Assembly (NCBI GenBank): GCA_023128895.1
Contig: JAGMDC010000003.1
Coordinates: forward strand, 155,651 to 219,650
DNA length: 64,000 nt
From: Candidatus Parcubacteria bacterium
GTDB taxonomy: Bacteria; Patescibacteriota; Minisyncoccia; Minisyncoccales; JAGMDC01
Direction: 5' to 3'
Part shown: positions 1 through 64,000 of the stretch, in pieces
Layout of the letters: every line of letters begins with the position of its first letter
How positions within the stretch are numbered: position 1 is the stretch's first letter
Translations under genes and position numbers: made by a program
The notes under the pieces: generated by a model
Database searches by the model: none
Seen by the model: the letters and a program-made list of their open reading frames with translations, nothing else
What the model was told of the DNA's origin: nothing

Positions 1-790
1 AAATAGCGCTATGCGTTTTTTTATTGGATGCTAAAATTAATAAATTAGTTTTTTTCTCATTCTCAATTGAAATTGAATCTCCATTTAGCTTTGTTGCCCG
101 TCCTCCTGCTTCTTCCAAAATAATCAATCCAGCCGCAAGATCGTATATTCTTGTCGGATCGCCAAGATTGACATATGCCTCAAAACCTCCTAACGCTGTA
201 TAACACAGTCCTAACGAACCAGAACCAAATACTCTCACGCGGTAACAAAGCAAATTGAGCTTTGTCAAAATCTTTGAAAATTTATCAAATTCTTTAGTTG
301 GAAGATTAAAAACAGGCAATTCAACATAAATAAAAGAATTTTTTAAATTATCTTGTTTAGAAACTCTAATCCTTCTATTATTCAAATAAGCGCCTCCTTT
401 ATCATGAGCATAAAACATTTCTTTAGTCACTGGATTATAAACTACGCCCAAAACAATCTTATTTTTATATTGTAGAGCAATTGAAACAGAAAACAAAGGA
501 ATCTTCCTAATATAATGTTTGGTGCCGTCAATTGGATCTATTATCCATAGATAATCTGATTTTTTGTTTGTATTTATACTGCCAACCTCTTCAGATAAAA
601 TATTGTGCTCTGGAAACTTTTCTTTAATACTTTTTATAATCATTTCTTCAATCTTATAATCAAGATTGGTAGCAATATCCTGCCGGTCTTTAAATTTCAC
701 AATTTTAATCTTCTCTGAATTGTCTAAAAGCATCTTTCCTGCCCGCTTCGCCAAATTAACAGCAAAATTTTGCGCGACTTCAAAATTCAT
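1..790 (-). CDS. inositol monophosphatase family protein (C-terminal end cut by window edge)
   Basis: Absent from the ORF track because it runs off the window. Manual translation from the ATG at 790-788 gives MNFEVAQNFAVNLAKRAGKML...LSEEVGS...WIIDPIDGTKHY (IMPase metal-binding motif). Its start overlaps the upstream gene's stop as ATGA. Confidence 0.8.
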   Translation of the reverse strand, partial: MNFEVAQNFAVNLAKRAGKMLLDNSEKIKIVKFKDRQDIATNLDYKIEEMIIKSIKEKFPEHNILSEEVGSINTNKKSDYLWIIDPIDGTKHYIRKIPLFSVSIALQYKNKIVLGVVYNPVTKEMFYAHDKGGAYLNNRRIRVSKQDNLKNSFIYVELPVFNLPTKEFDKFSKILTKLNLLCYRVRVFGSGSLGLCYTALGGFEAYVNLGDPTRIYDLAAGLIILEEAGGRATKLNGDSISIENEKKTNLLILASNKKTHSAI

Positions 791-1761
791 AGTTCTAACA
801 ATATTTTTATTATTTTATTTTTATCATAGATTATTGGACCGGATTTAATCAAAAAATTCCTGCCAATAAATTTTTTCTCGTCTAAATTTTCATTAATGTT
901 CACTAAATTTAAAATTAATGGATTTTCTTTTTTATAATCTTTAATCCTTTTGGGGTCGGGAACTCCTGTATTATATAAAACAAAATCAAAAGGACAACCC
1001 ATATACTTTTCAACTTCCTTTGTGAAATCCAAAACTGAAAAATTATTTGTTTCGCCAAATTTATTCATTGAATTTACAATAAGAACTTTCTTTGCGTTGG
1101 TTTTTTTAATTGCTCCCTTTATTCCTGTTGGCAAGAGACAAGGAATAACGCTGGAATATAAATCGCCAGGACCAATAATAAGTAAATCTGCTTTTTGGAT
1201 TTTTTCTAAGACAGGAGGATAGGCCTTAACCATTGGTTTTAAAAATACTTTTTTAATTTTGAACCTCGGATTATGTTGTTTAGGAACATCTATCTCATCT
1301 TCACCTTTAATAATTGCTTTGTTTTCTAATTCTGCTTGAAGATGGGTTTTCGTTAAAGAAATAGGGAGAGCTTTATGTTTTTTTATTTCTAAAAAATCCT
1401 CTGCTATTTTCAAAGCTTTCTCAAAATCTTTGTTAACATACTCTGCTAAAGAAATAAAAACGGTTCCAAAGCGATGGCCAATATGTCCGCCTGGAAATTT
1501 TTCTTTGCCAAATCTTAAATAAAAAAGTTCTTTCTTCCATTTTGGAGCTTCTGACAAGGCAACCAAATGCCGACTAATATCACCTGCTGGCAAGATATTA
1601 AAATCCTTTCTTAACTGACCTGTGGAACCTCCGCTCTCCAACATTGAAGTAACGCTGGTTATCCTAACCGGATGTTTTTTAAGCCCTGCAATAACCGCCT
1701 GTGGCACTGCTGTCCCCCCGCCAAAACAAACGATTTTTTTACTTTTTTTACCGCCTTCCAT
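787..1761 (-). CDS. CofD/YvcK (UPF0052) family protein
   Basis: N-terminus KIVCFGGGTAVPQAVIAGLK...ITSVTSMLESGGSTGQLR...PAGDISRHLVAL is typical of the 2-phospho-L-lactate transferase / YvcK family. Confidence 0.7.
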   Translation of the reverse strand: MEGGKKSKKIVCFGGGTAVPQAVIAGLKKHPVRITSVTSMLESGGSTGQLRKDFNILPAGDISRHLVALSEAPKWKKELFYLRFGKEKFPGGHIGHRFGTVFISLAEYVNKDFEKALKIAEDFLEIKKHKALPISLTKTHLQAELENKAIIKGEDEIDVPKQHNPRFKIKKVFLKPMVKAYPPVLEKIQKADLLIIGPGDLYSSVIPCLLPTGIKGAIKKTNAKKVLIVNSMNKFGETNNFSVLDFTKEVEKYMGCPFDFVLYNTGVPDPKRIKDYKKENPLILNLVNINENLDEKKFIGRNFLIKSGPIIYDKNKIIKILLEL

Positions 1762-1767
1762 ATTTCA

Positions 1768-3171
1768 TTATAATCCTAATTCTTTATAAACTTTTTCCGT
1801 GATAGGAATACCGACCTCCTTAAAAATCTCCAGCGCTTTTTTCTCTATTTCTATTAAATCTTTTTCTGTATTGCCCTCAAAACGGCATTTGATAATCGGC
1901 GTGGTATTTGCGGCTCTGGCTAATGCCCAGCCATTTTGAAAATTGATTCTTGCGCCGTCAACATCAATAAAATCATAATTATTTTCTTGTAAATAGTTCT
2001 GCAAATTTTCTATAATTCCAAATTTCTTGTCATCGTCCGCGTCAATAAATATTTCTGGACTGGCGCAATAACGAGGCAAGCTATCAACATACTCGGCAAA
2101 ATTATTATGTTCGGAAATAACTTCAGCAATTTTTAAAGAAGCAAAAATTGCTTCATCGCATAAATAATAATCAAGAGGAAAAAGAAAATGCAGGGTGATT
2201 TCTCCGCCAAACACGGCGTTGGTCTCAATTATCTTTCTGATAACAGCGTTATGGTGAGAAATAGAAAAATATGTTTTTACGCCCTGCCTTTTCATCTCGT
2301 CTAAAAATGCTTTAGAAACCCTCATATCATGGACAACAGGCCCCTTCTTTTTTCTCAATGCTTGTTGAGCTAACATTAAAAGGCAAAAATCGCCATTCAC
2401 TAATTCTGCCTTGTTATTGATAACCCCTACCCTATCACCGTCAGTATCATAAGCAAAACCTATATCTGCTTTCTCTTTTATCACTTCATTTTTGATATCT
2501 TGAAGATTCTCTTCTTCATAAGGGTCTGGTAAATGGTTTGGGAAATTGCCATCATATTCAGGATAAAGAATTTTTACTTGGCAACCTAATTTTTTAAAAA
2601 CTTTTTCCGGCAAATAACCGCAAGCGCCATTGCCTGAATCAACGACAACTTTTAATGGCTTTTTTAATGAAATCTTATTAGTTACATAATCAATATATTC
2701 ATTCTCTGGATTGAAATTCGTTATTTTGCCTCCTTCTTTGGTTAAAACCTCTCCTTTTATAGCCAGCTCTTTTATTTTTTCTAAATCATCCTCAACAACA
2801 TCTTTGCTGATTTCTTCATCATTTTCTCTAATATGAAGCGTGAGCCCGTTATGTCCTTTAGGATTATGAGACCCGGATATCATAATACCGCCATCCATTT
2901 TATGATGAAAAATAGTAAAATAAAACAAAGGGTCTGGCGCAATTCCAATATTTATTACTTCTTTTCCAGATTTTACTAAAGCGTCGGTAACTGATTTAAA
3001 CAGAAAAGGAGAACTATGGCGCGGATCTCTTGCCACAACTATTTTTTTCGCGTCTGGATATAATGCAGAAAAAGCCATCGCAATTCTGTAGGCAGATTCT
3101 TGATTTAATTCTTGCGGATATTTTCCTCTTATGTCGTAAGCGCGGAAAATATACGGGTCAATTTTTTCCAT
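1768..3171 (-). CDS. phosphomannomutase/phosphoglucomutase (alpha-D-phosphohexomutase)
   Basis: Active-site serine loop GIMISGSHNPKGHNG and Mg-binding loop FAYDTDGDRVGV. Confidence 0.85.
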   Translation of the reverse strand: MEKIDPYIFRAYDIRGKYPQELNQESAYRIAMAFSALYPDAKKIVVARDPRHSSPFLFKSVTDALVKSGKEVINIGIAPDPLFYFTIFHHKMDGGIMISGSHNPKGHNGLTLHIRENDEEISKDVVEDDLEKIKELAIKGEVLTKEGGKITNFNPENEYIDYVTNKISLKKPLKVVVDSGNGACGYLPEKVFKKLGCQVKILYPEYDGNFPNHLPDPYEEENLQDIKNEVIKEKADIGFAYDTDGDRVGVINNKAELVNGDFCLLMLAQQALRKKKGPVVHDMRVSKAFLDEMKRQGVKTYFSISHHNAVIRKIIETNAVFGGEITLHFLFPLDYYLCDEAIFASLKIAEVISEHNNFAEYVDSLPRYCASPEIFIDADDDKKFGIIENLQNYLQENNYDFIDVDGARINFQNGWALARAANTTPIIKCRFEGNTEKDLIEIEKKALEIFKEVGIPITEKVYKELGL

Positions 3172-3180
3172 AATGGTTCT

Positions 3181-3342
3181 AAACCTTGAATCACGAAATA
3201 GCTTTTACTGCGGCTTCCGCGCGAGCGCGATTTCATCTTTCAGGCTCAACTTTGGTAGCACAGCTACGAAAAATCTCGCCTTCAAGCGAACTCGCGCTCG
3301 CGCAAAATCCTCGTTACAAACCCATTTCGTAATTCAAGGTTT
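3181..3342. repeat. long imperfect palindrome (19-nt outer arms, 12-nt GC-rich inner arms)
   Basis: Outer arms are AAACCTTGAATCACGAAAT (3181-3199) and ATTTCGTAATTCAAGGTTT (3324-3342), with 1 mismatch. Inner arms are CGCGCGAGCGCGA (3218-3230) and TCGCGCTCGCGC (3292-3303). Confidence 0.8.
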
Positions 3343-3907
3343 TAGCGAGTTTAAATGCTTTTTTATTTAATTCCAAATATTTTTTTGCCACTGCTTGCTC
3401 AATTGCTTTTAGAATTGAACTTGGCTTCAAAGGAATAATTTTATTACGAGAAGCGTAACTTAATAAATAAACGCCTGCAACAACATTTTTGCCCAATTCT
3501 TTTTCGCAAATATCTGCTGCCGGGATTACAATTATATTTTTAGTAAATCTTTGGATTTCTTTTACAATGGCTTTTTCGGTTATGGATTTTTGGCCCAAAA
3601 TCGGAATAAAAAATTTATTGATTAAAAATTTCGTTTGCTTGCCAGCATAATAGCAGGATTTGAGACATTCCTGCATTTCCAGCCCTAAAATCAAATCAGC
3701 GTTAGCGCGCGCGACTAAAGGAGAAAAAACTTTTTTTCCGAATCTAAGATGGACTTCCACTGACCCGCCCCTTTGGCTCAAGCCGTGAAGTTCAGATGTT
3801 TTCACGTCATAACCCTCTATCAAAGCCGCTTCAGCCAAAATCTGCAGAAGCGTAATCACTCCCTGCCCTCCTGTCCCAACAATAACCATATTAAAATCTT
3901 TATTCAT
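3314..3907 (-). CDS. iorB: indolepyruvate/2-oxoacid:ferredoxin oxidoreductase, beta (IorB-type) subunit
   Basis: MVIVGTGGQGVITLLQILAEAALIEGYDVKTSELHGLSQRGGSVEVHLRFG is the canonical IorB/gamma-domain N-terminus. Confidence 0.75.
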   Translation of the reverse strand: MNKDFNMVIVGTGGQGVITLLQILAEAALIEGYDVKTSELHGLSQRGGSVEVHLRFGKKVFSPLVARANADLILGLEMQECLKSCYYAGKQTKFLINKFFIPILGQKSITEKAIVKEIQRFTKNIIVIPAADICEKELGKNVVAGVYLLSYASRNKIIPLKPSSILKAIEQAVAKKYLELNKKAFKLAKTLNYEMGL

Positions 3908-4017
3908 AATATATTATATAATATCATAAAAAAAATTTCCTGGCAATTTTTGTAAAAAAAAGGTCCCAAAAATTCAAATGGAATTTCAGAACCAATGATT
4001 GTTCTATTGTCTCAACG

Positions 4018-4776
4018 CTATTTTCGCCTTGACTCTGCTTCTTGCCGCAACTCTGCCTGCACTTTGGCATTCTGATATATCTCTGGCTCTCGTAAATAAT
4101 CCGCGATTACATCGCGCTCTCTGGGCATGAAAACATCGTTTAGCCATTTTATTCCTTTTGATTTAAATGGAATCAACGAATGTAATGTAATCCCTTGCTC
4201 TCTGGCGCTTTCTTCTGCCCCTTGCTCCCTGTCAAGAAGCACAACAACATGCGAACACTTACCTTTTAGCCCACGCAACTTCAGTTCAAAATTCAATTGT
4301 TCTATCGCTACCTCTTTACTGTTAAACTTTGTTACTAAGTCGTCAATGATTGCTATTTCGCCGCCATCCTCTGGAATTCCTTCAACCAATGAATGTTCGC
4401 CATATCCTTTTATAAACCGACTGAAGTCCTCTTTTGTTTTCACTCCTTCTATTTTGCGAGTATACCCCGATGGTATCTTTGCTTCTATCGAAATAGCTGT
4501 AGCTATTGGTATGCCAGCCATAGCAACGCCGATAATTCCATCCACATCAGGACATTCTTTATGCATTAATTGCCCTAACACGAAACCGACATGACTAAGC
4601 AATTCTGGATGCAATGGCAATGGCCGCAATTGAACATAGAAAGGGCTCCACAATCCCGATACAAGCGTCCATCCCTCTGGCTTATCCCTGTACCATGTTT
4701 TTATCATGCCATCTGCGTACAATCGCTCAATAATAATCTTCCCTTGATCCTCTTTATAATTTTCCCAATCTTGCAT
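4018..4776 (-). CDS. pyrE: orotate phosphoribosyltransferase-like protein
   Basis: Start re-called at the internal ATG (4776-4774), which lies 6 nt after AGGAGGAAAGG. Contains SGLWSPFYVQLR and the PRTase loop EIAIIDDLVTKFNSK. The track ORF extends upstream through the SD. Confidence 0.65.
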   Translation of the reverse strand: MQDWENYKEDQGKIIIERLYADGMIKTWYRDKPEGWTLVSGLWSPFYVQLRPLPLHPELLSHVGFVLGQLMHKECPDVDGIIGVAMAGIPIATAISIEAKIPSGYTRKIEGVKTKEDFSRFIKGYGEHSLVEGIPEDGGEIAIIDDLVTKFNSKEVAIEQLNFELKLRGLKGKCSHVVVLLDREQGAEESAREQGITLHSLIPFKSKGIKWLNDVFMPRERDVIADYLREPEIYQNAKVQAELRQEAESRRK

Positions 4777-4867
4777 TTTTTTCCTTTCCTCCTTTTGTTT
4801 CCTATACTCTACTTCCAAAATCCAAAAAATATGCGGGGAGAAAAAAAATATCCCCGACAAAATCTTT

Positions 4868-5608
4868 TCAACCTATATTCTCAATAGATTTATTGATGCT
4901 CTGAACAACGCCCAATGGATCATCGCTTTCCGTTATCGCTCGGCCCATCACTATTCTGTCTGCTCCGTTTCTTACTGCTTCCTCTGGGGTATTTATTCTT
5001 TTTTGGTCATTCGCTTTCGCTCCTTTCGGTCTAATCCCCGGAATGATACGCTTTAAGCCATTAAGTTCTGGGAATTGTTTTAAGAATAGAAGCTCCTGTG
5101 GCGAGCAAACAATGGCGTCGCATCCAGCAATTACCGCGTTCCGAGCATACTGCAAAACTTTTGCTTTCACCGGTCCTCCAAGCGTGAGATTGCACTCTTC
5201 CTCGTTCAATGAAGTCAATACTGTTACTACTGCTATATCCGTCGGCACTTTAAGTTCTTTCTTCTTTTCCACGGCCTTTTGTAACGCTGGCAGCCCGGCG
5301 CAAGCCATCACTGTTACCATGTTTGCTTGATATTCTTCCTCTACTTTTGTCTCTCCGTCAGGGTTCTGGACTTCGCCAAAATATACCCCAATTCTATTTC
5401 TAACAGTGTTGGGAATATCGCAAAATTTTGGATCTGCCATTACTCTCCCGTATTGCTTAATAAAATAAATGCATTCTCTCGGACCAATCTTATCTAACAA
5501 ATCGTTTGCCTTAAATCCATATACTTGTCCTCTTAGTTCCTGCATAATCAATGATGCTTCCTGTTTGTCTATGTTATCCAAAGCTACGATAATTCTTTTC
5601 TCTGGCAT
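4868..5608 (-). CDS. pyrF: orotidine 5'-phosphate decarboxylase
   Basis: IIVALD...FKANDLL...DPKFCDIPNTV contains the OMP decarboxylase D-K-x-x-D-I-P-N-T signature. TAGGAGGTGA lies 8 nt upstream of the ATG. Confidence 0.85.
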   Translation of the reverse strand: MPEKRIIVALDNIDKQEASLIMQELRGQVYGFKANDLLDKIGPRECIYFIKQYGRVMADPKFCDIPNTVRNRIGVYFGEVQNPDGETKVEEEYQANMVTVMACAGLPALQKAVEKKKELKVPTDIAVVTVLTSLNEEECNLTLGGPVKAKVLQYARNAVIAGCDAIVCSPQELLFLKQFPELNGLKRIIPGIRPKGAKANDQKRINTPEEAVRNGADRIVMGRAITESDDPLGVVQSINKSIENIG

Positions 5609-5718
5609 TTTTTTCTATCACCTCCTATTTTTTTTATTTTAGCCCTTTTTGCTATTTTGCTATTATGCTATTTTATAAGGACTAATTCTTATTTACCAAA
5701 ATTTTTTGGGAATGTAAA
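5609..5718 (-). promoter_or_regulatory. promoter/leader module, copy 1 (upstream of pyrF)
   Basis: About 110 nt, nearly identical to 6925-7032. Read on the minus strand it shows TTGGTA-N16-TATAAA, then three ATAGCA units at 8-nt period, an A-rich leader and TAGGAGGTGA. Confidence 0.5.
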
Positions 5719-5814
5719 CCCCATCGCATAACAACGGAAAAAATAATCGTTGGCTAAAACCGCGCAGAAAGGTAAACAAATATAAAAAAGGGACGTGTGA
5801 ACGCCCATATTTTT

Positions 5815-6924
5815 CTATTTTCTTAAATCAGAGAGGTTCTTGATTCCGTCTCTATCCATCAATTCCTTAATCCCCTTGTTAATTTGATAAAAATAGAAAG
5901 GGTTGTAGATATGATAGATATATCCTGTGTATGTCTGGATCAAACTTGCTCCTGCTTTGAGCACTTCGTAAGCATCTTTGGCATCAAAAATTCCTCCTAC
6001 ACCAATAATAGGAATTTCCTCTTGGACATACTCGTTAACATATCTTACTGTGTTTACTGTTTTCTCGAAAAGAGGCTTTCCGCTCATACCTCCTTCTTTA
6101 TTGGTTGAAATACTCAGACCTTCTCGAGAGAGAGTAGTATTGACCGCGATTATGCCATCAATGTGGTACTCAAGGCAGGTATCTAACAATTCATTAAGTT
6201 CTCTTCGGCTGTCATCGGGCGAAATCTTCACCAATAGCGGTTTCTCAGGAAGTCCTGTCTGACCTGTAATTTCTCTAATCTTTTCTATAAGAGAACAAAC
6301 TAAGTCATCAAAGTATTCCTTTTCTCGGAGTTTGAACAAACCGGGCATATGGGGACAGCTAACATTGACTACAAAAAAGTCGCCAAAAGGATATAATTTC
6401 TCCAAGCAATAAAGATAGTCTCCAACCGCTTCCTCGATAGGAGTATTTATTCCTTTTCCTATATTGATACCTACTGGAACAAATGATTTTTTTATCTTCG
6501 CCAACTGAATTACTGTTGCCTCTGTTCCATTATTAGGGAAACCCATTTTGTTTATCAATGCTTTATCTTCTGGTAAATACCAAATCCGTGGCGGCTGAAA
6601 ACCTTTCTGAAAAAGAGGGGTTATTGTTCCAATTTCTTCAAAACCTACTCCCAAAATAGCAACTCCAACGGCATTTTTGTCAAAACCAGCACCAATTCCT
6701 ATCGGGTTTCTGAATTTAAGCCCAAAAATGTTCTGTTCCAGCGTTGAATCACTGTAAGTTAAAACTGTTTCAATTGTTCTAACTAATCCTTCCCGTTCTC
6801 CAAGATGATGCAGTAATGAAAGAAATACCTGATGAAGTTTCTCCGGATCGTTACCGGAAATTCTAAGTAAAAAAGGCCTAATCAATTGTTCATAAACAAT
6901 GCTAACACTCTTTTCTGTTTTCAT
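5815..6924 (-). CDS. pyrD: dihydroorotate dehydrogenase
   Basis: GLKFRNPIGIGAGFDKNA, VNVSCPHMPG and IIGVGGIF are DHODH substrate and FMN-binding motifs. Confidence 0.8.
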   Translation of the reverse strand: MKTEKSVSIVYEQLIRPFLLRISGNDPEKLHQVFLSLLHHLGEREGLVRTIETVLTYSDSTLEQNIFGLKFRNPIGIGAGFDKNAVGVAILGVGFEEIGTITPLFQKGFQPPRIWYLPEDKALINKMGFPNNGTEATVIQLAKIKKSFVPVGINIGKGINTPIEEAVGDYLYCLEKLYPFGDFFVVNVSCPHMPGLFKLREKEYFDDLVCSLIEKIREITGQTGLPEKPLLVKISPDDSRRELNELLDTCLEYHIDGIIAVNTTLSREGLSISTNKEGGMSGKPLFEKTVNTVRYVNEYVQEEIPIIGVGGIFDAKDAYEVLKAGASLIQTYTGYIYHIYNPFYFYQINKGIKELMDRDGIKNLSDLRK

Positions 6925-7032
6925 TTTTTTTCTACCTCCTATTTTTTTTATTTTAGCCCTTTTTGCTATTTTGCTATTATGCTATTTTATAAGGACTAAT
7001 TTTTATTTACCAAAATTTTTTGGAAATGTAAA
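6925..7032 (-). promoter_or_regulatory. promoter/leader module, copy 2 (upstream of pyrD)
   Basis: Direct repeat of 5609-5718 with only a few substitutions. It has the same TATAAA box, the triple ATAGCA and TAGGAGGTA before the ATG. Confidence 0.5.
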
Positions 7033-7042
7033 TAGCGGAAAT

Positions 7043-7076
7043 AAAAAATTCCGAGAACGGTTCTCGGAATTTTTAT
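7043..7076 (-). terminator. rho-independent terminator after iorA
   Basis: Stem arms AATTCCGAGAAC and GTTCTCGGAATT are flanked by A-run and T-run, 24 nt downstream of the iorA stop. Confidence 0.6.
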
Positions 7077-7099
7077 CCTCGATTCATAATTCATTTCTT

Positions 7100-8755
7100 T
7101 TAGTGTTTTTTTACGAATACGCAGGGGCGGCGGGCAATAATTACTGAAACCTCTTTCTTATTTACAAAATCTTTTACTGTTTTAATAAATTCTTTCTGAT
7201 TTACCGGGTCAATAATTTTCAAATTCTTGACGCCGCACGCTTTCACAAGATCTTCTATCTTTACTATTGGAGCGCCGTCTTCCACCCCGGGATGCGGCTG
7301 GTGCCCTGTCATTGCCGTGATATCATTATTCATAATAATCACTAACGGATTTGATTGGTTGAAAACAGTATTTATTAACGCTGGTATTCCAGCGTGGTAA
7401 AAACTGGAATCGCCAATAAAAGTAATAAGTTTCTGGTTGCTGGATTTTTTAATGCCGTGGGCGAGCCCAATAGAAGAGCCCATACAATATAAGTAGTCCT
7501 GTATATTATGGGGCGGCAAGCCGGCAAGCATATAACATCCAATTCCTCCGCCGAAAATCACTTTCTTTTCATTAACTGCTTTCTTAACAGCTCCGAATAC
7601 AAGCCAATAAGGACAGCCTGGACACAATTGGGGCCGCCTGGAAATTGATATTGACGGCTTTTTATAACTGTCGGAGGTTGAACCTCCGACAGTTAATTTA
7701 CCGGTAAATTTCGCGATGGCGCGCAAAACAATTTCTGGCTTTAGTTCTCCGACTTCCGGCAATAAATCTTTGCCAAAAACTTTAAGTTTTGGGTTTATAT
7801 CTTTCGCTAAAATATTAACTTCTTTTTCCAAGCACGGCTCCAATTCCTCTACTATTAATACCTTGTCTAAATTTTTAATGAAATTATTTAGTTTATTCTG
7901 CGGGAGAGGATAAAAAAATCCTAATTTGAACACGGGCAAATCTATGCTTAATTTTCCCAGCGCTTCCATCACATATAAATAAGACGCCCCGGAAGTGATA
8001 ATCCCAGATTTGTCGGAACTCGGACTTCCGTTAACTAAATTTAGTTTGGATTTTTCACAAAATTGTCTAATTTTCTCTAATTTCTCCAACAATTCTTTGT
8101 GCATTTCCAGCACCCTTGGCGGCATTGTGACAAATTGATGCGTGTCTTTGACAAATTTGCCTTTTGTCGCCGGGATATTTATCTTTGACAATTTTACTGG
8201 CGCGCTCTGGTGAGCGACCCGTGTTGTTTCCCTAACCATCACTGGAATTTTGAATTTTTCTGACATCTCAAAAGCAAATTTTGTAAAGTCCTTGCACTCC
8301 TGCGGCGTTGACGGCTCTAAAATTGGAATATGCGCCAATTGCGCGAACGCGCGCGTGTTCTCTTCTGATTGCGCTGAACTCCAGCAATTCGGGTCGTCCG
8401 CAACTAAAATCACCATGCCCGCTTTCACGCCTGTATAAACCAAAGGCAGCAAAAAATCAGACGCAACATTTAATCCAAAATTTTTCATTGCGACAAGAGT
8501 TCTTAATCCGGAAAAAGACGCGCCTGCTCCTGCTTCTATCGCCACTTTTTCATTAACAGAAAACTCAAAATATAGATTCTTGATTTTCTGATGCGAGCGC
8601 TGAATCAAATAGAAACTATTTCCTATTTCCGATGCCGGCGTGCCGGGGTAGGTTGCCACAAACCGAACACCGGCTTCCAAAGCGCCCCTCACAATCGCTT
8701 CGTTGCCCAAAAGCATCACTTTTTTATTTTGTTTCTCTAAAATATTTTCAAACAT
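7100..8755 (-). CDS. iorA: indolepyruvate:ferredoxin oxidoreductase, alpha (IorA-type) subunit
   Basis: N-terminus LLGNEAIVRGALEAGV..ATYPGTPASEI. TPP-binding region GDSSFYHAGIPALINTV...NDITAMTGHQPHPG. Cys motif CPGCPY. Confidence 0.8.
   Translation of the reverse strand: MFENILEKQNKKVMLLGNEAIVRGALEAGVRFVATYPGTPASEIGNSFYLIQRSHQKIKNLYFEFSVNEKVAIEAGAGASFSGLRTLVAMKNFGLNVASDFLLPLVYTGVKAGMVILVADDPNCWSSAQSEENTRAFAQLAHIPILEPSTPQECKDFTKFAFEMSEKFKIPVMVRETTRVAHQSAPVKLSKINIPATKGKFVKDTHQFVTMPPRVLEMHKELLEKLEKIRQFCEKSKLNLVNGSPSSDKSGIITSGASYLYVMEALGKLSIDLPVFKLGFFYPLPQNKLNNFIKNLDKVLIVEELEPCLEKEVNILAKDINPKLKVFGKDLLPEVGELKPEIVLRAIAKFTGKLTVGGSTSDSYKKPSISISRRPQLCPGCPYWLVFGAVKKAVNEKKVIFGGGIGCYMLAGLPPHNIQDYLYCMGSSIGLAHGIKKSSNQKLITFIGDSSFYHAGIPALINTVFNQSNPLVIIMNNDITAMTGHQPHPGVEDGAPIVKIEDLVKACGVKNLKIIDPVNQKEFIKTVKDFVNKKEVSVIIARRPCVFVKKH
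7666..7694. repeat. 29-nt perfect palindrome inside the iorA CDS
   Basis: AACTGTCGGAGGTT-G-AACCTCCGACAGTT has 14-nt arms and encodes LTVGGSTSDSY in frame. A near copy lies in intergenic DNA at 35624-35650. Confidence 0.85.
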
Positions 8756-8757
8756 AA

Positions 8758-9297
8758 TTACTTATTTGTTTTATATCTCTCAACCGCGTCTTTGATAATT
8801 TCCAATGCTTTTTCTTTGTTTTCAAAGCCGTCAACTTTTACATGTTTGTATTTTTCCGGTTCTAATTTTTTATAATCCTCAAAATAAATCTGTATTTCCT
8901 TTTTATAATGCTCTCCCAAGTCATTTATATCCTGAATTTCCTTAAAACGGGGATCAATTTCTTCTATTGGCACAGAAATGATTTTATTATCTAAACCTGC
9001 CTCGTCTTTCATTAAAAGCACGCCAATTGGCCTTGCCTTAACAACGCATCCTGGGAAAGTGGGATAAGTAGTCAAAAGTAAAACATCTAAAGCATCCCCG
9101 TCTTCTGAATGCGTCTGGGGCACAAAGCCGTAATCAAAAGTATAAAACATTGGCGAATAATTTACTCTGTCCAACGTAAAATATCCGCCCTGTTCGCTGT
9201 ATTCATATTTATTGTTGCAGCCCTTTGGAATATCCACTACTACATTGATTTGTTCCGGCAAATTCTCGCCGGCTGGAATATCTTTATAAAGATTCAT
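8758..9297 (-). CDS. ppa: inorganic pyrophosphatase (family I)
   Basis: NVVVDIPKGCNNKYEY, DGDALDVLLL and DNKIISV motifs. The stop lies 2 nt before the iorA start. Confidence 0.9.
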   Translation of the reverse strand: MNLYKDIPAGENLPEQINVVVDIPKGCNNKYEYSEQGGYFTLDRVNYSPMFYTFDYGFVPQTHSEDGDALDVLLLTTYPTFPGCVVKARPIGVLLMKDEAGLDNKIISVPIEEIDPRFKEIQDINDLGEHYKKEIQIYFEDYKKLEPEKYKHVKVDGFENKEKALEIIKDAVERYKTNK

Positions 9298-9394
9298 AAT
9301 ATTTCATGAAACTTATAACTTATAATTTATAACTTAAAGTTATAAATTTTAAGTTTCAAGTTTCAGATTTTAAATTTTAGCCCTATGTTACATT

Positions 9395-11212
9395 TTACTC
9401 TACTGTAACTGATTTCGCAAGATTGCGGGGCTTGTCAATATCCAAACCTAATTCCAAACCCAAATAAGCTGCGAAAAGATGTAAAGGAATTGTTGACAAA
9501 ATCGGGGTCAACATTTCTAATGTCTTTGGAATATAGATTACATCGTCAGCCAGATTTTTAATGTCTTCCTGCCCCTCGGTGGCAATTGCTAAAATCTTTC
9601 CTTTCCGCGCTTTAATTTCTTCCATTGCGTTTTTCATCTTGCTGTAGACAGAATCAGAAGGACAAATAACCACTGCCGGAAAATTTTCGTCAGTCAAAGC
9701 GATTTGTCCATGCTTTAACTCGCCTGCGGGCATACCTTCAGCGTGAATTTTCCACGCGATTTCTTTCAATTTCAACGCGCCTTCCGACGCGATAGAAGAA
9801 TTATATTTTCTTCCCAAAAAATAAAAATTTCTGTAGATGGAATATTTCTCTGCCAATCCTTTAATATAATCTGCCTGGTTAAAAATTTTTTTAGACAATT
9901 CAGGCAATTTTTGCAGTTCCTCTAAAATATTCTTTCCAGTAACTAAACTCATTTCTCTCTGCCTGCCAAGTCCAACAGTAATCAAAGCCAAAATAGACAA
10001 CTGGGAAATAAACGCCTTAGAAGAAGCAACACTGATTTCCGGGCCTACACGACAATAAACGCCGGCATCTGTTTCTTTGGCAATAGAAGAGCCAACAGTA
10101 TTTACTATCCCCAAAGTTAGGCAGCCCTTTCTTTTTGCTTCTTTTATTGCTTCCAAAGTATCAGCTGTTTCTCCGGATTGGGAAATAGCTAAAACAGCTG
10201 TCTTGTCGTCTAAAATAGAATTTTTATAGCGAAATTCAGAAGCAACTTCTGTTTTCGCTCGTAGTTTGGCGTATTCTTCAAACATATACTCTCCAACCTT
10301 GGCCGCGTAACTTGCTGTGCCGCACGCTGTGATAATTATTTTGTCCACCTTTTTTAATTGCTCTAAAACTTGTTCTAAACCCCCTAATTTCGCCAATCCC
10401 TGGTCTAAAATCATTCTTCCGGCAATGCTTTTTTCTATCGCGTCCGGCTCTTCAAAAATTTCTTTCAGTATAAAATGGGAAAAACCCTGTTTCTGCGTTT
10501 CTTCCGCGTCGTATTCAATTTTTTCAATTGGCTTTTCTTTTAATATAAAAAAATCATTTGGAGATAAGACAGCCATCTCATTATCGTCTAATGTAATCAC
10601 TTGATTGGTGTGCGAAACAATGGCAGACGCGTCCGACGCAACTAAAAATTCATTGTCGTTAATTCCTAAAATTAACGGAGAACCGAATTTTGCAACAACA
10701 ATTTTGCCGGGGTCTTTGCGCGCGATAACCGCCAAGGCGTACGCGCCTTTGACTTTTTTCAGCGCCTGTCTCATTGCTTCTTCTAAATTATTTTTGAAGT
10801 AATGTTCTATTAAATGCGCGATAACCTCTGTGTCTGTTTCGCTGGCAAACTTATGTCCCTCTGCGATTAATAATTCTTTCAATTCTTTGTAATTTTCAAT
10901 AATGCCGTTATGCACCAAATAAATATTTTTTTCACAGTCCCAGTGCGGATGCGCGTTTGCCTCGCTCGGCTCCCCATGGGTGGCCCATCTGGTATGTAAA
11001 ATAAAAGGAGAACCATGTAAAGGCGCGTCAGAAAATTTTGCTTCAAGTTCGCTAATTTTGCCTTTCGCTTTCAAGCAAAAAATCTCCTGTTTCTCGGGAT
11101 TATATACTGCCATTCCAGCAGAATCATATCCTCTATATTCAAGGCGCTTCAGCGCGCTCAAACCAATTTGAGGATTATCTCTTTTTCCAATGTAGCCGAC
11201 TATGCCGCACAT
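9395..11212 (-). CDS. glmS: glutamine--fructose-6-phosphate aminotransferase
   Basis: MCGIVGYIG N-terminal nucleophile, two SIS domains, and the C-terminal KSVTVE. Confidence 0.95.
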   Translation of the reverse strand: MCGIVGYIGKRDNPQIGLSALKRLEYRGYDSAGMAVYNPEKQEIFCLKAKGKISELEAKFSDAPLHGSPFILHTRWATHGEPSEANAHPHWDCEKNIYLVHNGIIENYKELKELLIAEGHKFASETDTEVIAHLIEHYFKNNLEEAMRQALKKVKGAYALAVIARKDPGKIVVAKFGSPLILGINDNEFLVASDASAIVSHTNQVITLDDNEMAVLSPNDFFILKEKPIEKIEYDAEETQKQGFSHFILKEIFEEPDAIEKSIAGRMILDQGLAKLGGLEQVLEQLKKVDKIIITACGTASYAAKVGEYMFEEYAKLRAKTEVASEFRYKNSILDDKTAVLAISQSGETADTLEAIKEAKRKGCLTLGIVNTVGSSIAKETDAGVYCRVGPEISVASSKAFISQLSILALITVGLGRQREMSLVTGKNILEELQKLPELSKKIFNQADYIKGLAEKYSIYRNFYFLGRKYNSSIASEGALKLKEIAWKIHAEGMPAGELKHGQIALTDENFPAVVICPSDSVYSKMKNAMEEIKARKGKILAIATEGQEDIKNLADDVIYIPKTLEMLTPILSTIPLHLFAAYLGLELGLDIDKPRNLAKSVTVE

Positions 11213-11242
11213 AATAAAAATTCAAAATGAAAAATTTAGGTA

Positions 11243-13681
11243 TCAAACTACAATATTTATCAACTTGCTTTTTACAAAAATGACTTTCTTAATGGGTTTG
11301 TGCTCTATGTACTTTTTAACTTTTTCTTGTTTCAATGCCAATTTTTTTGCCTCGGCTTCTGAAATATCAGCCAAGACTTCTATTTTATCGCGCACCTTTC
11401 CATTGATTTGGATAACTAAAGTAATTTTTTCTTCCTTAATCAATTTTGGATCATATTTTGGCCATTGCTCCTCAAAAATTGATTTTTTATTTTTTGATTT
11501 ATGCCACAATTCTTCTGCGATGTGCGGAGCGAACGGACTTAATAATTTCAATAACAATTGATAATCACATAAAGATAATTGTTTTTGTTTTTGTTTTTCC
11601 ATTTCATTCACTAAAACCATTAAAGCGCTAATAGCAGTATTAAACTTAAGATTTTCAATATCCTCTGTCGCTTTCTTTATTGTCTGATGAATTAATCTTT
11701 CTAATTTATCATTATGAGACTGCCGCAGGATTCTTGCGTTGCCAGTAGGCTCCCTCAGAATGACAATGCCTATATTCCAAACTTTGTCTAAAAATCTTTT
11801 CGCGCCAATCACGCCATTGGAATTCCACGTAATTGCTTGCTCAAACGGTCCCATAAACATTTCATAAATCCTTAAACTGTCAGCCCCGTATTTCTCAATA
11901 AGAGCATCTGGATTAACCACATTTCCAAATGACTTTGACATCTTTTTTCCATCTTTTGCTAACACAATTCCATGGGAAGTTCGGCGCAAATACGGTTCAT
12001 CCTGCGGCACAACGTTAATATCATAAAGAAATTTATACCAAAAACGCGAATATAAAAGATGGAGGGTAGTATGCTCCATACCGCCGTTATACCAGTTCAC
12101 GGGAAGCCAGTATTTTAATTTTTCCTTACTTGCCAATGCTTTACTGTTATGCGGGTCAGCATATCGGATAAAATACCAAGATGACCCGGCCCAATTAGGC
12201 ATAGTATCGGTTTCTCTTTTCGCATCTGCGCCGCACTTTGGACATTTACAATTTACCCATTCTGGAATGCTTGCCAAAGGCGACTCTCCAGTGCCTGTTG
12301 GCTGGTATTTTTCAATATAAGGAAGCTCTATTGGCAGGTCTTTGTATGGCACAGGCACTATTCCGCATTTTTGGCAATGGACAAGCGGAATAGGTTCTCC
12401 CCAATAATGCTGTCTGGAAAACACCCAATCCCTTAATTTGTAATTTACTGTTTCTCTGCCAAACCCCTGCTTGCGCGCGTAATTTGTCATTCTCTTTCGC
12501 GCCTGTTTTGAAAATAAATTATCAAATTGCCCTGAATTTATTAAAACACCGTCTTGCGTAAACGCTTTCGGTTCAATTTCTTTATTTTGAATTACAGGAC
12601 TTATTGGCAAATTATATTTCTTGGCAAACGCAAAGTCGCGCTCGTCGTGCGCTGGAACAGCCATTATCGCGCCGGTGCCGTAATGCGGCAAAACATAATC
12701 AGCAGTAAAAATAGGAATTTCTAAATGGTTGAACGGATTTATTGCTTTAATTCCTTTCAATTCTATGCCTGTTTTTTCTTTATCTAATTCGGTCCGTTGT
12801 AAATCGCTTTTCTTCCTGCTTTTTTCAAGATATTTTTTAACCTCTTTGTAATTCTTGATTCTCAATTTTTGATTCTTGATTATTTCGTGTTCAGGCGCCG
12901 CAACCAAATATGTACATCCAAAAATAGTATCAACCCTTGTGGTAAACACTTTAATGTAATCTTGTTTTGAACTTTGGATTTTGAACTTTATTTCTGTTCC
13001 TTCGGACTTTCCTATCCAGTTTATCTGCTGGGTCTTTACTCTATCCGGATAGTCCACTTTTTCTAAATCGTCTATCAGACGGTCCGCGTATTCAGTTATT
13101 TTCAACATCCATTGCTTTAGTTTCTTTTTTTTCACTTCCGCGCCGCATCGCTCGCATTTTCCCGAAACTACTTCTTCGTTAGCAAGCCCTATCTTGCAGG
13201 AAGGGCACCAATTTATCGGCATCTCCGCTTGATATGCCAAACCCTTTTCAAACAATTTTAGAAAAATCCATTGCGTCCACTTATAATATTTCGGGTCAGT
13301 GGTATTAATCTCCCTGCCCCAGTCAAGAGATATGCCAAGGGACTTAAATTGTCTCTTAAAATTAGCAATGTTCCGCGCAGTTGTTTTCTGCGGATGAGTT
13401 CCAGTTTTAATGGCATAATTTTCCGCTGGCAAGCCAAAAGCGTCCCAGCCAATTGGAAACAAAACATTATAGCCCTCCATTCTTTTTTTGCGCGCGGCAA
13501 CATCTAAGGCAATATATGACCGGCAGTGGCCTGTGTGGAGACCATCACCAGATGGATAAGGAAATTCAAATAAAATATATTGCTTTGGCTTTTTTGCAAA
13601 ATCCTTTGCCCTGTAAAGCCCTTGATTTTCCCAAAACTTTTGCGATTTAGATTCTATTTTCTTATGATTATATTCTTCCAT
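11243..13681 (-). CDS. leuS: leucine--tRNA ligase (bacterial type)
   Basis: FPYPSGDGLHTGHCRSY (HIGH region), KMSKSFGN, and the zinc CxxC pairs of the CP1 region. Confidence 0.95.
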   Translation of the reverse strand: MEEYNHKKIESKSQKFWENQGLYRAKDFAKKPKQYILFEFPYPSGDGLHTGHCRSYIALDVAARKKRMEGYNVLFPIGWDAFGLPAENYAIKTGTHPQKTTARNIANFKRQFKSLGISLDWGREINTTDPKYYKWTQWIFLKLFEKGLAYQAEMPINWCPSCKIGLANEEVVSGKCERCGAEVKKKKLKQWMLKITEYADRLIDDLEKVDYPDRVKTQQINWIGKSEGTEIKFKIQSSKQDYIKVFTTRVDTIFGCTYLVAAPEHEIIKNQKLRIKNYKEVKKYLEKSRKKSDLQRTELDKEKTGIELKGIKAINPFNHLEIPIFTADYVLPHYGTGAIMAVPAHDERDFAFAKKYNLPISPVIQNKEIEPKAFTQDGVLINSGQFDNLFSKQARKRMTNYARKQGFGRETVNYKLRDWVFSRQHYWGEPIPLVHCQKCGIVPVPYKDLPIELPYIEKYQPTGTGESPLASIPEWVNCKCPKCGADAKRETDTMPNWAGSSWYFIRYADPHNSKALASKEKLKYWLPVNWYNGGMEHTTLHLLYSRFWYKFLYDINVVPQDEPYLRRTSHGIVLAKDGKKMSKSFGNVVNPDALIEKYGADSLRIYEMFMGPFEQAITWNSNGVIGAKRFLDKVWNIGIVILREPTGNARILRQSHNDKLERLIHQTIKKATEDIENLKFNTAISALMVLVNEMEKQKQKQLSLCDYQLLLKLLSPFAPHIAEELWHKSKNKKSIFEEQWPKYDPKLIKEEKITLVIQINGKVRDKIEVLADISEAEAKKLALKQEKVKKYIEHKPIKKVIFVKSKLINIVV

Positions 13682-13735
13682 AATTTTTCATTAAACATTT
13701 TCATATTAGCATAAATGGCCTTAATCTTTCAAGAA

Positions 13736-13760
13736 GCAAAAACCCCTTCCAACAGGGGCT
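13736..13760 (-). terminator. rho-independent terminator at the end of the surface-protein operon
   Basis: The minus strand reads CCCCTgttggAAGGGG followed by TTTTT, about 30 nt after the stop at 13788. Confidence 0.5.
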
Positions 13761-13787
13761 TCATTAAGAATAATTGATTATTGATTA

Positions 13788-15743
13788 TTAAAACGGTATA
13801 ATTTCTTTCCAGTTAGGCAGAGGCAAACTTACATTAATTGTTTTGGACTTTTCGCAGCAGCCAACACCGCAATTCCCGTTGCCCATAGTTATGCCTGTGT
13901 CAGTTATGCCAAGTTTTATAACTTTACCGTCCCCGGGCGTGGCAAACTCTATCTTTGGGTTTTCAGAAGACGCGCCGCCGTCTGTGAAAATTGCTTCTGG
14001 AATGGTCCAATCAAATCCCTGCCCGGTACAGGAAACAGTTTCGCCAGCATCATTATAACAAATGCTCACATCTATGAGGCAATCAACTCCCAAAGTTGAA
14101 CATAACTGAACTTCCTCGTTTGCGCTCGGACGTTCAGGAGTAAAAGTAAAATCATCAGGGTAGGGATAAGGATGGACCGGGGTGGTAAATGTCTGAAAAT
14201 TCCCGTCGCCGTCCGGGTCCGCGGCATCGTCATATAATGTCCAGCCAGACCAATCCTCTATCGCGTCTTTAACTTGAACTCGCCAGTAATAATCGTCATT
14301 GTAAAGAATGTCAGAGCCACCTACTTTTACAAGTTCTCCGGAAGTGTCTGTTTCACCGGGATCTCTCTCCCGAAAGACATATTCATTCACAACTGGATCT
14401 GTGAAAGCCGCGTCGGTAGAGACCTGGATATGAAACTGCTGCTGCTGAATACCGCCGCCGTTCTGATATATCCATTTCAATTCAATATGGCCCTGCCCGG
14501 GAGAGCCAGTGCAGTAATTAATAATGCCAAGTTCTAAATTTTCAGCATAAGCCCCGTTACAATCAGAGGACTTGCATTGGCCAGAACAGCAATATCCTCC
14601 AAAACATTCATCGCATATTCCGTCTACACAGCCGCAAGCGCAGGTATCTTTCTTTTTTACAGTAAAATCTCCGCCAGAAATTATATTGGAACACTTGTCA
14701 AATTGATCGCAGACATAAGCCCAGTAATTCTGCGCATTAGTATATTCACTATTATCAGATGTATAATCTGCTGAAGGGTCGACAGCGACAGCAATGTCGC
14801 TCACCACTGCCCCTATTGTGTCCTGTAAACATCCTGAAGTATCTCCTGGCACGCAATTAACGCATAATGCGTCTTGGCAGACATATAATTTAATCGTGTC
14901 TCCAACATCAGAATCAGAAGCCAGAGAACTAAAAATAATATCTCCTCCTCCCTCTTGAGGGTCAGGAGAGTCAGAAACAGAAGTAATTACTGGAGATTGG
15001 TTTGGAACATAATCTGTTATTACTTTATAATCAGAAATATCAGTTCCCGCAATTGGACAGCTTCCAATACCATTTGAAAATCCATCTCCATTAGTATCAC
15101 AATTGGAATGGCTAAAGCTAATCCAGCCAAGGATATTAGAACCCCAAACCCATCCTTGAAATTCAAAAGGGCTTACTCCCCTATCTAAAAAAATCCCGTA
15201 ATCCTGATTCGGAGGTTCAGCAGCGGTTCCTTTTAATTTTATCCAGCCATCCCAACTCCCTCTTTCATTGTTCGGTTTTAAGCTGCCGCTGCATCCATCT
15301 GCGAATACTAAACAAGCCCTTGCCCAGCCGGAAAGAGTGTCATCGGATTCTATTTTTGCCTCGCAAGCGCCGCTGGGACAGCCGGAAAGTTCTCCTTTAT
15401 TAAAACTAATCCATGCAATCTGCTCTGACCATGCATAACCGGAAAGCTCACCGCTGTACTTATCAATATCTACTCCATAGGGCTGAATGGTCTCCCCTAT
15501 TGAACACTGGGAATAGTTTCCCTGGTCAGTAATCCCGTTGCTGTCTGAATCACAGTTTATGGAATTAAAACTGAGCCAGCCGACATTTTCTGACCAAGCC
15601 CAGCCAGAGACATTGTCATCTGCTCCGGCTTCGGCTTCTGAAATAAAAAAAGAATTTCTTTCTATAATTTGAAAAGAAATTAAAAATATTAAAAACAGAA
15701 AAAGATGAAATTTGAAAAATTTTTTTGGCAAACTCTGTTTCAT
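13788..15743 (-). CDS. secreted GW-repeat protein A (4 x G[WY]AWSENxGWISFN-type repeats, Cys-rich core, FN3/PKD-like C-terminus)
   Basis: Signal-like N-terminus. Repeats are GWAWSENVGWLSFN, GYAWSEQIAWISFN and GWVWGSNILGWISFS. The C-terminal about 200 aa parallels the 18257-19552 product and ends LPLPNWKEIIPF. Confidence 0.8.
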   Translation of the reverse strand: MKQSLPKKFFKFHLFLFLIFLISFQIIERNSFFISEAEAGADDNVSGWAWSENVGWLSFNSINCDSDSNGITDQGNYSQCSIGETIQPYGVDIDKYSGELSGYAWSEQIAWISFNKGELSGCPSGACEAKIESDDTLSGWARACLVFADGCSGSLKPNNERGSWDGWIKLKGTAAEPPNQDYGIFLDRGVSPFEFQGWVWGSNILGWISFSHSNCDTNGDGFSNGIGSCPIAGTDISDYKVITDYVPNQSPVITSVSDSPDPQEGGGDIIFSSLASDSDVGDTIKLYVCQDALCVNCVPGDTSGCLQDTIGAVVSDIAVAVDPSADYTSDNSEYTNAQNYWAYVCDQFDKCSNIISGGDFTVKKKDTCACGCVDGICDECFGGYCCSGQCKSSDCNGAYAENLELGIINYCTGSPGQGHIELKWIYQNGGGIQQQQFHIQVSTDAAFTDPVVNEYVFRERDPGETDTSGELVKVGGSDILYNDDYYWRVQVKDAIEDWSGWTLYDDAADPDGDGNFQTFTTPVHPYPYPDDFTFTPERPSANEEVQLCSTLGVDCLIDVSICYNDAGETVSCTGQGFDWTIPEAIFTDGGASSENPKIEFATPGDGKVIKLGITDTGITMGNGNCGVGCCEKSKTINVSLPLPNWKEIIPF

Positions 15744-15773
15744 AAATTAATGATGACAATCCAATGCTATTTC

Positions 15774-16502
15774 TTATTCCATGTACCAATCCTCATATCC
15801 TTCTCTCTGGGCAAAAAGCATCCAATTAAAAGCACAATCTTTTCTGCCTTCAAACCTTCTGATAATAAAAAAATTCTCTGCTTTTTGAGCAATATACAAA
15901 CCGCAATCGTCTCTTGGCGTCAAAAGAATCTGGTATCCATACGTAGGGCTGATTGTTTCTAAAAATAATGGCTCAATATTTATCCTTGCCTCTCCGTCAA
16001 ATAATTGAGAAGACCCTGAGGTAATAAAATTATTTGTCGGCGCTTCTACTGCAGCCATTCTCCTCTTTCCCTTTGATGTCATAATTTTAGCGTTCTTTAC
16101 TCCAGTAACCGCTAAATCCCCTGCCACACTAGTGCAACTATCAATATTCAAATTTCCTTGAATATTAGCGTTTCCATGAACTGTTAAATTTCCATTTTCA
16201 ATTAAAGCGCCGTCCTGTGCTAAAAGCAATTTCTCCGCGCCGGTATTATTAATAAATTTTAATGTCCCTGCTGAATTAGAAAGTTTGTACACATCCTGTC
16301 CTGTCCCGCCGCCAATGCCTAAATCGCCTAATTTGTTCTGGTAATCAGGACCAGCGTTAATTGGAACAATTATATCTCCATTTACTTGAGGAGGAGAAAA
16401 AGGAGTTTCGCTCCAGGCAAAAATAATATAGCCCCCTAAGACGCTTAATAATAAAGCCCCAAAAACCAAAAAAATTGTTTTTTTAAAATTCAAAAAAGAC
16501 AT
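15774..16502 (-). CDS. anchored surface protein, short form (AWSEP motif, beta-helix-like stalk, conserved C-terminal domain)
   Basis: N-terminus FLNFKK + hydrophobic helix + FAWSETP. PINAGPDYQNKLGDLGIGGGTGQDVYKLSNSAGTLKFINN is nearly identical to the next gene. The C-terminus EAPTNNFIT...CAFNWMLFAQREGYEDWYME is shared with the 16502-18223 product. Confidence 0.75.
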   Translation of the reverse strand: MSFLNFKKTIFLVFGALLLSVLGGYIIFAWSETPFSPPQVNGDIIVPINAGPDYQNKLGDLGIGGGTGQDVYKLSNSAGTLKFINNTGAEKLLLAQDGALIENGNLTVHGNANIQGNLNIDSCTSVAGDLAVTGVKNAKIMTSKGKRRMAAVEAPTNNFITSGSSQLFDGEARINIEPLFLETISPTYGYQILLTPRDDCGLYIAQKAENFFIIRRFEGRKDCAFNWMLFAQREGYEDWYME

Positions 16503-18223
16503 TATGGTTCCATATACCAGTCCTCATACCCTTTTCTTAAAGCGTATAAAAACCAGTCAAAAGCGCAATCTTGTTTTCCTTTTGATTTTTTTACTAAAAA
16601 ACCCTCTTTATCCTGGTCGGCAACATACAGGCTGCAGCTATCTTTCGCGGTCAAAAAAACTTGATAATCTTTTTTAGTGCTGATTGTTTCTAAAAATAAT
16701 GGCTCAATATTTATCCTTGCTTCTCCGTTACTTAATTGAGAGGAACCAAAAGTAATAAAATTATTTGTTGGCGCTTCTACTGCCGCCATTCGTCTTACTC
16801 CCTTTGAAGTCATAATCTTAGCGCTTTTTACTCCAATCACTGTTAAATCTCCGTCAATAGTAAGGTTATTCCCAATGCTTAAATTTCCGTTTATGATTTC
16901 GCTTTCGTCTGGAGGAACAAGCTTAAAAATACAAAATTTTCCATTTCCATTGCTTGCCACATAAATATAAAAGCCGGACACAAAAACAGACACAGGCGAA
17001 CTTAAATTAGCGGATTCATCATCTAAAAATAAAATGTTGTCGGGGTCTAAAACATCAAAAATAACTAATTTACTATTATTTTGACTTGCCACATAAGCGT
17101 AAGTAGTTCTGACAAAAACAGATTTAGGTATGGACAAATTAGTGCTGATATAGTCTTTTGCAACAATAGAATCTGGATTGGAAATATCAAAAATAAGCAA
17201 CCGACTATTTCCTTGATCTGCCACATAAGCAAAATTCCCTTGGGCAAAAACAGATCTAGGTCTGGACAGATTAGTATTAATATGGCCTTTTGCAACAATA
17301 GAGTCGGGATTGGAAATATCAAAGATAGCAAAAGAACCGTTGGACATTAAACTTCCATTATTTATTACATAAGCAAAATTCCCTTGGACAAAAACATCAA
17401 TGGGAGTATCTAAATTAGTGCTATCAGAATCTTTTCTAACGATAGAATCGGGATTGGAAATATCAAAAATAATAAGAGAAGCAGAGACCATGAAGCTTGC
17501 CTGACTTACCGTATAAGCAAAATCGCCCTGGACGAAAACAGTTGTAGGGTCATCTAAACCGCCAATAGAACCTTTTGCAACAATGGAATCGGGATTGGAA
17601 ATATCAAAGATAGCCAGTTTATTGTCAATCGGGCTTACCACATAAGCATAATCGCCCTGGACATATATATCAGCAATATCGCCTAAACCAGTGTTAATAG
17701 AACCTTTTGTCACAATATTTTCAGGGTCTGAAATATCAAAAATGACAAAATTAGGCTGAAACATAGCATCCCAACCCTTTACTACATAAGCAAAATCGCC
17801 CTGGACGAAAACAGATGTAGGATCAGCTAAGCCATCAACAAAATCTTTTGGCTCAATTACGCCTGATCCGGGTATATGCTGAGTTGCCACTTCAGCATCG
17901 CCATTAATTGTCAAATTTCCATTTTCAATCAAGGCGCCGTCCTGGCCCAAAAGCAATTTTTCCGCGCCGGCATTATTAATAAATTTTAATGTCCCGGCTG
18001 AATTAGAAAGCTTGTACACATCCTGGCCTGTCCCGCCGCCAATGCCTAAATCGCCTAATTTATTTTGATAATCAGGGCCAGTATTAATAGGCAGATATAG
18101 GCCTGTTAAAGGAGGTAAAGAGGAGGGCTCTGTCCATGCGAAAACAAAACAGCCTATTGCTATGCTTAGAGCTAAAATACTGGTGATTAAAGCGGTTCTT
18201 TTTTGAAATTTTGAAAAAAACAT
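16502..18223 (-). CDS. anchored surface protein, long form with LVIVD-repeat beta-propeller insert
   Basis: Same N- and C-terminal modules as the 15774-16502 product. The centre has about 7 repeats of FVQGDFAYVV....L.IFDISNPDSIVAKG (LVIVD-type). A TAATG overlap joins it to the downstream gene. Confidence 0.8.
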   Translation of the reverse strand: MFFSKFQKRTALITSILALSIAIGCFVFAWTEPSSLPPLTGLYLPINTGPDYQNKLGDLGIGGGTGQDVYKLSNSAGTLKFINNAGAEKLLLGQDGALIENGNLTINGDAEVATQHIPGSGVIEPKDFVDGLADPTSVFVQGDFAYVVKGWDAMFQPNFVIFDISDPENIVTKGSINTGLGDIADIYVQGDYAYVVSPIDNKLAIFDISNPDSIVAKGSIGGLDDPTTVFVQGDFAYTVSQASFMVSASLIIFDISNPDSIVRKDSDSTNLDTPIDVFVQGNFAYVINNGSLMSNGSFAIFDISNPDSIVAKGHINTNLSRPRSVFAQGNFAYVADQGNSRLLIFDISNPDSIVAKDYISTNLSIPKSVFVRTTYAYVASQNNSKLVIFDVLDPDNILFLDDESANLSSPVSVFVSGFYIYVASNGNGKFCIFKLVPPDESEIINGNLSIGNNLTIDGDLTVIGVKSAKIMTSKGVRRMAAVEAPTNNFITFGSSQLSNGEARINIEPLFLETISTKKDYQVFLTAKDSCSLYVADQDKEGFLVKKSKGKQDCAFDWFLYALRKGYEDWYMEP

Positions 18224-18256
18224 AATTTTTAAAAAATAAACTTTAAACTTTAACTA

Positions 18257-19552
18257 CTAAAATGGTATGACTTCCTTCCAATTTGGCAAAGGGAGGCTAA
18301 TATCAAATAATTTCTCTCTCGCGCAAAAGCCAATGCTATCAGTTATGCCAAGTTTTATAACTTTGCCATCCCCGAGCGCGTCAAACTGAATTTTTGGATT
18401 TTCAGAAGAGTCGTCGCTGTCTATGAAACTCGCATCGGGGATAGTCCACTCAAATGCGTTGCCGGTACAGGAAATAGCTCCGCCAGCGGCGTTATAACAA
18501 ACGCTCACATCTTCAACGCAATCGACTCCCAAAGTTGAACATAATTGAATTTCTTCGCCTACACTCGGCGATTCAGGTAATAGAGTAAAGTCGGGATAAG
18601 GATAGGGATGAAGCGGGGTATCAAATTCTGGTCCCCCTTTCCAAACAGACGCCAATCCCAGAACATCTTCAACCTGAACCTGCCAATAATAATGGTCGTT
18701 ATAAAAAATATCTTGAGGCCCTGAAGGAGAAAGAACTACAACTATACATGAAGTGCACTCGCCGTCCGGAGATACAACTCGGACAACATCCTCAAAATTT
18801 ACAAGAGGATCAACAAATGTTCCATCAGGATTTTTAGCCGGATTTGCGGCTACTTGAAGATTAAATTTAGCCTGCGCGTTTCCAGAATCATTTTTATATT
18901 TCCATTCCAAACTAATATGGCCTTTTCCTGCAACCTCTGTGCAATAATTCGGACTAAAAGTTAAATCTTCAATATAAGGCATGGACAAAAATGGTACGGT
19001 AGTGACAACCTTGTAATCAGAAGCGCCACAAATATTCTCTCCGTCTGGTCCACCTTCAAAACAATTAAAACTAATCCAACCGTAATCATCGGACCACGCC
19101 CATTTATGAAATTCACCTGTATCTATGTCAATATCAACTCCGTAATCTGTATCCCTTAGCCGTATCCAGCTGTCAGAGCATAAAACCTTTGCCCAGCCGG
19201 AAACCTCGCCATTGAGCATATCAACCCAAGCTGAACAGCCGTGAGTAGAATCAGGATATTCGCAACCACTTAAATCACTCGCCTCAAAACTAATCCAACC
19301 CACATTTTCCGACCACGCGTATCCTGAAAAATCGCCTGTAGCTTCATCAATATCTACTCCATAATCTATATTGCACCGAGGTTCCGGCAGTTCAGAATTA
19401 TTACAATTAAAACTAATCCAGCCAATATTTTCCGACCAAGCCCAGCCAAAGACATTATCACTAGCATCGGCATTCACTCTGCTGTTTTGAAAAGCTAAAA
19501 AACCAAAAAATGATAAACAAAATATTAAAATAACAATTTGAAATTTTTTCAT
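18257..19552 (-). CDS. secreted GW-repeat protein B
   Basis: Repeats are GWAWSENIGWISFN, GYAWSENVGWISFE and KWAWSDDYGWISFN. The C-terminus PYPYPDFTLLPESPSVGEEIQLCSTLGVDC...LPLPNWKEVIPF is shared with the 13788-15743 product. Confidence 0.8.
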   Translation of the reverse strand: MKKFQIVILIFCLSFFGFLAFQNSRVNADASDNVFGWAWSENIGWISFNCNNSELPEPRCNIDYGVDIDEATGDFSGYAWSENVGWISFEASDLSGCEYPDSTHGCSAWVDMLNGEVSGWAKVLCSDSWIRLRDTDYGVDIDIDTGEFHKWAWSDDYGWISFNCFEGGPDGENICGASDYKVVTTVPFLSMPYIEDLTFSPNYCTEVAGKGHISLEWKYKNDSGNAQAKFNLQVAANPAKNPDGTFVDPLVNFEDVVRVVSPDGECTSCIVVVLSPSGPQDIFYNDHYYWQVQVEDVLGLASVWKGGPEFDTPLHPYPYPDFTLLPESPSVGEEIQLCSTLGVDCVEDVSVCYNAAGGAISCTGNAFEWTIPDASFIDSDDSSENPKIQFDALGDGKVIKLGITDSIGFCAREKLFDISLPLPNWKEVIPF

Positions 19553-19555
19553 AAT

Positions 19556-20617
19556 TTATTCTTGAACAACTATTTTAATGGGAATTCCGTCAGCTGTAAC
19601 AGCCATAGAAACAGGCACAGTGGGTTCAAATCTTTGAAATACTTTGCCCATTTTTCCAGTGCTGTTTATATCGTAATAATATAGAATAATACCGTCGGAA
19701 GAAACATAGTCAATTGTCTCTCTTCTAAAAGTTAAATTATAAACTGACGCGCTCCCGCTACAATATGAACCTGACCCGCTTGTAGTAATCTCAACTACAT
19801 CGCCTTGTTTTACATGATAGTACCAGGTTCCTGATTTTGTCTCGGTCTTGCATTCCCATCTCATACAGGAACTAAACGCCCAAAAAGTACACACTGAATA
19901 ACCATGAGCAGTGAGTTGTTCTTTCTCTTCTCCGTTGATATAAAGCTTAAAACTCTCCCAGTACCCTCTACACCTAGCGCTAACATTTGCAGTAACCTTT
20001 ATTACTCCTTCCCCATCTACTATTACCTCCTCCCCCTCTATTAGTGTCAAAGAATCGCTTCCGCTCTTGCCTATATGTAAAATCTCTTCTGTATTGTCGC
20101 TCTGAAACTCTTCTCCTATTGGCATTGCTCCGCCAGAATAACACATTAGTTTTCCGTCATTATTTGCCATCAAAAAACAATCATTAAATCCAGAAATATG
20201 AACATCACCCGCTCCGTCAATTTTCATTCTTTCTGTCCCCTGAGTATAAAACTCTATTTCTTCCTCTTCTTTATCTAAATAAATAGACGCTGCTGTTGGG
20301 GCGCCGGTATCTGACAATAAATGTAAATCATTATGCCCTTTTATGTAATCAGCTCTTTCAATATCTCCCTTATTACCATCAGCATTGAGATAAAGATGCC
20401 CGTCTGAAACAGTAAGAGCGGAAACAGTAAGATCCCCTGCTTTGGTCTGGGAATCACTGCTTATATTAATCAGTTCATAAATATTATCTGCTGGCAAAAT
20501 ATTTGGCGGGACATCGCCCGGCTCATCCCAAGCAGAAACAATATAGCCTATTACCGCGCTGGAAACCAAAATTACAGACGACAAAATAATTATTTTTTGA
20601 AAATTTGAACAAAGCAT
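19556..20617 (-). CDS. anchored surface protein, triplicated family member a (AWDEP motif)
   Basis: NFQK + helix + SAWDEPGDVPP. Blocks shared with the next two genes are GDIERADYIKG, EILHIGKSGSDS, FKLYINGEEKEQLTAHGY and SGSGSYCSGSASVYNLTFRR. Confidence 0.75.
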   Translation of the reverse strand: MLCSNFQKIIILSSVILVSSAVIGYIVSAWDEPGDVPPNILPADNIYELINISSDSQTKAGDLTVSALTVSDGHLYLNADGNKGDIERADYIKGHNDLHLLSDTGAPTAASIYLDKEEEEIEFYTQGTERMKIDGAGDVHISGFNDCFLMANNDGKLMCYSGGAMPIGEEFQSDNTEEILHIGKSGSDSLTLIEGEEVIVDGEGVIKVTANVSARCRGYWESFKLYINGEEKEQLTAHGYSVCTFWAFSSCMRWECKTETKSGTWYYHVKQGDVVEITTSGSGSYCSGSASVYNLTFRRETIDYVSSDGIILYYYDINSTGKMGKVFQRFEPTVPVSMAVTADGIPIKIVVQE

Positions 20618-20629
20618 ATTGAAAATTAA

Positions 20630-21646
20630 TTATTCAACAATAATAATAATCGGAATCCCATCAGCAGTAACAGCTATGGAAGTAGGGACCGCGAACTGTT
20701 TTTGTTTTGTCGCCTTTTCCATTTCTCCACTAGTATCTTTGTCATAGTAATACAAAATATCTTCTTCGGAAAAAACATACTCAACTCTATCTCTTCTAAA
20801 TGTTAAATTATAAACTGAAGCATTCCCGCTGCAATATGAACCGGACCCGCTTGTAGCAAGCTTAATTACATCGCCTTGTTTTATATGATAATACCAGGTT
20901 CTTGATTTTGCATCGGTCGCGCATTCCCACCTAAGGCAAGAGTGAAACCCCCACCAAGTACACTCCGCATAACCATTAGCAGTAAGTTGTTTTTCTAAAT
21001 TTCCATTGATATAAAGCTTAAAATTCTCCCAATACCCGCTGCACCTAGCGCTAACATACGCGGTAACCTTTATTACTCCCTCTTCGTCTATTATTGTCCA
21101 TGAATCGCTTCCGTTCTTGCCTATATGCAAAATCTCTACCTGCGTGCTTTGGAACTTATCATCTCCCGGCGCGCCTGTGCCCTCATAACATCCTATTTTT
21201 CCATTCTCATTCACCTCTAAAAAGCAATTCTTTAAGCCGGAAATATACATATCGCCGTTCCCATCAATCTTAACTCCTTCTATCGCTTGTGTGCTCAATT
21301 TTATTGCTTTCTCTCCTTTATCTAAATCAAGACAAGCATTATCCTCTGCGCTAGACCATAAATGCAAGCCATCCTGTGCTTTTATATAATTCACTCTTTC
21401 AATATCACCTCCTTTGCTGTCGTCCTCATTAAGATAAAGCTTGCCGCCTAAAGTCGTAAGTTCAGTAACAGTAAGGTCTCCGCTTTTTATTTGGGCCTCT
21501 GGACCGGCGTTGATTGGGGCATCAAGATTCCATGGCAAAGCCAATGGTGGCTCATCCCAAGCAAAAACCATATACCCAGTAATTGCGCTGAAAACTAAAA
21601 TTCCAGCAACTAAAGCAATTATTTTGTGAAAATTTAAATAAATCAT
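20630..21646 (-). CDS. anchored surface protein, triplicated family member b (AWDEP motif)
   Basis: NFHK + helix + FAWDEPPLALP. It has the same conserved blocks as its neighbours. Confidence 0.75.
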   Translation of the reverse strand: MIYLNFHKIIALVAGILVFSAITGYMVFAWDEPPLALPWNLDAPINAGPEAQIKSGDLTVTELTTLGGKLYLNEDDSKGGDIERVNYIKAQDGLHLWSSAEDNACLDLDKGEKAIKLSTQAIEGVKIDGNGDMYISGLKNCFLEVNENGKIGCYEGTGAPGDDKFQSTQVEILHIGKNGSDSWTIIDEEGVIKVTAYVSARCSGYWENFKLYINGNLEKQLTANGYAECTWWGFHSCLRWECATDAKSRTWYYHIKQGDVIKLATSGSGSYCSGNASVYNLTFRRDRVEYVFSEEDILYYYDKDTSGEMEKATKQKQFAVPTSIAVTADGIPIIIIVE

Positions 21647-21651
21647 ATAAT

Positions 21652-22656
21652 TTAAGGATTAGGAAATGAAATAGGCAGTCCGTCAGATGTTATTGCCACA
21701 GAGACAGGGACATCGGGATTATACTGATTTTCTACTTCATTCATCTTGCCCGTGCTATTGATATCATAGTAATATAAAATAGTGCCTTCGCAAGAAGCAT
21801 AGTCAATCACATCTCTTTTATATCTGAGTTTATAAACTGAAGCGCTCGCGCTAGTATTATAACTTGTTCCGCTTGTAGTAATCTTAACTACATCACTTTG
21901 CTTTATATGATAATACCAGATTCCTGAATTATTATTCTCCCAGGAATCATGCCATGGCCAATCGTATCGAAAGCCGCCGGAAACACTGATATGCTCTTTT
22001 TCTTCTCCATTGATGTAAAATTTAAAATCTGCCACTGTGCTAGAACCATACGCAGATATGCTGGCAGCCACCTTTATTACTACCTCTTGCTCTTCGTTTG
22101 GCACCGTCCAGGAATCGCTTGCGTTTATGTCTATATGTAAAATTTCTGTTTGGCTGGGCCAAAATTCATCACCGTCTGGTATCTGTCCGCCAACATAACA
22201 TCTTATTTTTCCATCTTCATCTACTTCTAAGAAACAATCACTTAATTTGAGAATATGCATTTTACCATTTTTATCAACTTTCATTTTTTCATCTCCTTTG
22301 ATAGAAAATTTTATCTCTTTATTTTGGTTATCTAAATGAACAGACGCTATATTAAACGGATCCGAATCTAAATATAAACCATCTTGGCCTTTTATGTAAT
22401 CTACCCGCTCAATATCTCCTTCTTCGCCATCATCATTAAGAAAAACCTTATTGCCCGAAGCAAAAAGAGAAGAAACAGCAAGAGCGCCTTGTTTGGTTTG
22501 AGCAACAGGGCCAATATTTATCGGCGTCGGCGTGTTTTCCTGCGGCTGCTCAGCAGTGGGACCATCCCACGCAAAAACAATATATCCCATTGCAGCGCTC
22601 AAAACTAAAACTCCGCCTGTAAGCGCAATTGTTTTTTGAAATTTTGAGAAATACAT
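21652..22656 (-). CDS. anchored surface protein, triplicated family member c (AWDGP motif)
   Basis: KFQK + helix + FAWDGPTAEQP. This is the most divergent copy and lacks the Cys pattern of a and b. Confidence 0.75.
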   Translation of the reverse strand: MYFSKFQKTIALTGGVLVLSAAMGYIVFAWDGPTAEQPQENTPTPINIGPVAQTKQGALAVSSLFASGNKVFLNDDGEEGDIERVDYIKGQDGLYLDSDPFNIASVHLDNQNKEIKFSIKGDEKMKVDKNGKMHILKLSDCFLEVDEDGKIRCYVGGQIPDGDEFWPSQTEILHIDINASDSWTVPNEEQEVVIKVAASISAYGSSTVADFKFYINGEEKEHISVSGGFRYDWPWHDSWENNNSGIWYYHIKQSDVVKITTSGTSYNTSASASVYKLRYKRDVIDYASCEGTILYYYDINSTGKMNEVENQYNPDVPVSVAITSDGLPISFPNP

Positions 22657-22710
22657 TATTATATTTTACCTTATTTTCAACAATTTTGATAATAAAAAGC
22701 TGTGGATAAC

Positions 22711-23100
22711 TTAAAATTCTTCCACAGCGTTTTCAAAATGTAAAATTTCTGGCTTTTGGGTTTCCAAATCAATTTTAATGCTAATAATATCAATTTGCCA
22801 GGGCGTATCTAAAGAAAATTTATTTTGTGTCAGCCAAATTTGCGCGAGTTTCTGCAATTTTCTCTGTTTGCGAAAATCAACTCTTTGCTCCGGGGCGATT
22901 CCTTTGCCTGAACTCAAAGTTTTCACTTCCACAAACCTTATAACATCGTCTTTTCCCGCGATAATATCAATCTCCCCGAATTTGCGTCCTGTCCTTGTTT
23001 TCTGAATCCAATTTCTCGCCAATATATCAAAATCTTTGCTTTCAAGATAATCACGCGCAATCTTTTCCCCTAATTCGCCTAATTGTTTACGGTTTATCAT
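22711..23100 (-). CDS. yraN: YraN family (UPF0102) endonuclease-like protein
   Basis: GELGEKIARDYLESKDFDILARNW...GEIDIIAGKDDVIRFVEVKT is the typical YraN core. Confidence 0.8.
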   Translation of the reverse strand: MINRKQLGELGEKIARDYLESKDFDILARNWIQKTRTGRKFGEIDIIAGKDDVIRFVEVKTLSSGKGIAPEQRVDFRKQRKLQKLAQIWLTQNKFSLDTPWQIDIISIKIDLETQKPEILHFENAVEEF

Positions 23101-23270
23101 AGTGGTGTTTGTTGGACAAAGTCCGAACTTATTTTAAACAAAATCCCGACGCTGACTGACCCCCGACTATATACACTTTTAGTGTTTTATTTCGGCTGGC
23201 TCGGGGGCAGGCTGCTGCCTGCCCCCTCGCTTTAATTTATTCGGGAAAACAGGCGGTTTTAAGGTAAAAA
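23099..23270. repeat. 172-bp inverted repeat, left copy (IR-L)
   Basis: The reverse complement of 24674-24845 matches with 5 mismatches by hand alignment. It contains a 10-bp GC hairpin, GGGGGCAGGC-tgct-GCCTGCCCCC, at 23203-23226. Confidence 0.9.
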
Positions 23271-23384
23271 AAGGTTAAAAAATTTGGTTGACTTTATTTT
23301 TTATTTGGATTATTATTAAAATAAATAAGATAAATAATCCACAATTTAGCCCATACATTATAATGGTATATCATTAAAGAAGGT

Positions 23385-23624
23385 ATGTCAAGTCAAAATA
23401 ATATCTTAAAATCAAATATCGGTAAAAATATAAAAAAATTGAGACAGAAAAAAGGGATTTCTCAAGATAGATTATCAAAGATAGCCGATTTATCTCTGAA
23501 TACAATTGTGAATATTGAAACCGGTAATAATCCAAATCCAACCCTTGAGACACTTCAAAAAATAGCTAAAGCTCTCAATGTTTCCGTTGATGAGTTATTG
23601 AAATTAATATATGACCAGAAATAA
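23385..23624 (+). CDS. XRE-family helix-turn-helix transcriptional regulator
   Basis: IGKNIKKLRQKKGISQDRLSKIADLSLNTIVNIETGNNPNPTLETLQKIAKALNVSVDELL is a classic Cro/C1 HTH. Confidence 0.85.
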   Translation: MSSQNNILKSNIGKNIKKLRQKKGISQDRLSKIADLSLNTIVNIETGNNPNPTLETLQKIAKALNVSVDELLKLIYDQK

Positions 23625-24471
23625 AATTATTAAAGCATTGATAACAAGATTATTTGTAGCACTTATTGCCTTTAGTGTTGTTGGTTGGATTATTTTATTC
23701 GGTAAGAATCTGCCGGATAGTGTCACGCCTATTGTTTACGCGATAATCGCTGTCTCGATTATTACTTCAATTTATGTTCTCTGGAAGAAACCAAATTTAC
23801 TGCGTAATAAAAAAGTTATCATTGGGATGGTCGTTTTTATAATCGTTGGTGCCATCGGCTGGTTAACATCAATCTCTGAAATTACTGAATGCAGACCTTA
23901 CAAATGTGGAGAAGATTTTATTTGTGCAAAACCAACTGATTTAGGTTTAAAAATAACAATGGGCGAATGTTCTTCTGAGTTTATAGAAAATATAGATTTC
24001 TATTGCGTAAAGGAAAATAATATTTGTATTAAACATCCAATTAATTTCACGATTGATCAAGTAGAAAAATCTATTACGGACTATTTATTAACACAAAAAT
24101 ATTTCAGCTGGAAGACAGCAACTGACAGCCGTAATTTTTGCGTTATTGAGAATTTAAATCCGGCAGAAGACGGCTTGTTTCCATTGTATGTTTGGGTTCG
24201 CTGCGGGGAGTTTGTTTTGCAAAACGGCAAATTAAAGGGATTAAGCGGGATATCGGCGCCGGCTAAAATAAATTATCCGAACCACTTGTCGTTTTATGAT
24301 ATAAATAAAATGTCTCATGAAACGCCAAGAAGCGGTTCGCTGTATTCAAAAGACATCAAGGCAATATTTCCTCTAAATGTACAAGAAGTGATTTTTGGTT
24401 TTTATATTCCCAATCTTTCCAATATCAGTAAAAAACTTGAGTCAGTTGCGCTTAGTGGCTTGAAGCAATAA
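23611..24471 (+). CDS. membrane protein of unknown function (3 predicted TM helices plus Cys-containing extracytoplasmic domain)
   Basis: Overlaps the XRE gene by 14 nt. Hydrophobic segments are FVALIAFSVVGWIILF, IVYAIIAVSIITSIYVLW and IIGMVVFIIVGAIGWL. No recognisable catalytic motif. Confidence 0.6.
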   Translation: MTRNKIIKALITRLFVALIAFSVVGWIILFGKNLPDSVTPIVYAIIAVSIITSIYVLWKKPNLLRNKKVIIGMVVFIIVGAIGWLTSISEITECRPYKCGEDFICAKPTDLGLKITMGECSSEFIENIDFYCVKENNICIKHPINFTIDQVEKSITDYLLTQKYFSWKTATDSRNFCVIENLNPAEDGLFPLYVWVRCGEFVLQNGKLKGLSGISAPAKINYPNHLSFYDINKMSHETPRSGSLYSKDIKAIFPLNVQEVIFGFYIPNLSNISKKLESVALSGLKQ

Positions 24472-24673
24472 TGAAAACTAATAAAAAAATGAAAGTCAAT
24501 CGGAATTTTTACCAACCTATCTGTCAAGAGTGGGCTAAAAAACTACTTTTGGCAAGTTAAACCGGCCCTTCAAAGTTGACATTCGGGAATGTCAAGTAAA
24601 TGTCAACTTTGAGAAAAATTTGCATTACGGAATGCAAGGCGGACGCAAACTTTTCATTCTGTATTTTCGGCCA

Positions 24674-24845
24674 TTTTTACCTTAAAACCGCCTGTTTTCC
24701 CGAATAAATTAAAGCGAGGGGGCAGGCAGCAGCCTGCCCCCGAGCCAAAGAAAATAAAACACTAAAAGTGTATGTAGTCGGGGGTCAGTCAGCGTCGGGA
24801 TTTTGTTTAAAATAAGTTCGGACTTTGTCCAACAAACACCACTAT
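24674..24845. repeat. 172-bp inverted repeat, right copy (IR-R)
   Basis: See IR-L. Together the two copies bracket 23271-24673. Confidence 0.9.
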
Positions 24846-24912
24846 AAGCGATTTGCGTCGGATGTCGGCGGCTTCGCCGCCTCTGCCGCCGAGCCATTAC
24901 GCCGCTCGGCGG

Positions 24913-24992
24913 ATAAATAAATATAATCCCAGGGTTTTTTGAAATCAATTGAAAATTTTTGAAAGGAAATTTTAGGGTTCGAGCCGATTTTC
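24913..24992 (-). pseudogene. relic of a serine-recombinase 3' end (inverted relative to the intact gene)
   Basis: The minus-strand translation KKIGSNPKISFQKFSIDFKKPWDYIYL aligns with KKIGSDCTIASQKLSIDFKKPWNYLYF at the C-terminus of the 25091-26710 product. The DNA is also similar to 26455-26535. Confidence 0.55.
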
Positions 24993-25090
24993 TTCTTTCG
25001 CCTTCGGCGAAAGGCAAAGCGAAATTTTATTAATTTTATTAAATTGTCGGCGCAAGCGTTTCTTTTTTCAATTATCAAATTATTAATACT

Positions 25091-26710
25091 ATGATTAAAT
25101 ATTTCATCTATTGCAGAAAATCGTCAGAGGACGAAGAACGGCAAATCTTGTCTATTGAAGCCCAACTCGCGGAACTGCGCGAATACGCAAAGCAAAACGG
25201 GATTTTTGTTGTCCGCGAGTTTGTTGAATGTAAAACCGCCAAAGAGCCGGGGCGGGAAATATTTAATCAAATGCTTTCCGAGATTGAAAAAGGAAACGCC
25301 GAGGGAATTTTAGCGTGGAATCCAGACAGACTGGCTCGCAATTCTATTGACGGCGGAAAAATCATCTATCTCGTTGACACTGGAAAAGTCGCCTCGCTAA
25401 AATTCCCGACATTTTGGTTTGAGCCAACGCCGCAGGGAAAATTTATGTTATCTGTCGCTTTTGGGCAGGCAAAATATTACACCGACAATTTAAGAGAAAA
25501 CATTTTGCGGGGAATTAGGCAAAAAATTCGCAGAGGCGAACTTTCGGCAAAAGCCCCAATCGGATATTTCAACGAACCGAGATTGAGAACTATTGAACCA
25601 GACAGAAATACTTTCAAAAAAGTGAAAAAGATTCTGTGGGCTTTTGCCTCTGGAAAATACACGCTAACAGCAATTCAAAGCAAAATGTTTTCTCTTGGCT
25701 TGATTGGTAAGGACGGAAAACCGCCTCATCTGTCAACAATACAGAGTATACTCACAAATCCGTTTTACTACGGACATTTCAAATATCGCAATGAAATTCA
25801 TCAAGGAAGCCACAAGCCAATGATTTCAAAGAAACTTTTTGACAAAATCCAGCAAGCGCTCAAAGACAATAGCAAACCGCGACATAGTAAAAAAGACAAA
25901 GGTTTTCTTTTTTTGGGTTTTGCCAAATGTGGAGAGTGCGGCTATTGTATTACCGCTGAACGCAAGATTAAAAAAAACGGCAAGAAATACACATATTATC
26001 GCTGTACCAAAAAAAGTAAAATTCAAAAATGCTCTCAAAACCGATTTTTGCGGGAAGAAAAACTCGCGGAACAGGTAAAAGAAATTTGTCAAAAAGTTTC
26101 TTTGTCTGATGATTGGCAAGAAAAATATCTGAAAAAAGTTGATGAATGGGAAAAAGAAAATTGCACATTGTCAAATCTTTTCGCTCAAAATCTCAAAACA
26201 GAATTAAACAAAGTCAAAACAAAAATACAACGCCTCACTGACGCCTATTTGGAAGGCGGTTTTGAATTATCGGAATTTCAGCAAAATAAAAACGCCTTAA
26301 TGGCGCGAAAAAAAGATATTGAGGAAAAATTATCAGATTTTGAGCGAAAAGGAAATAATTGGCTCGGACTTGTTCGGAATTGGATAATTGAAGCCAATCA
26401 AGCTAAAAATCTCGCTTTAACAGAAAATTTTGCCGAGATGAAAAATTTTCTGAAAAAAATCGGCTCGGACTGTACAATCGCCTCTCAAAAACTTTCAATT
26501 GATTTCAAAAAACCTTGGAATTACCTTTATTTTGCGAAGCAAAACAAGGTTCTTGAAGCGAAAACGAAAGCGAAAGGTTCTTATTTTTTGCCTTTGCAAA
26601 CGAGGGGCGAAGCCCCGAGCGACGCGGAAAATCAAGTAAATCGTAAAATGTGGACCTGGCGGGAATCGAACCCACATCAGAGCAATGCGAATGCCCTCTT
26701 CTACCATTAA
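25091..26710 (+). CDS. large serine recombinase (resolvase domain + recombinase domain + zinc ribbon + coiled coil)
   Basis: YCRKSSEDEERQILSIEAQ (catalytic Ser region), DRLARN, CGECGYCITAE...YYRC zinc ribbon, and a long coiled coil. The last about 60 nt of the ORF are antisense to tRNA-Ala, so the true C-terminus is uncertain. Confidence 0.85.
   Translation: MIKYFIYCRKSSEDEERQILSIEAQLAELREYAKQNGIFVVREFVECKTAKEPGREIFNQMLSEIEKGNAEGILAWNPDRLARNSIDGGKIIYLVDTGKVASLKFPTFWFEPTPQGKFMLSVAFGQAKYYTDNLRENILRGIRQKIRRGELSAKAPIGYFNEPRLRTIEPDRNTFKKVKKILWAFASGKYTLTAIQSKMFSLGLIGKDGKPPHLSTIQSILTNPFYYGHFKYRNEIHQGSHKPMISKKLFDKIQQALKDNSKPRHSKKDKGFLFLGFAKCGECGYCITAERKIKKNGKKYTYYRCTKKSKIQKCSQNRFLREEKLAEQVKEICQKVSLSDDWQEKYLKKVDEWEKENCTLSNLFAQNLKTELNKVKTKIQRLTDAYLEGGFELSEFQQNKNALMARKKDIEEKLSDFERKGNNWLGLVRNWIIEANQAKNLALTENFAEMKNFLKKIGSDCTIASQKLSIDFKKPWNYLYFAKQNKVLEAKTKAKGSYFLPLQTRGEAPSDAENQVNRKMWTWRESNPHQSNANALFYH
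26580..26635 (-). repeat. nested-hairpin element, short copy inside the recombinase 3' end
   Basis: The minus strand reads GATTTTCCGCGTCGCTCG-GGGC-ttc-GCCC-CTCGTTT...AAAATAAG, with the same flanks as the HAD-gene copies. Confidence 0.5.
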
Positions 26711-26721
26711 AATACAGGCCC
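26651..26721 (-). tRNA. tRNA-Ala (anticodon CGC)
   Basis: Hand fold: acceptor GGGCCTG/CAGGTCC with the G3:U70 alanine identity pair, anticodon stem GGGCA/TGCTC, loop TTCGCAT, T-arm GTGGG-TTCGATT-CCCGC. 71 nt, no encoded CCA. Confidence 0.85.
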
Positions 26722-26733
26722 ATATTGTTTTTG

Positions 26734-26804
26734 TCGGGATGCCGAGATTCGAACTCGGGCTGCCGCCTCCCGAAGGCGGTATGCTACCATTACACCACAC
26801 CCCG
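26734..26804 (-). tRNA. tRNA-Pro (anticodon CGG)
   Basis: Hand fold: acceptor CGGGGTG/CATCCCG, anticodon stem CCGCC/GGCGG, loop TTCGGGA, T-arm CCGAG-TTCGAAT-CTCGG. 71 nt, no encoded CCA. Confidence 0.85.
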
Positions 26805-26811
26805 TAATATT

Positions 26812-28290
26812 TTATGTTACCCAGTACTTGCTTTTTGTCATTTCGTCGCGCTTCATTTCCAATGTTTGGCGTTCTTTTATCGCTTTCTTGCCTAATTCAA
26901 AAATTTCTGAATCAGACAATTTACCCAATTTTTCAATTTCATTTTCTAAAAATTCTTTCGTGTTTTTTTTTGGGTCTTCTAACACTTTACCCAATAAAAT
27001 ATCCAACACAGCGCCAACCTTGGGTCCTTGTCTAATTTCTAAAATTTTTATCACATCATCACCGCGCAGTTTAAGTTTTTTAACTGAAATAGGGTCCTGC
27101 CTCACTTTTTCAATCAAATATTTCAAATGCCTTAACTTGTACGGCTCTGCTTTTGGCACTCCGGACCCGATTCTGTCGCAAAATCTTAACTGTAAGAGTT
27201 CCTCCATATTTTCTATGCCAACTTGCCGCACCAATCTCCGCACTGACGCCTCGCCCACTTCTTCTACATTATAATAGAACAAATGGTACCTCACTAATTT
27301 CACAACCTTTTCAATATCTTTTCTGGAAAACCGCAAGCGCTGTAAAATTCTCGCTGTTATTTTAGCGCCAACTATTTCATGGTTGTAAAAAGTGGCGTCC
27401 TCACCCTTGCCTCTCTTTGTTATGGGTTTGCCGATATCATGAAACAGCGCGGACAACCTGACATATTTACTGTAATTTTTCTGAACAGCGTATTTCAAGG
27501 AACGCACAAGATGTTCGTAAACATTGTAAATATGATGCTTGCTTTGGTCTATTCCGCGGCAATCTTCCAATTCTGGGATAATATGCTTCAAAAGCCCAAG
27601 TTCCTGCAAAAGTTCTATACCCTCCCCGGCGCGCTCACTCATAATAATTTTCATAAACTCGTCTCTTACTCTTTCTCTTGAAACCATATTCAGCAATCCA
27701 GAATTTTTTTGAATTGCTTTTTTTGTTTTTGCTTCAATTTTCCAGCCCTCTCCTAATGTCGCGACAAACCTCACAGCCCGCGCCAACCTCAGCGCGTCCT
27801 CCTGAAACCTGTCTTCCGCGTCACCCACTGCGCGAATAACTTTATTTTCTAAATCCTTTTGCCCTTCGAACAAATCTATAACTTTTAACTTTTCTCTTTT
27901 AATTTTTAACTTAGACGCCTCTGGCGTCGCTGCCATTGCGTTCACTGTAAAATCCCTTCTTCCTAAATCCTGTTCAATTGTTTCTGCCCATTCTATCTTG
28001 TCAGGATGTCTTTTATCACTATACTTTGACTCAACCCTGAACGGCGTTATTTCAATCTCCTGAAAATCTTCGTCTTCCACCGCCACCCTTACTGTGCCAA
28101 AATTATTATCCAAATAACTATCTGGAAATATTTTTACAATCTCGTCCGGCTTGGCGCTTGTTGCAATATCCCAATCCTTTGGACTATTTCCGCGCAAAAG
28201 ATCTCGGACGCACCCGCCCACAATATACGCTTCAAATCCCTGCTTCTCTAATTGCTCAACAACAAATTGTACTTGCTTTGGAATTTCCAT
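26812..28290 (-). CDS. cca: CCA-adding tRNA nucleotidyltransferase with HD domain
   Basis: AYIVGGCVRDLLRG...DWDIAT (class II nucleotidyltransferase head) and LFHDIGKP (HD domain). Confidence 0.85.
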   Translation of the reverse strand: MEIPKQVQFVVEQLEKQGFEAYIVGGCVRDLLRGNSPKDWDIATSAKPDEIVKIFPDSYLDNNFGTVRVAVEDEDFQEIEITPFRVESKYSDKRHPDKIEWAETIEQDLGRRDFTVNAMAATPEASKLKIKREKLKVIDLFEGQKDLENKVIRAVGDAEDRFQEDALRLARAVRFVATLGEGWKIEAKTKKAIQKNSGLLNMVSRERVRDEFMKIIMSERAGEGIELLQELGLLKHIIPELEDCRGIDQSKHHIYNVYEHLVRSLKYAVQKNYSKYVRLSALFHDIGKPITKRGKGEDATFYNHEIVGAKITARILQRLRFSRKDIEKVVKLVRYHLFYYNVEEVGEASVRRLVRQVGIENMEELLQLRFCDRIGSGVPKAEPYKLRHLKYLIEKVRQDPISVKKLKLRGDDVIKILEIRQGPKVGAVLDILLGKVLEDPKKNTKEFLENEIEKLGKLSDSEIFELGKKAIKERQTLEMKRDEMTKSKYWVT

Positions 28291-28333
28291 AAATTATTTA
28301 GCGTTACCTGTCCTTTTATTCTATCTCATTTCA

Positions 28334-28362
28334 TTGTATTTTTCAACTTATTTTGGTAAAAT
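28334..28362 (+). promoter_or_regulatory. candidate promoter for tRNA-Arg/tyrS
   Basis: TTGTAT-N17-TAAAAT with TGG immediately upstream of the -10 box. The -10 box ends 8 nt before tRNA position 1. Confidence 0.4.
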
Positions 28363-28370
28363 TAACCAAT

Positions 28371-28445
28371 GTCCCTGTAGCTTAATGGACAGAGTACTGG
28401 GCTTCGGACCCAGTGATGAGGGTTCGACTCCTTCCAGGGACACCA
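28371..28445 (+). tRNA. tRNA-Arg (anticodon TCG), CCA encoded
   Basis: Hand fold: acceptor GTCCCTG/CAGGGAC, anticodon stem CTGGG/CCCAG, loop CTTCGGA, T-arm GAGGG-TTCGACT-CCTTC, 3' ACCA. Confidence 0.85.
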
Positions 28446-28450
28446 ATATT

Positions 28451-29677
28451 ATGAAAACAAACACAGACCCAAAAAAAATTGAAGAAATTGCTTCTTCTCG
28501 TTTTATAGAAAACATTTTTCCCTCAAAAAAAACGCTTGAGGAAACTTTATTAAGAAGTAAAAAATTGATAATTTACATCGGCGTAGACCCAACTGGTTCA
28601 AAACTTCATCTCGGGCATTCAACAAATTTTCTCTTGCTCAGCGAATTTCAAAAATTGGGACATCAAATAATTTTCTTGGTTGGAGACTTTACCGCTCAAA
28701 TTGGAGACCCAACTGGAAAAACAAACGCCAGAAAAGCCCTAACTCATAAAGAAATATTAAAAAATTGTAAGGACTACCAAAAACAAGTAGAAAAAATTTT
28801 AGATTTTGAATCCAAGCAAAACGCGGTAAAAATCAAATTTAACAGCCAATGGCTGGCAAAATTTAATTTCAAAGATGTAGCTGAACTTATGTCAAAATCC
28901 ACTGTTGGCAAAATGATCAAAAGAGATATGTTTCAAAAACGGATTAAAGAAAAAAAAGAGATATATCTTCATGAGTTTATATACCCTTTATTGCAAGGAT
29001 ACGATTCTGTGGGCATGAATGCTGATATTGAAGTCGGGGGAAATGACCAAACATTTAATATGATGATAGGCAGGGATTTAGTAAAAATTTATCAAAAAAG
29101 AGAAAAAATCGTGATTGCCACAAAACTTTTAGTAAACCCAAAAACAAATAAAAAATTAATGTCAAAAAGCGAAGGGAATTATATTAGTTTGGACGAAAAA
29201 CCAAATAATATGTACGGCGAAATAATGGCTTTAGCAGACGAAGTAATTTTGCCTTGCTTTGAATTATGCACAAGGTTACCATCGCAACAAATCAAAGAAA
29301 TCGCGCGAGACATAAAAATAAAAAAGCTTAATCCAAAACACGCGAAAGCGATTTTGGCAAAGGAAATCGTCACAATGTACCACAGCAAAACATCTGCGGA
29401 CAAAGCTGAAAAAGAATTCAACAGAGTATTTACACAGAAAAAACTGCCTTCTGATATTAAAAGCGTTAAGATGAAAGACAAGAAAATAAATATTCTTGAT
29501 TTGCTTGTAAAAACAAAAATGGCTTCCTCAAAAGGGGAAGCCAGGAGAACCATACTCCAAAATGGAGTAAAAATTGATAATAAAATTCAAGATGACTGGA
29601 AGAAAATTATTGCTATAAAATCAGGAATGCTGATACAGGTTGGCAAAAGAAAATTTATAAAAATTATTTCTCAATAG
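28451..29677 (+). CDS. tyrS: tyrosine--tRNA ligase (with C-terminal S4 domain)
   Basis: Start re-called at the ATG at 28451, because the upstream part of the track ORF covers the tRNA. Contains GVDPTGSKLHLGH (HIGH), KLMSKSEGN (KMSKS) and the S4-like SSKGEARRTILQNGVKIDN. Confidence 0.85.
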   Translation: MKTNTDPKKIEEIASSRFIENIFPSKKTLEETLLRSKKLIIYIGVDPTGSKLHLGHSTNFLLLSEFQKLGHQIIFLVGDFTAQIGDPTGKTNARKALTHKEILKNCKDYQKQVEKILDFESKQNAVKIKFNSQWLAKFNFKDVAELMSKSTVGKMIKRDMFQKRIKEKKEIYLHEFIYPLLQGYDSVGMNADIEVGGNDQTFNMMIGRDLVKIYQKREKIVIATKLLVNPKTNKKLMSKSEGNYISLDEKPNNMYGEIMALADEVILPCFELCTRLPSQQIKEIARDIKIKKLNPKHAKAILAKEIVTMYHSKTSADKAEKEFNRVFTQKKLPSDIKSVKMKDKKINILDLLVKTKMASSKGEARRTILQNGVKIDNKIQDDWKKIIAIKSGMLIQVGKRKFIKIISQ

Positions 29678-29679
29678 AT

Positions 29680-30219
29680 TTATTCTTTAATATCTATTTT
29701 TCTTCGTTTCTTTCTTTCTGTTTTAGGTATTCTTACGCATAGAATGCCTTTTTTTAATTCCGCTGTTCCTCGCGAAGCGTCAACTTCTTCTGGAAGGATT
29801 ATTTTTCTCTGAAACGCGCCCCAATAACATTCTTGATAAAAATAACTTTTTTCCTCCTCTCGACTGCACCCTCCCCTTTCTCCTTTGATAGTCACTGTGT
29901 CGTTCTCAATACAAACTTCCAGTTCGTCTGAATCTACGCCGGCGATAGCGGCTTCAATAACAATATCCTTTGCTGTCTGATAAACGTCCACTGCTAATTC
30001 GCCCTCGGGACCGCCCAAATTTTTTAAAGAAAAACTTGATTTTTTTACTTTAGAAATTTTTTCCGCTTTAGTTTTCTTTTCTATCGGTTTCGCTTTCTTG
30101 GCGCTCTGAACTTTTATCTTCTTTATTTTGGACTTTGCTATTTCTTCTCCCTCGCTATCTTCATCTTGCTTTTCTTCTTCCTTTCCCATATTTTGTTTTA
30201 ATCTACTTAAAAAAGACAT
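29680..30219 (-). CDS. Hsp20/alpha-crystallin family small heat-shock protein
   Basis: ELAVDVYQTAKDIVIEAAIAGVDSDELEVCIENDTVTIKGER...GILCVRIPK is an alpha-crystallin domain, preceded by a Lys/Glu-rich N-terminal extension. Confidence 0.8.
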   Translation of the reverse strand: MSFLSRLKQNMGKEEEKQDEDSEGEEIAKSKIKKIKVQSAKKAKPIEKKTKAEKISKVKKSSFSLKNLGGPEGELAVDVYQTAKDIVIEAAIAGVDSDELEVCIENDTVTIKGERGGCSREEEKSYFYQECYWGAFQRKIILPEEVDASRGTAELKKGILCVRIPKTERKKRRKIDIKE

Positions 30220-30306
30220 AGTATTTATGAAATTTATAATTTATTGTTAAACGCTTTATAAATATATAATAACACACTTGAAAATAAATCCAATTGTGGA
30301 TAATTT

Positions 30307-30942
30307 TTATCTTATCTCTTTTTGATATTCAAAATAGGAATAAGCGCAGGTATAAATCGCGGCGCAAATTACTGGAACTAAAATAAAAAAAATAGCGTTT
30401 TCTCCAGCGAAAATCCCTAACAAGGCAATCGCGCCGGCAAGTTTGAATAATTTGGCCCCGATTTTATGCGTTTTGTCCCAGACAACATCACTGCTCAATG
30501 TCCACGGAGTTTTAATTCCAATAAACCAATTTCTTTTAGCGTTCTTGAGTAAAACTCCGACATAATAAAATAGTATTCCCATTGCCGGAAGTATGGAACA
30601 ACCCATATCAAACCTTATCCCAAGGTTCCACAAAATCGAGAGAGCATAAATATAGAAAAAAAATAAAATAAAAAGCAGAACAAACCCGTCAAAATATTTT
30701 TCAAACTTTTTTATATTCTCTTTCAATGGATCAATCTTTGGAATAACTAAGAAAAGTAAAAATATTCCCAAAGCAAATATAGGCATTAAAAACAGTCCCC
30801 AGAATTTTGACATATAGTCGTTCACTTCCCCTTTAGTGTTCCAGTGCGATGCCATTAAATCAGGCATTTGGGAATAATAATAAATCCCTATGACAAAGGA
30901 CGCCAGAATTACAAACAAACTTATTATTTGCGTTTTTTTCAT
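30307..30942 (-). CDS. SdpI/YhfL-family membrane protein (DUF1648 + SdpI)
   Basis: MPDLMASHWNTKGEVNDYMSKFWG...KRNWFIGIKTPWTLSSDVVWDKTHK matches the family signature. Confidence 0.7.
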   Translation of the reverse strand: MKKTQIISLFVILASFVIGIYYYSQMPDLMASHWNTKGEVNDYMSKFWGLFLMPIFALGIFLLFLVIPKIDPLKENIKKFEKYFDGFVLLFILFFFYIYALSILWNLGIRFDMGCSILPAMGILFYYVGVLLKNAKRNWFIGIKTPWTLSSDVVWDKTHKIGAKLFKLAGAIALLGIFAGENAIFFILVPVICAAIYTCAYSYFEYQKEIR

Positions 30943-31034
30943 TATTATATTTTATCATAATATTTGAAAAAAAGAAAAGAGCGTCCGAAGACGCATATGT
31001 TACTATTTTTGCTTTACGCTGTTCATAATTACTT

Positions 31035-31892
31035 TCAAATTTTGAAAGTAATTGCAAACCATGTTTCGCCGATGTTTATCGCAGCTTCAAATTGTTCCAC
31101 TAACAACATCACTATCTGCATTCCCAAAGATTTTGTCTCTCGGAAATCCAAATCCTTTGGAAGACAAGCGCCATAATTTTTAACAGATAGGTCAATCTTG
31201 TTTCCTTCCTCCTTCATAGTGATTTTAATTCCTCCTCTGTCCTGAAACGCGTGTTCGTAAGTATTAGACACAAGTTCGTTGATTATCCACCCGCACGGAA
31301 TTGCTATTTTAGCGGACAATGCCAAATTCATTGGAATATCAACATTCACGCTCACGTCTTTCTCTGCAAATCCATACTGGCTAACAATGTTTGTTATGTG
31401 ATTCCACATGCTTATTTTCCCTGAATCCGTTTGCTGCGACTGCCCATACGCAATGGCCATTGTATTAACTCTGTCTAACAATTCATCAAGCACTTTTTGC
31501 TTTTCTTTCTGTATTTCCTCTTCCTTTCCCTGTAACTCTGCCTCTAATTCCTTTACCCGTTCGCCTTGTTTATGAAGTATTGGAGAAAATCCATCATATG
31601 CTCGCTTTATTATCTCCAGATACGCTATCTTCGCATCTCTCTCTCGCAACTCCACGGTTTGCTTTTTGGTCAATGTTGAAAGCGAATTATTCCCTGATAC
31701 TGTTATGTTCAACCTCGCGTCCAACTCCGTTATTTCGTCGTCTCTCATTTTCAACTTTTCAATTGTCTTATCCAATATCTTATGCAACGATACTATCTCT
31801 TTGTTTCTTTCCGTCAACTCTGCCTCCAACTCCGCTATCCTCTTTTGCTGCTCTATATCATATATCTCTTCATCTGTCAGACCAACCCTCAT
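31035..31892 (-). CDS. soluble HisKA_2/HATPase-type histidine-kinase-like protein with coiled-coil N-terminus (H-box apparently degenerate)
   Basis: The C-terminus AIPCGWIINELVSNTYEHAF...GGIKITM...GMQIVMLLVEQF carries N, G1 and G2-like boxes. The position of the EhHHRVKNNL H-box reads ELLDRVNTMA. Strong SD AGGAGAAAGGTGG. Confidence 0.6.
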   Translation of the reverse strand: MRVGLTDEEIYDIEQQKRIAELEAELTERNKEIVSLHKILDKTIEKLKMRDDEITELDARLNITVSGNNSLSTLTKKQTVELRERDAKIAYLEIIKRAYDGFSPILHKQGERVKELEAELQGKEEEIQKEKQKVLDELLDRVNTMAIAYGQSQQTDSGKISMWNHITNIVSQYGFAEKDVSVNVDIPMNLALSAKIAIPCGWIINELVSNTYEHAFQDRGGIKITMKEEGNKIDLSVKNYGACLPKDLDFRETKSLGMQIVMLLVEQFEAAINIGETWFAITFKI

Positions 31893-31965
31893 ATTTTTTT
31901 ACCACCTTTCTCCTATTTTTTTATTCTTATGTACCTTGATTCAATATCAAATTATTGCGACTTCG

Positions 31966-32050
31966 CCGCATAATTGTTCGCTCGGTCAAAATACAAACAA
32001 ACTCGCTTCGCTCGCTTGTTTGTATTTTTTCCTCGCTCTCAATTATCGCA
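31966..32050. repeat. nested-hairpin element, intergenic copy
   Basis: GCATAATTG-TTCGCTCGGTC-[AAAATACAAACAA actcgcttcgctcgc TTGTTTGTATTTT]-TTCCTCGCTCTC-AATTATCGC. Confidence 0.7.
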
Positions 32051-32160
32051 TATTTCTTCCAAAATGTCAAATGAATTCACAGAATTCGCGGGCGAAACAA
32101 AATCGGATATCTGCGGAGCTCGGGGCTCCGCAGGCGTTAAATTTGTGATATAATGGAAAT

Positions 32161-33357
32161 ATGTTAAATACATATAAAACAATTATAGGGGTTGGACTGG
32201 TGATGTTATTATGCGGAATAGGAATTTTCGCATACTATACAATAAACGAGAAAAAAAATGGTCGGAGACCCGAGCTCCGACCAACTCAACAACAAAGCGA
32301 GCAGAAAATCGCGGATGTAAAAGACCAGGAATTAAAAGAGCAAATCGGACAGATGTTAATGATTGGATTTCGCGGCACAGAAATTTCAAAGGATTCATAT
32401 ATTGTTCAGGAAATGGAGGACCTGAACATAGGCGGAGTAATATTATTTGATTATGATGTTCCTTCAAAAAGTTTTCCCAGAAACATCATCAGCCCAAAGC
32501 AGACAAAAAATCTTATTGCTGATTTGAAAAAATTCTCTGGGACTCCCCTATTTGTGGCAATAGACGCGGAAGGCGGGAAAGTAAATCGATTAAAAGAAAA
32601 ATACGGATTTATTGCTATGCCAAGCCCGCAGAAACTTGGTGCGCAAAATAATCCAGAGGAAACAAAAAAAATCAGCGCCGCGCTCGCGCGCCAACTCGCT
32701 GATTTAGGATTTAATGTAAATTTCGCGCCGGTAGTTGATGTTAATATAAATCCAGACAACCCAATTATCGGCGGCATTGGAAGAACATTTTCAAACGAAC
32801 CAAACAAAGTAGTTGAGCAGGCACTGGCTTTTATAGAAGGTCATAGCGAACCCGGCATTATAACTTGCTTAAAGCATTTTCCCGGACATGGAAGTTCGCG
32901 AAACGACAGTCATTTAGGAATGGTTGATATCACCAACACATATCAAGATAAAGAACTTATTCCTTTTGAAAAAATTATTGAACAGGAAAAAGCGTGTATG
33001 GTAATGACCGCGCATATTATTAATAAAAATATTGACTCGGAATATCCAGCCACTTTATCGCCTTTGTTTATCCAAAACATACTCCGTGAAAAATTAGGAT
33101 TTAACGGAGTAATTGTTTCAGATGATATGCAGATGGGCGCTATTACAGAACATTATGGATTTGACGAGGCAATTATCAGAGCCATAAACGCTGGATGCGA
33201 TTTATTGATTATTTCAAACAACGGCAAAATATATGACGAACAAGCGCCAGAGCAAGCGCGCGATATTATTTTCAATGCCGTGAAGCAAGGCAAAATTTCT
33301 CGCGAGCAAATTACCCAATCCTATCTCCGTATTATTACCCTGAAGTCAAAACTTTAA
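32161..33357 (+). CDS. nagZ: beta-N-acetylhexosaminidase (GH3, NagZ-like) with N-terminal membrane anchor
   Basis: GQMLMIGFRG, GGVILF and KHFPGHGSSRNDSH are GH3 motifs. Confidence 0.8.
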   Translation: MLNTYKTIIGVGLVMLLCGIGIFAYYTINEKKNGRRPELRPTQQQSEQKIADVKDQELKEQIGQMLMIGFRGTEISKDSYIVQEMEDLNIGGVILFDYDVPSKSFPRNIISPKQTKNLIADLKKFSGTPLFVAIDAEGGKVNRLKEKYGFIAMPSPQKLGAQNNPEETKKISAALARQLADLGFNVNFAPVVDVNINPDNPIIGGIGRTFSNEPNKVVEQALAFIEGHSEPGIITCLKHFPGHGSSRNDSHLGMVDITNTYQDKELIPFEKIIEQEKACMVMTAHIINKNIDSEYPATLSPLFIQNILREKLGFNGVIVSDDMQMGAITEHYGFDEAIIRAINAGCDLLIISNNGKIYDEQAPEQARDIIFNAVKQGKISREQITQSYLRIITLKSKL

Positions 33358-35412
33358 ATTATTGATTTGTTTCCAGTTTGTTTCGTCTAATACGATTAAT
33401 TGGTCCTCACCTATTATATATAAGTAGTCATTGATATAAATCGCGCGCTTAGCCGCAATACCGCTAACAGCCCGCTTAAGCGCCAACTTGTCCTGTTCGT
33501 AAGAAAAAATATAACCGCCTTTGCTGCCCGGCAAAAAGAATATCTTGTGTTTTGTGTCTAAAAGAAACGCGTGATGAGTATTAAGAACATCTGACCAATG
33601 TTCGTCTAAAATATATTTGTCGGCTTCCTTTGGCTCGCTCGGCGAACTTACATCAAACAGAGAAATTTTCACTTTCCAGCCCTCTTTGCCTATTCCTAAA
33701 ATTTTGTCTTCGGTAATTGGATGCAGATACGAAGAATATCCCGGAATTTTCAATTCTCCTTTTAATTCCGGATTATACGGATCTGACAAATCCAGAACAT
33801 AAAACGGATCTATCTGCCTGTATGTTACTACATATCCCTTATTACCGACAAACCTCACAGAATAAATTTTTTCTGTAACGCCTAAATCTTTCACAGAACC
33901 GGTGATGTTCAAATTACTGTCCGCGACATAAACATCATTAGCGCTCTCCCCTACATTCCAGAACATACCTCCCATACCCCTGTCCCCAATCGTCACGGCC
34001 ACTCTTAAATAACCTTGATATTCGTCCAAAGAAAATTGATTCAATGGCTTGCCCGGAAATACTCCGTTTGCCGCAAGAGCAAACCCGTCTAATTTTATTT
34101 TCACAATTCCTGTTTTCTCAAAATCTCTGCTGTGTTTCGCGTAATAATCATCCATCCTATTGGTAAATTCGTTTTCTATTCTCATTCTTTCATCATCGCT
34201 TAAAGAACTCTGAAACTTATCAAGAATAACTCCGAACTCCACCATTTTAGCTCTATCGCTTATATCAAGGTCTTTGAGTTTTTCTAATTTTTCAATTACC
34301 CAGGCAGGAACTATGTCTTGACAATCTTTTTGAAAAAAATCATAAAAGAAATTAATCACGCTCTCATAATAAGAATAACTGATATAAATTCCATTTTTCG
34401 ACATATAAACAACTGATTGGCTTGAAGAACCAACAAACGACACAGTTTTCTCAATCTCGCCTGTTTCTGGATTTAATACCATAGCGCTGTAAGTTATATC
34501 CACTGGTACTGGAACTCTTGGGTAGTAAATTTGCGAACACCCAATCTCTAATGCTTTGCCTTCTATATATAATGGCCTGATTGGGCAAGGCCTGTAAGTG
34601 TCAATTCTGCTTTTAACAACTAAATATACTTTTCCCTGATATAGGCGGGACGAAACCAAATAATTTCTATTTTCCAATTCCATATCCCATTTCTTGTTTG
34701 GCTTCTCTGGATTAGACACATCATAGCCGATAATTTCCTGACCTGAAAAAACCACTAAAATATTTTCTGATAAAAGCAGATTTCCAGTTTGTTCAATTTC
34801 CGAATCAATTTTCAAATCAGAAGGCGGAAACGCTTTTATTGCTTTAATCCCCCTGTTCTGGGGTTTGGGAATTTCTATCCCCGGCGCGATTTCGTCCATA
34901 TCAAAAGCCCTTATCGGAAAATACCATCTCTGCGGAGAAAAATAAATTTCTTTGCCGTCTGTTTTGACAATGTCCGGCTCGTCAATTCCCGCTGTTTGGA
35001 CAGTTGTTTCTGACACGCGCTCCATTGTTTCTTCTCCTGCTCCAATCCCTGCTTCAAGTGTCGGGACTGACATTCCCTCTGCTACATCCATTCCTTTCCT
35101 CACTCCAGTAATTGAAATCCCTTCATAATATCCAGTTATTTCTGCTGCGCTCGACTCCAAATAATCCTTAAATTCCTGTTCCGAAGAAAATTTGGCAATT
35201 CCTTCCAATGACGCGGGACCCGGTTCAGGCTTTTCTGGTTTTGGCGCTAAAATATCAGATAAAAATGGAATATTAATCCGCTCCATAAATGGCGCGATAG
35301 GCGTTGTTGAAAAAGAAATATTTTGATATTGAGAAAACGCAAAACCGAAAATCACAGCAACCACAACACATAAACAAACCAATAAAAGTTTAGAATTAAT
35401 TTCTTGTTCCAT
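33346..35412 (-). CDS. secreted beta-propeller domain protein (COG4880-like)
   Basis: YSVRFVGNKGYVVTYRQIDPFYVLDLSDPYNPELKGELKIPGYSSYLHPI is typical of the bacterial/archaeal beta-propeller family. N-terminal TM or signal segment. Confidence 0.7.
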   Translation of the reverse strand: MEQEINSKLLLVCLCVVVAVIFGFAFSQYQNISFSTTPIAPFMERINIPFLSDILAPKPEKPEPGPASLEGIAKFSSEQEFKDYLESSAAEITGYYEGISITGVRKGMDVAEGMSVPTLEAGIGAGEETMERVSETTVQTAGIDEPDIVKTDGKEIYFSPQRWYFPIRAFDMDEIAPGIEIPKPQNRGIKAIKAFPPSDLKIDSEIEQTGNLLLSENILVVFSGQEIIGYDVSNPEKPNKKWDMELENRNYLVSSRLYQGKVYLVVKSRIDTYRPCPIRPLYIEGKALEIGCSQIYYPRVPVPVDITYSAMVLNPETGEIEKTVSFVGSSSQSVVYMSKNGIYISYSYYESVINFFYDFFQKDCQDIVPAWVIEKLEKLKDLDISDRAKMVEFGVILDKFQSSLSDDERMRIENEFTNRMDDYYAKHSRDFEKTGIVKIKLDGFALAANGVFPGKPLNQFSLDEYQGYLRVAVTIGDRGMGGMFWNVGESANDVYVADSNLNITGSVKDLGVTEKIYSVRFVGNKGYVVTYRQIDPFYVLDLSDPYNPELKGELKIPGYSSYLHPITEDKILGIGKEGWKVKISLFDVSSPSEPKEADKYILDEHWSDVLNTHHAFLLDTKHKIFFLPGSKGGYIFSYEQDKLALKRAVSGIAAKRAIYINDYLYIIGEDQLIVLDETNWKQINNLKF

Positions 35413-35478
35413 AATTTTGAGCGAGGAATAAATGCGGAAATGAATTTTCGCATTTATTCCGAGCGATTAATTATGCGG
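35409..35478. repeat. nested-hairpin element, copy in the beta-propeller gene leader
   Basis: The minus strand reads CCGCATAATT-AATCGCTCGG-[AATAAATGCG aaaattcatttc CGCATTTATT]-CCTCGCTC-AAAATTATGG. Confidence 0.7.
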
Positions 35479-36165
35479 CTTTGCCGCAATAATTTTTGGT
35501 TTATTAGTTCGCGCCAAAAAATATTTCAAAAAAATATTTTTTGATTAAACCAATAAATCCTTTCATTTTATTATAATACTCACTCTTATTGTACCACTTC
35601 CTAAAAATAGCGCAAAACAAAACTGTCAAAGGTTCAACCTCCGACAGTAAAAATTTCCAGTATGATATACTAAAAATACAAAGACTCATTTTCCGAACCA
35701 TCACCGGATGGCGGCGTGCCCGGGACTACCGGGATAGGAAATGGGTCGTTTTTTTTCATTTTCAGATTCTACACAAGTTTTTTACACATTCAACTCCTTC
35801 AAAAACAAAAGATTGAATCCCTAATTTTTTGGCTACTTCAATATTCTCCTTTGAATCGTCAAAATAAATACATTCTTCGGGTTTTAAATTATTCTCTACT
35901 AATAAGTTTTTGTAGGCTTCCGGATTTGGTTTAACAAATCCTGTTTGCCAAGAATAATAAACTTTATCAAAAATTTCTTCTAAAAATGGAAATGTTTTTT
36001 TATAATAATTTGCTCTTTCAATAAAATTATTCGACAAAACAAAAATTTTAACGCCTCTATTTCTTAATTTTTTAACCAATTCAATCATCTCGGGCACTTC
36101 TTTTTCTGCGCTAAACCAGAAATCAAAAAATTGTTCTTCTGCTAGTTCAATGCCCCATTTTTCTA

Positions 36166-36265
36166 AATGAACCCTACGGGATACATTTTCTGCGTTCGCT
36201 CTAGAATATAAACAAACTTCGCTTCGCTCGTTTGTTTATATTCCTCTCGCTCACTTGAAAATAAG
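36166..36265 (-). repeat. nested-hairpin element, HAD insert 2 (100 nt)
   Basis: The minus strand reads CTTATTTTCAAGTGAGCGAGAGG-[AATATAAACAAAC gagcgaagcgaa GTTTGTTTATATT]-CTAGAGCGAACGCAGAAAATGTATCCCGTAGGGTTCATT. Confidence 0.75.
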
Positions 36266-36385
36266 ACTTCCAATAATCAAAAGAACTACCGGCATTCGGC
36301 TTTCTCGCTTTTGCCATTATGTTTTTCAACGCAGGTAAAAAATCTTCTTTTGAAACGCCAAATTCTTTTTGGAATCTATCGCTTA

Positions 36386-36489
36386 AATGAATCCCCAGAC
36401 GAAGTCCGGGGATACATTTTCCGCGTTCGCTCGGAAGCCCAAGCGAGAGTATTCTCGCTTGGGCTTCCCTCGCTTCACTTGAAAATAAG
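36386..36489 (-). repeat. nested-hairpin element, HAD insert 1 (104 nt)
   Basis: The minus strand reads CTTATTTTCAAGTGAAGCGAGG-[GAAGCCCAAGCGAGA ata CTCTCGCTTGGGCTTC]-CGAGCGAACGCGGAAAATGTATCCCCGGACTTCGTCTGGGGATTCATT. Confidence 0.75.
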
Positions 36490-36577
36490 GACTTTGGATA
36501 AAAATTCCATTAAGGTCAAAAATAATTGCTTTTATCATATTTTTTATATTTTACCACTTTATAAAATTTAGCGCAAA

Positions 36578-36616
36578 ACAAAAACCCTATTTGCCTCGCA
36601 ATAGGGTTTTTGTTTT
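36578..36616 (-). terminator. rho-independent (bidirectional-looking) terminator after the giant surface protein gene
   Basis: Stem ACCCTATT-gcctcgc-AATAGGGT is flanked by an A-run and TTTTTGTTTT. Confidence 0.65.
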
Positions 36617-36640
36617 GTATCCTGAAATATCCGCGCTAGT

Positions 36641-39571
36641 TTACGCGATTTTGCCGCGGATGAATTCTTTTGCTTTAATTTGCGCAATCTTTAATTGAAG
36701 CAATTTCTTTGCCTGAAATTCCTGATATTTTCTTTTGCGCAATTCAAACCAATCCTGAATGTCAATAATGTATGACTTGAACAGCCAGATCAAGAACAGG
36801 GCGATTGCCAATGGAATAAAGAATGAATCAAGAAAAATGTTATTGGTTAATCCTGTGGAAACGCCTGTTGCAACTGCGGCAGTAGTTGTCTTTATTCTGT
36901 TTACCATAATATTAATGGTGTCTGATTCTTCAATCTCGGTGTCTTCAGAAATGACAACAACAGAATTCTTTAACAATGTTTGCCCAATATTAAAGTGCGT
37001 TAAACCTGCTACATAAGCATTATAAGTAATTGTCTTCTTCTTATTCGCGGATATATCGCCGACATTTAACCCGGAAAATATATCGCCTGTTGAAGAAATT
37101 CCGCTCACTTTAAGAGAACCAGATTGATAAATCATTCTGTCAGGCAGAGTGTCTTCAACTACTATATTATAGATCTTGGCGTCTTTTGCCCTTACCACAA
37201 TAGAGAAAGAAATAACATCGTTTGGCTCCGCGGGAACATAAGTTGTCCAAGGTCCGCCGTCAGTGAGATTGCGGCCTAATTTCTCCACCGTCATTTCGCC
37301 TTGCTCCGGCTCGGAAGAAACTCTTACTGCGACGCTGTCGCTCGCTGTGCCGCCGTCGCCTGTGCAAGTGATAGTATATGTCTTGTTAGATGTAAGATGA
37401 TTTGTTATTTCTGAACCGGATAAAGATCTGGAACCAGACCAGGCGTTGGACGCGTAACAGGAATTAGCGTTGCTTGATGTCCAAGTTAAATTGGCTGTAG
37501 TGTCATAATCAATTGTAATAGGCCCGTTAGACCCGTCTGCCTTGATGTCAACTGTCGGCGCGGAAACGCAGTCCTGCGCGTTCACAGGAACTGTTGCCTG
37601 GGCTGACAATAATTCCCTTTCAACCATAACTTTGGCTGTGTAAGTTCCAGGATTTGAATAATTGCAAAGATTGTAAGCAGTGTAATTATTGTCGTTTCTT
37701 GTAATTATTTTTTCCCAATTGCCGTCATTTTCGCAGTCAAAAAAATATGTTATAAGCCCGGTTGCGGTGCCATAGACATTGGCGTTCAAATCAACATTTT
37801 GCAACGGAGCACATCCGGAATTTGGGTTGGCTGTGAAAGTAACATAAAGCGTTGGCGACTCGTGCACCTTGACTAAGATATTCATAGAATCAGAATCGCT
37901 CAAGCCATAAGGGTCTGTTACGGTTAATGTACAGGTGTATGTTGTTTCAGACGAAACAGAAGGAGCGTAATACAATGGCTGGGCTATGCTTGAACTGGAC
38001 AGTGTGCCCCCGGTACAAGACCAGGAATAAGTAATCTCGTCTCCGTCCGGGTCAGTGCCTGAACCCTGTAAAACAATGGATTCTGTTTCGTATGTCTCTT
38101 TATCGAGGCCGGCATTGGCAACAGGCGGATTGTTCAGTTGCGCGTTAACCGCGACAGTCACGCTGTCCTGCGCATACCCGCTCGTGCCGGAACAACTAAT
38201 AGTATATGTCTTTGAAGATATAAGACTGCCAGTGGATTCTGCGCCTGAAATAGGTTTTTCGCCTGTCCAATCATTATAAGCATAACAAGAATCAGCGTTC
38301 TCCGACATCCAGGTTAATTCTGCTGAAGTATTATAATCAATAGTGATTGGCCCGTCAGAGCCATTTGCCTTAATATCAACTGTTGGAACCAACGGCTGTT
38401 CAACATTAACGGTCACACTATCGCTCACAGAACCGCCTATGCCTGAACAAATAATAGTATATGTTCTGGAAGATGTTAAAATATTAGTGAATTCTGAACC
38501 AGACAAAGATTTGTCTCCAGACCACGCACCAGTAGCATAACAAGAATCAGCGTTCTCCGACACCCAGGTTAATTCTGCTGAAGTGTTATAATCAATTACG
38601 ATAGGCCCGTCAGAACCATTGGCTTTGATGTCAACTGTCGGCTCGGCGGGCTGTTCCACATTAACTGTTACGCTATCTACCGCATAGCCAACCTGCCCTG
38701 TGCAAGTAATTGTATATGTTTTAGAAGATATCAAATTGCCAGTCTGTTCAGAGCCAGATAACGGCTTATCTCCAGTCCAATCTCCTGTGGCATGGCAAAA
38801 GTCAGAATTTTCAGAAACCCAGGTTAATCTCGCTGAAGTATTATAATCAATTGTGACAGGACCGTCAGACCCATTTGCCTTAATATCCACTGTCGGCTCG
38901 GCTGGCTGTTCAACATTAATAGTAACGCTATCTGTCGCTGTTCCGCCTTCACCTGTGCAAGTAATTGTAAAAGTTGTGTTTTCTGTTAAATAACAAGATG
39001 TTTCTGTACCGCTTAATGGCTTGCTTGTTGCAAACCAATCGCCGCATCCGCCAGAAGGAACGCAGGCATCAGCGTTTTCTGATGTCCAGACCAATTCAGC
39101 TGTATTATTATAATCAACAGCAATCGGACCGTCAGACCCATTTGCCTTAATATCAACCGTCGGAGCAGGACATTCAGTTGTAAATGTCTTATCAGCGCCA
39201 TAAGAAATTCCCTGATTATTTTTTGCTAACACCCTAAAATAATAAGTCGTGCATCTTGAGAGTTCTGAAACATTTGTAGAAAACGGTCCTGTATAAGAAC
39301 GATACACCCATGAAGTTGAATTATCATAATCGGTAGATGTTCCATACTGAAACCGATAATACATACTATTGCACCCGCCAGCGCTGGTTATTCTTCCATT
39401 TAAAGTTGCGGAAATCTCAGTGATACTTGTCGCATCTTCTGTAACCACTGTAGGCCGGATAGGCGTACACCGCCACGCTGAAGCAAACAAAGGCAAAACT
39501 AAGCCAATACAAATTAAGGAAATTATAATTCCCTTCTTAAAATCGAACATACTAGTCGTTTTATTAGTCAT
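36641..39571 (-). CDS. giant cell-surface protein: FN3-like, 5 x Ig-like repeats, PKD-like, DUF11-like domains, C-terminal TM anchor
   Basis: Five repeats of PTVDIKANGSDGPI.IDYNTSAELTW.SENADSC. PKD-like region NPPVANAGLDK...GSGTDPDGDEITYSW. The C-terminus ATGVSTGLTNNIFLDSFFIPLAIALFLIWLF is followed by a long basic tail. Confidence 0.8.
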   Translation of the reverse strand: MTNKTTSMFDFKKGIIISLICIGLVLPLFASAWRCTPIRPTVVTEDATSITEISATLNGRITSAGGCNSMYYRFQYGTSTDYDNSTSWVYRSYTGPFSTNVSELSRCTTYYFRVLAKNNQGISYGADKTFTTECPAPTVDIKANGSDGPIAVDYNNTAELVWTSENADACVPSGGCGDWFATSKPLSGTETSCYLTENTTFTITCTGEGGTATDSVTINVEQPAEPTVDIKANGSDGPVTIDYNTSARLTWVSENSDFCHATGDWTGDKPLSGSEQTGNLISSKTYTITCTGQVGYAVDSVTVNVEQPAEPTVDIKANGSDGPIVIDYNTSAELTWVSENADSCYATGAWSGDKSLSGSEFTNILTSSRTYTIICSGIGGSVSDSVTVNVEQPLVPTVDIKANGSDGPITIDYNTSAELTWMSENADSCYAYNDWTGEKPISGAESTGSLISSKTYTISCSGTSGYAQDSVTVAVNAQLNNPPVANAGLDKETYETESIVLQGSGTDPDGDEITYSWSCTGGTLSSSSIAQPLYYAPSVSSETTYTCTLTVTDPYGLSDSDSMNILVKVHESPTLYVTFTANPNSGCAPLQNVDLNANVYGTATGLITYFFDCENDGNWEKIITRNDNNYTAYNLCNYSNPGTYTAKVMVERELLSAQATVPVNAQDCVSAPTVDIKADGSNGPITIDYDTTANLTWTSSNANSCYASNAWSGSRSLSGSEITNHLTSNKTYTITCTGDGGTASDSVAVRVSSEPEQGEMTVEKLGRNLTDGGPWTTYVPAEPNDVISFSIVVRAKDAKIYNIVVEDTLPDRMIYQSGSLKVSGISSTGDIFSGLNVGDISANKKKTITYNAYVAGLTHFNIGQTLLKNSVVVISEDTEIEESDTINIMVNRIKTTTAAVATGVSTGLTNNIFLDSFFIPLAIALFLIWLFKSYIIDIQDWFELRKRKYQEFQAKKLLQLKIAQIKAKEFIRGKIA

Positions 39572-39578
39572 AATAATA

Positions 39579-40277
39579 TTAGTCGATTAGCACTGACTCC
39601 ACGGCAATTCTTTTATAATCCTTGCCTGGGGGCCAGCAACTAATTGATATTAAAATATTTCTATTATTTGTCAAGTGGTTTTCAGGAATTTCTTCTCCTT
39701 TGTCTAAAAATATTTTTCGCGACACAGAATAAACATACTTCTGATTATCATAATAAATAATAATCTTATCGCCCTTGTTTAATTCATTAAGACGGCTAAA
39801 AACCCAATCATATTTAATCTTTGGCCAGTTTGCCGGAGCGCTATGCCCCAAAACTATTGTTTGTCCATTCTCGCCGAATAACACTGACTCCGGATAATAA
39901 ACCACTCCCTTATCTAACAATTTATGCAAAACCTGATTATTGGAACTATTCGTGAAAACAATAGGAGCTGAAATTCCGATTTTGGGAATTTTTATACTAT
40001 TTTTACTTCCTATATTCCCTGTATATTTCGGTTGTTTTTTGTTCTCGCTTGTCTTGTCTTCTTTTACAACGCTCGCGCGTTCCAAATCCGACAAACCATT
40101 CTCTTCCGCGTCAACCGCGCTCATGCTCTGGAAAGGCGCTGTTGCAATGCCAGCGATTATTCTATAATTAAACACCCAGGAAACATCCGCCCAGTTCATA
40201 GCCAAAAAACTGAAAACGAACAAAACAACAAAGGGCTTCCACAATTTTTTAATCTCTTGTTTAGAAAATATATTCAT
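39579..40277 (-). CDS. sortase family transpeptidase
   Basis: N-terminal TM helix, IVLGHSAP (His), ILISISCWPPG (Cys) and KRIAVESV (Arg). Lies immediately upstream of the giant surface protein. Confidence 0.65.
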   Translation of the reverse strand: MNIFSKQEIKKLWKPFVVLFVFSFLAMNWADVSWVFNYRIIAGIATAPFQSMSAVDAEENGLSDLERASVVKEDKTSENKKQPKYTGNIGSKNSIKIPKIGISAPIVFTNSSNNQVLHKLLDKGVVYYPESVLFGENGQTIVLGHSAPANWPKIKYDWVFSRLNELNKGDKIIIYYDNQKYVYSVSRKIFLDKGEEIPENHLTNNRNILISISCWPPGKDYKRIAVESVLID

Positions 40278-40404
40278 ATTTCATATTTCGGATTTTTCCT
40301 TATTATACCAACAACCACAAATTTGTCAAGAGCAATGAGAACAAAGTTAAAATTGTGAATTATTGATTTTGACAAACATACGATAATTTGGGAAAATATA
40401 AGTA

Positions 40405-41268
40405 ATGGAAATTAAAAAAATCACAAAATTCCTATGGGGCGAGTTTATTTACGGAGGACATTTACTTTCTTTTGGAGCGTCAGGTATTCTTTGTTTTAGC
40501 GCGATAATTTTAAATCAAAAAATCTCAATCCCTCTTTTAATACTTGGCTATTTGATTTCTCAAATAACATATTTTTATAATCATTTCAAAGAACTTAAAA
40601 AAGATTTTTTAACAAACTTTCAAAGAACACAACATATTCAAAAATCTAAAAAATATTTTTTAATTATTTTTGGTTTTTATTGGGGTTTCTTTTTTTTGTG
40701 TTTAATTTATATCAATAATTTAGCAGTCATACTCCTGTCTTTGTTTATAATATCCGGCGGACTTCTATACACAATTTTTTTAAAAAACTTATCTAAAAAA
40801 ATAATTGAATTTAAAAGTTTTTATGTTTCTTTTTTTTGGGCGTTATCAATAATATTAATAGGATTTTATTATAATGTTTCTTTTAGTTTGCTTTTATCTC
40901 TGCTTTTCTCTTTTGTATTTTTAAGATGGTTAATGAACACAATTTTTTTCAACATCAAAGACATCGAATCCGATAAAAAAGAAAATTTAAAAACCTTAGC
41001 GATACTATTCGGAAAGCACAAAACCATAGATTGTCTTCATATAATTAATATTTTTTCTTTTGTTCCTATTATTATAGGCGTTTATACAAATTTACTGCCA
41101 TTGTTTTCTTTATTTATTCTAATTTTTTATTTTTATAGTTTTTATTATTTAGAAAAAGCTAAAAAAGAAAAAACACAAATTCATAATTTATCTTATATAA
41201 TGGTAGATGGAGAATATTTACTTTGGCCATTTATTCTGCTTTTAGGTAAAATCATCATTAATTTATGA
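40405..41268 (+). CDS. UbiA-family prenyltransferase-like membrane protein
   Basis: About 8 TM helices. The second Asp-rich motif is NIKDIESDKKENLKTLAILFG. The first motif is degenerate (YNHFKELKKD). Confidence 0.5.
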   Translation: MEIKKITKFLWGEFIYGGHLLSFGASGILCFSAIILNQKISIPLLILGYLISQITYFYNHFKELKKDFLTNFQRTQHIQKSKKYFLIIFGFYWGFFFLCLIYINNLAVILLSLFIISGGLLYTIFLKNLSKKIIEFKSFYVSFFWALSIILIGFYYNVSFSLLLSLLFSFVFLRWLMNTIFFNIKDIESDKKENLKTLAILFGKHKTIDCLHIINIFSFVPIIIGVYTNLLPLFSLFILIFYFYSFYYLEKAKKEKTQIHNLSYIMVDGEYLLWPFILLLGKIIINL

Positions 41269-42848
41269 TAAATATAGATTTAATAGAAAATATAATAATT
41301 GTTTTAATAAATCTTATTGGATTATGGATGGTTTTTTGGGTTCTTAGCGCTAATAAAAAAGAAAAATTAAACCAATGGTTTGCTGTAATGACATTTTTTC
41401 TTGTTCTTTGGGTTGATTTTGCTTTTTTGGGATATAAAACTGATCAAACATTTTTAGCAACATTTTTTTATAAATTAAATTGGGGTTCAGTAGCTCTATT
41501 TCTTATTTCTTCTTATTATTTTTATGTTCTCTATTTCTTAAAAGAAAAAGGCAAACATCCAATTATAGAAAAATCTATTTTATTATTTGGAATTTTTTTA
41601 GCGTTTCTTTCAATATCTACTAATTTTATTATTAAAACATCTGTTATCCAACCTTGGGGCGCGGAAATAATTTTTGGTTTTGGAAATAACTTATTTAATA
41701 TTTACGCTCTTTTTATAACTGTAATGATTATTGGCTTATCGTTTAAAAAATACTTTCAGTTTTCTGGAGTACAAAAACTGAAGATACAATATTTTCTAAT
41801 TGGAATCTTTGTGTTTGTTTTGTTTAATATTATTTTCAATATAATTATTCCTTCTAGAACTGGCACAGTTGAATATCAACGCTTTGGAGATTATTCAGCT
41901 ATTATCTTTCTCGGGTTTACGGCGTATGCGATTGTGAGACATAAACTGTTTGACATTAAGGTTGTTCTGACTTCGTTGTTTGTTGTCTTGATTGCGATTT
42001 TGCTTTTACTTGATCTTTTCCTTCTCACAACAGAGCCCTCGTATCAACTCTTTAAAGGATTAATTTTCTTCATTTTCCTTTATTTCGGCTTTATGCTTAT
42101 TAGAAGCGTTAGAGGAGAAGTTAAAAGAAGAGAAGAAGCGGAAATATTGTCGCAGGCAAAATCAGAGTTTATCTCTATGGCGTCACACCAATTAAGAACT
42201 CCTCTCACGGCAATCAAGGGCTATACATCAATGATGCTTGAAGAAAGTTATGGAAAGATTGAACCAAGGGGGAAAAGAGTATTAAGCAATGTTTTAATTT
42301 CTTCCGATAGATTAGTCAAAATTGTTGAAGACCTGTTAAACATTTCAAGAATTGAATTAGGCAGAATGAAATTAGAAAAACAATTTACTGATATGAAAGA
42401 AATGATTGACAGTATTTATAAAGAAATGGAGGCAAGAGCGAAAGAAAAAAATCTCAAACTTGTATGGAAAAAACCAAAAACTGTTTTTCCAAAACTTAAT
42501 ATAGACGCGCTAAAAATAAGGCAGGTTATTTATAATATAGTAGATAACGCTATAAAATATACCAAAACAGGCAAAATAAAAATAGAATTGCAAAAACAGG
42601 GTTCCAATTTGTTGATTACAATTTCTGACACAGGGAGAGGATTTAGCGAAAAAGACAGAAATAAATTATTTGAATTATTCAGCAGAGGCGATGCTGGAAC
42701 AAATATTTTTGTGGAAGGAACCGGAATGGGCCTATTTGTTGCGAGAAAATTTATTACTTTGCATCAAGGTAGAATATGGGCGGAAAGTAAAGGCAAGGAC
42801 AAAGGAAGCGCATTTTTCATTGAGCTGCCGATAAAATCAATACAATAA
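41265..42848 (+). CDS. sensor histidine kinase with multi-TM N-terminal sensor domain
   Basis: H-box FISMASHQLRTPLTAIKGY, N-box YNIVDNAIKYT, and G-boxes DTGRGF / GTGMGL. ATGA overlap with the upstream gene. Confidence 0.85.
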   Translation: MINIDLIENIIIVLINLIGLWMVFWVLSANKKEKLNQWFAVMTFFLVLWVDFAFLGYKTDQTFLATFFYKLNWGSVALFLISSYYFYVLYFLKEKGKHPIIEKSILLFGIFLAFLSISTNFIIKTSVIQPWGAEIIFGFGNNLFNIYALFITVMIIGLSFKKYFQFSGVQKLKIQYFLIGIFVFVLFNIIFNIIIPSRTGTVEYQRFGDYSAIIFLGFTAYAIVRHKLFDIKVVLTSLFVVLIAILLLLDLFLLTTEPSYQLFKGLIFFIFLYFGFMLIRSVRGEVKRREEAEILSQAKSEFISMASHQLRTPLTAIKGYTSMMLEESYGKIEPRGKRVLSNVLISSDRLVKIVEDLLNISRIELGRMKLEKQFTDMKEMIDSIYKEMEARAKEKNLKLVWKKPKTVFPKLNIDALKIRQVIYNIVDNAIKYTKTGKIKIELQKQGSNLLITISDTGRGFSEKDRNKLFELFSRGDAGTNIFVEGTGMGLFVARKFITLHQGRIWAESKGKDKGSAFFIELPIKSIQ

Positions 42849-43867
42849 TGGTTTCAGAAAATAATTTCAATAAAATTCTAAAAAACACAACAAAAAAAAT
42901 TGACCCTATCGTCAAAAAGATTTTGAGTTTGGACACTAGCAAACGAACAAAAAAAATTACTAATTATCAAATTTTAACCGGAGGTAAAAGAATAAGGCCA
43001 TTCTTAACAATTTTATGCTATAAGTTAGTTGGTGGAAATACAAAAGATGTTTTATACCCAGCGGCTGGCTTAGAAATCCTGCATAATTATACCTTGATTA
43101 TAGACGATCTGATTGATAAATCTGAAACCAGAAGAGAAAGACCAAGTGTTTGGTCTAAATTTGGCTCGGCAACCGCTAACTGCATTGCTGTCAATTATGC
43201 CTCATCTATTTTCCAGGCAAGCGCTAAATCAAAATATTCTATTCAAATCTCAAAAATATTTGCACAAACAATGAAAACCCTTACAGAAGGAGAAATTTTA
43301 GATACTTTATTAGAAAGAGGAGATAGAAAGCAAGAGCCATATATAATTGAAAATATGTATTCAGAAATTCAAAAAAAAGATTATTTTGAAATGGCTGGTA
43401 AAAAAACAGCAAGTTTGTTCCAAACCTGCTGTGAAGTGGGCGGCATCTGCGCTAACGCAAAGCCAAAAGCCCTAAACGCGTTAAAAAATTTTGGCTTTAA
43501 TTTAGGAATTGCTTTTCAAATCAAAGATGATATTTTAGATATCTTTGGAGAAGAGCCAGACAAAAAAATCGGCAATGACATCAAAGAAAGAAAGGGCGGA
43601 AACATTGTTATTATTTTTGCTTTGCAAAAACTTTCAAAAAATGACAAGCAAAAATTATTAAAAATAATGAAAAAGAAAAAAATTCTAAGCAAAGATATTA
43701 AAGATGCAATGAAATTAATTGAAAAAACAAACGCTGAAGAAAAAGCTGAACAATTAGGTAAAAAATACATTGACAACGCAAAAAAATCTCTGAAAACTTT
43801 ACCCCAGAATATACATAATGAAATTCTTGCTTTTACTGCTGACTTTATAATGGCGAGAAAAGAATAA
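42848..43867 (+). CDS. polyprenyl (geranylgeranyl-type) diphosphate synthase
   Basis: FARM LIIDDLIDKSETRR and SARM FQIKDDILD. TAATG overlap with the kinase gene. Confidence 0.8.
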   Translation: MVSENNFNKILKNTTKKIDPIVKKILSLDTSKRTKKITNYQILTGGKRIRPFLTILCYKLVGGNTKDVLYPAAGLEILHNYTLIIDDLIDKSETRRERPSVWSKFGSATANCIAVNYASSIFQASAKSKYSIQISKIFAQTMKTLTEGEILDTLLERGDRKQEPYIIENMYSEIQKKDYFEMAGKKTASLFQTCCEVGGICANAKPKALNALKNFGFNLGIAFQIKDDILDIFGEEPDKKIGNDIKERKGGNIVIIFALQKLSKNDKQKLLKIMKKKKILSKDIKDAMKLIEKTNAEEKAEQLGKKYIDNAKKSLKTLPQNIHNEILAFTADFIMARKE

Positions 43868-43914
43868 AGAAAAATCGGAAGTAATGAAAAATCGGAAGTT
43901 CAACTTCCGATTTT

Positions 43915-44766
43915 TCATTCTTCCAATAAAATTTTTGCTTGTTTAATCAATACCTCTAAATCGTTTAGAGGTATTTTAAATTTTTTAGAAAATTTTTGCG
44001 GGTTAATCTTTAAAACATCTTGAGCGAGCATCATTTTTTGGGAGACAAACGCGTCTTTAATACGGCTTTTTAACGATGGAAGAATTGTAATGGGATAAAA
44101 TTTTTGCTTTTCAATTATGTACTCTAAACTATTGTTTCTGGGCTCTTTCCATCCTAAAAGCTCCATACCAACACATCGGGAATATCGCCTCGCTTTTGCG
44201 GTAAATTTTGTATTTGTAGCTATTATAGTTTTTTTAACGCAATTCTCATATTTTTTAGACCTTAAAAACGCGCCGTTTGATATATCCAAAAAACGAGCAT
44301 AATTCGCAAGCGCGTCTTTTGAGTGAACTCTATCTCCAGCAAGATTCCTGTATTTGCACTCCCCTACATATATGATATTTTCTTTTTGCGCCAAAAAATC
44401 TATTTCATATTTAGAAGCGCATTTACCCGGCAAAAACTGATTTATTTTTACGTCAAACCCTGATTTTTTGAATATCTCCGCAATATATTTTTCAAAAGGA
44501 AAACCTGTTGGACCAAGTTTTTTTATCGCTTGTTTTAATGAAAATTTTAAAGCAGATTTGGAATTCTTTTTTGCCAGCAATTTTCTCACCTGACGATAGA
44601 TATCAGATGTTTTCATTCCAGAAAATACATCTCTTTCAATAATTTGAGCGATTTCTTTTGCCAAATTTCTATTAGCGCCAGCGTTTTGCGCAGACCTATA
44701 CACTTTTTGAAAAGAAAACATTTCCTTTTCTCCTCTTGAATTGATAATGTAAATATTGCTCGCCAT
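43915..44766 (-). CDS. ATP-cone domain fused to a PD-(D/E)xK restriction-endonuclease-like domain
   Basis: Start re-called at the ATG at 44766. ATP-cone-like N-terminus NIYIINSRGEKEMFSFQKVYRSAQNAG. Nuclease core YEIDFLAQKENIIYVGECKY. Confidence 0.6.
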   Translation of the reverse strand: MASNIYIINSRGEKEMFSFQKVYRSAQNAGANRNLAKEIAQIIERDVFSGMKTSDIYRQVRKLLAKKNSKSALKFSLKQAIKKLGPTGFPFEKYIAEIFKKSGFDVKINQFLPGKCASKYEIDFLAQKENIIYVGECKYRNLAGDRVHSKDALANYARFLDISNGAFLRSKKYENCVKKTIIATNTKFTAKARRYSRCVGMELLGWKEPRNNSLEYIIEKQKFYPITILPSLKSRIKDAFVSQKMMLAQDVLKINPQKFSKKFKIPLNDLEVLIKQAKILLEE

Positions 44767-44773
44767 AATACTA

Positions 44774-45841
44774 TTATACACTGCTTTTAATTTCAATAAC
44801 ATCGCCGTCTTGGACAATATAATCCTTACCCTCTATGCGGATTAGTCCTTTTTCCCGTGCCGATGCAAACCCGCCGGCATCGATTAAATCCTGCCAGTTA
44901 ATCACTTCCGCTTTGATAAAATATTTTTCAAAATCGCTGTGAATAACGCCGCCGGCTGCGGGCGCTTTTTCCCCTTTTTCAAGAGTCCAAGCCCGGGTCT
45001 CGTCAGAACCGGTGGTAAAAAACGTTATCAAATTAAGCAGTTTGTAGGATTCTTTGATTAAATCGTCTATTTTCAATTCTAATGGCAGACCAAAATCCTT
45101 TCTTTCCTCTGGCTCAATCTCCCCTGCTTCAAATTCAGTAAGAACATCAATAATTAAAAACTGCCAATTATTTTTTTTGAAAACCTCAATCACATCCGCG
45201 GAAATTTCATTTTCAGAACCATTTAATAAATACAAAACCGGCTTTGAAGTTAATAATTGATATTTATTTAAAATTTTTCTTTCTTCATTATCCCAGAGTT
45301 CTGTATTCAATGCCCTTCCATCTTGTAAAATATTTCTAGCTTTTTCTAATATTTTTAATTCTTGAACTGCCTGCCTGTCCCCTGCCCTTACTTCTTTTTC
45401 CATTCCTTCAATTCTTTTTTCTACTACTTCTAAATCCTTCAAACACATTTCCGTGTCTAAAATTTCTTTGTCTCTTACAATATCAATTTTAGATTCTATA
45501 TTTACAATTTTTTCATTCTTGAAACAGCGAAGAACATAAATCACAGCGTCAACTTCTCTTATATTAGCTAAAAATTTATTGCCTAATCCTTCGCCTTTAT
45601 TGGCTCCTTTAACTAAGCCGGCGATGTCAACAAATTCCACCGCTGCGTAGATTTTTTTTGCTGAATTTGTTAATTCCGCGAGTTTGTCCGCTCTTTTATC
45701 CACGACAGCAACAACTCCGACATTGGGGTCAATAGTGCAAAAAGGATAATTAGAGCGCTCAACTTGTTTTTTAGTTATTGCCTGGAATAAAGTTGACTTG
45801 CCGACATTTGGCAAACCAACAATTCCAATAGATAAAGCCAT
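44774..45841 (-). CDS. ychF: ribosome-binding ATPase YchF
   Basis: IGIVGLPNVGKSTLFQAIT P-loop, DIAGLVKGA, and a C-terminal TGS-like domain. Confidence 0.95.
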   Translation of the reverse strand: MALSIGIVGLPNVGKSTLFQAITKKQVERSNYPFCTIDPNVGVVAVVDKRADKLAELTNSAKKIYAAVEFVDIAGLVKGANKGEGLGNKFLANIREVDAVIYVLRCFKNEKIVNIESKIDIVRDKEILDTEMCLKDLEVVEKRIEGMEKEVRAGDRQAVQELKILEKARNILQDGRALNTELWDNEERKILNKYQLLTSKPVLYLLNGSENEISADVIEVFKKNNWQFLIIDVLTEFEAGEIEPEERKDFGLPLELKIDDLIKESYKLLNLITFFTTGSDETRAWTLEKGEKAPAAGGVIHSDFEKYFIKAEVINWQDLIDAGGFASAREKGLIRIEGKDYIVQDGDVIEIKSSV

Positions 45842-45897
45842 ATTTTAAATTTACCGCAATTTGCCGATTTTGTAAAATTTTTTAGAAAATCAAAAAC

Positions 45898-45926
45898 TTG
45901 ACTTTTTGAATAAAATGGTTTATTAT
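45898..45926 (+). promoter_or_regulatory. candidate promoter of winged-helix gene 1
   Basis: TTGACT-N17-TATTAT, with a TATAAT 3 nt further on, followed by AGGGGGTGA. The whole of 45891-45964 is duplicated at 51711-51785. Confidence 0.5.
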
Positions 45927-45963
45927 AATTATAATTAAAAAAACAATAGGGGGTGAATGAAAA

Positions 45964-46227
45964 ATGGAAAAAAGATGCGAAAAGGAAATTATTTTTGATA
46001 TGCTAAAAGCGCTAAGGGAGACAGAAGAGATGGCAAAAACAACACTTATGCGCTCGGCGAACTCGAACTGGGGAAGCTGCAAAAAAAAATTTGAATTGCT
46101 CCTTGAAAAAGGTCTTATCGCGCCAACGGCAAACAAAAAAAATTCCAGAGAAGTAAAATTCAGTATCACCGTCAAGGGTAAAACATTTATCGGTGATTTC
46201 CAGAAAATACAAAAATCTTTAGCGTAG
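45964..46227 (+). CDS. small winged-helix DNA-binding-like protein 1
   Basis: 87 aa, IIFDMLKALRE...AKTTLMRSANSNWGSCKKKFELLLEKGLI...FSITVKGKTFIGDF. Paralog of the 51832-52062 product. Confidence 0.6.
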   Translation: MEKRCEKEIIFDMLKALRETEEMAKTTLMRSANSNWGSCKKKFELLLEKGLIAPTANKKNSREVKFSITVKGKTFIGDFQKIQKSLA

Positions 46228-46278
46228 CGCGTTAGAGGGGAGGCATCTGTCTCTCTTATTTTTTTTGCGCTGTTACTG

Positions 46279-49200
46279 TTATTTTTCCTCGCAGACATCT
46301 ATTCTGTTGTCCTGTCCGTACTTCTCTCCAACGTCAAACGCGCAATAGCCGGTATAACAGTCATCATTGCTGTCGCAGTCGCCTTCTCCGGCATAACATT
46401 TACAATTAGTAGTGCAGTAATTCCATCCCCATAAAGAAGAGGTATGGCAGGTTTCGTCTTTGCCGTTCCCGTCTATGCCCGACTTATCAAAACCTTTCTC
46501 ATATGTCTTGTCACGAGCAGAAGTCTGGCTTTTGTTTTCTAAAATCTGTTCCCCTTGTTCAAGCAAATACCTGGTCCTCTCAAACAGTTCTTTAAGTGTA
46601 TTGTTTATTCTTTCATCCACTTGTCTGGTTCCTGGTCGGCGGGGCTGGTCTGGTTGGCTCGGTTGACTTGGTAACTCTCGGCCTCGGCTTGGTTGGTCTG
46701 GTTGAGTCGGTTGGGTCGGTGACTCTCGGCTTGATTCTTCTTGGCCGATCTTTTTCCATCCCGCGCCTATTCTAACGCCATCTTCGTCGTAAATAAACCA
46801 ACACGTTTCTTTCTCCCCGTCGCCGTCTATATCTATTTTATCATTATTAGAAATCTTATAAAATTTTCCGTTATACGCGCAGTCTGTATACTTTGGAGCG
46901 CATATTCCGTGCGAAACATACGGATCAAAAAGACAATAAGGCCAGCAACAATTCCAATTTTCAAATAATTCTGAACATTTCTCTCCTATTAATGAACAAT
47001 TTTTGTCAGTCAATCCAAATGTTATTTTTGTTACATTTGATTTATCAGCTTTGTTTCCAATATCATCTTTACAAGCAAGATATACTCTCTTGAATCCCAC
47101 TGGACCAATATCTGGAAAAGTACAGGTATGGGAGGTTGTACCCTCCCCCTTTTGACAATCAAGCGTCATTTCGTCATAACCTTGTTTGGTTAAAGAAATT
47201 CTGCACCAAGTTTTTTTCTGAGTAGTGGCAACAATATCCGGAGTATAATTATGGATAAATCTATCATAGTCATAACCAAGAGACCAATAATGTGCCTCAT
47301 CTGGAAAGACCAAAATCCTGTTAGCTTCTTTGCCGTCTACGCTAATTGTATGGATAATAGGAGGCATTTTATCTCCACCAGGGACTATTGAACTGCCTTG
47401 CCAAGAACCGTCAGCCAAACAAGTTTCGTCAACACCGTCATTATCCACATCTTTCTTATCTCCAACACTGTAATAAGAACAAGAAATATCTCCGCTATTA
47501 TACTTAAACTCTAATAATGCTTTATGAGACGAGTTGCAGCAGCAATCCACAGAATATTTATCTTCAAATATAATAGCAATTGTCGCGTCCTGATTAAATA
47601 GATAATAATTGAAAAGTTCAATTAATGTTGCTTTTGGAATTGTAAATGTTTTAGAACTAAAATTCTCACAATAATCTATTGAACCGCCGAAATTGCCTAT
47701 TTCGCCTAATTTTATTTCGCCATATCCCTTGGCAACAGCAATCTTGCAAAATTCTTTTGAATATGAACTTGAATCGCTATCATTGGTTTTCTTTCCGTCA
47801 TAATCGCCCTTGACGAAAACTGTTAATTTAGCGTCTGATGTTGGAAAACAGTCATTCCCTGTACAGGTAAATGTGAGATAATTAGCGCAGCCCCCTATCG
47901 ACGGCACTGCCCAAAACCCAGATTCTGGACAATCTTTTTGCTGAGTTTGAGAATATGCGGCTTGCTTATTTTGACAATAAACACAGCTTTTGCCTGCTGG
48001 AGCGCACGATTTCTTTGATGTTCCTGAATCAAAAACGCAATTGTTATTAGAGCAACAATCTGCATCTTTCCAACATTCCTCCCCGTCCTTGGAACAAAAA
48101 TCACTATGCTTCATTTTCAGCGCTTCATGCGCGTTCACAATCCCGGCGCCGGATATAGTTGTTGAACCAACATTCGCGGATACATCAAAAGTCGTTTGAA
48201 TATTGGTATTTTCACTCTTGCCTGCTTCAACGCTCGTTCTTGTAAGATTGGTTTTTCTATAAATATCATCAGTGTTCCCATAAAAAGATTCTCGCGAATT
48301 TGCAGCGCCTCTTTCTATATTTTGTACATTTAATCTATCTATTTGTTCTTTTATCTCTGTTAATCTGTCGCTTATCCTGTCTAATATTTCCCTTTTATAT
48401 CTATCGTATTCTCCGGGCTGGATAGAACGATCCCTGCTCGGCTGACCCGGCTGTCTTGGCTGCATCGGCTGTCCTGGACGACCCGGCTGTCTTGGCTGCA
48501 TCGGCTGTCCTGGACGACCCGGCTGGGCAGGTTCACTCGGCTGGGTTGGTTGGGTCGGTTGGTCTGGCTGGTCTTTTTCCTCGCAGACATCCATTCTGCT
48601 GTCCTGACCATATTTTTCTCCGACATCAAACGCGCAATAGCCGGTATGGCAATCGTCATTACTGTCGCAGTCGCCTTCGCCGGCATAACATTTGCAATTA
48701 GTAGTACAATAATTCCATTCCCATAAAGGAGAAGTATGGCAGGTTTCTTCTTCTGGCTCTGGCTGGGTAGGCTGACTTGGTCGGCCCGGTAACCCTGGTT
48801 CGCTCGGCTGACGCGGCTGACCCGGCTGTCTTGAACTTTCTTTTTTAACAACCTCAAAACGTCCATCCCAAGTAGTAGCTGTTTGATTTCCTTTTACTAA
48901 TTTTAAGTTCCAACTTCCTAATGGAGCGCTTAAAGAAAGAGTATAATTATATGTGCCGCCTTGTGAAGTTATCATTTGGAAAAAGTTGACATAATTCCCG
49001 TTTGAGTCAACAATTCTTAACGACCATCCTATATAAGAATTGTTTGGCTCCACAATTATTTCAACGGTTTCTCCCTGCTCATAAGTTGTTTCAGACACCC
49101 TTACTTTAGAAGATGGCCACGCGGGTTGGCCCGGCTGGCTTGGTTGGCCCGGCTGGCTTGGTTGGCCCGGCTGGCTTGGTTGGCCCGGCTGGCTTGGTTG

Positions 49201-50829
49201 GCCCGGCTGGCTTGGTTGTCCCGGCTGGCTTGGCTGTCCCGGCTGGCTTGGCTGGCTTGGTTGGCCCGGCTTGGAAATTACTTTAGGATGATAAGCTGTT
49301 TCCTTTAGAATTTGCCTTACCTTTTCATTTGAAATTCCAGGATTTTGCGAAAGAATTAAAGCCGCAACTCCAGACACCATTGGCGCTGACATACTTGTTC
49401 CGCTTGCTATATAATATTTTCCCCCAATTATGCTGATTCCATCTCCGTACATATCTGTGCCTCTAGCGCGCAAAGAAAGAATTACGGCTCCCGGCGCTGA
49501 AATATCAACCAAGCGCCCATAATTAGACCATTTTGCCTGCTTGTTCAACGGCGTAGTTGCCGCAACACTGATAGTGGTTAAATGACTACCTGGAAACGTA
49601 AATCTTCCATCGCTGCTATCATTTCCAGCAGAAGCGACTAACACGCATCCTTTTTTGTGAGCGTAATTCAATATCTCTTCAAGCGCAGCAGGCGCTTTTG
49701 CGACAATTCCGCCCCAGCTCATATTTATCACATCAGCGCCGTTATCAACAGCGTACATAATTGATTCTATCATATCGGTTCCATCGGCAGAGCCATCTTT
49801 ATCAAAAAATTTCAGCGACATTATTTTAGAATACCAGGAAATACCAGCCACTCCTTTACTGTTGTTTGTGGAAGCGGCTATTATGCCGGCGCAATGAGTC
49901 CCGTGCCCAAAATCATCAGCAGGGCTCTTATCATCATACGCAAAATCCCACCCATTAACATCGTCAATATATCCGTTATTGTCATCGTCTATTCCATTGC
50001 CGGCAATCTCGCCAGAGTTTATCCAAATATTGCTTTTCAAATCTGTGTGAGACATATCCACTCCTGTATCAATAACTGCCACAACAACATCTTTGCTTCC
50101 TTTTTGTATATCCCAGGCATCGCCTGCTTTAATTACATGTAAACCCCACTGATCTTTATACCATTGTTTCCAAGCGCCTGTTGTGGAATAATATGTATCA
50201 TCTGGAGTTGTTGTATGAACAGACACAACAAAATTTGTTTCCACATATTCTACGTTTTCAGATTTTCCATATTTCTCAATAATATCTGAACTTAAAACGC
50301 TTAAATCAAAACTAACGCGATACAAATTTGAAAACAAAGGCGACTTTGATACTCTTGATATCTTTAATGGCTTCTCCCTTGTCAAAGATATAATATCCTG
50401 ATTTATCCTGCTGCTGGTAACCCCTGTTTTGACTTTTACCAATACCTCGCTAAAAGTATGCGATGGTATTATTCTTTCGCTCTTAAAAATCTCATTCATT
50501 TTTGCCCTTGTGGTAGTACCTACAAACCCTGTTCCCCTTGTCAACTTCCAGGGATCTAAAATTTCTTCTTGATGTTCTTCCTGAAAACGAACTACTGCCT
50601 CGCGAGTCTGTTCGTCAAACCTGCCAGTTGCCTCCACTTCTGGATAAGTTTCTCTTAAATATTCCTGCATAAACTTCACATCGTCTCCGGTTCTATTTAG
50701 AGATAAATTTCTGTCCAAATCCACGCTTCGCATTGCTGCGCGCGCTTCGCGCGCGCCGATTCCCTCACACAAAGAAAACGCGAAAATAACAGCGAGCGCA
50801 AAAATACAAAACTTAATATTTATTTTCAT
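46279..50829 (-). CDS. giant secreted subtilisin-like (S8) protease 1 with PG-binding-like domain, Pro-rich linkers and Cys-rich modules
   Basis: Signal peptide, then LSLNRTGDDVKFMQEYL...GRFDEQTREAVVRFQ. Catalytic residues VAVIDTGVD, HGTHCAGIIAA and SGTSMSAPMVSG. (QPGQPS)n linkers. Two copies of CHTS.LW.WNYCTTNCKCYAGEGDCDSNDDC.TGYC. Confidence 0.85.
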   Translation of the reverse strand: MKINIKFCIFALAVIFAFSLCEGIGAREARAAMRSVDLDRNLSLNRTGDDVKFMQEYLRETYPEVEATGRFDEQTREAVVRFQEEHQEEILDPWKLTRGTGFVGTTTRAKMNEIFKSERIIPSHTFSEVLVKVKTGVTSSRINQDIISLTREKPLKISRVSKSPLFSNLYRVSFDLSVLSSDIIEKYGKSENVEYVETNFVVSVHTTTPDDTYYSTTGAWKQWYKDQWGLHVIKAGDAWDIQKGSKDVVVAVIDTGVDMSHTDLKSNIWINSGEIAGNGIDDDNNGYIDDVNGWDFAYDDKSPADDFGHGTHCAGIIAASTNNSKGVAGISWYSKIMSLKFFDKDGSADGTDMIESIMYAVDNGADVINMSWGGIVAKAPAALEEILNYAHKKGCVLVASAGNDSSDGRFTFPGSHLTTISVAATTPLNKQAKWSNYGRLVDISAPGAVILSLRARGTDMYGDGISIIGGKYYIASGTSMSAPMVSGVAALILSQNPGISNEKVRQILKETAYHPKVISKPGQPSQPSQPGQPSQPGQPSQPGQPSQPGQPSQPGQPSQPGQPSQPGQPAWPSSKVRVSETTYEQGETVEIIVEPNNSYIGWSLRIVDSNGNYVNFFQMITSQGGTYNYTLSLSAPLGSWNLKLVKGNQTATTWDGRFEVVKKESSRQPGQPRQPSEPGLPGRPSQPTQPEPEEETCHTSPLWEWNYCTTNCKCYAGEGDCDSNDDCHTGYCAFDVGEKYGQDSRMDVCEEKDQPDQPTQPTQPSEPAQPGRPGQPMQPRQPGRPGQPMQPRQPGQPSRDRSIQPGEYDRYKREILDRISDRLTEIKEQIDRLNVQNIERGAANSRESFYGNTDDIYRKTNLTRTSVEAGKSENTNIQTTFDVSANVGSTTISGAGIVNAHEALKMKHSDFCSKDGEECWKDADCCSNNNCVFDSGTSKKSCAPAGKSCVYCQNKQAAYSQTQQKDCPESGFWAVPSIGGCANYLTFTCTGNDCFPTSDAKLTVFVKGDYDGKKTNDSDSSSYSKEFCKIAVAKGYGEIKLGEIGNFGGSIDYCENFSSKTFTIPKATLIELFNYYLFNQDATIAIIFEDKYSVDCCCNSSHKALLEFKYNSGDISCSYYSVGDKKDVDNDGVDETCLADGSWQGSSIVPGGDKMPPIIHTISVDGKEANRILVFPDEAHYWSLGYDYDRFIHNYTPDIVATTQKKTWCRISLTKQGYDEMTLDCQKGEGTTSHTCTFPDIGPVGFKRVYLACKDDIGNKADKSNVTKITFGLTDKNCSLIGEKCSELFENWNCCWPYCLFDPYVSHGICAPKYTDCAYNGKFYKISNNDKIDIDGDGEKETCWFIYDEDGVRIGAGWKKIGQEESSRESPTQPTQPDQPSRGRELPSQPSQPDQPRRPGTRQVDERINNTLKELFERTRYLLEQGEQILENKSQTSARDKTYEKGFDKSGIDGNGKDETCHTSSLWGWNYCTTNCKCYAGEGDCDSNDDCYTGYCAFDVGEKYGQDNRIDVCEEK
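49124..49272. repeat. tandem 18-nt repeat (about 8 units) encoding (PGQPSQ)n in protease 1
   Basis: GGTTGGCCCGGCTGGCTT is iterated with minor variants. A further 36-nt x2 repeat lies at 48444-48527. Confidence 0.9.
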
Positions 50830-51026
50830 AATAGCAAATAAATTTATTATTTTAATTTTTTGACCTTTGTCAAATTATACCACAAACCAACAAATAAAAA
50901 AAAGAGGGATTAGCACCTCCTTATTTTATATTTGCCGCAATTTGCCAATTTTGTAAAATTTTTTGAAAAATTTGAAGTAAAATAAATCCCCATTGCCTAC
51001 AACAGGGAAAATTTTATTACTATTTA

Positions 51027-51545
51027 CTAAGGAGTTATTGTCCAACTAATTTCTTGGTTCTCATAGAGCGCCCTTGTTGAAAAATTCCACGAGCGCGAAC
51101 TGTTTTCTCCAAAAAATTTGGATTGTGTGTTTAATGTCGGCGATTCTATACCAGCGTTAAAGAGAAAAGAGTCCGCTACTAAGTGTTCAACATTTATGCC
51201 CAGTGCCGCAGAACGAAGCGATGCTGTATATCTAGCGTATTGTGCTAATTCTATCTTTTTTGATTGATTAGCGGTCAACTTATGTTTGAATGTCAGGTCT
51301 GTTTTTTTTGGTTCTTTCTCAAAACTCAATACAGCAGAAGTATTTATAGCCCTGCCGCTGATACCCTGCGCGCTAATTTTGCCGTGAACGAAAACTGTGT
51401 CTGATGAATAAAAGGTGTATGCGTATTTTACACCCTTTGTCTGCGTCGTCTCTTCATAATATAGCGCTTCCGCTTGCGGCGCAATCAATATAAATATTCC
51501 TATCGCCAGGAACAGTAATACGACTATTACCACTTTTTTATCCAT
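51027..51545 (-). CDS. small secreted protein of unknown function
   Basis: Signal or anchor VVIVVLLFLAIGIFILIAPQAEA. Strong SD AAGGAGGAC 8 nt upstream. No recognisable motif. Confidence 0.6.
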   Translation of the reverse strand: MDKKVVIVVLLFLAIGIFILIAPQAEALYYEETTQTKGVKYAYTFYSSDTVFVHGKISAQGISGRAINTSAVLSFEKEPKKTDLTFKHKLTANQSKKIELAQYARYTASLRSAALGINVEHLVADSFLFNAGIESPTLNTQSKFFGENSSRSWNFSTRALYENQEISWTITP

Positions 51546-51717
51546 TTGCTTTTTGTCCTCCTTTTTTTATTATTTCTACACTGTTTAATAATTACAAATA
51601 ATTTCATAATCGTTAAACAGCGTAGAAACAAAGCAATTATCTATATTAAAAATTTAAAGTACTTTATAATAATACTAAAAATTAATAATATTGTCAAGTC
51701 AGATAATCAAAAAAAAC

Positions 51718-51746
51718 TTGACTTTTTGAATGAAATGGTTTATTAT
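51718..51746 (+). promoter_or_regulatory. candidate promoter of winged-helix gene 2
   Basis: Same TTGACT-N17-TATTAT as at 45898-45926. Confidence 0.5.
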
Positions 51747-51831
51747 AATTATAATTAAAAAAACAATAGGGGGTGAATGAAAAACGAAAAGAAAAACGAA
51801 AAAGAGGGGCGACTATGAGATTTTTTTTGAT

Positions 51832-52062
51832 ATGCTGGATGCGCTACTAAAGAAGAAAAAGAAGAAAGAACCGATGGCAAAAACAGCATTAATGCACGCG
51901 ACAAATTTGGACTGGAGAAACTTCAAAGAAAGGTTTGAATTTCTCCAAGAAAAAGAACTTATTGCGGAGACAAACGAGGAAAACGCTAAAAGATACAATA
52001 TCACTGATAAGGGTCTGGGGTATATCATAGAATTCAAAAGGCTCCGGAAAATTTTAGCGTAG
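51832..52062 (+). CDS. small winged-helix DNA-binding-like protein 2
   Basis: MLDALLKKKKKKEPMAKTALMHATNLDWRNFKERFEFLQEKELI...YNITDKGLGYIIEF. The homologous frame continues upstream (GDYEIFFD) but has no ATG there. Confidence 0.55.
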   Translation: MLDALLKKKKKKEPMAKTALMHATNLDWRNFKERFEFLQEKELIAETNEENAKRYNITDKGLGYIIEFKRLRKILA

Positions 52063-52124
52063 CGCGTTTAGTAAAAGGTTAAGGGGAGGCATCTGTCTCT
52101 CTTATTTTTTTTGCGCTGTTACTG

Positions 52125-55100
52125 TTATTTTTCCTCGCAGACATCTATTCTGCTGTCCTGTGTATATTTCTCTCCAACGTCAAACGCGCAATAGCCGGTA
52201 TGACAGTCATCATTGCTGTCGCAGTCGCCTTCGCCTGCGTAGCATTTACAATTAGTAGTGCAATAATTCCATCCCCATAAAGAAGAAGTATGGCAGGTTT
52301 CGTCTTTGTTGTTCCCGTCTATGCCCGACTCATCAAAACCTTTGTCATATATCCCGTCACGAGCAGAAGTTTGTCTTCTCTCATTTAAAATCTGTTCCCC
52401 TTGTTCAAGCAAATACCTGGTCCTCTCAAACAGTTCTTTAAATGTATTGTTTATTCTTTCATCCACTTGTCTGGTTCCTGTTCTGCCGCCCGGGATCTCG
52501 CCAGAGGGCTGTCTGGGCTGGGTAGGTTGAGTCGGAAACCTTGATCGGCCCGGTTGTTCTGGTTGGTCTGGCTGAGCAGGTTGGGTCGGTTGGGTAGGTT
52601 GGGTCGGAAACCTTGGTCTGCCCGGTTGTTCTGGTTGGTCTGGTTGGTCTGGTCTGCCCGGTTGTTCTGGTTGGTCTGGTTGGTCTGGTTGGTCTGGTTG
52701 GTCTGGTCTGCCCGGTTGTTCTGGTTGGTCTGGTTGGTCTGGTTGGTCTGGTACTCGCGGTTGCATTGGCTGCCTCGGCTGGGATGTACCAAAATCTATC
52801 CATTCTCCATTAGGAGTACATGTCTCTTTTCTGCCGTCTCCATCTATATCCAATTTATCAAAATTATTATAATAAGAACCTTTAAAAACGCAACTTTTAT
52901 CTATGGGAATGCATACTTTCTTTGAAAAAAATAGATCAAGCACACACTTCGTAGAACAGCAATAATAAGTTCCTGGGCATTCTTCTCCTTCAGATAAACA
53001 ATTTCCTTCGATCAAATAAAATCCTACTGACGGAGTACTAAGTTCACTTGGCTTATTGCCAAATTGGTCTTTACAAGCAAAATACAAAATCTTTGGGCCC
53101 AAAGAACCAACATCAGGGATAGCGCAAGTATGAGAGGTTGTACCCTCCCCCTTCTGGCAATTAATCGTCATCGCGTCGTAACCCTGTTTTGTTAGAGATA
53201 TCCTGCACCAGGCATTTTCATCTGTATTAAAAACTAAATCCGGAGTGCTATCGTTAACACCAGCCGCAACACAAAAATAATAAATATAATCATTAGTGAG
53301 CGCTCTCACGCCGCCAACAGATAACATATAAGCGAGAGGGAACAAAGTAGGCGGAGAAAGAGGATTTTTTCTTGGTATATGAGAATTACCCTCCCATGAA
53401 CCATCAGATAAACAAGTTTCATCAATACCGTCATCGTCTACATCTTTCTTGGCGCCAGCATTGTGATAAGAACAAGAACTGCCTATGCTATACGTGAACT
53501 CTAATCTTGCTTTATGCGCGGCATTACAGCAGCAATCCACGCCGCCGGAAGGAAAAGGAGCGAAGTTGACAGTAATAGTCCCATCTTTGGCAAAACTATC
53601 ATAATTAAAATAATCAATCATATCTGACTGAGAAATTATAAATGATTCAGAGCCATAAGTTTCGCAATAATTTATTGTTGAACTCTTATCATTTTTTTTG
53701 AACTTGCCGAGTTTTCCTACTCTACTTTTTATAAGGGATCTCTTAATATAAATTTCGCAATATTCCAACATGGAAATACGGTCGGTTGAATCTGTTTTTA
53801 CGCCGTCATAATCGCCTTTAATCCAAGCGGTTAATTTAGCGTCTGAAATCGGATGACATTCTCCATCATTGCAGGTGAATAGAAAATTAGTGTTACAATT
53901 TATTTCTTGGCACTTTTCTTCTTGCGTCTTAGAATAGTACGCCTTCTTTATCTTGCAAAACACGCAACTCTTATCAGCAGGGATGCATATTTTTAGAGAT
54001 GTTCTCGAGTCAAAAACGCAATTATTAGAACAACAATCTGAATCATCCCAACATTGTTTGCTATCATTAAAACAAGGCAAAGGCAACAGGGCCTGATATG
54101 CATTGACAATTCCAGCACCAGGTATTTTATCAGATCCTAACCCAGCATCACCAGGTAATCTAAACATCTTATCATTACTATCAATAAAAATATCTTGTTC
54201 GCTTTCATCGCTGATTAATGTCCTTGTTAAATTAGTGCCTTTGTTATATGTCCCGCTGCGAGCAGAAATCTGTCTTCTCTCATTCAAAATTTGTTCCCCT
54301 TGTTCAAGCAAATATCTGGTCCGCTCAAACAGTTCTTTAAGTGTATTGCTCAGTTCTTCATCCACTTGCCTGGTTCCTGTTCTGCCGCGGGGGACCTCGC
54401 CAGATGGCTGTCTGGGCTGGGTAGGTTGAGTCGGAAACCTTGGGCGGCTCGGCTGGTCTGGCTGGTCTGGCTCTCGCGGTTGTGGTTGTGTCGGCTGGTC
54501 TGGCTGCTGCCCTGTAGAGGATACAATACTGAAATAGTTGTTGCTTCTGTCAAAACCTGAACCGACTACTTCAATGAAAATTTTGTATTTGGTTCCTAAA
54601 TTTTGACCTGCCGGAACTTTCCATGAATAACTGCCTGAAGAAAATCTATATGTAAGAAGCTTATTATCACCGCAAGGTTTGTCAGGAGAACAATTTGGAT
54701 TGTTTGAATGGTCTTCTAAATAAACAAATACTTCTGTTCTGACTGCAGAATTGATGCTCCATTTAATATTATATGTTTGCTCCTTCTGCCATTGCTCTCC
54801 TCCATTAGGAGAAGTGATTGTTAATCCTGATTCCTTCGGCTGTTCTGGCTGCTTTGGTTGTTCTGGTTGGCCAGGTCTGCCTGGTAAGCTTGGCTGTTCT
54901 GGCTGTTCTGGTTCTGGTTGTTCTGGTTCTGGTTGTTTTGGTTGTTCTGGTTGGCCTGGTCGGCCCGGTTGTTCTGGTTGTTCTGGTTCTCGCGGTTGTG
55001 GTTGTGTCGGCTGCTCTGGCTGTGTCGGCTCGTCGGGTCTCTGTTCTGGCTGTTCTGGCTGTTCTGGCTGTTCTGGCAAATACGCTGTTTCTTTTAAAAT

Positions 55101-56588
55101 ATATCTTACTTTTTCATTGGCTATTCCAGGGTTATGGGAAATTATTAAAGCGGCAACTCCAGAAACAAAAGGCGCAGACATACTGGTCCCGCTCGCTACA
55201 TAATATTTTTCACCTATTATATGATGTCCATCTCTATACATATCCGTACCATCTGCGCGCAAAGAAAGAATATTCCTTCCAGGAGCAGAAACATCCACGA
55301 GTCTACCATAATTAGAAAATGTAGCTTTTACATTTTGACAAGTTGTAGCGCCAACGCCAATAGTTGTTGGCTGGTTTACGGGAAACACCAGTTTTGCATC
55401 AACATTGCTATTCCCGGCAGAAGCGACCAGAACACATCCTCTTTTATGGGCGTATCTCAAAATATCGTTTATCGCCATATTTCCTTTACGTCCCCATCCT
55501 CCCCAGCTCATACTAATTACATCAGCCCCATTATCTGCTGCATATCTTATTCCTTCAACAAGATCATCTAGCTTCCCGTTTCCATTATTAAAAAGTGATT
55601 TCACAGGCATTATTTTAGAATGCCAGGAAACACCTGCCACTCCTTTACCGTTATTTGTAACAGCGGCTATAATGCCGGCGCAGTGAGTCCCATGCCCAAA
55701 CCTATCGGTCGGGCTATTATCATCATAAGCAAAATCCCATCCCTGCACATCGTCTATGTATCCGTTGTTATCGTCATCTATGCCATTTCCGGCAATTTCG
55801 CCAGGGTTCTTCCAGATATTATCGGATAAATCAATGTGAGAAAAATCTACGCCTGTATCCACAACTGCCACAACAACATTCGCTCTTCCTTTTTCTATGT
55901 CCCATGCCTCACCAGCTTTAATCGCGTACAAACCACACTGATATTTAGGATTATAATATGTATCATCTGGCACAGTTGTAAAAGTAGATACAATAGAATT
56001 AACATCTACATATTCTATACGCGAAGAAACTTTGTATTTTTCAATAATCTCAGAGGTCAAAACATCCTCTGAAAAAGTTATCCGATACAAATTTGAAAAA
56101 TCTGGCGACTTGGAAATTCTTTTTATCGCGCGAGGTTTTTCACCTGTCAAAGATATTATATCCTGCTCTATCTGTTTTGTATCAATACCTGGCTTAATTT
56201 TTATTAAAACCTCTCCAAAAGTATGTTTTGGCACAATTCTTTCGGATTCAAAAATCTCATTCATTTCTGCCCTTGTGGTAGTGCCTACAAACCCTGTTCC
56301 TCTTGTTAACTTCCAGGGATCTAAAATCTCTTTTTGATGTTCTTCCTGAAAACGAACTACTGCCTCGCGAGTTTGTTCGTCAAAACGGCCTGTGGCCTCC
56401 ACTTCTGGATAAGTTTCTCTTAAATACTCCTGCATAAACTTTACATCATCTCCTGTCCTGTCTAGAGATAAATTCCTGTCCAAATCCCAACGACTATTGG
56501 CTTGGGCATCTACGGCTCCTATAAAAAAAATTGCCAGAGCGCAAAAACTTAATCCGACAATTTCTAAAATATGTAATTTAAAATTCAT
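52125..56588 (-). CDS. giant secreted subtilisin-like (S8) protease 2 (paralog of protease 1)
   Basis: Same N-terminal PG-binding-like region. Catalytic residues VAVVDTGVD, HGTHCAGIIAA and SGTSMSAPFVSG. (PEQ/PDQ)n linkers. Identical type of C-terminal Cys-rich module. Confidence 0.85.
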   Translation of the reverse strand: MNFKLHILEIVGLSFCALAIFFIGAVDAQANSRWDLDRNLSLDRTGDDVKFMQEYLRETYPEVEATGRFDEQTREAVVRFQEEHQKEILDPWKLTRGTGFVGTTTRAEMNEIFESERIVPKHTFGEVLIKIKPGIDTKQIEQDIISLTGEKPRAIKRISKSPDFSNLYRITFSEDVLTSEIIEKYKVSSRIEYVDVNSIVSTFTTVPDDTYYNPKYQCGLYAIKAGEAWDIEKGRANVVVAVVDTGVDFSHIDLSDNIWKNPGEIAGNGIDDDNNGYIDDVQGWDFAYDDNSPTDRFGHGTHCAGIIAAVTNNGKGVAGVSWHSKIMPVKSLFNNGNGKLDDLVEGIRYAADNGADVISMSWGGWGRKGNMAINDILRYAHKRGCVLVASAGNSNVDAKLVFPVNQPTTIGVGATTCQNVKATFSNYGRLVDVSAPGRNILSLRADGTDMYRDGHHIIGEKYYVASGTSMSAPFVSGVAALIISHNPGIANEKVRYILKETAYLPEQPEQPEQPEQRPDEPTQPEQPTQPQPREPEQPEQPGRPGQPEQPKQPEPEQPEPEQPEQPSLPGRPGQPEQPKQPEQPKESGLTITSPNGGEQWQKEQTYNIKWSINSAVRTEVFVYLEDHSNNPNCSPDKPCGDNKLLTYRFSSGSYSWKVPAGQNLGTKYKIFIEVVGSGFDRSNNYFSIVSSTGQQPDQPTQPQPREPDQPDQPSRPRFPTQPTQPRQPSGEVPRGRTGTRQVDEELSNTLKELFERTRYLLEQGEQILNERRQISARSGTYNKGTNLTRTLISDESEQDIFIDSNDKMFRLPGDAGLGSDKIPGAGIVNAYQALLPLPCFNDSKQCWDDSDCCSNNCVFDSRTSLKICIPADKSCVFCKIKKAYYSKTQEEKCQEINCNTNFLFTCNDGECHPISDAKLTAWIKGDYDGVKTDSTDRISMLEYCEIYIKRSLIKSRVGKLGKFKKNDKSSTINYCETYGSESFIISQSDMIDYFNYDSFAKDGTITVNFAPFPSGGVDCCCNAAHKARLEFTYSIGSSCSYHNAGAKKDVDDDGIDETCLSDGSWEGNSHIPRKNPLSPPTLFPLAYMLSVGGVRALTNDYIYYFCVAAGVNDSTPDLVFNTDENAWCRISLTKQGYDAMTINCQKGEGTTSHTCAIPDVGSLGPKILYFACKDQFGNKPSELSTPSVGFYLIEGNCLSEGEECPGTYYCCSTKCVLDLFFSKKVCIPIDKSCVFKGSYYNNFDKLDIDGDGRKETCTPNGEWIDFGTSQPRQPMQPRVPDQPDQPDQPEQPGRPDQPDQPDQPDQPEQPGRPDQPDQPEQPGRPRFPTQPTQPTQPAQPDQPEQPGRSRFPTQPTQPRQPSGEIPGGRTGTRQVDERINNTFKELFERTRYLLEQGEQILNERRQTSARDGIYDKGFDESGIDGNNKDETCHTSSLWGWNYCTTNCKCYAGEGDCDSNDDCHTGYCAFDVGEKYTQDSRIDVCEEK
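52490..52790. repeat. tandem 9/18-nt repeats encoding (QPD/QPE/QPT)n in protease 2
   Basis: GGTTGGTCT units are interspersed with GGTCTGCCCGGTTGTTCT. A second tract lies at 54838-55078. Confidence 0.85.
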
Positions 56589-56713
56589 AGTAATGTGAAA
56601 ATAAATAATAAATGATAAATGATACGACTTTCATTATATTATTTTATCACGCTTAATATCCGCAAACAAGCCAAGTTATCCACACTCGCAAGCAATCTCC
56701 CTCGCCTAATATT

Positions 56714-57160
56714 CTAAAAAACAAACTTATCTCCTATTTCAAGGCCAATCCTGTCCGTTGTGCCGGCGTTTAATTCCAAAACATATTTTGCCTTTCTGCC
56801 CGGCTTCATCTTTTTACACACGCCATCGCCGCAGGGCTGGGCATCTCTTTCAATAAAAACCACTTCCCTATCCTGATTGATGTAAATAATATCCAGAGCA
56901 ATCAAAGTATTTTTCATCCAGAAAGAATGTTCTCCTTCCTGCTCAAAAATAAAAAGCATTCCTTTGTCAGCATCCATTTTCTCGCGAAACATCAAACCGC
57001 GATATCTTTGCTCCTGCGTTTCTGCCAATTCCACAATAAAACAATTGTCCTGAAAACAAACCTTTTTCTCTTTTAAATTGTCCCGCGCCGCGTTTAACAT
57101 AATAAAAATAAATAATATAATCGCTGACAACAGCAATATTAAAAATATAATCTTTCTCAT
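56714..57160 (-). CDS. DUF192 domain protein
   Basis: RGLMFREKMDADKGMLFIF...FWMKNTLIALDIIYIN...VLELNAG is the DUF192 signature. Confidence 0.75.
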   Translation of the reverse strand: MRKIIFLILLLSAIILFIFIMLNAARDNLKEKKVCFQDNCFIVELAETQEQRYRGLMFREKMDADKGMLFIFEQEGEHSFWMKNTLIALDIIYINQDREVVFIERDAQPCGDGVCKKMKPGRKAKYVLELNAGTTDRIGLEIGDKFVF

Positions 57161-57287
57161 TATTAAATTCTAATCCCTTTCTCTTGTTTTTACAAATTTT
57201 TTGCCAAATCAAATAAAAAAAAATCCGCCGAAATTTGAATTTCACAATTCAATTTCAAACGGCTATTTTGTTTTTTATAATATCCAT

Positions 57288-58079
57288 CTATATCTTCCAC
57301 TGATTTGTCAATTCAGACACTATCTTATAGATATCTTTTACCTCTTCCATGTCTGCGCCCTCTCTGTATCTTTGTTTGCTTAACTGCCGTCCGTCTTTAT
57401 CCTTGATTCGGAAACTGTCAGGGTCAATCACATCAGCTAAAATAATTTCTTGTTTGTGCTTTCCAAGGTTGTGCCTTTGCCTTCCAAACTCTATCTTGAG
57501 GTCCCAAAGAATTACTCCTAACTCTTTCAATGCCTGTTCAAGAACTAGAAAAATCCTCTTTGCTTGGCGTTCAATGTAGTCCGCTTCTTCCCACGAAAAA
57601 TGGCAGCCAATTGTTCCAATAAAGCTCAAATCACTTATTGGTTCGTGAGCTCCATAGAGATACCACTCATCAGGATCTATCTCAACAATTTCTATAATCG
57701 GGTCATTTAGTTCGTCGTCTTTATAGAAAAATTCCGTTACCAGGGGGTCAAACATGGTGCCGTCTTTGATTTCTGGATTTCGCTCAAGATAACTGCCGGT
57801 AGCAAACCGCCTGATTACTACCTCATCGGGTATCATATCGCATTCTAAAGCGTAAAAACCTGTTTCTCCTGCTCGTCTGATAAAATGTGTCCTTATATTG
57901 TGCTGATTAAGTAATCCAAAAATATTCGCTGTGATGTTGTTCACCCATTTGTCTTTGCCTTGCATTGGATCTTTCTTCTTCCCGTCTCCTTTCGTGATAA
58001 TTGGCTTGTTGACAATCTTCACTATTCCCGGTTTAACTCGCCAAATTACTTTTGTTTTTCCTTCACCTATTTTTTTCAT
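57288..58079 (-). CDS. purC: phosphoribosylaminoimidazole-succinocarboxamide (SAICAR) synthase
   Basis: Start re-called at the ATG at 58079, 9 nt after GGAGGTG. GEGKTKVIW...NNITANIFGLL...IPDEVVIRRFATGSYLER is the PurC fold signature. Confidence 0.75.
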   Translation of the reverse strand: MKKIGEGKTKVIWRVKPGIVKIVNKPIITKGDGKKKDPMQGKDKWVNNITANIFGLLNQHNIRTHFIRRAGETGFYALECDMIPDEVVIRRFATGSYLERNPEIKDGTMFDPLVTEFFYKDDELNDPIIEIVEIDPDEWYLYGAHEPISDLSFIGTIGCHFSWEEADYIERQAKRIFLVLEQALKELGVILWDLKIEFGRQRHNLGKHKQEIILADVIDPDSFRIKDKDGRQLSKQRYREGADMEEVKDIYKIVSELTNQWKI

Positions 58080-58107
58080 ACTATTTATCACCTCCTAAAT
58101 TTTTTCA

Positions 58108-58197
58108 TCATCCTATTCTGCTTATGCCATACGACAATATCACTAGTATAACAATCCAAACCAACAGAGACGCAATGTCTTGCTTTATAGTTGTCAT
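58108..58197 (-). CDS. 29-aa hydrophobic micro-protein (copy 1)
   Basis: Below the track's size cutoff. Translation MTTIKQDIASLLVWIVILVILSYGISRIG, with AGGAGAT 6 nt upstream. The paralog at 59541-59648 is conserved at both DNA and peptide level. Confidence 0.5.
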   Translation of the reverse strand: MTTIKQDIASLLVWIVILVILSYGISRIG

Positions 58198-58237
58198 TTT
58201 TTATCTCCTGTTTTTTTATTCAAACCTTTTGCCTTAT

Positions 58238-59278
58238 TCAACCAAGTTTAGCTGCTTCGCCCCGAACTAATTTTCTAAATTTCTTGTGGATCTCCAGAAT
58301 CTCCGTAAATTCTTCCTGTTTCTTCCCAATTATCCAGTGATAGTATGATTTGCTGCCATCTGTTTGTTCTTCCTCTTTTCGCAGGATTACTTGTTTAAGT
58401 ACATCTCGACCTTCTTCTTTCCAGGCATTGAGAATTAACTGTATATCCCGCATATCAGTTGTTGCTAATCCTACAGTTCCGTGTGATAAGGCGTATTCAT
58501 TGCCGTTAAAGACGATTGCTAATCCACCCGCTGATTCTACCACTTCAAGCATACGATAATCAGTTATACTGTCTCCGACAACAACCGCGTCACTGAAATA
58601 TATTTGAGGTTGTGGCGTATAACTATGATATCGCAATATACTTTCCAATGCTCGAACTTTGCGTCTTCCTCCAACTACTGATATTTTTTTGTATATCTCT
58701 TTCCATGAAGAATTTTTTCGCAGTGTCTTCCAGTAGAATTGGTCAAGAACGGTTTTAATCTTCCTGTCTCCTGCTAAATCATCGATTGGATACAAGTCAA
58801 TAATACGGTTAATACTGTTTTCCGCAGTTTCCACTATGGCATAATCCTCTGTTTTTAGAGCGGATGAATAGAACCGATTTAGCGGAAAAAAAGTGCAGGC
58901 TACCTTGCTTGTAGAAACTCCGCATCTATAAGCTGTATTATAGGCGTGCTGTTCATAAGAAGTAGAAATAATATGCACTTTCCACTCATTCTCTTGCAAG
59001 CCTTCTATCAGCTCCTTGGTGCCTTTTACTAATTCAGCTCTGTCAGATACTTCTTTTATGTCTTGTTCAGTAATTCCGTGCAACATAAGAAACGGCGCGA
59101 TGAGTTTTAGAGTATCTCCTGGTTCGTATCCTTCTCTGTCTTCTAAAGCCAAAATGTCATCGTATTTACTGATAATCTCAAAGATTTTATCCCCATTAGG
59201 TATTAGTTTCATTAGTTCAAAAGCATTGTCCTGCGGCGAAAGCGGTCCTTCTAAATCAAAACAAATAATTTTTTCCAT
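58238..59278 (-). CDS. HAD-like hydrolase-fold protein of unknown role
   Basis: Start re-called at the ATG at 59278, after TAGGAGGTGA. The N-terminus ICFDLEGPLSPQDNAFE has a DxE(G) in place of the classic DxD. From memory it resembles archaeal EhaR-type proteins, which is unverified. Confidence 0.5.
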   Translation of the reverse strand: MEKIICFDLEGPLSPQDNAFELMKLIPNGDKIFEIISKYDDILALEDREGYEPGDTLKLIAPFLMLHGITEQDIKEVSDRAELVKGTKELIEGLQENEWKVHIISTSYEQHAYNTAYRCGVSTSKVACTFFPLNRFYSSALKTEDYAIVETAENSINRIIDLYPIDDLAGDRKIKTVLDQFYWKTLRKNSSWKEIYKKISVVGGRRKVRALESILRYHSYTPQPQIYFSDAVVVGDSITDYRMLEVVESAGGLAIVFNGNEYALSHGTVGLATTDMRDIQLILNAWKEEGRDVLKQVILRKEEEQTDGSKSYYHWIIGKKQEEFTEILEIHKKFRKLVRGEAAKLG

Positions 59279-59290
59279 TTTTTTCACCTC

Positions 59291-59398
59291 CTAATTATTA
59301 GCGGGCGATAATAAGTCCACTTTCTCCGGATATTCTCCCATCTCTTCTGTTTCTTCTTTTCTCTTTTTTTTAATCTTTTCTATTCTATCTTCGGTCAT
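59291..59398 (-). CDS. 35-aa charged micro-ORF
   Basis: Translation MTEDRIEKIKKKRKEETEEMGEYPEKVDLLSPANN. Its start overlaps the upstream stop as ATGA, and its stop TAG is the first part of the next gene's TAGGAGGTG. Confidence 0.35.
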   Translation of the reverse strand: MTEDRIEKIKKKRKEETEEMGEYPEKVDLLSPANN

Positions 59399-59535
59399 GC
59401 TAATTTACCTCCTTTTTTATATTCTCTACATCTCGGGCAAGGTGCTGTTATTATAGGTATTATTTCCCCTTCTTCAGTCATTAAACAACCTACAATGATT
59501 TCACCCGTGTCCTCGCATATTTCACATTCGCTCAT
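59395..59535 (-). CDS. 46-aa zinc-ribbon micro-protein
   Basis: Start re-called at the ATG at 59535, after GGGAGGT. Translation MSECEICEDTGEIIVGC...APCPRCREYKKG carries CxxC...CxxC. Confidence 0.5.
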   Translation of the reverse strand: MSECEICEDTGEIIVGCLMTEEGEIIPIITAPCPRCREYKKGGKLA

Positions 59536-59540
59536 CCCTT

Positions 59541-59648
59541 TTAACCTCCCATTTTGCTTATGCCATACGACAACACTACTAGTATAACAATCCAAACCAA
59601 CACAGACACAAAGTCCCATATTGCTTTCCCTTGCTTTATAGTTGTCAT
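59541..59648 (-). CDS. 35-aa hydrophobic micro-protein (copy 2)
   Basis: Translation MTTIKQGKAIWDFVSVLVWIVILVVLSYGISKMGG, with AGGAGGGA 6 nt upstream. Confidence 0.5.
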   Translation of the reverse strand: MTTIKQGKAIWDFVSVLVWIVILVVLSYGISKMGG

Positions 59649-59726
59649 TTTTTCCCTCCTATTCTTTTTTATCCTCGGAGCGTGAGCAAAAAAGGTCACG
59701 CTTCATCTTAAAGTGCGTTACTGGTT

Positions 59727-60233
59727 TCACGAGTTTTTTATTAGTTCGTCCGCCTCGCGTGCGTATTTCTCAGCATTTTCGAAGTGATCAAACCCCTCCA
59801 TTGTTCTTGCAATATCCCTGTTTTTCGCGCCGCGTTTGAAGTCCAAAGCACCCAATCGAAATTCGTCCAGCATATTCCGCACCGCTATCCAAAGAGGCTG
59901 CATCTCTTCGGATACTTGAAACTCTTCGCACTCCTCTAAATAGGTTTCCGCTGATGTCTCCAGATTGGCTGCGTCGACTATAATTCTTTCTCTGTCCCAT
60001 TCGGTTTCACTCATAGACGCTACTAATGCCCCTGTCTGATTGCTCATAACATCAGCCATCTCAATACAGAAGTATAGAAATGCTTTGTCATCGTTTGTTG
60101 GCGTTGGTGTTGGCGTTGGTGTTGGCGTTGGAATCGGTTGTTTGGGTTCGCTATCAATGCAACCTGTGGACATTGCCATTACTACAATCATTCCGATAAC
60201 TATTAATCCAAATATGTTTTTTATTACGTTCAT
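59727..60233 (-). CDS. putative lipoprotein with (TP)n linker
   Basis: Lipobox-like MAMSTGC after a hydrophobic N-terminus, a PTPTPTPTPTPT linker, and ATGA overlap with the purB stop. Confidence 0.6.
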   Translation of the reverse strand: MNVIKNIFGLIVIGMIVVMAMSTGCIDSEPKQPIPTPTPTPTPTPTNDDKAFLYFCIEMADVMSNQTGALVASMSETEWDRERIIVDAANLETSAETYLEECEEFQVSEEMQPLWIAVRNMLDEFRLGALDFKRGAKNRDIARTMEGFDHFENAEKYAREADELIKNS

Positions 60234-61648
60234 TTTTTTCTTTTTTCACCTCCCAAATTTTTCTTTTGCCTTGATTCAATACCAAACCTCGCAGCCCACT
60301 CGTCAGCGACTTTATTCGCTTTTTGCTCCGCGATTCCTGTGTACTTAGACCTACCAGAGAGAATTTCTTTTTGCTTGTCTGTCATTCGCGCAAAATATGG
60401 TTTCAATTCTGTATCCGCTTTTGCTGTTTCTACCAATGATTTCTGTTCTTCTCGCGCTTCTAAGGTTAAAACCCGTATCTTTTCGTGGGCATCAGGATGC
60501 CCCAATGAGGCCAATATGATATAAAGCGGCTCCGCGATTGAATCTCGCGCTGAAGCTAAATTCCGCTTGAGATTTTCTTCGTTAACTACCAACTTTTCCA
60601 TTATCCCGGTCAAACGTTTCACTGTATAGAAAGTGTACGCAAAAATTTCTGGATATGTCTTGCCTGAAGCTGAATTTGTAAGGTCTCTCTGGTGCTCGCT
60701 GATTTGATCCATCAAAACTGTTATAATTTTCGGCATAACTATTTTCCACATGCTTTTACCGTTTTCGACACCAATTGGATTGTCCTTGTGCGGCATTGTT
60801 GAAGAACTAACTTGCTCTTTGCTCTTTGCTTCACTAACTTCGCCAATTTCAGACCTTTGCAGATGCCGCGTATCATCACATAAATTCGCTAACACGCCAA
60901 GTGTTGCTATAACTTCAAAAAGCAATCTTAACAATGGCTCTGGCTGGGCAATTTGTGTTGAATGACTCGCGGATTTTAACCCCAATTCAGCTAACACTTC
61001 TGCTTCAAACTCTTCGGGATCGTCAAAAAGTATTGACGATGCGTTATAAGCGCCTACTGCTCCTGAAAATTGTCCGACAAGTTCAGATGCCCGTTCCTCA
61101 ATAGCAATAATGCATCCGCCAACACGGCTGACATATTCCGCCATGGCAAACCCAAATGTTATTGGCTCTGCGTACTGTCCGTGCGTCCTGCCGATTTGCT
61201 CTGTGCCTGCGTATCTCATCGTTATATCAATAAGCGCGGTTTCCAATTCTATAAGTGCGGGTAAAAAAACCTGCCCAATAAAATCATTATATCTGGCTGT
61301 GTTTGCTGTATCTATAATGTCAAACGAAGTCGCTCCTAAATGGATAAACGGTTTGGCATCATCGCTTACTTTGGCTCTGATACAATTCACGAGCGCGCGA
61401 ATATCATGTTTAATGCGCTTTTCTTCCGCGTAAACTTCTTCTGTAGTCACTCTATTGCAAGCCAATTTGATTTCCTGCGCAATCCCAATGTCACACAACC
61501 CCCGCCTGTATAAAATTCTCGCCAAAGCCGCCTCTACTTTCAACTTATATCTTGTAGCCCCGTTCTCTGACAAAAAAAACGCTGCTTCCTCAATCCAATA
61601 GCGATAATCTCCAGGGGAGATGCTACCATATATATTTCGTTTTATCAT
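60230..61648 (-). CDS. purB: adenylosuccinate lyase
   Basis: Fumarate-lyase signature SSSTMPHKDNP, plus HLGATSFDIIDTA and GRTHGQYAEP. Confidence 0.9.
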   Translation of the reverse strand: MIKRNIYGSISPGDYRYWIEEAAFFLSENGATRYKLKVEAALARILYRRGLCDIGIAQEIKLACNRVTTEEVYAEEKRIKHDIRALVNCIRAKVSDDAKPFIHLGATSFDIIDTANTARYNDFIGQVFLPALIELETALIDITMRYAGTEQIGRTHGQYAEPITFGFAMAEYVSRVGGCIIAIEERASELVGQFSGAVGAYNASSILFDDPEEFEAEVLAELGLKSASHSTQIAQPEPLLRLLFEVIATLGVLANLCDDTRHLQRSEIGEVSEAKSKEQVSSSTMPHKDNPIGVENGKSMWKIVMPKIITVLMDQISEHQRDLTNSASGKTYPEIFAYTFYTVKRLTGIMEKLVVNEENLKRNLASARDSIAEPLYIILASLGHPDAHEKIRVLTLEAREEQKSLVETAKADTELKPYFARMTDKQKEILSGRSKYTGIAEQKANKVADEWAARFGIESRQKKNLGGEKRKK

Positions 61649-61763
61649 TTTTTCCCTCCTAATTTACAAAGAACTCTGCTTGTTTTCTTTCCTAAAAACA
61701 AACCTCATCATTCTATGTTCTATATTCTATAGTAAATATTTTCCAGTGGTTGTCAACTTTTTA

Positions 61764-61794
61764 GTAAAAAAAACAGGGTCTCCCCTGTTTTTAT
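61764..61794 (-). terminator. rho-independent terminator after the PspC-domain gene
   Basis: Stem ACAGGG-tctc-CCCTGT is flanked by A- and T-runs. On the minus strand the stem is followed by TTTTTTT. Confidence 0.6.
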
Positions 61795-61847
61795 CTACAC
61801 ATTAAAATCGCCGCGAACATTCATTTATCGTATTAAACCAACATATA

Positions 61848-62039
61848 CTATTTTGGCTGTTTCGGAACAATGAAAACAGAAACCAGATAAACAATGATAC
61901 CCGGCGCAAAAGCGGTAAATACAACCAGTAAAACCCAAGCAATCCTTAAAATCACCGGGTCAATGTCAAAATATTCGCCAATGCCGCCGATAACTCCGGC
62001 AAAAACCTTATTTTCCCTGCTCCTGTATAATTTTTTCAT
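61848..62039 (-). CDS. PspC domain membrane protein
   Basis: Start re-called at the ATG at 62039. MKKLYRSRENKVFAGVIGGIGEYFDIDPVILRIAWVLL is the PspC domain. Confidence 0.8.
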   Translation of the reverse strand: MKKLYRSRENKVFAGVIGGIGEYFDIDPVILRIAWVLLVVFTAFAPGIIVYLVSVFIVPKQPK

Positions 62040-62083
62040 GTATAAAAATTTATTATTTAAGTCCAACCTTTCTTAAAATTATT

Positions 62084-63235
62084 TCATTTCTTGCCGCAGA
62101 AAGGGCAATAAGGCAAATCCTTTATCTTTAATTTGCCGCAAACAGAACATTGCTCTCGTATTTGCTCCCCGCACTTTGGGCAAAACTCATAAGACGCATT
62201 AAGCGCAAAAGAACAATTAGGACATTTGTTATCTTTTAGCCGCCTTATGGCAACTTTCTTTGGATCAAACACTTTCTTCTGAATATAATATACAATGCCG
62301 CCAAATATGGCTATAACAAGCAAAGCAGTGCCGTAATAAATAACATATTTCAACACAGCAATCTCCATCAGCGCCTTAAATACCCGTATCAGCCATTCCA
62401 TTGGCAAAATTTCATACAAAAATATCAAAACTATTTCAACAAAGAGAATAGATGAAGCAGTGAGCACTGCCGCGGCAATAATAGTATGGGGGCTGTTCTT
62501 TTTCTTTAACTTGAAATAAAGATAAAGAGACAAACAGAACAAAGGCAGAACAAAAATCAATTTTAATAAAAACACTATGAAATTAAAATACGCTCTCTTG
62601 TTCTTATAATCATCTATTGCCTGTTCATAAGAATTTTTCAGAACAAGCAGTTTTGGCTCTATAATATTGAGTTTATCGTCTCTTTCTTTGGTTTTAATGG
62701 TTAATTCCTGGTTTAAGGACGCAATCTCTTCGTTGAGAGAGGAGATTGACGCTTTAACTTCGGGCTTGTCTATTACCGGCTTCTCTTTGACCATTATTTC
62801 CTGCAAACCCACACCGTATCTCCCTAATAATCTGTCCAACTCCCTTTCATTAAAATAAATTTCCTGCTGGATATCGCTTATCTCCTGATTCAGAAAAATT
62901 ATATTGTTTATTTGCGGCTCAATGTCTCTAAATTTTTTTTCTACATTAAATTTTTTATCTATCTCGCTGAAATAGCAAGGTTGCGGATAATTGAGGTTTC
63001 TTAATAAATCTATATCAGAATATGTTTCAACGCAAAATGCCGGGTGGATAGGTTCTTCGGGAATATCTTTTATATCTGAAAAAACTTTCTGGCCTATGAT
63101 AAACAAAAAAATCACCAAAATCACCAAAAAAACATTTCCTAATTTTGAGGTCTTTTTTTCAACAATTTCCTCATAGTCCTCTGTCCCTTGATTTTTTTCT
63201 ATTTTTTTAATAAATTTTGATTTCAAACCAAACAT
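62084..63235 (-). CDS. membrane protein with coiled coil and C-terminal double zinc ribbon
   Basis: TM helices flank a coiled-coil region. The C-terminus CPNCSF...CPKCG...CSVCG...CPFCG forms the zinc ribbons. Confidence 0.6.
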   Translation of the reverse strand: MFGLKSKFIKKIEKNQGTEDYEEIVEKKTSKLGNVFLVILVIFLFIIGQKVFSDIKDIPEEPIHPAFCVETYSDIDLLRNLNYPQPCYFSEIDKKFNVEKKFRDIEPQINNIIFLNQEISDIQQEIYFNERELDRLLGRYGVGLQEIMVKEKPVIDKPEVKASISSLNEEIASLNQELTIKTKERDDKLNIIEPKLLVLKNSYEQAIDDYKNKRAYFNFIVFLLKLIFVLPLFCLSLYLYFKLKKKNSPHTIIAAAVLTASSILFVEIVLIFLYEILPMEWLIRVFKALMEIAVLKYVIYYGTALLVIAIFGGIVYYIQKKVFDPKKVAIRRLKDNKCPNCSFALNASYEFCPKCGEQIREQCSVCGKLKIKDLPYCPFCGKK

Positions 63236-63325
63236 ATTCTTGAATTATAATTATTCTTACAACCTTGTTGTTGTATCATTATACCAAATTATACCAAATT
63301 ATACAAAATTATACCAAATTCCCAA

Positions 63326-63643
63326 CTACTGCGCGTCAACAATTTCCTGCAACACTTGCTTGGCTCTACCTTGCTTTTCGTAATGCTTTATTCCTTTCTC
63401 GTCAAGCGCGCCAAGCATATTAGGGCCCATAGCGCCGGCAATTACAATATCAATATCCTTGTCAGCAAGCATCTTGGCAACAGCAAAACCAGCGCCTCCG
63501 GCGCCAACGGCAAATGGATTGGAAATTGTTTCCAAAAGCTCTTGCTTCTCATTAAAAATCAAAAAATATGGAGCGCGAGCCGCGCGGGAACTTACTTCTG
63601 AACTTTCATCTTTTTCAATTGTAGCAATCGCGATTTTAGTCAT
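63326..63643 (-). CDS. NifB/NifX-family (dinitrogenase FeMo-cofactor-binding-like) domain protein
   Basis: KIAIAT...RAPYFLIF...GAGGAGFAVAKMLADKDIDIVIAGAMGPN is typical of the family. Confidence 0.7.
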   Translation of the reverse strand: MTKIAIATIEKDESSEVSSRAARAPYFLIFNEKQELLETISNPFAVGAGGAGFAVAKMLADKDIDIVIAGAMGPNMLGALDEKGIKHYEKQGRAKQVLQEIVDAQ

Positions 63644-63648
63644 TTTAA

Positions 63649-63990
63649 TTATTTTAATTTCATTTGAACAAGTTTGTCGACCACAATCCCGTTAATAATA
63701 GAAAACAAAATCATATAAAAAGAAAGGACTATAGTAAAAGGCAAGCCGAAATAATAAATCATCATAGGCAGGAGAGGGATTTTAACCGCCCTGTTATAAA
63801 GGAAAGCCGCGATAAAGCAATCCCTCATTCCTTTTTCTTTCAAATCGCTTAACAAAGGATACCACATATATATGGGTCCGGTTGATAAAATTCCCCCAAT
63901 AATTGATATAAGCCAGCCCTTGAGCCCAGCGCCTTTTCCAACAAATTTTAATATTTTTTTTGGCTCAAAAAAAATATTTGAAAAAAACAT
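63649..63990 (-). CDS. small polytopic membrane protein (putative permease-family subunit)
   Basis: GWLISIIGGILSTGPIYMWYPLL...AAFLYNRAVKIPLLPMMIYYFG. The upstream context is cut off by the window end. Confidence 0.4.
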   Translation of the reverse strand: MFFSNIFFEPKKILKFVGKGAGLKGWLISIIGGILSTGPIYMWYPLLSDLKEKGMRDCFIAAFLYNRAVKIPLLPMMIYYFGLPFTIVLSFYMILFSIINGIVVDKLVQMKLK

Positions 63991-64000
63991 AAAAGCGAAT

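Follow-up and report, generated by a model that had tools for sequence, protein, structure and literature searches.

The 64,000-nt stretch of Parcubacteria DNA that was analysed (the window) contains a HAD-family gene on the minus strand, running from an ATG at position 36538 to a stop codon at 35762. As the sequence-only reading had proposed, the gene is split twice by related inserts, el1 and el2, lying in its own orientation (Table 1). In public records the third coding segment appears as a HAD fragment of 108/129 aa; an exact-sequence lookup of its protein (P0027) returned no record. Each reading frame entering an insert runs into a stop codon, either inside it or immediately at the 3' boundary, so that the gene as it stands gives no full-length protein.

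Table 1. Coordinates (window numbering) of the split HAD gene, its inserts and related elements.
Feature	Position	Strand	Remarks
HAD gene segment 1	36485..36538	-	codons 1-18 (MIKAIIFDLNGIFIQSPY); contains HAD motif I
Insert el1, short form	36387..36484	-	98 nt; boundary slides -2 to +2 nt over ATTT
HAD gene segment 2	36261..36386	-	codons 19-60 (LSDRFQ...FDYWKSY)
Insert el2, short form	36167..36260	-	94 nt; same core as el1
HAD gene segment 3	35762..36166	-	codons 61-194 and stop (LEKWGIELAEEQ...NLCRI, stop)
Terminator-like hairpin	35622..35648	-	downstream of the HAD gene
E3, subfamily-2 relative	35411..35496	+	adjoins the start codon of a minus-strand 688-aa gene, antisense
E4, subfamily-2 relative	31950..32046	-	sense, in the 5' leader of a 285-aa gene

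The inserts had been read as 104 and 100 nt long. Deletion of these lengths does give an open frame of 190 aa that matches Pfam HAD_2/Hydrolase, but its junctions are exactly two residues short at each site relative to intact homologs, which read IQSPYLSD and YWKPYLEK there. The proposed boundaries were 6 nt off: the CTTAT taken as the start of the element belongs to Pro/Ser-Tyr codons of the gene, and the true inserts are those listed in Table 1. Removal of 98 and 94 nt yields a 194-aa HAD protein (...IQSPYLSDRF... and ...YWKSYLEKW...) that aligns without gaps to 118 homologs. The frame argument holds because the corrected lengths, like the original ones, are 2 and 1 mod 3. Both inserts sit between (C/T)CTTAT and TTA, and each boundary may slide over a 4-nt repeat, ATTT. 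No decay is seen in the coding sequence: 3 of 72 conserved columns deviate, against a homolog median of 2.

Comparison with relatives, which had been suggested as a check, supplied the empty sites. An ortholog with neither insert was located in a related genome, MAG CSMAG_2115, which carries long-form copies of the same element family. Uninterrupted orthologs (L032) read AGTCCTTATTTGAGCGA and AAACCTTATTTAAAAAA at the two sites, identical to the reconstructed empty sites, and filled and empty sites differ by a net gain or loss of zero host bases. Deletion restores the frame because insertion changed the host bases by net zero; the restored frame is no evidence of splicing. With the ortholog sites empty and the family dispersed at unrelated loci in several genomes, the proposal of two separate hits by a mobile element is supported.

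The interruption is no accident of assembly, since 900 nt of the locus are 100% identical in four assemblies from four different samples. Insert-free alleles were sought in other assemblies of the same organism through three neighbouring proteins. Both inserts were present in 6/6 assemblies spanning the locus (contigs 99.9-100% identical). The empty-site junctions predicted for the locus are AAAGTCCTTATTTAAGCGATAG and GGAAGTCTTATTTAGAAAAATGG, and an insert-free allele would show AGTCCTTATTTAAGCGAT or GAAGTCTTATTTAGAAAAATGG. No insert-free allele occurred in the six assemblies or among ~5.8 billion clustered proteins, where the nearest full-length HAD protein was 80% identical. One apparent difference, in L119, proved to be a 100-N scaffold gap. 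The sequence of a diverged strain (L106) ends short of the HAD locus, and the 73 nt by which it departs from the window are accounted for by a simple deletion and not by an element.

The kinship of the two inserts was confirmed. Both contain CTTATTTTCAAGTGA and GAGCGAACGCrGAAAATGTATCCC...TTCATT, and the 18-nt core occurs twice in the window (0.09 occurrences expected by chance). el1 consists, in order, of TTTCAAGTGAAGCGAG, a 16-bp perfect hairpin, GAGCGAACGCGGAAAATGTA, a 10-bp 3' hairpin and TTCAT; its sense strand folds with a z-score of -8.7. The central hairpin of el2 (15 bp, GCGAAGC loop) is unrelated to that of el1, and its 3' hairpin is of 3 bp. The inserts are diverged members of one family that probably inserted independently.

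The family was seen only in a few Parcubacteria/Nealsonbacteria genomes. Thirteen close copies were collected from the window, two Nealsonbacteria MAGs and three metagenome contigs, besides divergent subfamilies. The copies have discrete ends and unrelated flanks, and are either short (85-98 nt) or long (162-178 nt), the long form having an additional ~90-nt domain with conserved unpaired stretches that the short forms in the HAD gene lack. All copies share one layout: a TTTAT or CTTAT flank, a conserved core, a hypervariable perfect hairpin, a segment complementary to both junctions, a 3' hairpin and a terminal TTCAT, followed by TT. Among the 13 copies the 5' flank is TTTAT (eight), CTTAT (three), ATTAT (one) or TCTAT (one), i.e. 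NTTAT in 12. Terminal TTCAT is found in 12/13 and the following TT in 11/13 (background TT frequency 0.13). The central hairpin (14-20 bp, perfect) differs wholly in sequence between copies, with compensatory changes in 8/24 pairs, and the overall architecture of the element is conserved; the 3' hairpin is CCCC...GGGG enclosing 3 to about 100 nt. No copy lacks either hairpin. The sense strand folds more strongly than its complement and shows G-U pairs and loops of the CUUG/GAA type. Terminal inverted repeats are absent (TTTCAAGT... at one end, ...GGnTTCAT at the other). Tandem copies abut exactly at ...AAT|TTTC and at ...ATAATTAT|.

Two members of a second subfamily lie near the HAD gene (Table 1). 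E3 is made up of ATAATTTT, GAGCGA, a hairpin, GAGCGA, TTAATTAT (complementary to the flanking repeat), GCGGCTTTGCCGC, A and ATAATTTT. E4 directly follows a promoter-like site read by eye (TTGACA-17-GATAAT), and shares its type of central hairpin with el2. Searches of the window, the inserts and the long forms against Rfam, at gathering and permissive (E<=10) thresholds, left the family unmatched and returned only tRNAs and an unrelated DUF3800-IX motif. A chimeric six-frame-translation query for ORFs reading through the elements gave 6488 word candidates, none at E<=10. Two pattern scans of viral contigs gave chance matches only and hence no link between the family and phages. The family is apparently an undescribed compact repeat of the CPR (Candidate Phyla Radiation).

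The preferred target of the family is (C/T)TTAT^TT, which in the HAD gene is supplied by the codons of two Pro/Ser-Tyr-Leu motifs. As this target is asymmetric, the shared orientation of el1 and el2 is set by the target and not by the gene. The internal segment is a candidate guide, a single one being complementary to the two junctions over 5-7 Watson-Crick pairs. In the main family GAAAATG matches both the 5' junction, TAT|TTTC, and the 3' junction, CAT|TT. The corresponding sets in the subfamilies are AATTATG with CATAATT / AATAATT for E3, CAATTAT with GATAATTG / AATAATT for E4 (CAATTAT pairing with ATAATTG), and AATTATGT with GTATAATT / CATAAT for L033. Guide and junction sequences thus covary between subfamilies, which gives a sequence-level handle on the target choice of the element.

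Of 12 independent loci, the HAD locus alone is inside a coding body, whereas coding sequence holds 74-84% of the target-like sites; if genic insertion were neutral, so few coding-body loci would be expected with P<=6e-4. Relative to genes, six elements are sense and eight antisense (n=14; 12 of the 13 close copies, E3 and E4). L032 and the two tandem units of L109, which were added to the set afterwards, are antisense too, as are 6/7 elements of CSMAG_2115 relative to local genes. This avoidance of coding regions and the mixed orientation speak for simple inactivation by insertion rather than for removal in the manner of an intron. The HAD gene is most likely insertionally inactivated, just switched off and perhaps reversibly so. 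For the gene itself the result is an ordinary one: a reduced Parcubacteria genome has lost the use of a dispensable HAD phosphatase to insertions. More is gained from the element family.

In mechanism the family is best accounted for as putative non-autonomous single-strand elements of IS200/IS605 type (PATE-like). Probably, two diverged non-autonomous elements inactivated the HAD gene at preferred targets, moving in the manner of PATE-like IS200/IS605 miniatures. Insertion of IS200/IS605 elements takes place 3' of a motif of four or five nucleotides, which is not duplicated, and the donor joint is left scarless; their cleavage sites are recognised by base pairing with guides located 5' of subterminal hairpins (PMC3201880). 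TAMs TTTAT and TTCAT, covariation of TEM and guide, protein-less PATEs and tandem-compatible ends have been described (PMC10055086). By analogy, the elements studied here would be single-stranded DNA on which a Y1/HUH transposase works in trans. In this scheme TTTAT/CTTAT in the 5' flank would be the transposon-adjacent motif and the terminal TTCAT the transposon-encoded motif, and the guide GAAAATG, just 5' of the 3' hairpin, would pair with both junctions. A single-strand intermediate is favoured because a double-stranded circle of 94-98 bp seems physically implausible. If the mechanism is indeed IS200/IS605-like, excision would be scarless and each interruption reversible. Insertion without gain or loss of host bases makes excision at the DNA level mechanistically plausible, and scarless excision is the norm for the class that these elements most resemble (PMC3201880, PMC10055086).

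Several features are shared with PATEs, protein-less miniatures derived from IS200/IS605-family insertion sequences (IS608, ISDra2 and ISGst1-5). Terminal inverted repeats are lacking in both, the hairpins are strand-specific, and insertion appears to occur immediately 3' of a TTNAT-type motif with host bases unchanged in net number. The last bases of the family (TTCAT) nearly repeat the flank motif TTTAT; the guide, placed next to the base of the right-end hairpin, can pair with these motifs and changes along with them; and tandem abutment of copies is possible. At the place where a guide-RNA scaffold is often present in PATEs, the long forms of the family have a structured 3' domain. Other features differ. 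The left hairpin of the family is hypervariable and unlike the right one, although similar hairpins would be expected if one TnpA dimer recognised both; in IS608 the left and right hairpins are alike, and there is a separate guide for each end. The family has a single guide making 5-7 canonical pairs, PATEs two 4-nt guides with non-canonical pairs, and in the family the two bases after the element are conserved as well. Typical PATEs are also larger than its 85-98-nt short forms.

TnpA and TnpB were not found with the family in the scanned sequence. In ~82 kb of the source genome (partly Pfam-scanned) and ~55 kb of relatives (selectively scanned), no Y1 transposase, TnpB or other transposase was detected, and Y1_Tnp and OrfB domains were absent from 20 scanned ORFs and from the Pfam labels of flanking genes; the sequence covered amounts to ~10% of the source genome. 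Membership in IS200/IS605 is for this reason called putative. A full-length autonomous element (left and right cores 0.3-2 kb apart) was absent from the Parcubacteria sequence examined. A strand bias such as lagging-strand targeting would produce was not seen in the source genome, with three elements on the minus and three on the plus strand. The large serine recombinase encoded at 25091-26710 was considered as mobiliser and rejected: its gene is syntenic, by tRNA and cca genes, in both genomes, and an element of 94-98 bp is in our view too short for double-strand synapsis or circle formation. A homolog of this recombinase adjoins a long-form copy in L008.

Further observations sit less easily with inactivation by a PATE-like element. 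The conserved TT after the element, which completes the 4-nt ATTT repeat, suits a 4-bp target-site duplication equally well; two diverged elements within one gene of 585 nt are explained more easily by a model in which insertions are tolerated; and the undamaged HAD coding sequence counts against it. The first of these leads to a conventional double-strand miniature transposon, DDE-type or other, generating a 4-bp ATTT duplication, with the gene dead and precise excision unexpected. ATTT, or most of it, is found at both ends of nearly all copies, in line with the TT that follows TTCAT in 11/13. In L109 a nested hairpin lies between 5-nt direct repeats (CTTTG) and inner hairpins lie between GAGCGA repeats, which suggests repeated duplication-generating insertions of palindromic units. 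Such a transposon is nevertheless unlikely. The elements lack terminal inverted repeats, the ends of L007 and L022 have only AT and TAT in common, and the constancy of the repeat sequence, together with a complementary internal segment that changes with the repeat between subfamilies, is not predicted by this mechanism. Classical MITEs have terminal inverted repeats and a target-site duplication whose length is fixed but whose sequence varies; the family lacks such terminal repeats, and its flanking repeat is fixed per subfamily and complementary to an internal segment. With MITEs and foldback elements (Correia/NEMIS, Nezha) it shares its size, strong structure, non-coding nature, mostly intergenic position and short direct-repeat flanks.

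A reversible genetic switch, resembling phase variation, would restore the HAD gene by scarless DNA excision in a subpopulation. Scar-free insertion implies that excision could regenerate the wild-type sequence, mini-elements of the IS605 family excise scarlessly at sub-percent frequency (PMC10055086), and the HAD coding sequence is undecayed. We regard this switch as quite improbable: two independent excisions would both be required, an insert-free allele appeared neither in the clustered proteins nor in the six assemblies, and the scanned sequence yielded no transposase. Even more speculative is a guide-bearing mobile nucleic acid, a structured RNA or ssDNA of 90-180 nt that would pick its targets with an internal guide pairing over 5-7 bp across the insertion point and use the same pairing to aid its excision, whether from DNA or from the transcript. 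If it existed, the long-form domain might be a catalytic or protein-recruiting core and the twice-split HAD gene might still be expressed.

The sequence-only reading had also raised intron-like removal at the RNA level. A novel, very small intron, self-splicing or protein-assisted, would leave HAD functional, with the guide aligning the exon ends as P1/P10 do in group I introns. Both inserts are sense and retained in all six assemblies spanning the locus, their exact removal gives a fully conserved, undecayed ORF, and the guide pairs over both junctions and would pair with ligated exons too. The stronger sense-strand structure, with its G-U pairs and CUUG/GAA-type loops, and the extra domain of the long forms point the same way. 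Removal at the RNA level would make the elements the smallest introns known from bacteria. Introns and IStrons likewise have guides pairing on both sides of the insertion point and restore the gene when removed exactly, and IS605-type elements can also be spliced, as IStrons are. The evidence nonetheless makes RNA-level removal very improbable. No Rfam ribozyme or intron similarity was found, including no Intron_gpI match at E<=10 for the short or long form. Group I introns have a conserved P3-P9 core with a G-binding site, a U-G pair at the 5' splice site and a terminal G; the terminal G is absent here, since the boundary ambiguity leaves C, A or U as the final base. Also absent are GUGYG...AY, domain 5 and domain 6, with its bulged A, of group II: GUGAA/GUGAG lies 6 nt inside the element, and no domain-5-like hairpin is present. 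The family is too small, and the HAD copies lack the extra domain. Eleven of 12 independent loci are outside coding bodies, antisense copies, relative to neighbouring genes, are in the majority, and the orientation in HAD follows from the asymmetric target. Ribosome bypass by translational hopping in the style of T4 gene 60, for which strong hairpins after the take-off region and the UAA ending the el1 0-frame exactly at the 3' junction might be invoked, was rejected because of unmatched take-off and landing codons (UAU versus CAU before the resume point), and gaps of 94-98 nt (~2x gene 60), UUU instead of a stop directly after take-off, and the mostly extragenic position of the same elements in both orientations likewise make it scarcely credible.

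If the preferred IS200/IS605-like reading of the family is right, 'peel and paste' single-strand elements, possibly with guide-RNA scaffolds, would extend to very small CPR forms. Annotators should then recognise the elements, which split genes (HAD is recorded as 129 aa), occupy start and stop codons and break assemblies.

Two other groups of short repeats were compared. REP/BIME/REPIN sequences (RAYT, TnpA-REP) are also short, mostly extragenic hairpin repeats for which HUH/Y1 single-strand mobility is thought to operate; in REPs the stem and a GTAG-type 5' tetranucleotide are conserved, whereas in the present family the stem varies and the flanks and core are conserved. Rickettsia palindromic elements (RPEs) are, like the HAD inserts, palindromic repeats of ~100 nt inside protein-coding genes. 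RPEs are in-frame and translated, whereas the inserts, with lengths of 1 and 2 mod 3, stop translation from reaching the remainder of the gene. Nearer to the RPE situation is another palindrome of the window, 31 nt long and in frame, at positions 7665-7695.

The minus-strand HAD hydrolase gene (ATG at 36538, stop codon at 35762) reads as three coding segments, encoding MIKAIIFDLNGIFIQSPY, LSDRFQ...FDYWKSY and LEKWGIELAEEQ..., separated by two structured inserts, el1 and el2. Both inserts have CTTATTTTCAAGTGA on the 5' side and GAGCGAACGCrGAAAATGTATCCC...TTCATT on the 3' side. Their 18-nt core was found exactly twice in 64 kb (0.09 occurrences expected by chance). Removal of 104 and 100 nt, the extents proposed in the sequence-only reading, gave an open 190-aa frame with the Pfam domains HAD_2 and Hydrolase, and restoration of the ORF by deletion of two inserts is thus real. 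A protein search with the spliced product returned 671 homologs, mainly from Parcubacteria and 60-80% identical. Alignment to these homologs showed that the product was exactly two residues short at each junction: the proposed IQS-LSD and YWK-LEK are IQSPYLSD and YWKPYLEK in the homologs. The missing Pro/Ser-Tyr codons, CCTTAT and TCTTAT, had been assigned to the element start. They belong to the host gene, and the inserts are therefore 98 and 94 nt long. Their lengths are still 2 and 1 mod 3, as first calculated. Excision of 98 and 94 nt in silico yielded a 194-aa HAD protein, gapless against the homologs. Orthologous DNA, uninterrupted at both sites on contigs L032 (AGTCCTTATTTGAGCGA and AAACCTTATTTAAAAAA) and L033 (CCATATTTAAGCGA and CCTTATTTAAAAAAG), agreed with the corrected boundaries, which provided the ortholog comparison that had been suggested.

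Coordinates of the HAD inserts and of divergent elements (window positions unless a contig is named)
Feature	Position	Strand	Description
el1 insert	36484-36387	minus	98 nt, corrected boundaries
el2 insert	36260-36167	minus	94 nt, corrected boundaries
E3	35411-35496	plus	simpler relative, in window
E4	32046-31950	minus	simpler relative, in window
L109 tandem pair, two subfamily-2 units	L109 2560-2760	minus	source genome, ~9 kb past window end
L033 hybrid-type element	L033 650-760	plus	between promoter and ATG of L033's HAD gene

All copies are built alike. The 5' flank has TAT as its last bases and is followed by TTTCAAGTrA(A)GCGAG, then by a perfect hairpin of 14-20 bp, GAGCGAACGCrGAAAATGTA, the 3' hairpin and finally TTCAT. 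The central hairpin sequence is completely different in el1 and el2 and varies even among copies of one genome. GAGCGA repeats bracket the inner hairpins, and the 3' hairpin of the second L109 unit holds a further hairpin (CCCCCACACC...GGTGTGGGGG) between CTTTG direct repeats; the earlier description as a nested-hairpin family was fair. A scan with the core pattern covered a metagenome contig collection and, for each prokaryotic species, one genome. Beyond the window, true relatives were found only in the Candidatus Nealsonbacteria MAGs CSMAG_2115 (seven copies in the loci retrieved) and CSMAG_1561 and in three low-GC metagenome contigs; the remaining matches were due to chance, their number being near expectation. 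The 13 close copies form two size classes: short forms of 85-98 nt (el1, el2 and the elements on L029 and L005) and long forms of 162-178 nt, with an extra domain of ~90 nt, including conserved unpaired stretches, inside the 3' hairpin. Flanks are unrelated between copies, so the copies are discrete units. Limited literature searches found no description of this family. Four independent Logan assemblies of the source organism (L121-L124) stop within the E4 hairpin (window 31955-31994), and the elements appear to break short-read assemblies.

The five bases 5' of the close copies were TTTAT (8), CTTAT (3), ATTAT (1) or TCTAT (1), and TT directly followed TTCAT in 11 of the 13 (background TT frequency, 0.13). 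The preferred site is thus about (T/C)TTAT^TT, the complement of an internal guide. This guide, GAAAATG, lies directly 5' of the 3' hairpin and is complementary to the 5' junction TAT^TTTC and the 3' junction CAT^TT. Both HAD sites fit the target (AGTCCTTAT^TTA and AGTCTTAT^TTA) and are codons of two Pro/Ser-Tyr-Leu motifs common to the whole protein family. Because the target is asymmetric, both inserts have the orientation of the gene, and its presence in two copies made two hits within one small gene possible. The uninterrupted HAD ortholog P0002 is encoded in CSMAG_2115, itself a family-bearing genome. Judged from these sequences, the family with its HAD sites empty in one genome and filled in the other represents a classic insertion signature, which supports the proposal that a mobile element hit the gene twice.

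Divergent subfamilies have ATAATT(TT) or ATAAT as flanking repeat, with TTAATTATG, CAATTATG or AAATTATG as internal segment; the guide and both junctions therefore change together. Hairpin modules cross subfamilies, the same hairpin type occurring in el2 and E4. For the ATAATT-targeting subfamily, -10 boxes and start-codon regions seem to be the landing sites. The L033 element follows a TGGTATAAT promoter-like box, upstream of the gene for P0001, the closest HAD ortholog (80% identical). As side observations, the E4 start coincides with a GATAAT box, and that of E3 and of the L109 units with the CAT of a start codon. The L109 units adjoin the ATG of an EncFtn-like gene on its upstream side and are antisense to it.

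Compensatory double changes were found in 8 of 24 predicted pairs, with G-U intermediates on the sense strand. Fold z-scores against shuffled controls were -8.7 and -4.2 as RNA and -7.1 and -3.7 as DNA, the stronger folding being consistently on the strand with the TTCAT end. The minimum-energy fold alternates between the two GAAAATG junction pairings according to the amount of flank included. Hairpin loops of el2, E4 and the CSMAG copies repeatedly contain the motif GCGAGCGAAGCGA(A)G, which also occurs in nearby spacers and upstream of the long-form element of L003 (minus strand, ~7340-7390). It includes GCGAAGC, an unusually stable DNA mini-hairpin, which might hint at a function as single-stranded DNA.

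At the DNA level, the main rival explanation is a transposon generating a 4-bp duplication. ATTT is present at both ends of each insert, and the insert boundary therefore slides over 4 nt. The lack of terminal inverted repeats, the strand-specific structure and the short length favour a single-stranded intermediate; as double-stranded DNA, a 94-98-bp unit would form no plausible circle or synapsis. The closest known logic for such movement is that of the IS200/IS605 family. These elements insert without duplication on the 3' side of a specific tetra- or pentanucleotide, leave a scarless donor joint on excision, and carry guide bases 5' of subterminal hairpins that pair with flank and terminal motifs (PMC3201880). 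Geobacillus elements have the flank motifs TTTAT and TTCAT and the terminal motif TTCAC, with motif-guide covariation, and their protein-less derivatives (PATEs) are mobilised in trans, the right end often carrying a guide-RNA scaffold (PMC10055086). In a striking parallel, the present family has TTTAT or CTTAT flanks and a terminal TTCAT, its guide adjoins the right hairpin and covaries between subfamilies, and the terminal motif is the exact point at which tandem copies abut. Unlike in IS200/IS605, the left hairpin is hypervariable and dissimilar to the right one, one guide of 5-7 ordinary pairs serves both junctions, and constraint extends to the two bases after the element. Neither a Y1 transposase nor TnpB was found in the sequence examined from the source genome and its relatives. 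By analogy, the element seems to work like a PATE, although it is not a proven member, and reversible scarless excision of the inserts is plausible.

The reconstructed HAD protein is conserved like functional homologs: it deviates at 3 of 72 highly conserved columns (median, 2), and 58 of 118 homologs deviate at as many or more. Both inserts were present in all six assemblies covering the locus (five ZHAN22-2 samples and one Logan run), and the locus was 100% identical over 900 nt in four assemblies from four different samples. No insert-free HAD allele was found among the clustered proteins of a large database, in which the nearest full-length HAD was 80% identical. These observations, together with the presence of two diverged elements within one 585-nt gene, are consistent with two recent insertions that knocked out a dispensable gene in a near-clonal population. 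They are also compatible with inserts tolerated by the HAD gene.

Intron-like removal of the inserts from the HAD RNA, also envisaged in the sequence-only reading, is unsupported and very improbable. Neither the short nor the long form matched any Rfam family, even at E<=10, or resembles a known intron or ribozyme model, and the element ends obey the rules of neither group I nor group II introns. Among 12 independent close-family loci, a coding body hosts the element at HAD only. The L005 element lies at the final codon of a gene, whose product it lengthens by eight residues, those of L012 and L029 each supply the stop codon of a convergent gene, and the other loci are intergenic. Target-like sites in the window are 74-84% within coding sequence; were genic insertion harmless, at most one or two genic loci among 11 would have P <=6e-4. 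Orientation relative to neighbouring genes is mixed, with 6 sense and 8 antisense among 14 scored copies (12 of the 13 close copies, E3 and E4), and the three copies detected subsequently, one on L032 and two in the L109 pair, are likewise antisense. Efficient splicing predicts a build-up of genic, sense-orientation copies, and avoidance of genes by the family argues against it. On the available evidence, the inserts are probably not removed from RNA.

As an event in the HAD gene, the double insertion is ordinary. Modest novelty lies in the element family, whose guide covaries with its junctions and which merits a census in complete Parcubacteria genomes.

Other features were noted in the window and its relatives. 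A plus-strand match to the Rfam DUF3800-IX RNA (35683-35751; 51.3 bits, gathering score 36.8), comprising a three-way junction and then a T-run, occupies the strand opposite the HAD gene, in the interval from the HAD stop codon to the HAD terminator hairpin. Neither ten Pfam-scanned window ORFs nor the Pfam labels of neighbouring genes included a DUF3800 gene; on L012, a long-form element lies 7 nt upstream of one. The arm of the 31-nt perfect palindrome TAACTGTCGGAGGTTCAACCTCCGACAGTTA (7665-7695) is identical in sequence to the HAD terminator hairpin (35648-35622). This palindrome, in frame in a minus-strand 551-aa POR_N/TPP oxidoreductase gene (7100-8755), encodes LTVGGSTSDSY and occurs in the diverged strain L106 as well. 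It appears to be an in-frame insertion of a palindrome, comparable to the RPEs of Rickettsia. Strain L106 (JGI sample 3300040951) shares 96-98% identity with the window. A frameshifting deletion of 73 nt in this strain (L106 ~5199; window 6820-6892) lies near the 5' end of a minus-strand dihydroorotate dehydrogenase-like gene (window 5815-6924), and non-homologous sequence replaces the neighbouring 280-aa gene (window ~3996-4785). A large plus-strand serine recombinase gene (25091-26710; Resolvase, Recombinase and Zn_ribbon_recom) adjoins two minus-strand tRNA genes (26651-26804) and a CCA-adding enzyme gene. The arrangement is syntenic in CSMAG_2115 (L008 370-1389), where the recombinase gene encodes a shorter protein of 339 aa and has a long-form element 100 nt upstream. 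The non-coding stretch upstream of the recombinase (window ~24860-25040) is conserved in both genomes, GC-rich and structured. On the minus strand, eight paralogous genes in a row (13788-22656) have pilin-like N-termini (M.F..FQK.IAL...AW.EP), with long stretches of 77-88% DNA identity between neighbours. Two giant paralogous minus-strand ORFs of 1516 and 1487 aa (46279-50829 and 52125-56588) are rich in 9- and 18-nt periodic GGYTGG-type repeats and have common blocks of 235-300 nt at 88-93% identity.

Follow-up and report, generated by a model that had tools for sequence, protein, structure and literature searches.

Tandem duplication and probable gene conversion of a unit encoding a winged-helix protein and a modular subtilase in a Candidatus Parcubacteria bacterium

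A Candidatus Parcubacteria (CPR) genome carries two units of ~5.8 kb, each of which comprises a small winged-helix (wHTH) gene on the + strand and a gene for a predicted secreted S8 subtilase of ~1500 aa on the - strand. We consider it probable that the locus arose by a lineage-specific tandem segmental duplication of a wHTH and modular surface subtilase unit, that the two copies have undergone concerted evolution by gene conversion, and that the linkage of the wHTH gene to the protease gene is positional. The analysed DNA (the window) is 64,000 nt long, and positions are counted from its first nucleotide. The duplicated wHTH and protease layout had been described in the original prediction, and all of its main elements were found where they had been placed.

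Organization of the locus

The wHTH and protease genes of each unit are convergent because a single + strand wHTH gene sits within a run of - strand genes. wHTH1 is also divergent from ychF, and wHTH2 is divergent from a gene for a 172-aa protein. An independent, gap-free metagenome contig (L001, JGI) shares 96.9% identity with the window over 12.3 kb and is collinear with it through both units; the duplication is therefore not an assembly artefact. Four further assemblies from different samples were 99.8–100% identical to the window outside scaffold gaps. Mis-joining of repeats during metagenome assembly is an extremely improbable source of the duplication or of the mosaic described below. 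Other assemblies are indeed interrupted at the Pro-rich repeats, by 100-N gaps or by the end of a contig, and the (PGQPSQ)n array may have been assigned a wrong length (L003 is off-register at 13172-13614), but the gap-flanking sequences of L002-L004 match the window at 99.8–100% in the same order, and the paralogs of the two units, which differ at ~40% of aligned columns, cannot be collapsed copies.

The strain comparison covers two strains of one species, represented by the window and L001. Indels between them were confined to the linker repeats, and their differences were concentrated at 48196-48632 and 52104-52403.

Sequence analysis of the wHTH genes

wHTH1 (45964..46227, + strand) encodes a predicted HTH_45/Sso10a-like winged-helix DNA-binding protein of 87 aa. 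The first ATG of wHTH2 (51781..52062, + strand) lies at 51832 and gives a protein of 76 aa (51832-52062); the reading frame itself extends back to 51781. The short length of wHTH2 is due to an ATG-to-ACG change at the ancestral start codon (51784-51786), which is present in both strains; the open frame upstream of the first ATG still encodes helix 1. The Pfam HTH_45 scores were 49.5 bits for wHTH1 and 42.6 bits for wHTH2 (cut-off, 25.5), and those of the NCBIfam Sso10a_fam model were 41.4 and 39.9 bits, respectively, which are below its cut-off of 60. The AF2 model of wHTH1 (pLDDT 80.9) has the topology H-E-H-H-E-E-H, and its top match in a Foldseek search of the PDB was 4hw0 (Sso10a-2; E 3.9e-5, TM 0.72, 26% identity). 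A search of the PDB with the wHTH1 sequence gave nothing significant.

Between the strains, wHTH1 showed a dS of 0.15 and a dN/dS of 0.36, and it is under purifying selection. The coding sequences of wHTH1 and wHTH2 are separated by a dS of ~0.8, with 43% amino acid identity. No relative from outside the species was found among 5.8 billion proteins, and the only relatives located in genomes were distant archaeal ones (ANME-1 and ANME-3). A phage or mobile origin was rejected, as the IMG/VR search gave no relative of the wHTH and the PHROG search gave only a weak match to a 'transcriptional regulator'.

Promoters, spacers, and terminators of the wHTH genes

The wHTH1 promoter and leader (45892..45963, + strand) contain a -35 element TTGACT (45898-45903), a -10 element TATTAT (45921-45926), a palindrome TTATAATTATAA (45923-45934, + strand), and a Shine-Dalgarno sequence GGGGGTG (~45949-45955, + strand). 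The wHTH2 promoter and leader (51712..51784, + strand) are a copy of 45892-45964, with a single mismatch over 73 nt, in agreement with the claim of a shared promoter and leader. A 39-nt core of this region has two occurrences in the window, where chance predicts 0.00. The stop-to-stop spacers had likewise been reported as nearly identical; they differ by an 11-nt indel and two adjoining bases, and a 36-nt core occurs twice against an expectation of 0.00.

Each spacer contains an intrinsic terminator for the wHTH gene. That of wHTH1 (46236..46267, + strand) has a 9-bp stem, including G-U pairs, followed by T8, and that of wHTH2 (52082..52113, + strand) is identical to it; the identity is 100% between the units and with L001. 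On the wHTH strand, the hairpins have free energies of -21.8 and -24.8 kcal/mol (z -3.4 and -4.1), whereas the protease strand gives a weak structure (-8 kcal/mol) with no U tract. The region thus has the features of an intrinsic terminator for both wHTH genes (+ strand) and lacks them for the proteases (- strand). Rfam gave no match at E≤1 over 45000-57500, so that neither the conserved leader nor the spacer is taken to contain a known RNA element.

Architecture of the proteases

Protease 1 (46279..50829, - strand) has 1516 aa, and protease 2 (52125..56588, - strand), its collinear paralog, has 1487 aa. From the N-terminus, protease 1 consists of a signal peptide, a PG_binding_1 module, a prodomain-like region, and an S8 domain interrupted by an insert; these are followed by an ICK-like Cys motif, domain X, a Big_13-like Ig domain, a second Cys motif, a linker, a coiled coil, and an 8-Cys domain termed CHTS. 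Both proteases matched Peptidase_S8 (PF00082) with 205 and 213 bits (cut-off, 21.8; E 1e-60) and PG_binding_1 (PF01471) with 31.0 and 31.3 bits (cut-off, 23) at aa 47-86 and 45-84. In an alignment with subtilisin BPN' and P0037, both proteins carry, in order, the catalytic Asp, His, and Ser motifs, along with the oxyanion Asn (VIDTGVD, GHGTHCAG, SAGN, and GTSMSAP). Judged from these motifs and from the N-terminal sequences, both proteases look catalytically competent and are predicted to be secreted. No LPXTG or other recognised anchor was found in either.

The diverged mosaic centre of the genes is largely an insertion of 320–370 aa that splits the S8 domain. It has Pro/Gln linkers on both sides and lies directly before the terminal GxGxVNA element. 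This element (GAGIVNAHEAL or GAGIVNAYQAL) is located ~410 aa past the Ser motif in protease 1 and ~350 aa past it in protease 2; in the 120 best homologs, 77 S8 domains were motif-positive, and the same gap measures 37–57 aa in 68 of these. The insert of protease 1 (48160..49317, - strand; aa ~505-890) contains a (PGQPSQ)n linker, an MG2-like Ig domain, an internal CHTS cassette (48568-48752), a linker, and a diverged coil. That of protease 2 (54123-55082, - strand; aa ~503-822) has no CHTS domain; it contains a Kre9_KNH-like Ig domain together with a repeat of the coil cassette, and the two coil cassettes of protease 2 (54238-54472 and 52339-52573) are 88% identical. The split S8 domain is an architectural variant and gives no ground for excluding the proteases from the family. 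In cell-envelope proteinases, a PA domain is likewise inserted within the catalytic domain.

Pfam gave no prodomain match at E≤0.1 in either protease. The prodomain region of P0037 can nevertheless be aligned with residues 120-205, and PF22148 is found in homologs. The PG_binding_1 module is located upstream of this presumed prodomain; the Pfam family also includes the prodomains of matrix metalloproteinases. The Cys spacing at aa 912-942 of protease 1, C-x6-C-x5-CC-x4-C-x10-C, fits the ICK pattern CX3-7CX3-6CX0-5CX1-4CX4-13C. Pfam searches with isolated protease segments gave sub-threshold matches only, to MG2, Kre9_KNH, and, in the Cys-motif region, Dickkopf_N (17 bits) and Conotoxin_I2 (14 bits), and the AF2 model of aa 900-1365 of protease 1 is of low confidence (pLDDT 54.6). 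The term 'knottin-like' would therefore describe the cysteine spacing alone, and 'PG-binding' and 'knottin' serve here as domain labels for predicted functions.

The tail modules (CHTS and domain X) had no Pfam or PDB match, and a search of PDB sequences with the CHTS domain and the C-terminal region gave nothing significant. The 8-Cys domain is also present in a PilY1-like protein, and another extracellular module is shared with C25 and M64 peptidases. No further wHTH, CHTS, or tail-module copies were found elsewhere in the window. Homologs span only 18–34% of the protease length. A word-indexed protein search with protease 1 returned S8-domain matches only and not protease 1 itself; the absence of full-length relatives is therefore weak evidence. 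Neither protease is present in the protein databases searched, probably owing to the interruption of assemblies at the linker repeats, and close relatives may likewise be hidden. A literature search gave nothing specific to this architecture.

Homogenised ends and diverged centres of the protease genes

The homogenised 3' module of protease 1 (46282..46647, - strand) includes the end of the linker, the coiled coil, a DxDGxG-ETC motif, and CHTS. The predicted near-identity of the 3' ends was evident, at 92–100%. At the 5' ends, for which identity over ~330 nt had been claimed, the claim was valid for nt ~105-345 (85–94% identity) and not for the first ~105 nt, which encode the signal peptides (~55%). 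The partly homogenised 5' module of protease 1 (50479..50724, - strand) corresponds to PG_binding_1 (aa ~36-117).

The synonymous divergence between the proteases, for which a uniform value along the genes was the alternative, is not uniform. The dS was 0–0.44 over the last ~125 codons (windows of 0.00, 0.09, and 0.44), 0.23–0.74 over the PG_binding_1 module, and >1 or saturated in the centres. The units share identical tracts of 71, 56, and 52 nt, and the longest tract in 2000 column shuffles was 27 nt. Moreover, a 3-site haplotype (GTCTT/ATCCC) is swapped between the paralogs across the two strains. The non-uniform dS, the long identical tracts, and the swapped haplotype together support gene conversion, and the mosaic had indeed been attributed to gene conversion or cassette exchange. 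The CHTS cassette copies have 87–92% nucleotide identity, and copying of the 8-Cys and coiled-coil cassettes has taken place both inside a gene and from one gene to the other.

Purifying selection on the protein modules without recombination might also keep the gene ends similar, and the homogenised parts do match discrete modules (PG_binding_1 and the coil with CHTS). We give this explanation almost no weight, since dS is 0.00–0.09 over 65 codons and yet >1 in the strongly conserved S8 core, the non-coding spacer and promoter spacer are likewise identical, and the haplotype is swapped between paralogs.

The evidence of recent conversion is sparse. In the four-way comparison of the paralogs in both strains, hundreds of sites follow orthology, and a single swapped 3-site haplotype and two concerted sites depart from it; few fixed paralog differences are present at the 3' end of the protease genes. 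In a further reading, the loci and cassettes would often exchange segments by conversion and linker slippage and so vary an exposed protease or adhesin, as in cassette-based antigenic variation. Such programmed surface variation would fit the allele swap seen between paralogs when the two strains are compared, the linker arrays that differ in length by strain and break assemblies, the cassette copies within the genes, and the two clusters of strain differences. It is nevertheless distinctly improbable, as the four other assemblies are 99.8–100% identical outside the gaps, the gene centres are strictly orthologous between the strains, with neither a concerted nor a swapped site over ~3.5 kb, and the window contains neither silent cassette arrays nor a gene for a recombinase nor a diversity-generating retroelement (DGR). 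A DGR was also rejected as the origin of the near-identical 3' repeats, because the window has no YxDD reverse-transcriptase ORF and the mismatches are mostly C/T transitions.

The favoured reading, an old duplication with gene conversion of selected parts, has one further feature to accommodate. The wHTH coding sequence is a diverged island flanked by two near-identical stretches, which random conversion does not predict; selection on the flanks or against homogenisation of the wHTH must therefore also act.

Probable duplication junction and the 172-aa protein gene

The ychF promoter region (45838..45890, - strand; TTTACA-17-TAAATT) abuts the ychF ATG at 45841 and is the original of a 53-nt repeat (D19). 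Its copy (50919..50971, - strand) is 89% identical over 53 nt, and the ychF ATG is AAG there; the piece of ychF promoter reported upstream of protease 1 is thus present and is longer than the 35 nt claimed. The copy is placed exactly at the expected left junction of the tandem duplication and is probably a relic of its left edge. The saturated protease centres and the wHTH dS of ~0.8 show that the duplication is old, and the 89% identity of the copy exceeds what is expected for an old, unconstrained duplication junction.

Between this copy and the wHTH2 promoter lies the gene for the 172-aa protein (51027..51545, - strand), which has an N-terminal signal or anchor. The strong Shine-Dalgarno sequence attributed to it was confirmed as GGAGG. 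The gene has its own promoter (TTGACA-17-TATTAT, 51697-51669) and terminator (51008-50987), and the protein had no match in NCBIfam, PHROGs, or Pfam.

Relationship between the wHTH and the protease

The region upstream of protease 1 (50830..50918, - strand) has an extended -10 element, TGgTATAAT (50882-50874), a terminator-like hairpin (50922-50901, - strand), and a unique palindrome, TTGACCTTTGTCAA (50860-50873, - strand), which overlaps the predicted start site of protease 1. This palindrome is found upstream of protease 1 only and is absent from protease 2, and the upstream regions of the two proteases appear unrelated by eye. TTATAATTATAA was found only at the two wHTH promoters and is absent from the protease upstream regions; the search for an operator shared by the wHTH and protease promoters was negative.

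The wHTH had been proposed as a dedicated regulator of the protease, such that each wHTH would control the facing protease by binding to its promoter or by interference between the convergent transcripts. This proposal was not borne out, and we regard it as unlikely. Linkage of the two genes was not seen in other genomes: the archaeal wHTH relatives (L009-L011) have no S8 neighbour, and no wHTH gene adjoins P0004 or P0099, the closest S8 relatives in other CPR genomes. This co-occurrence test is thin, as the wHTH relatives outside the species are the distant archaeal ones alone. The pairing is maintained in both units and both strains but lies inside a duplicated block, so that it is not independent evidence. 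The 100% conservation in the spacer and the palindrome over the predicted start site of protease 1 would suit regulation, as would the lack of a terminator on the protease strand, which makes antisense read-through into the wHTH gene plausible. Against it stand the dissimilar upstream regions, the absence of the protease 1 palindrome from protease 2 and of the wHTH promoter palindrome from the proteases, and the divergence of each wHTH gene from another gene; a regulator divergent from its target gene is the more usual arrangement.

A more elaborate scheme is very improbable. In it, the unit would be a functional cassette: a CPR bacterium would have acquired an archaeal-type Sso10a-like wHTH that became wired tail-to-tail to a giant surface protease by a one-way terminator that is fully conserved; antisense protease transcription would run through the wHTH gene and into the next gene, the wHTH would repress the locus, and the result would be a bistable switch. 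The two diverged wHTH copies would select the protease variant, with conversion keeping the parts of the switch interchangeable.

Discussion

In the explanation that we favour, duplication with concerted evolution, the duplicated unit of ~5.8 kb would consist of an Sso10a/HTH_45-type gene, with a sigma-70-like promoter, a Shine-Dalgarno sequence, and an intrinsic terminator, and a gene for a modular subtilase presumably secreted by the Sec pathway. Non-reciprocal recombination would keep four parts nearly identical, namely the wHTH promoter and leader, the terminator and spacer, the C-terminal module, and, less completely, the PG_binding_1 module. The Pro/Gln-rich linkers between the modules are encoded by 9- and 18-nt repeats and vary in length between the strains, and these repeats probably mediate the duplication and shuffling of the module cassettes. 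The proteases are predicted to be active outside the cell or at its surface, where target binding would fall to the non-catalytic Ig-like and Cys-rich modules; such a role would be consistent with nutrient scavenging or host-surface interaction of an episymbiotic CPR cell. Most likely, the wHTH is a small DNA-binding protein that regulates its own expression and was duplicated as a passenger of the segment. The sole hint of coupling is the protease mRNA, which has no evident terminator and may run antisense through the wHTH gene.

The locus illustrates how the few large surface proteins in a reduced CPR genome may evolve, by tandem duplication, by conversion of terminal modules that are probably involved in anchoring or binding, and by linker-mediated shuffling of modules. 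Its unusual features are the S8 domain interrupted by a large nested insert and the archaeal-type Sso10a-like gene within a bacterium. It also brings to light two undescribed extracellular modules, the 8-Cys domain shared with the PilY1-like protein and the domain shared with C25 and M64 peptidases, and it suggests that giant genes with Pro-rich repeats break assemblies and are hence missing from protein databases. The locus is ordinary in kind with some unusual architecture and is not a new kind of system.

The proteases share the Asp/His/Ser motifs and the long C-terminal Ig-like tails of large secreted subtilases (MEROPS S8A, fervidolysin-like; lactocepin; C5a peptidase), and their calcium-loop region, NGIDDDNNGYIDD, is common to the nearest S8 homologs. 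They differ from the large secreted subtilases in the PG_binding_1 module that precedes the prodomain and in having no recognised anchor. The wHTH resembles the archaeal Sso10a/HTH_45 proteins in its Pfam match, size, and C-terminal helix, but resides in a CPR bacterium and misses the Sso10a_fam cut-off. One publication (PMC4941522) reports both views of Sso10a, as a chromatin protein and as a specific regulator. The 3'-terminal near-identical repeats (~185–235 nt) are similar in position to those of DGRs in CPR surface proteins, but their mismatches are not adenine-specific. Gene conversion is known to keep paralogs alike in duplicated tuf genes and in bacterial surface-protein gene families. 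The patchy near-identical tracts, locally low dS, and haplotype exchange found here correspond to such concerted evolution; the locus differs in that the tracts are limited to the terminal modules and regulatory flanks while the wHTH coding sequence stays diverged, and in that it shows no sign of high-frequency switching.

Organization of the duplicated locus

The predicted duplication of a small winged-helix (wHTH) gene facing a giant subtilase gene was borne out by the ORF listing and a repeat search. wHTH1 (45964–46227, + strand) faces protease 1 (46279–50829, − strand), wHTH2 (51832–52062, + strand) faces protease 2 (52125–56588, − strand), and a 172-aa gene (51027–51545, − strand) lies between the units. 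Both wHTH products scored above the Pfam HTH_45 threshold, both proteases matched Peptidase_S8 and PG_binding_1, and an NCBI protein of Candidatus Parcubacteria bacterium (KAW43_01820) is identical to wHTH1. The G+C content of the window is 30–45%, and the − strand holds the majority of the genes. The upstream neighbours encode, in window order, a 976-aa PKD/Big_9 protein, a sortase, UbiA, a histidine kinase, a polyprenyl synthase, an ATP-cone protein, and YchF; DUF192 follows protease 2. The PKD/Big_9 surface protein gene (36641–40277) directly adjoins the sortase gene and has internal repeats that are ~70–73% identical (37332–39163). The G+C content is markedly lower (25–33%) at 40000–44000, which spans the + strand genes for UbiA, the histidine kinase, and the polyprenyl synthase. 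Promoter-like hexamers of ychF (TTTACA-17-TAAATT, 45841–45876) stop a few bases before the ATG, and ychF may therefore be translated from a leaderless mRNA.

The promoter and leader copies (45892–45964 and 51712–51784) differ by 1 base, the spacers of the two units are the same except for an 11-nt indel and 2 adjacent bases, and the 3′ 300 nt of the protease genes are 92% identical between the paralogs, all in agreement with the original prediction. The conserved promoter and spacer cores occur at only two places in the window (0.00 expected by chance). The protease 5′ ends had been described as almost identical over about the first 330 nt, which was incorrect: the first ~105 nt, encoding the signal peptides, are just ~55% identical, and the 5′ similarity resides in the PG_binding_1 module. 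The regions upstream of proteases 1 and 2 appeared unrelated by eye.

A JGI metagenome contig from an independent strain (L001) is gap-free and collinear with 43896–56169 at 96.9% identity. Four more assemblies matched at 99.8–100% identity, with scaffold gaps and contig ends confined to Pro-rich repeats. The gap-free, collinear contig from another sample, together with these four assemblies, rules out an assembly artefact as the source of the duplication.

Gene conversion and origin of the arrangement

Synonymous divergence between the protease paralogs was scanned codon-wise by the Nei-Gojobori method, with end windows of 40 columns. The dS was >1 or saturated across the S8 core and centre, 0.23–0.74 across aa 40–112, and 0.00, 0.09, and 0.44 in the final three windows. 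Identical tracts of 71, 56, and 52 nt were found between the units, and the maximum in 2000 shuffles of the alignment columns was 27. Purifying selection on the protein alone, which would leave synonymous divergence uniform along the gene, is ruled out because synonymous sites are identical and the non-coding spacer likewise. The predicted gene-conversion mosaic stands, since dS is strongly non-uniform. wHTH1 and wHTH2 (43% aa identity) form a diverged island with nearly identical flanks.

A four-way comparison of the two paralogs in the two strains gave an orthology pattern at nearly every variable site and few fixed differences between paralogs at the 3′ end. One pair of haplotypes (GTCTT and ATCCC) is crossed, window unit 1 matching L001 unit 2 and vice versa. 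These site patterns point to homogenisation mostly older than the strain split, with at least one later exchange.

The copy of the ychF promoter that had been noted upstream of protease 1 is present, at 53 nt and 89% identity rather than the 35 nt first given. It lies just upstream of protease 1, where a tandem duplication of a segment beginning at ~45838 would place its left edge. The region 50901–50971 contains the copied ychF promoter, then a terminator-like hairpin with a T run (50922–50901), and then an extended −10 promoter. The 172-aa gene, which has a promoter and a terminator of its own, separates the ychF-promoter relic from the wHTH2 promoter in unit 2; we infer that it either entered after the duplication or has been lost from unit 1.

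Domain structure of the proteases

Both proteases carry N-terminal signal peptides (read from the sequence itself), the PG_binding_1 module, a region that aligns to the homologs' prodomain region, and the catalytic motifs DTG, HGTH, SAGN, and GTSMSAP. In an alignment with subtilisin BPN′ and an S8 homolog (P0037), the element that closes the S8 fold (GAGIVNAHEAL and GAGIVNAYQAL) corresponds to GKGLINVQAAA. This element lies about 410 (protease 1) and 350 (protease 2) residues beyond the Ser motif; among the 120 best homologs, 77 S8 domains are motif-positive, and 68 of these have a spacing of 37–57 residues. This distance shows that in each protease an insertion of 320–370 aa just before the terminal GxGxVNA element (48160–49317 in protease 1 and 54123–55082 in protease 2) splits the S8 catalytic domain. 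The protease 1 insert comprises Pro/Gln-rich linkers, an MG2-like Ig domain, an internal copy of the 8-Cys domain, and a diverged coil; that of protease 2 comprises Pro/Gln-rich linkers, a Kre9_KNH-like Ig domain, and a second copy of the coil cassette. Much of the reported divergence of the gene centres consists of these different insert contents.

The S8 domain is followed by a Cys motif with ICK-like spacing, domain X, a Big_13-like Ig domain, a second Cys motif, a linker, a coiled coil, and the 8-Cys CHTS domain. The structure prediction of the post-S8 region was of low confidence (pLDDT 54.6), and “knottin” is a label taken from the Cys spacing. When 1.84 billion representatives were searched exhaustively with a profile, this region had 237 relatives. 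Its Ig-like part is repeated in giant surface proteins, with up to 30 copies in a single protein. Domain X (~170 aa; window 47425–47970, about aa 953–1135) has a CCC motif and the pattern TFTC..PTSDA.LT..KGDYD ... CCN.SHKA.LEF.Y. It also occurs in proteins bearing Peptidase_C25 or Peptidase_M64 (e.g., P0140, P0149, and P0186) and in one Peregrinibacteria protein, and looks like an accessory module common to extracellular peptidases of different catalytic classes. The CHTS domain (..LWGWNYC..C.C..GDCDS...C..GYCA..VG..YGQ...DVCE) had no match in Pfam or the PDB. A 56%-identical copy is found near the N-terminus of a 1249-aa PilY1-like/vWA protein (L012 8001–8162; L013 1614–5363), whose gene comes after minor-pilin-like genes in a high-G+C bacterium. 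These modules are mobile and extracellular, which would fit a role in binding targets.

Pro/Gln-rich linker repeats with 9- and 18-nt periodicity are located at 46596–46695, 48396–48532, 49033–49205, 52604–52703, and 54804–54988. Indels between the window and L001 are confined to them, which fits slippage and recombination at these repeats; the 100-N gaps and contig ends of other assemblies also fall there. Neither protease was found in the protein collections searched, so giant genes with such repeats may be systematically under-represented.

Winged-helix proteins

In the AF2 model (pLDDT 80.9), the wHTH protein adopts a winged-helix fold plus a C-terminal helix. The top PDB match was Sso10a-2 of Sulfolobus (4hw0; TM 0.72, 26% identity); MarR-type domains and the centromere-binding protein AspA came next. 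The match to NCBIfam Sso10a_fam was sub-threshold. The small protein is an Sso10a-like member of HTH_45. Sso10a proteins are small archaeal DNA-binding proteins, discussed in one account as specific transcription factors and as architectural proteins (PMC4941522). No relatives outside the species were found among 5.8 billion proteins, and a one-genome-per-species search gave relatives only in ANME-1 and ANME-3 archaea (31–33% identity). Those of ANME-1 form tandem arrays of two or three small HTH_45 genes (L009 1388–2386; L010 213–795). Since the closest genomic relatives are ANME-1 genes, an archaeal ancestry of the bacterial gene is hinted at.

wHTH1 is a hotspot of inter-strain divergence, with a dS of 0.15 versus 0.037 for ychF and a dN/dS of 0.36. 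At 45996–46095, 12 mismatches per 100 nt separate the strains, which elsewhere here differ by <1%. The changes affect synonymous and non-synonymous sites, and most are unique to L001 and not copied from wHTH2. wHTH1 thus looks like a functional gene that has taken up a diverged allele, apparently by recombination import from an unsampled lineage. wHTH2 owes its shorter length to the ancestral start codon, which reads ACG instead of ATG in both strains. The frame is open from 51781, and the region 51781–51834 still encodes helix 1 (YEIFFDMLDALL). Either a near-cognate ATT start at 51820, 10 nt past GAGGGG, or an N-terminally truncated protein is possible. The conserved SD of wHTH2 now precedes a 13-codon ORF.

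Relationship between the wHTH and protease genes

The original prediction regarded the wHTH protein as a dedicated regulator of the protease; position was the sole support found. In other CPR genomes, no wHTH gene neighbours the closest S8 relatives, and none of the archaeal wHTH relatives (ANME-1 and ANME-3) lies near a protease. The predicted start site of protease 1 overlaps a palindrome (TTGACCTTTGTCAA) unique in the window, and the palindrome of the wHTH promoter likewise occurs nowhere else in the window. Because each wHTH is the lone + strand gene within a − strand run, it must converge on one neighbour and diverge from the other (ychF for wHTH1; the 172-aa gene, with a strong promoter 20 nt away, for wHTH2). 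In the wHTH transcripts, the spacer hairpin (−21.8 and −24.8 kcal/mol, followed by U8) is a good terminator; its protease-strand counterpart is weak (−8 kcal/mol) and lacks a U tract. Because the hairpin would terminate only the wHTH transcript, transcription of the protease may continue across the wHTH gene in the antisense direction and enter the next gene on the same strand. A switch based on convergent transcription and an archaeal-type wHTH is very improbable.

Comparison with known systems

The possibility of a DGR was rejected, and the locus contains no Rfam element. The finding is real, but represents no new kind of system. The mosaic is best read as the ordinary result of concerted evolution between tandem paralogs, and the proteases, judged from their motifs and alignments, are S8 family members whose catalytic domain is split in an unusual way and whose tail modules are undescribed.
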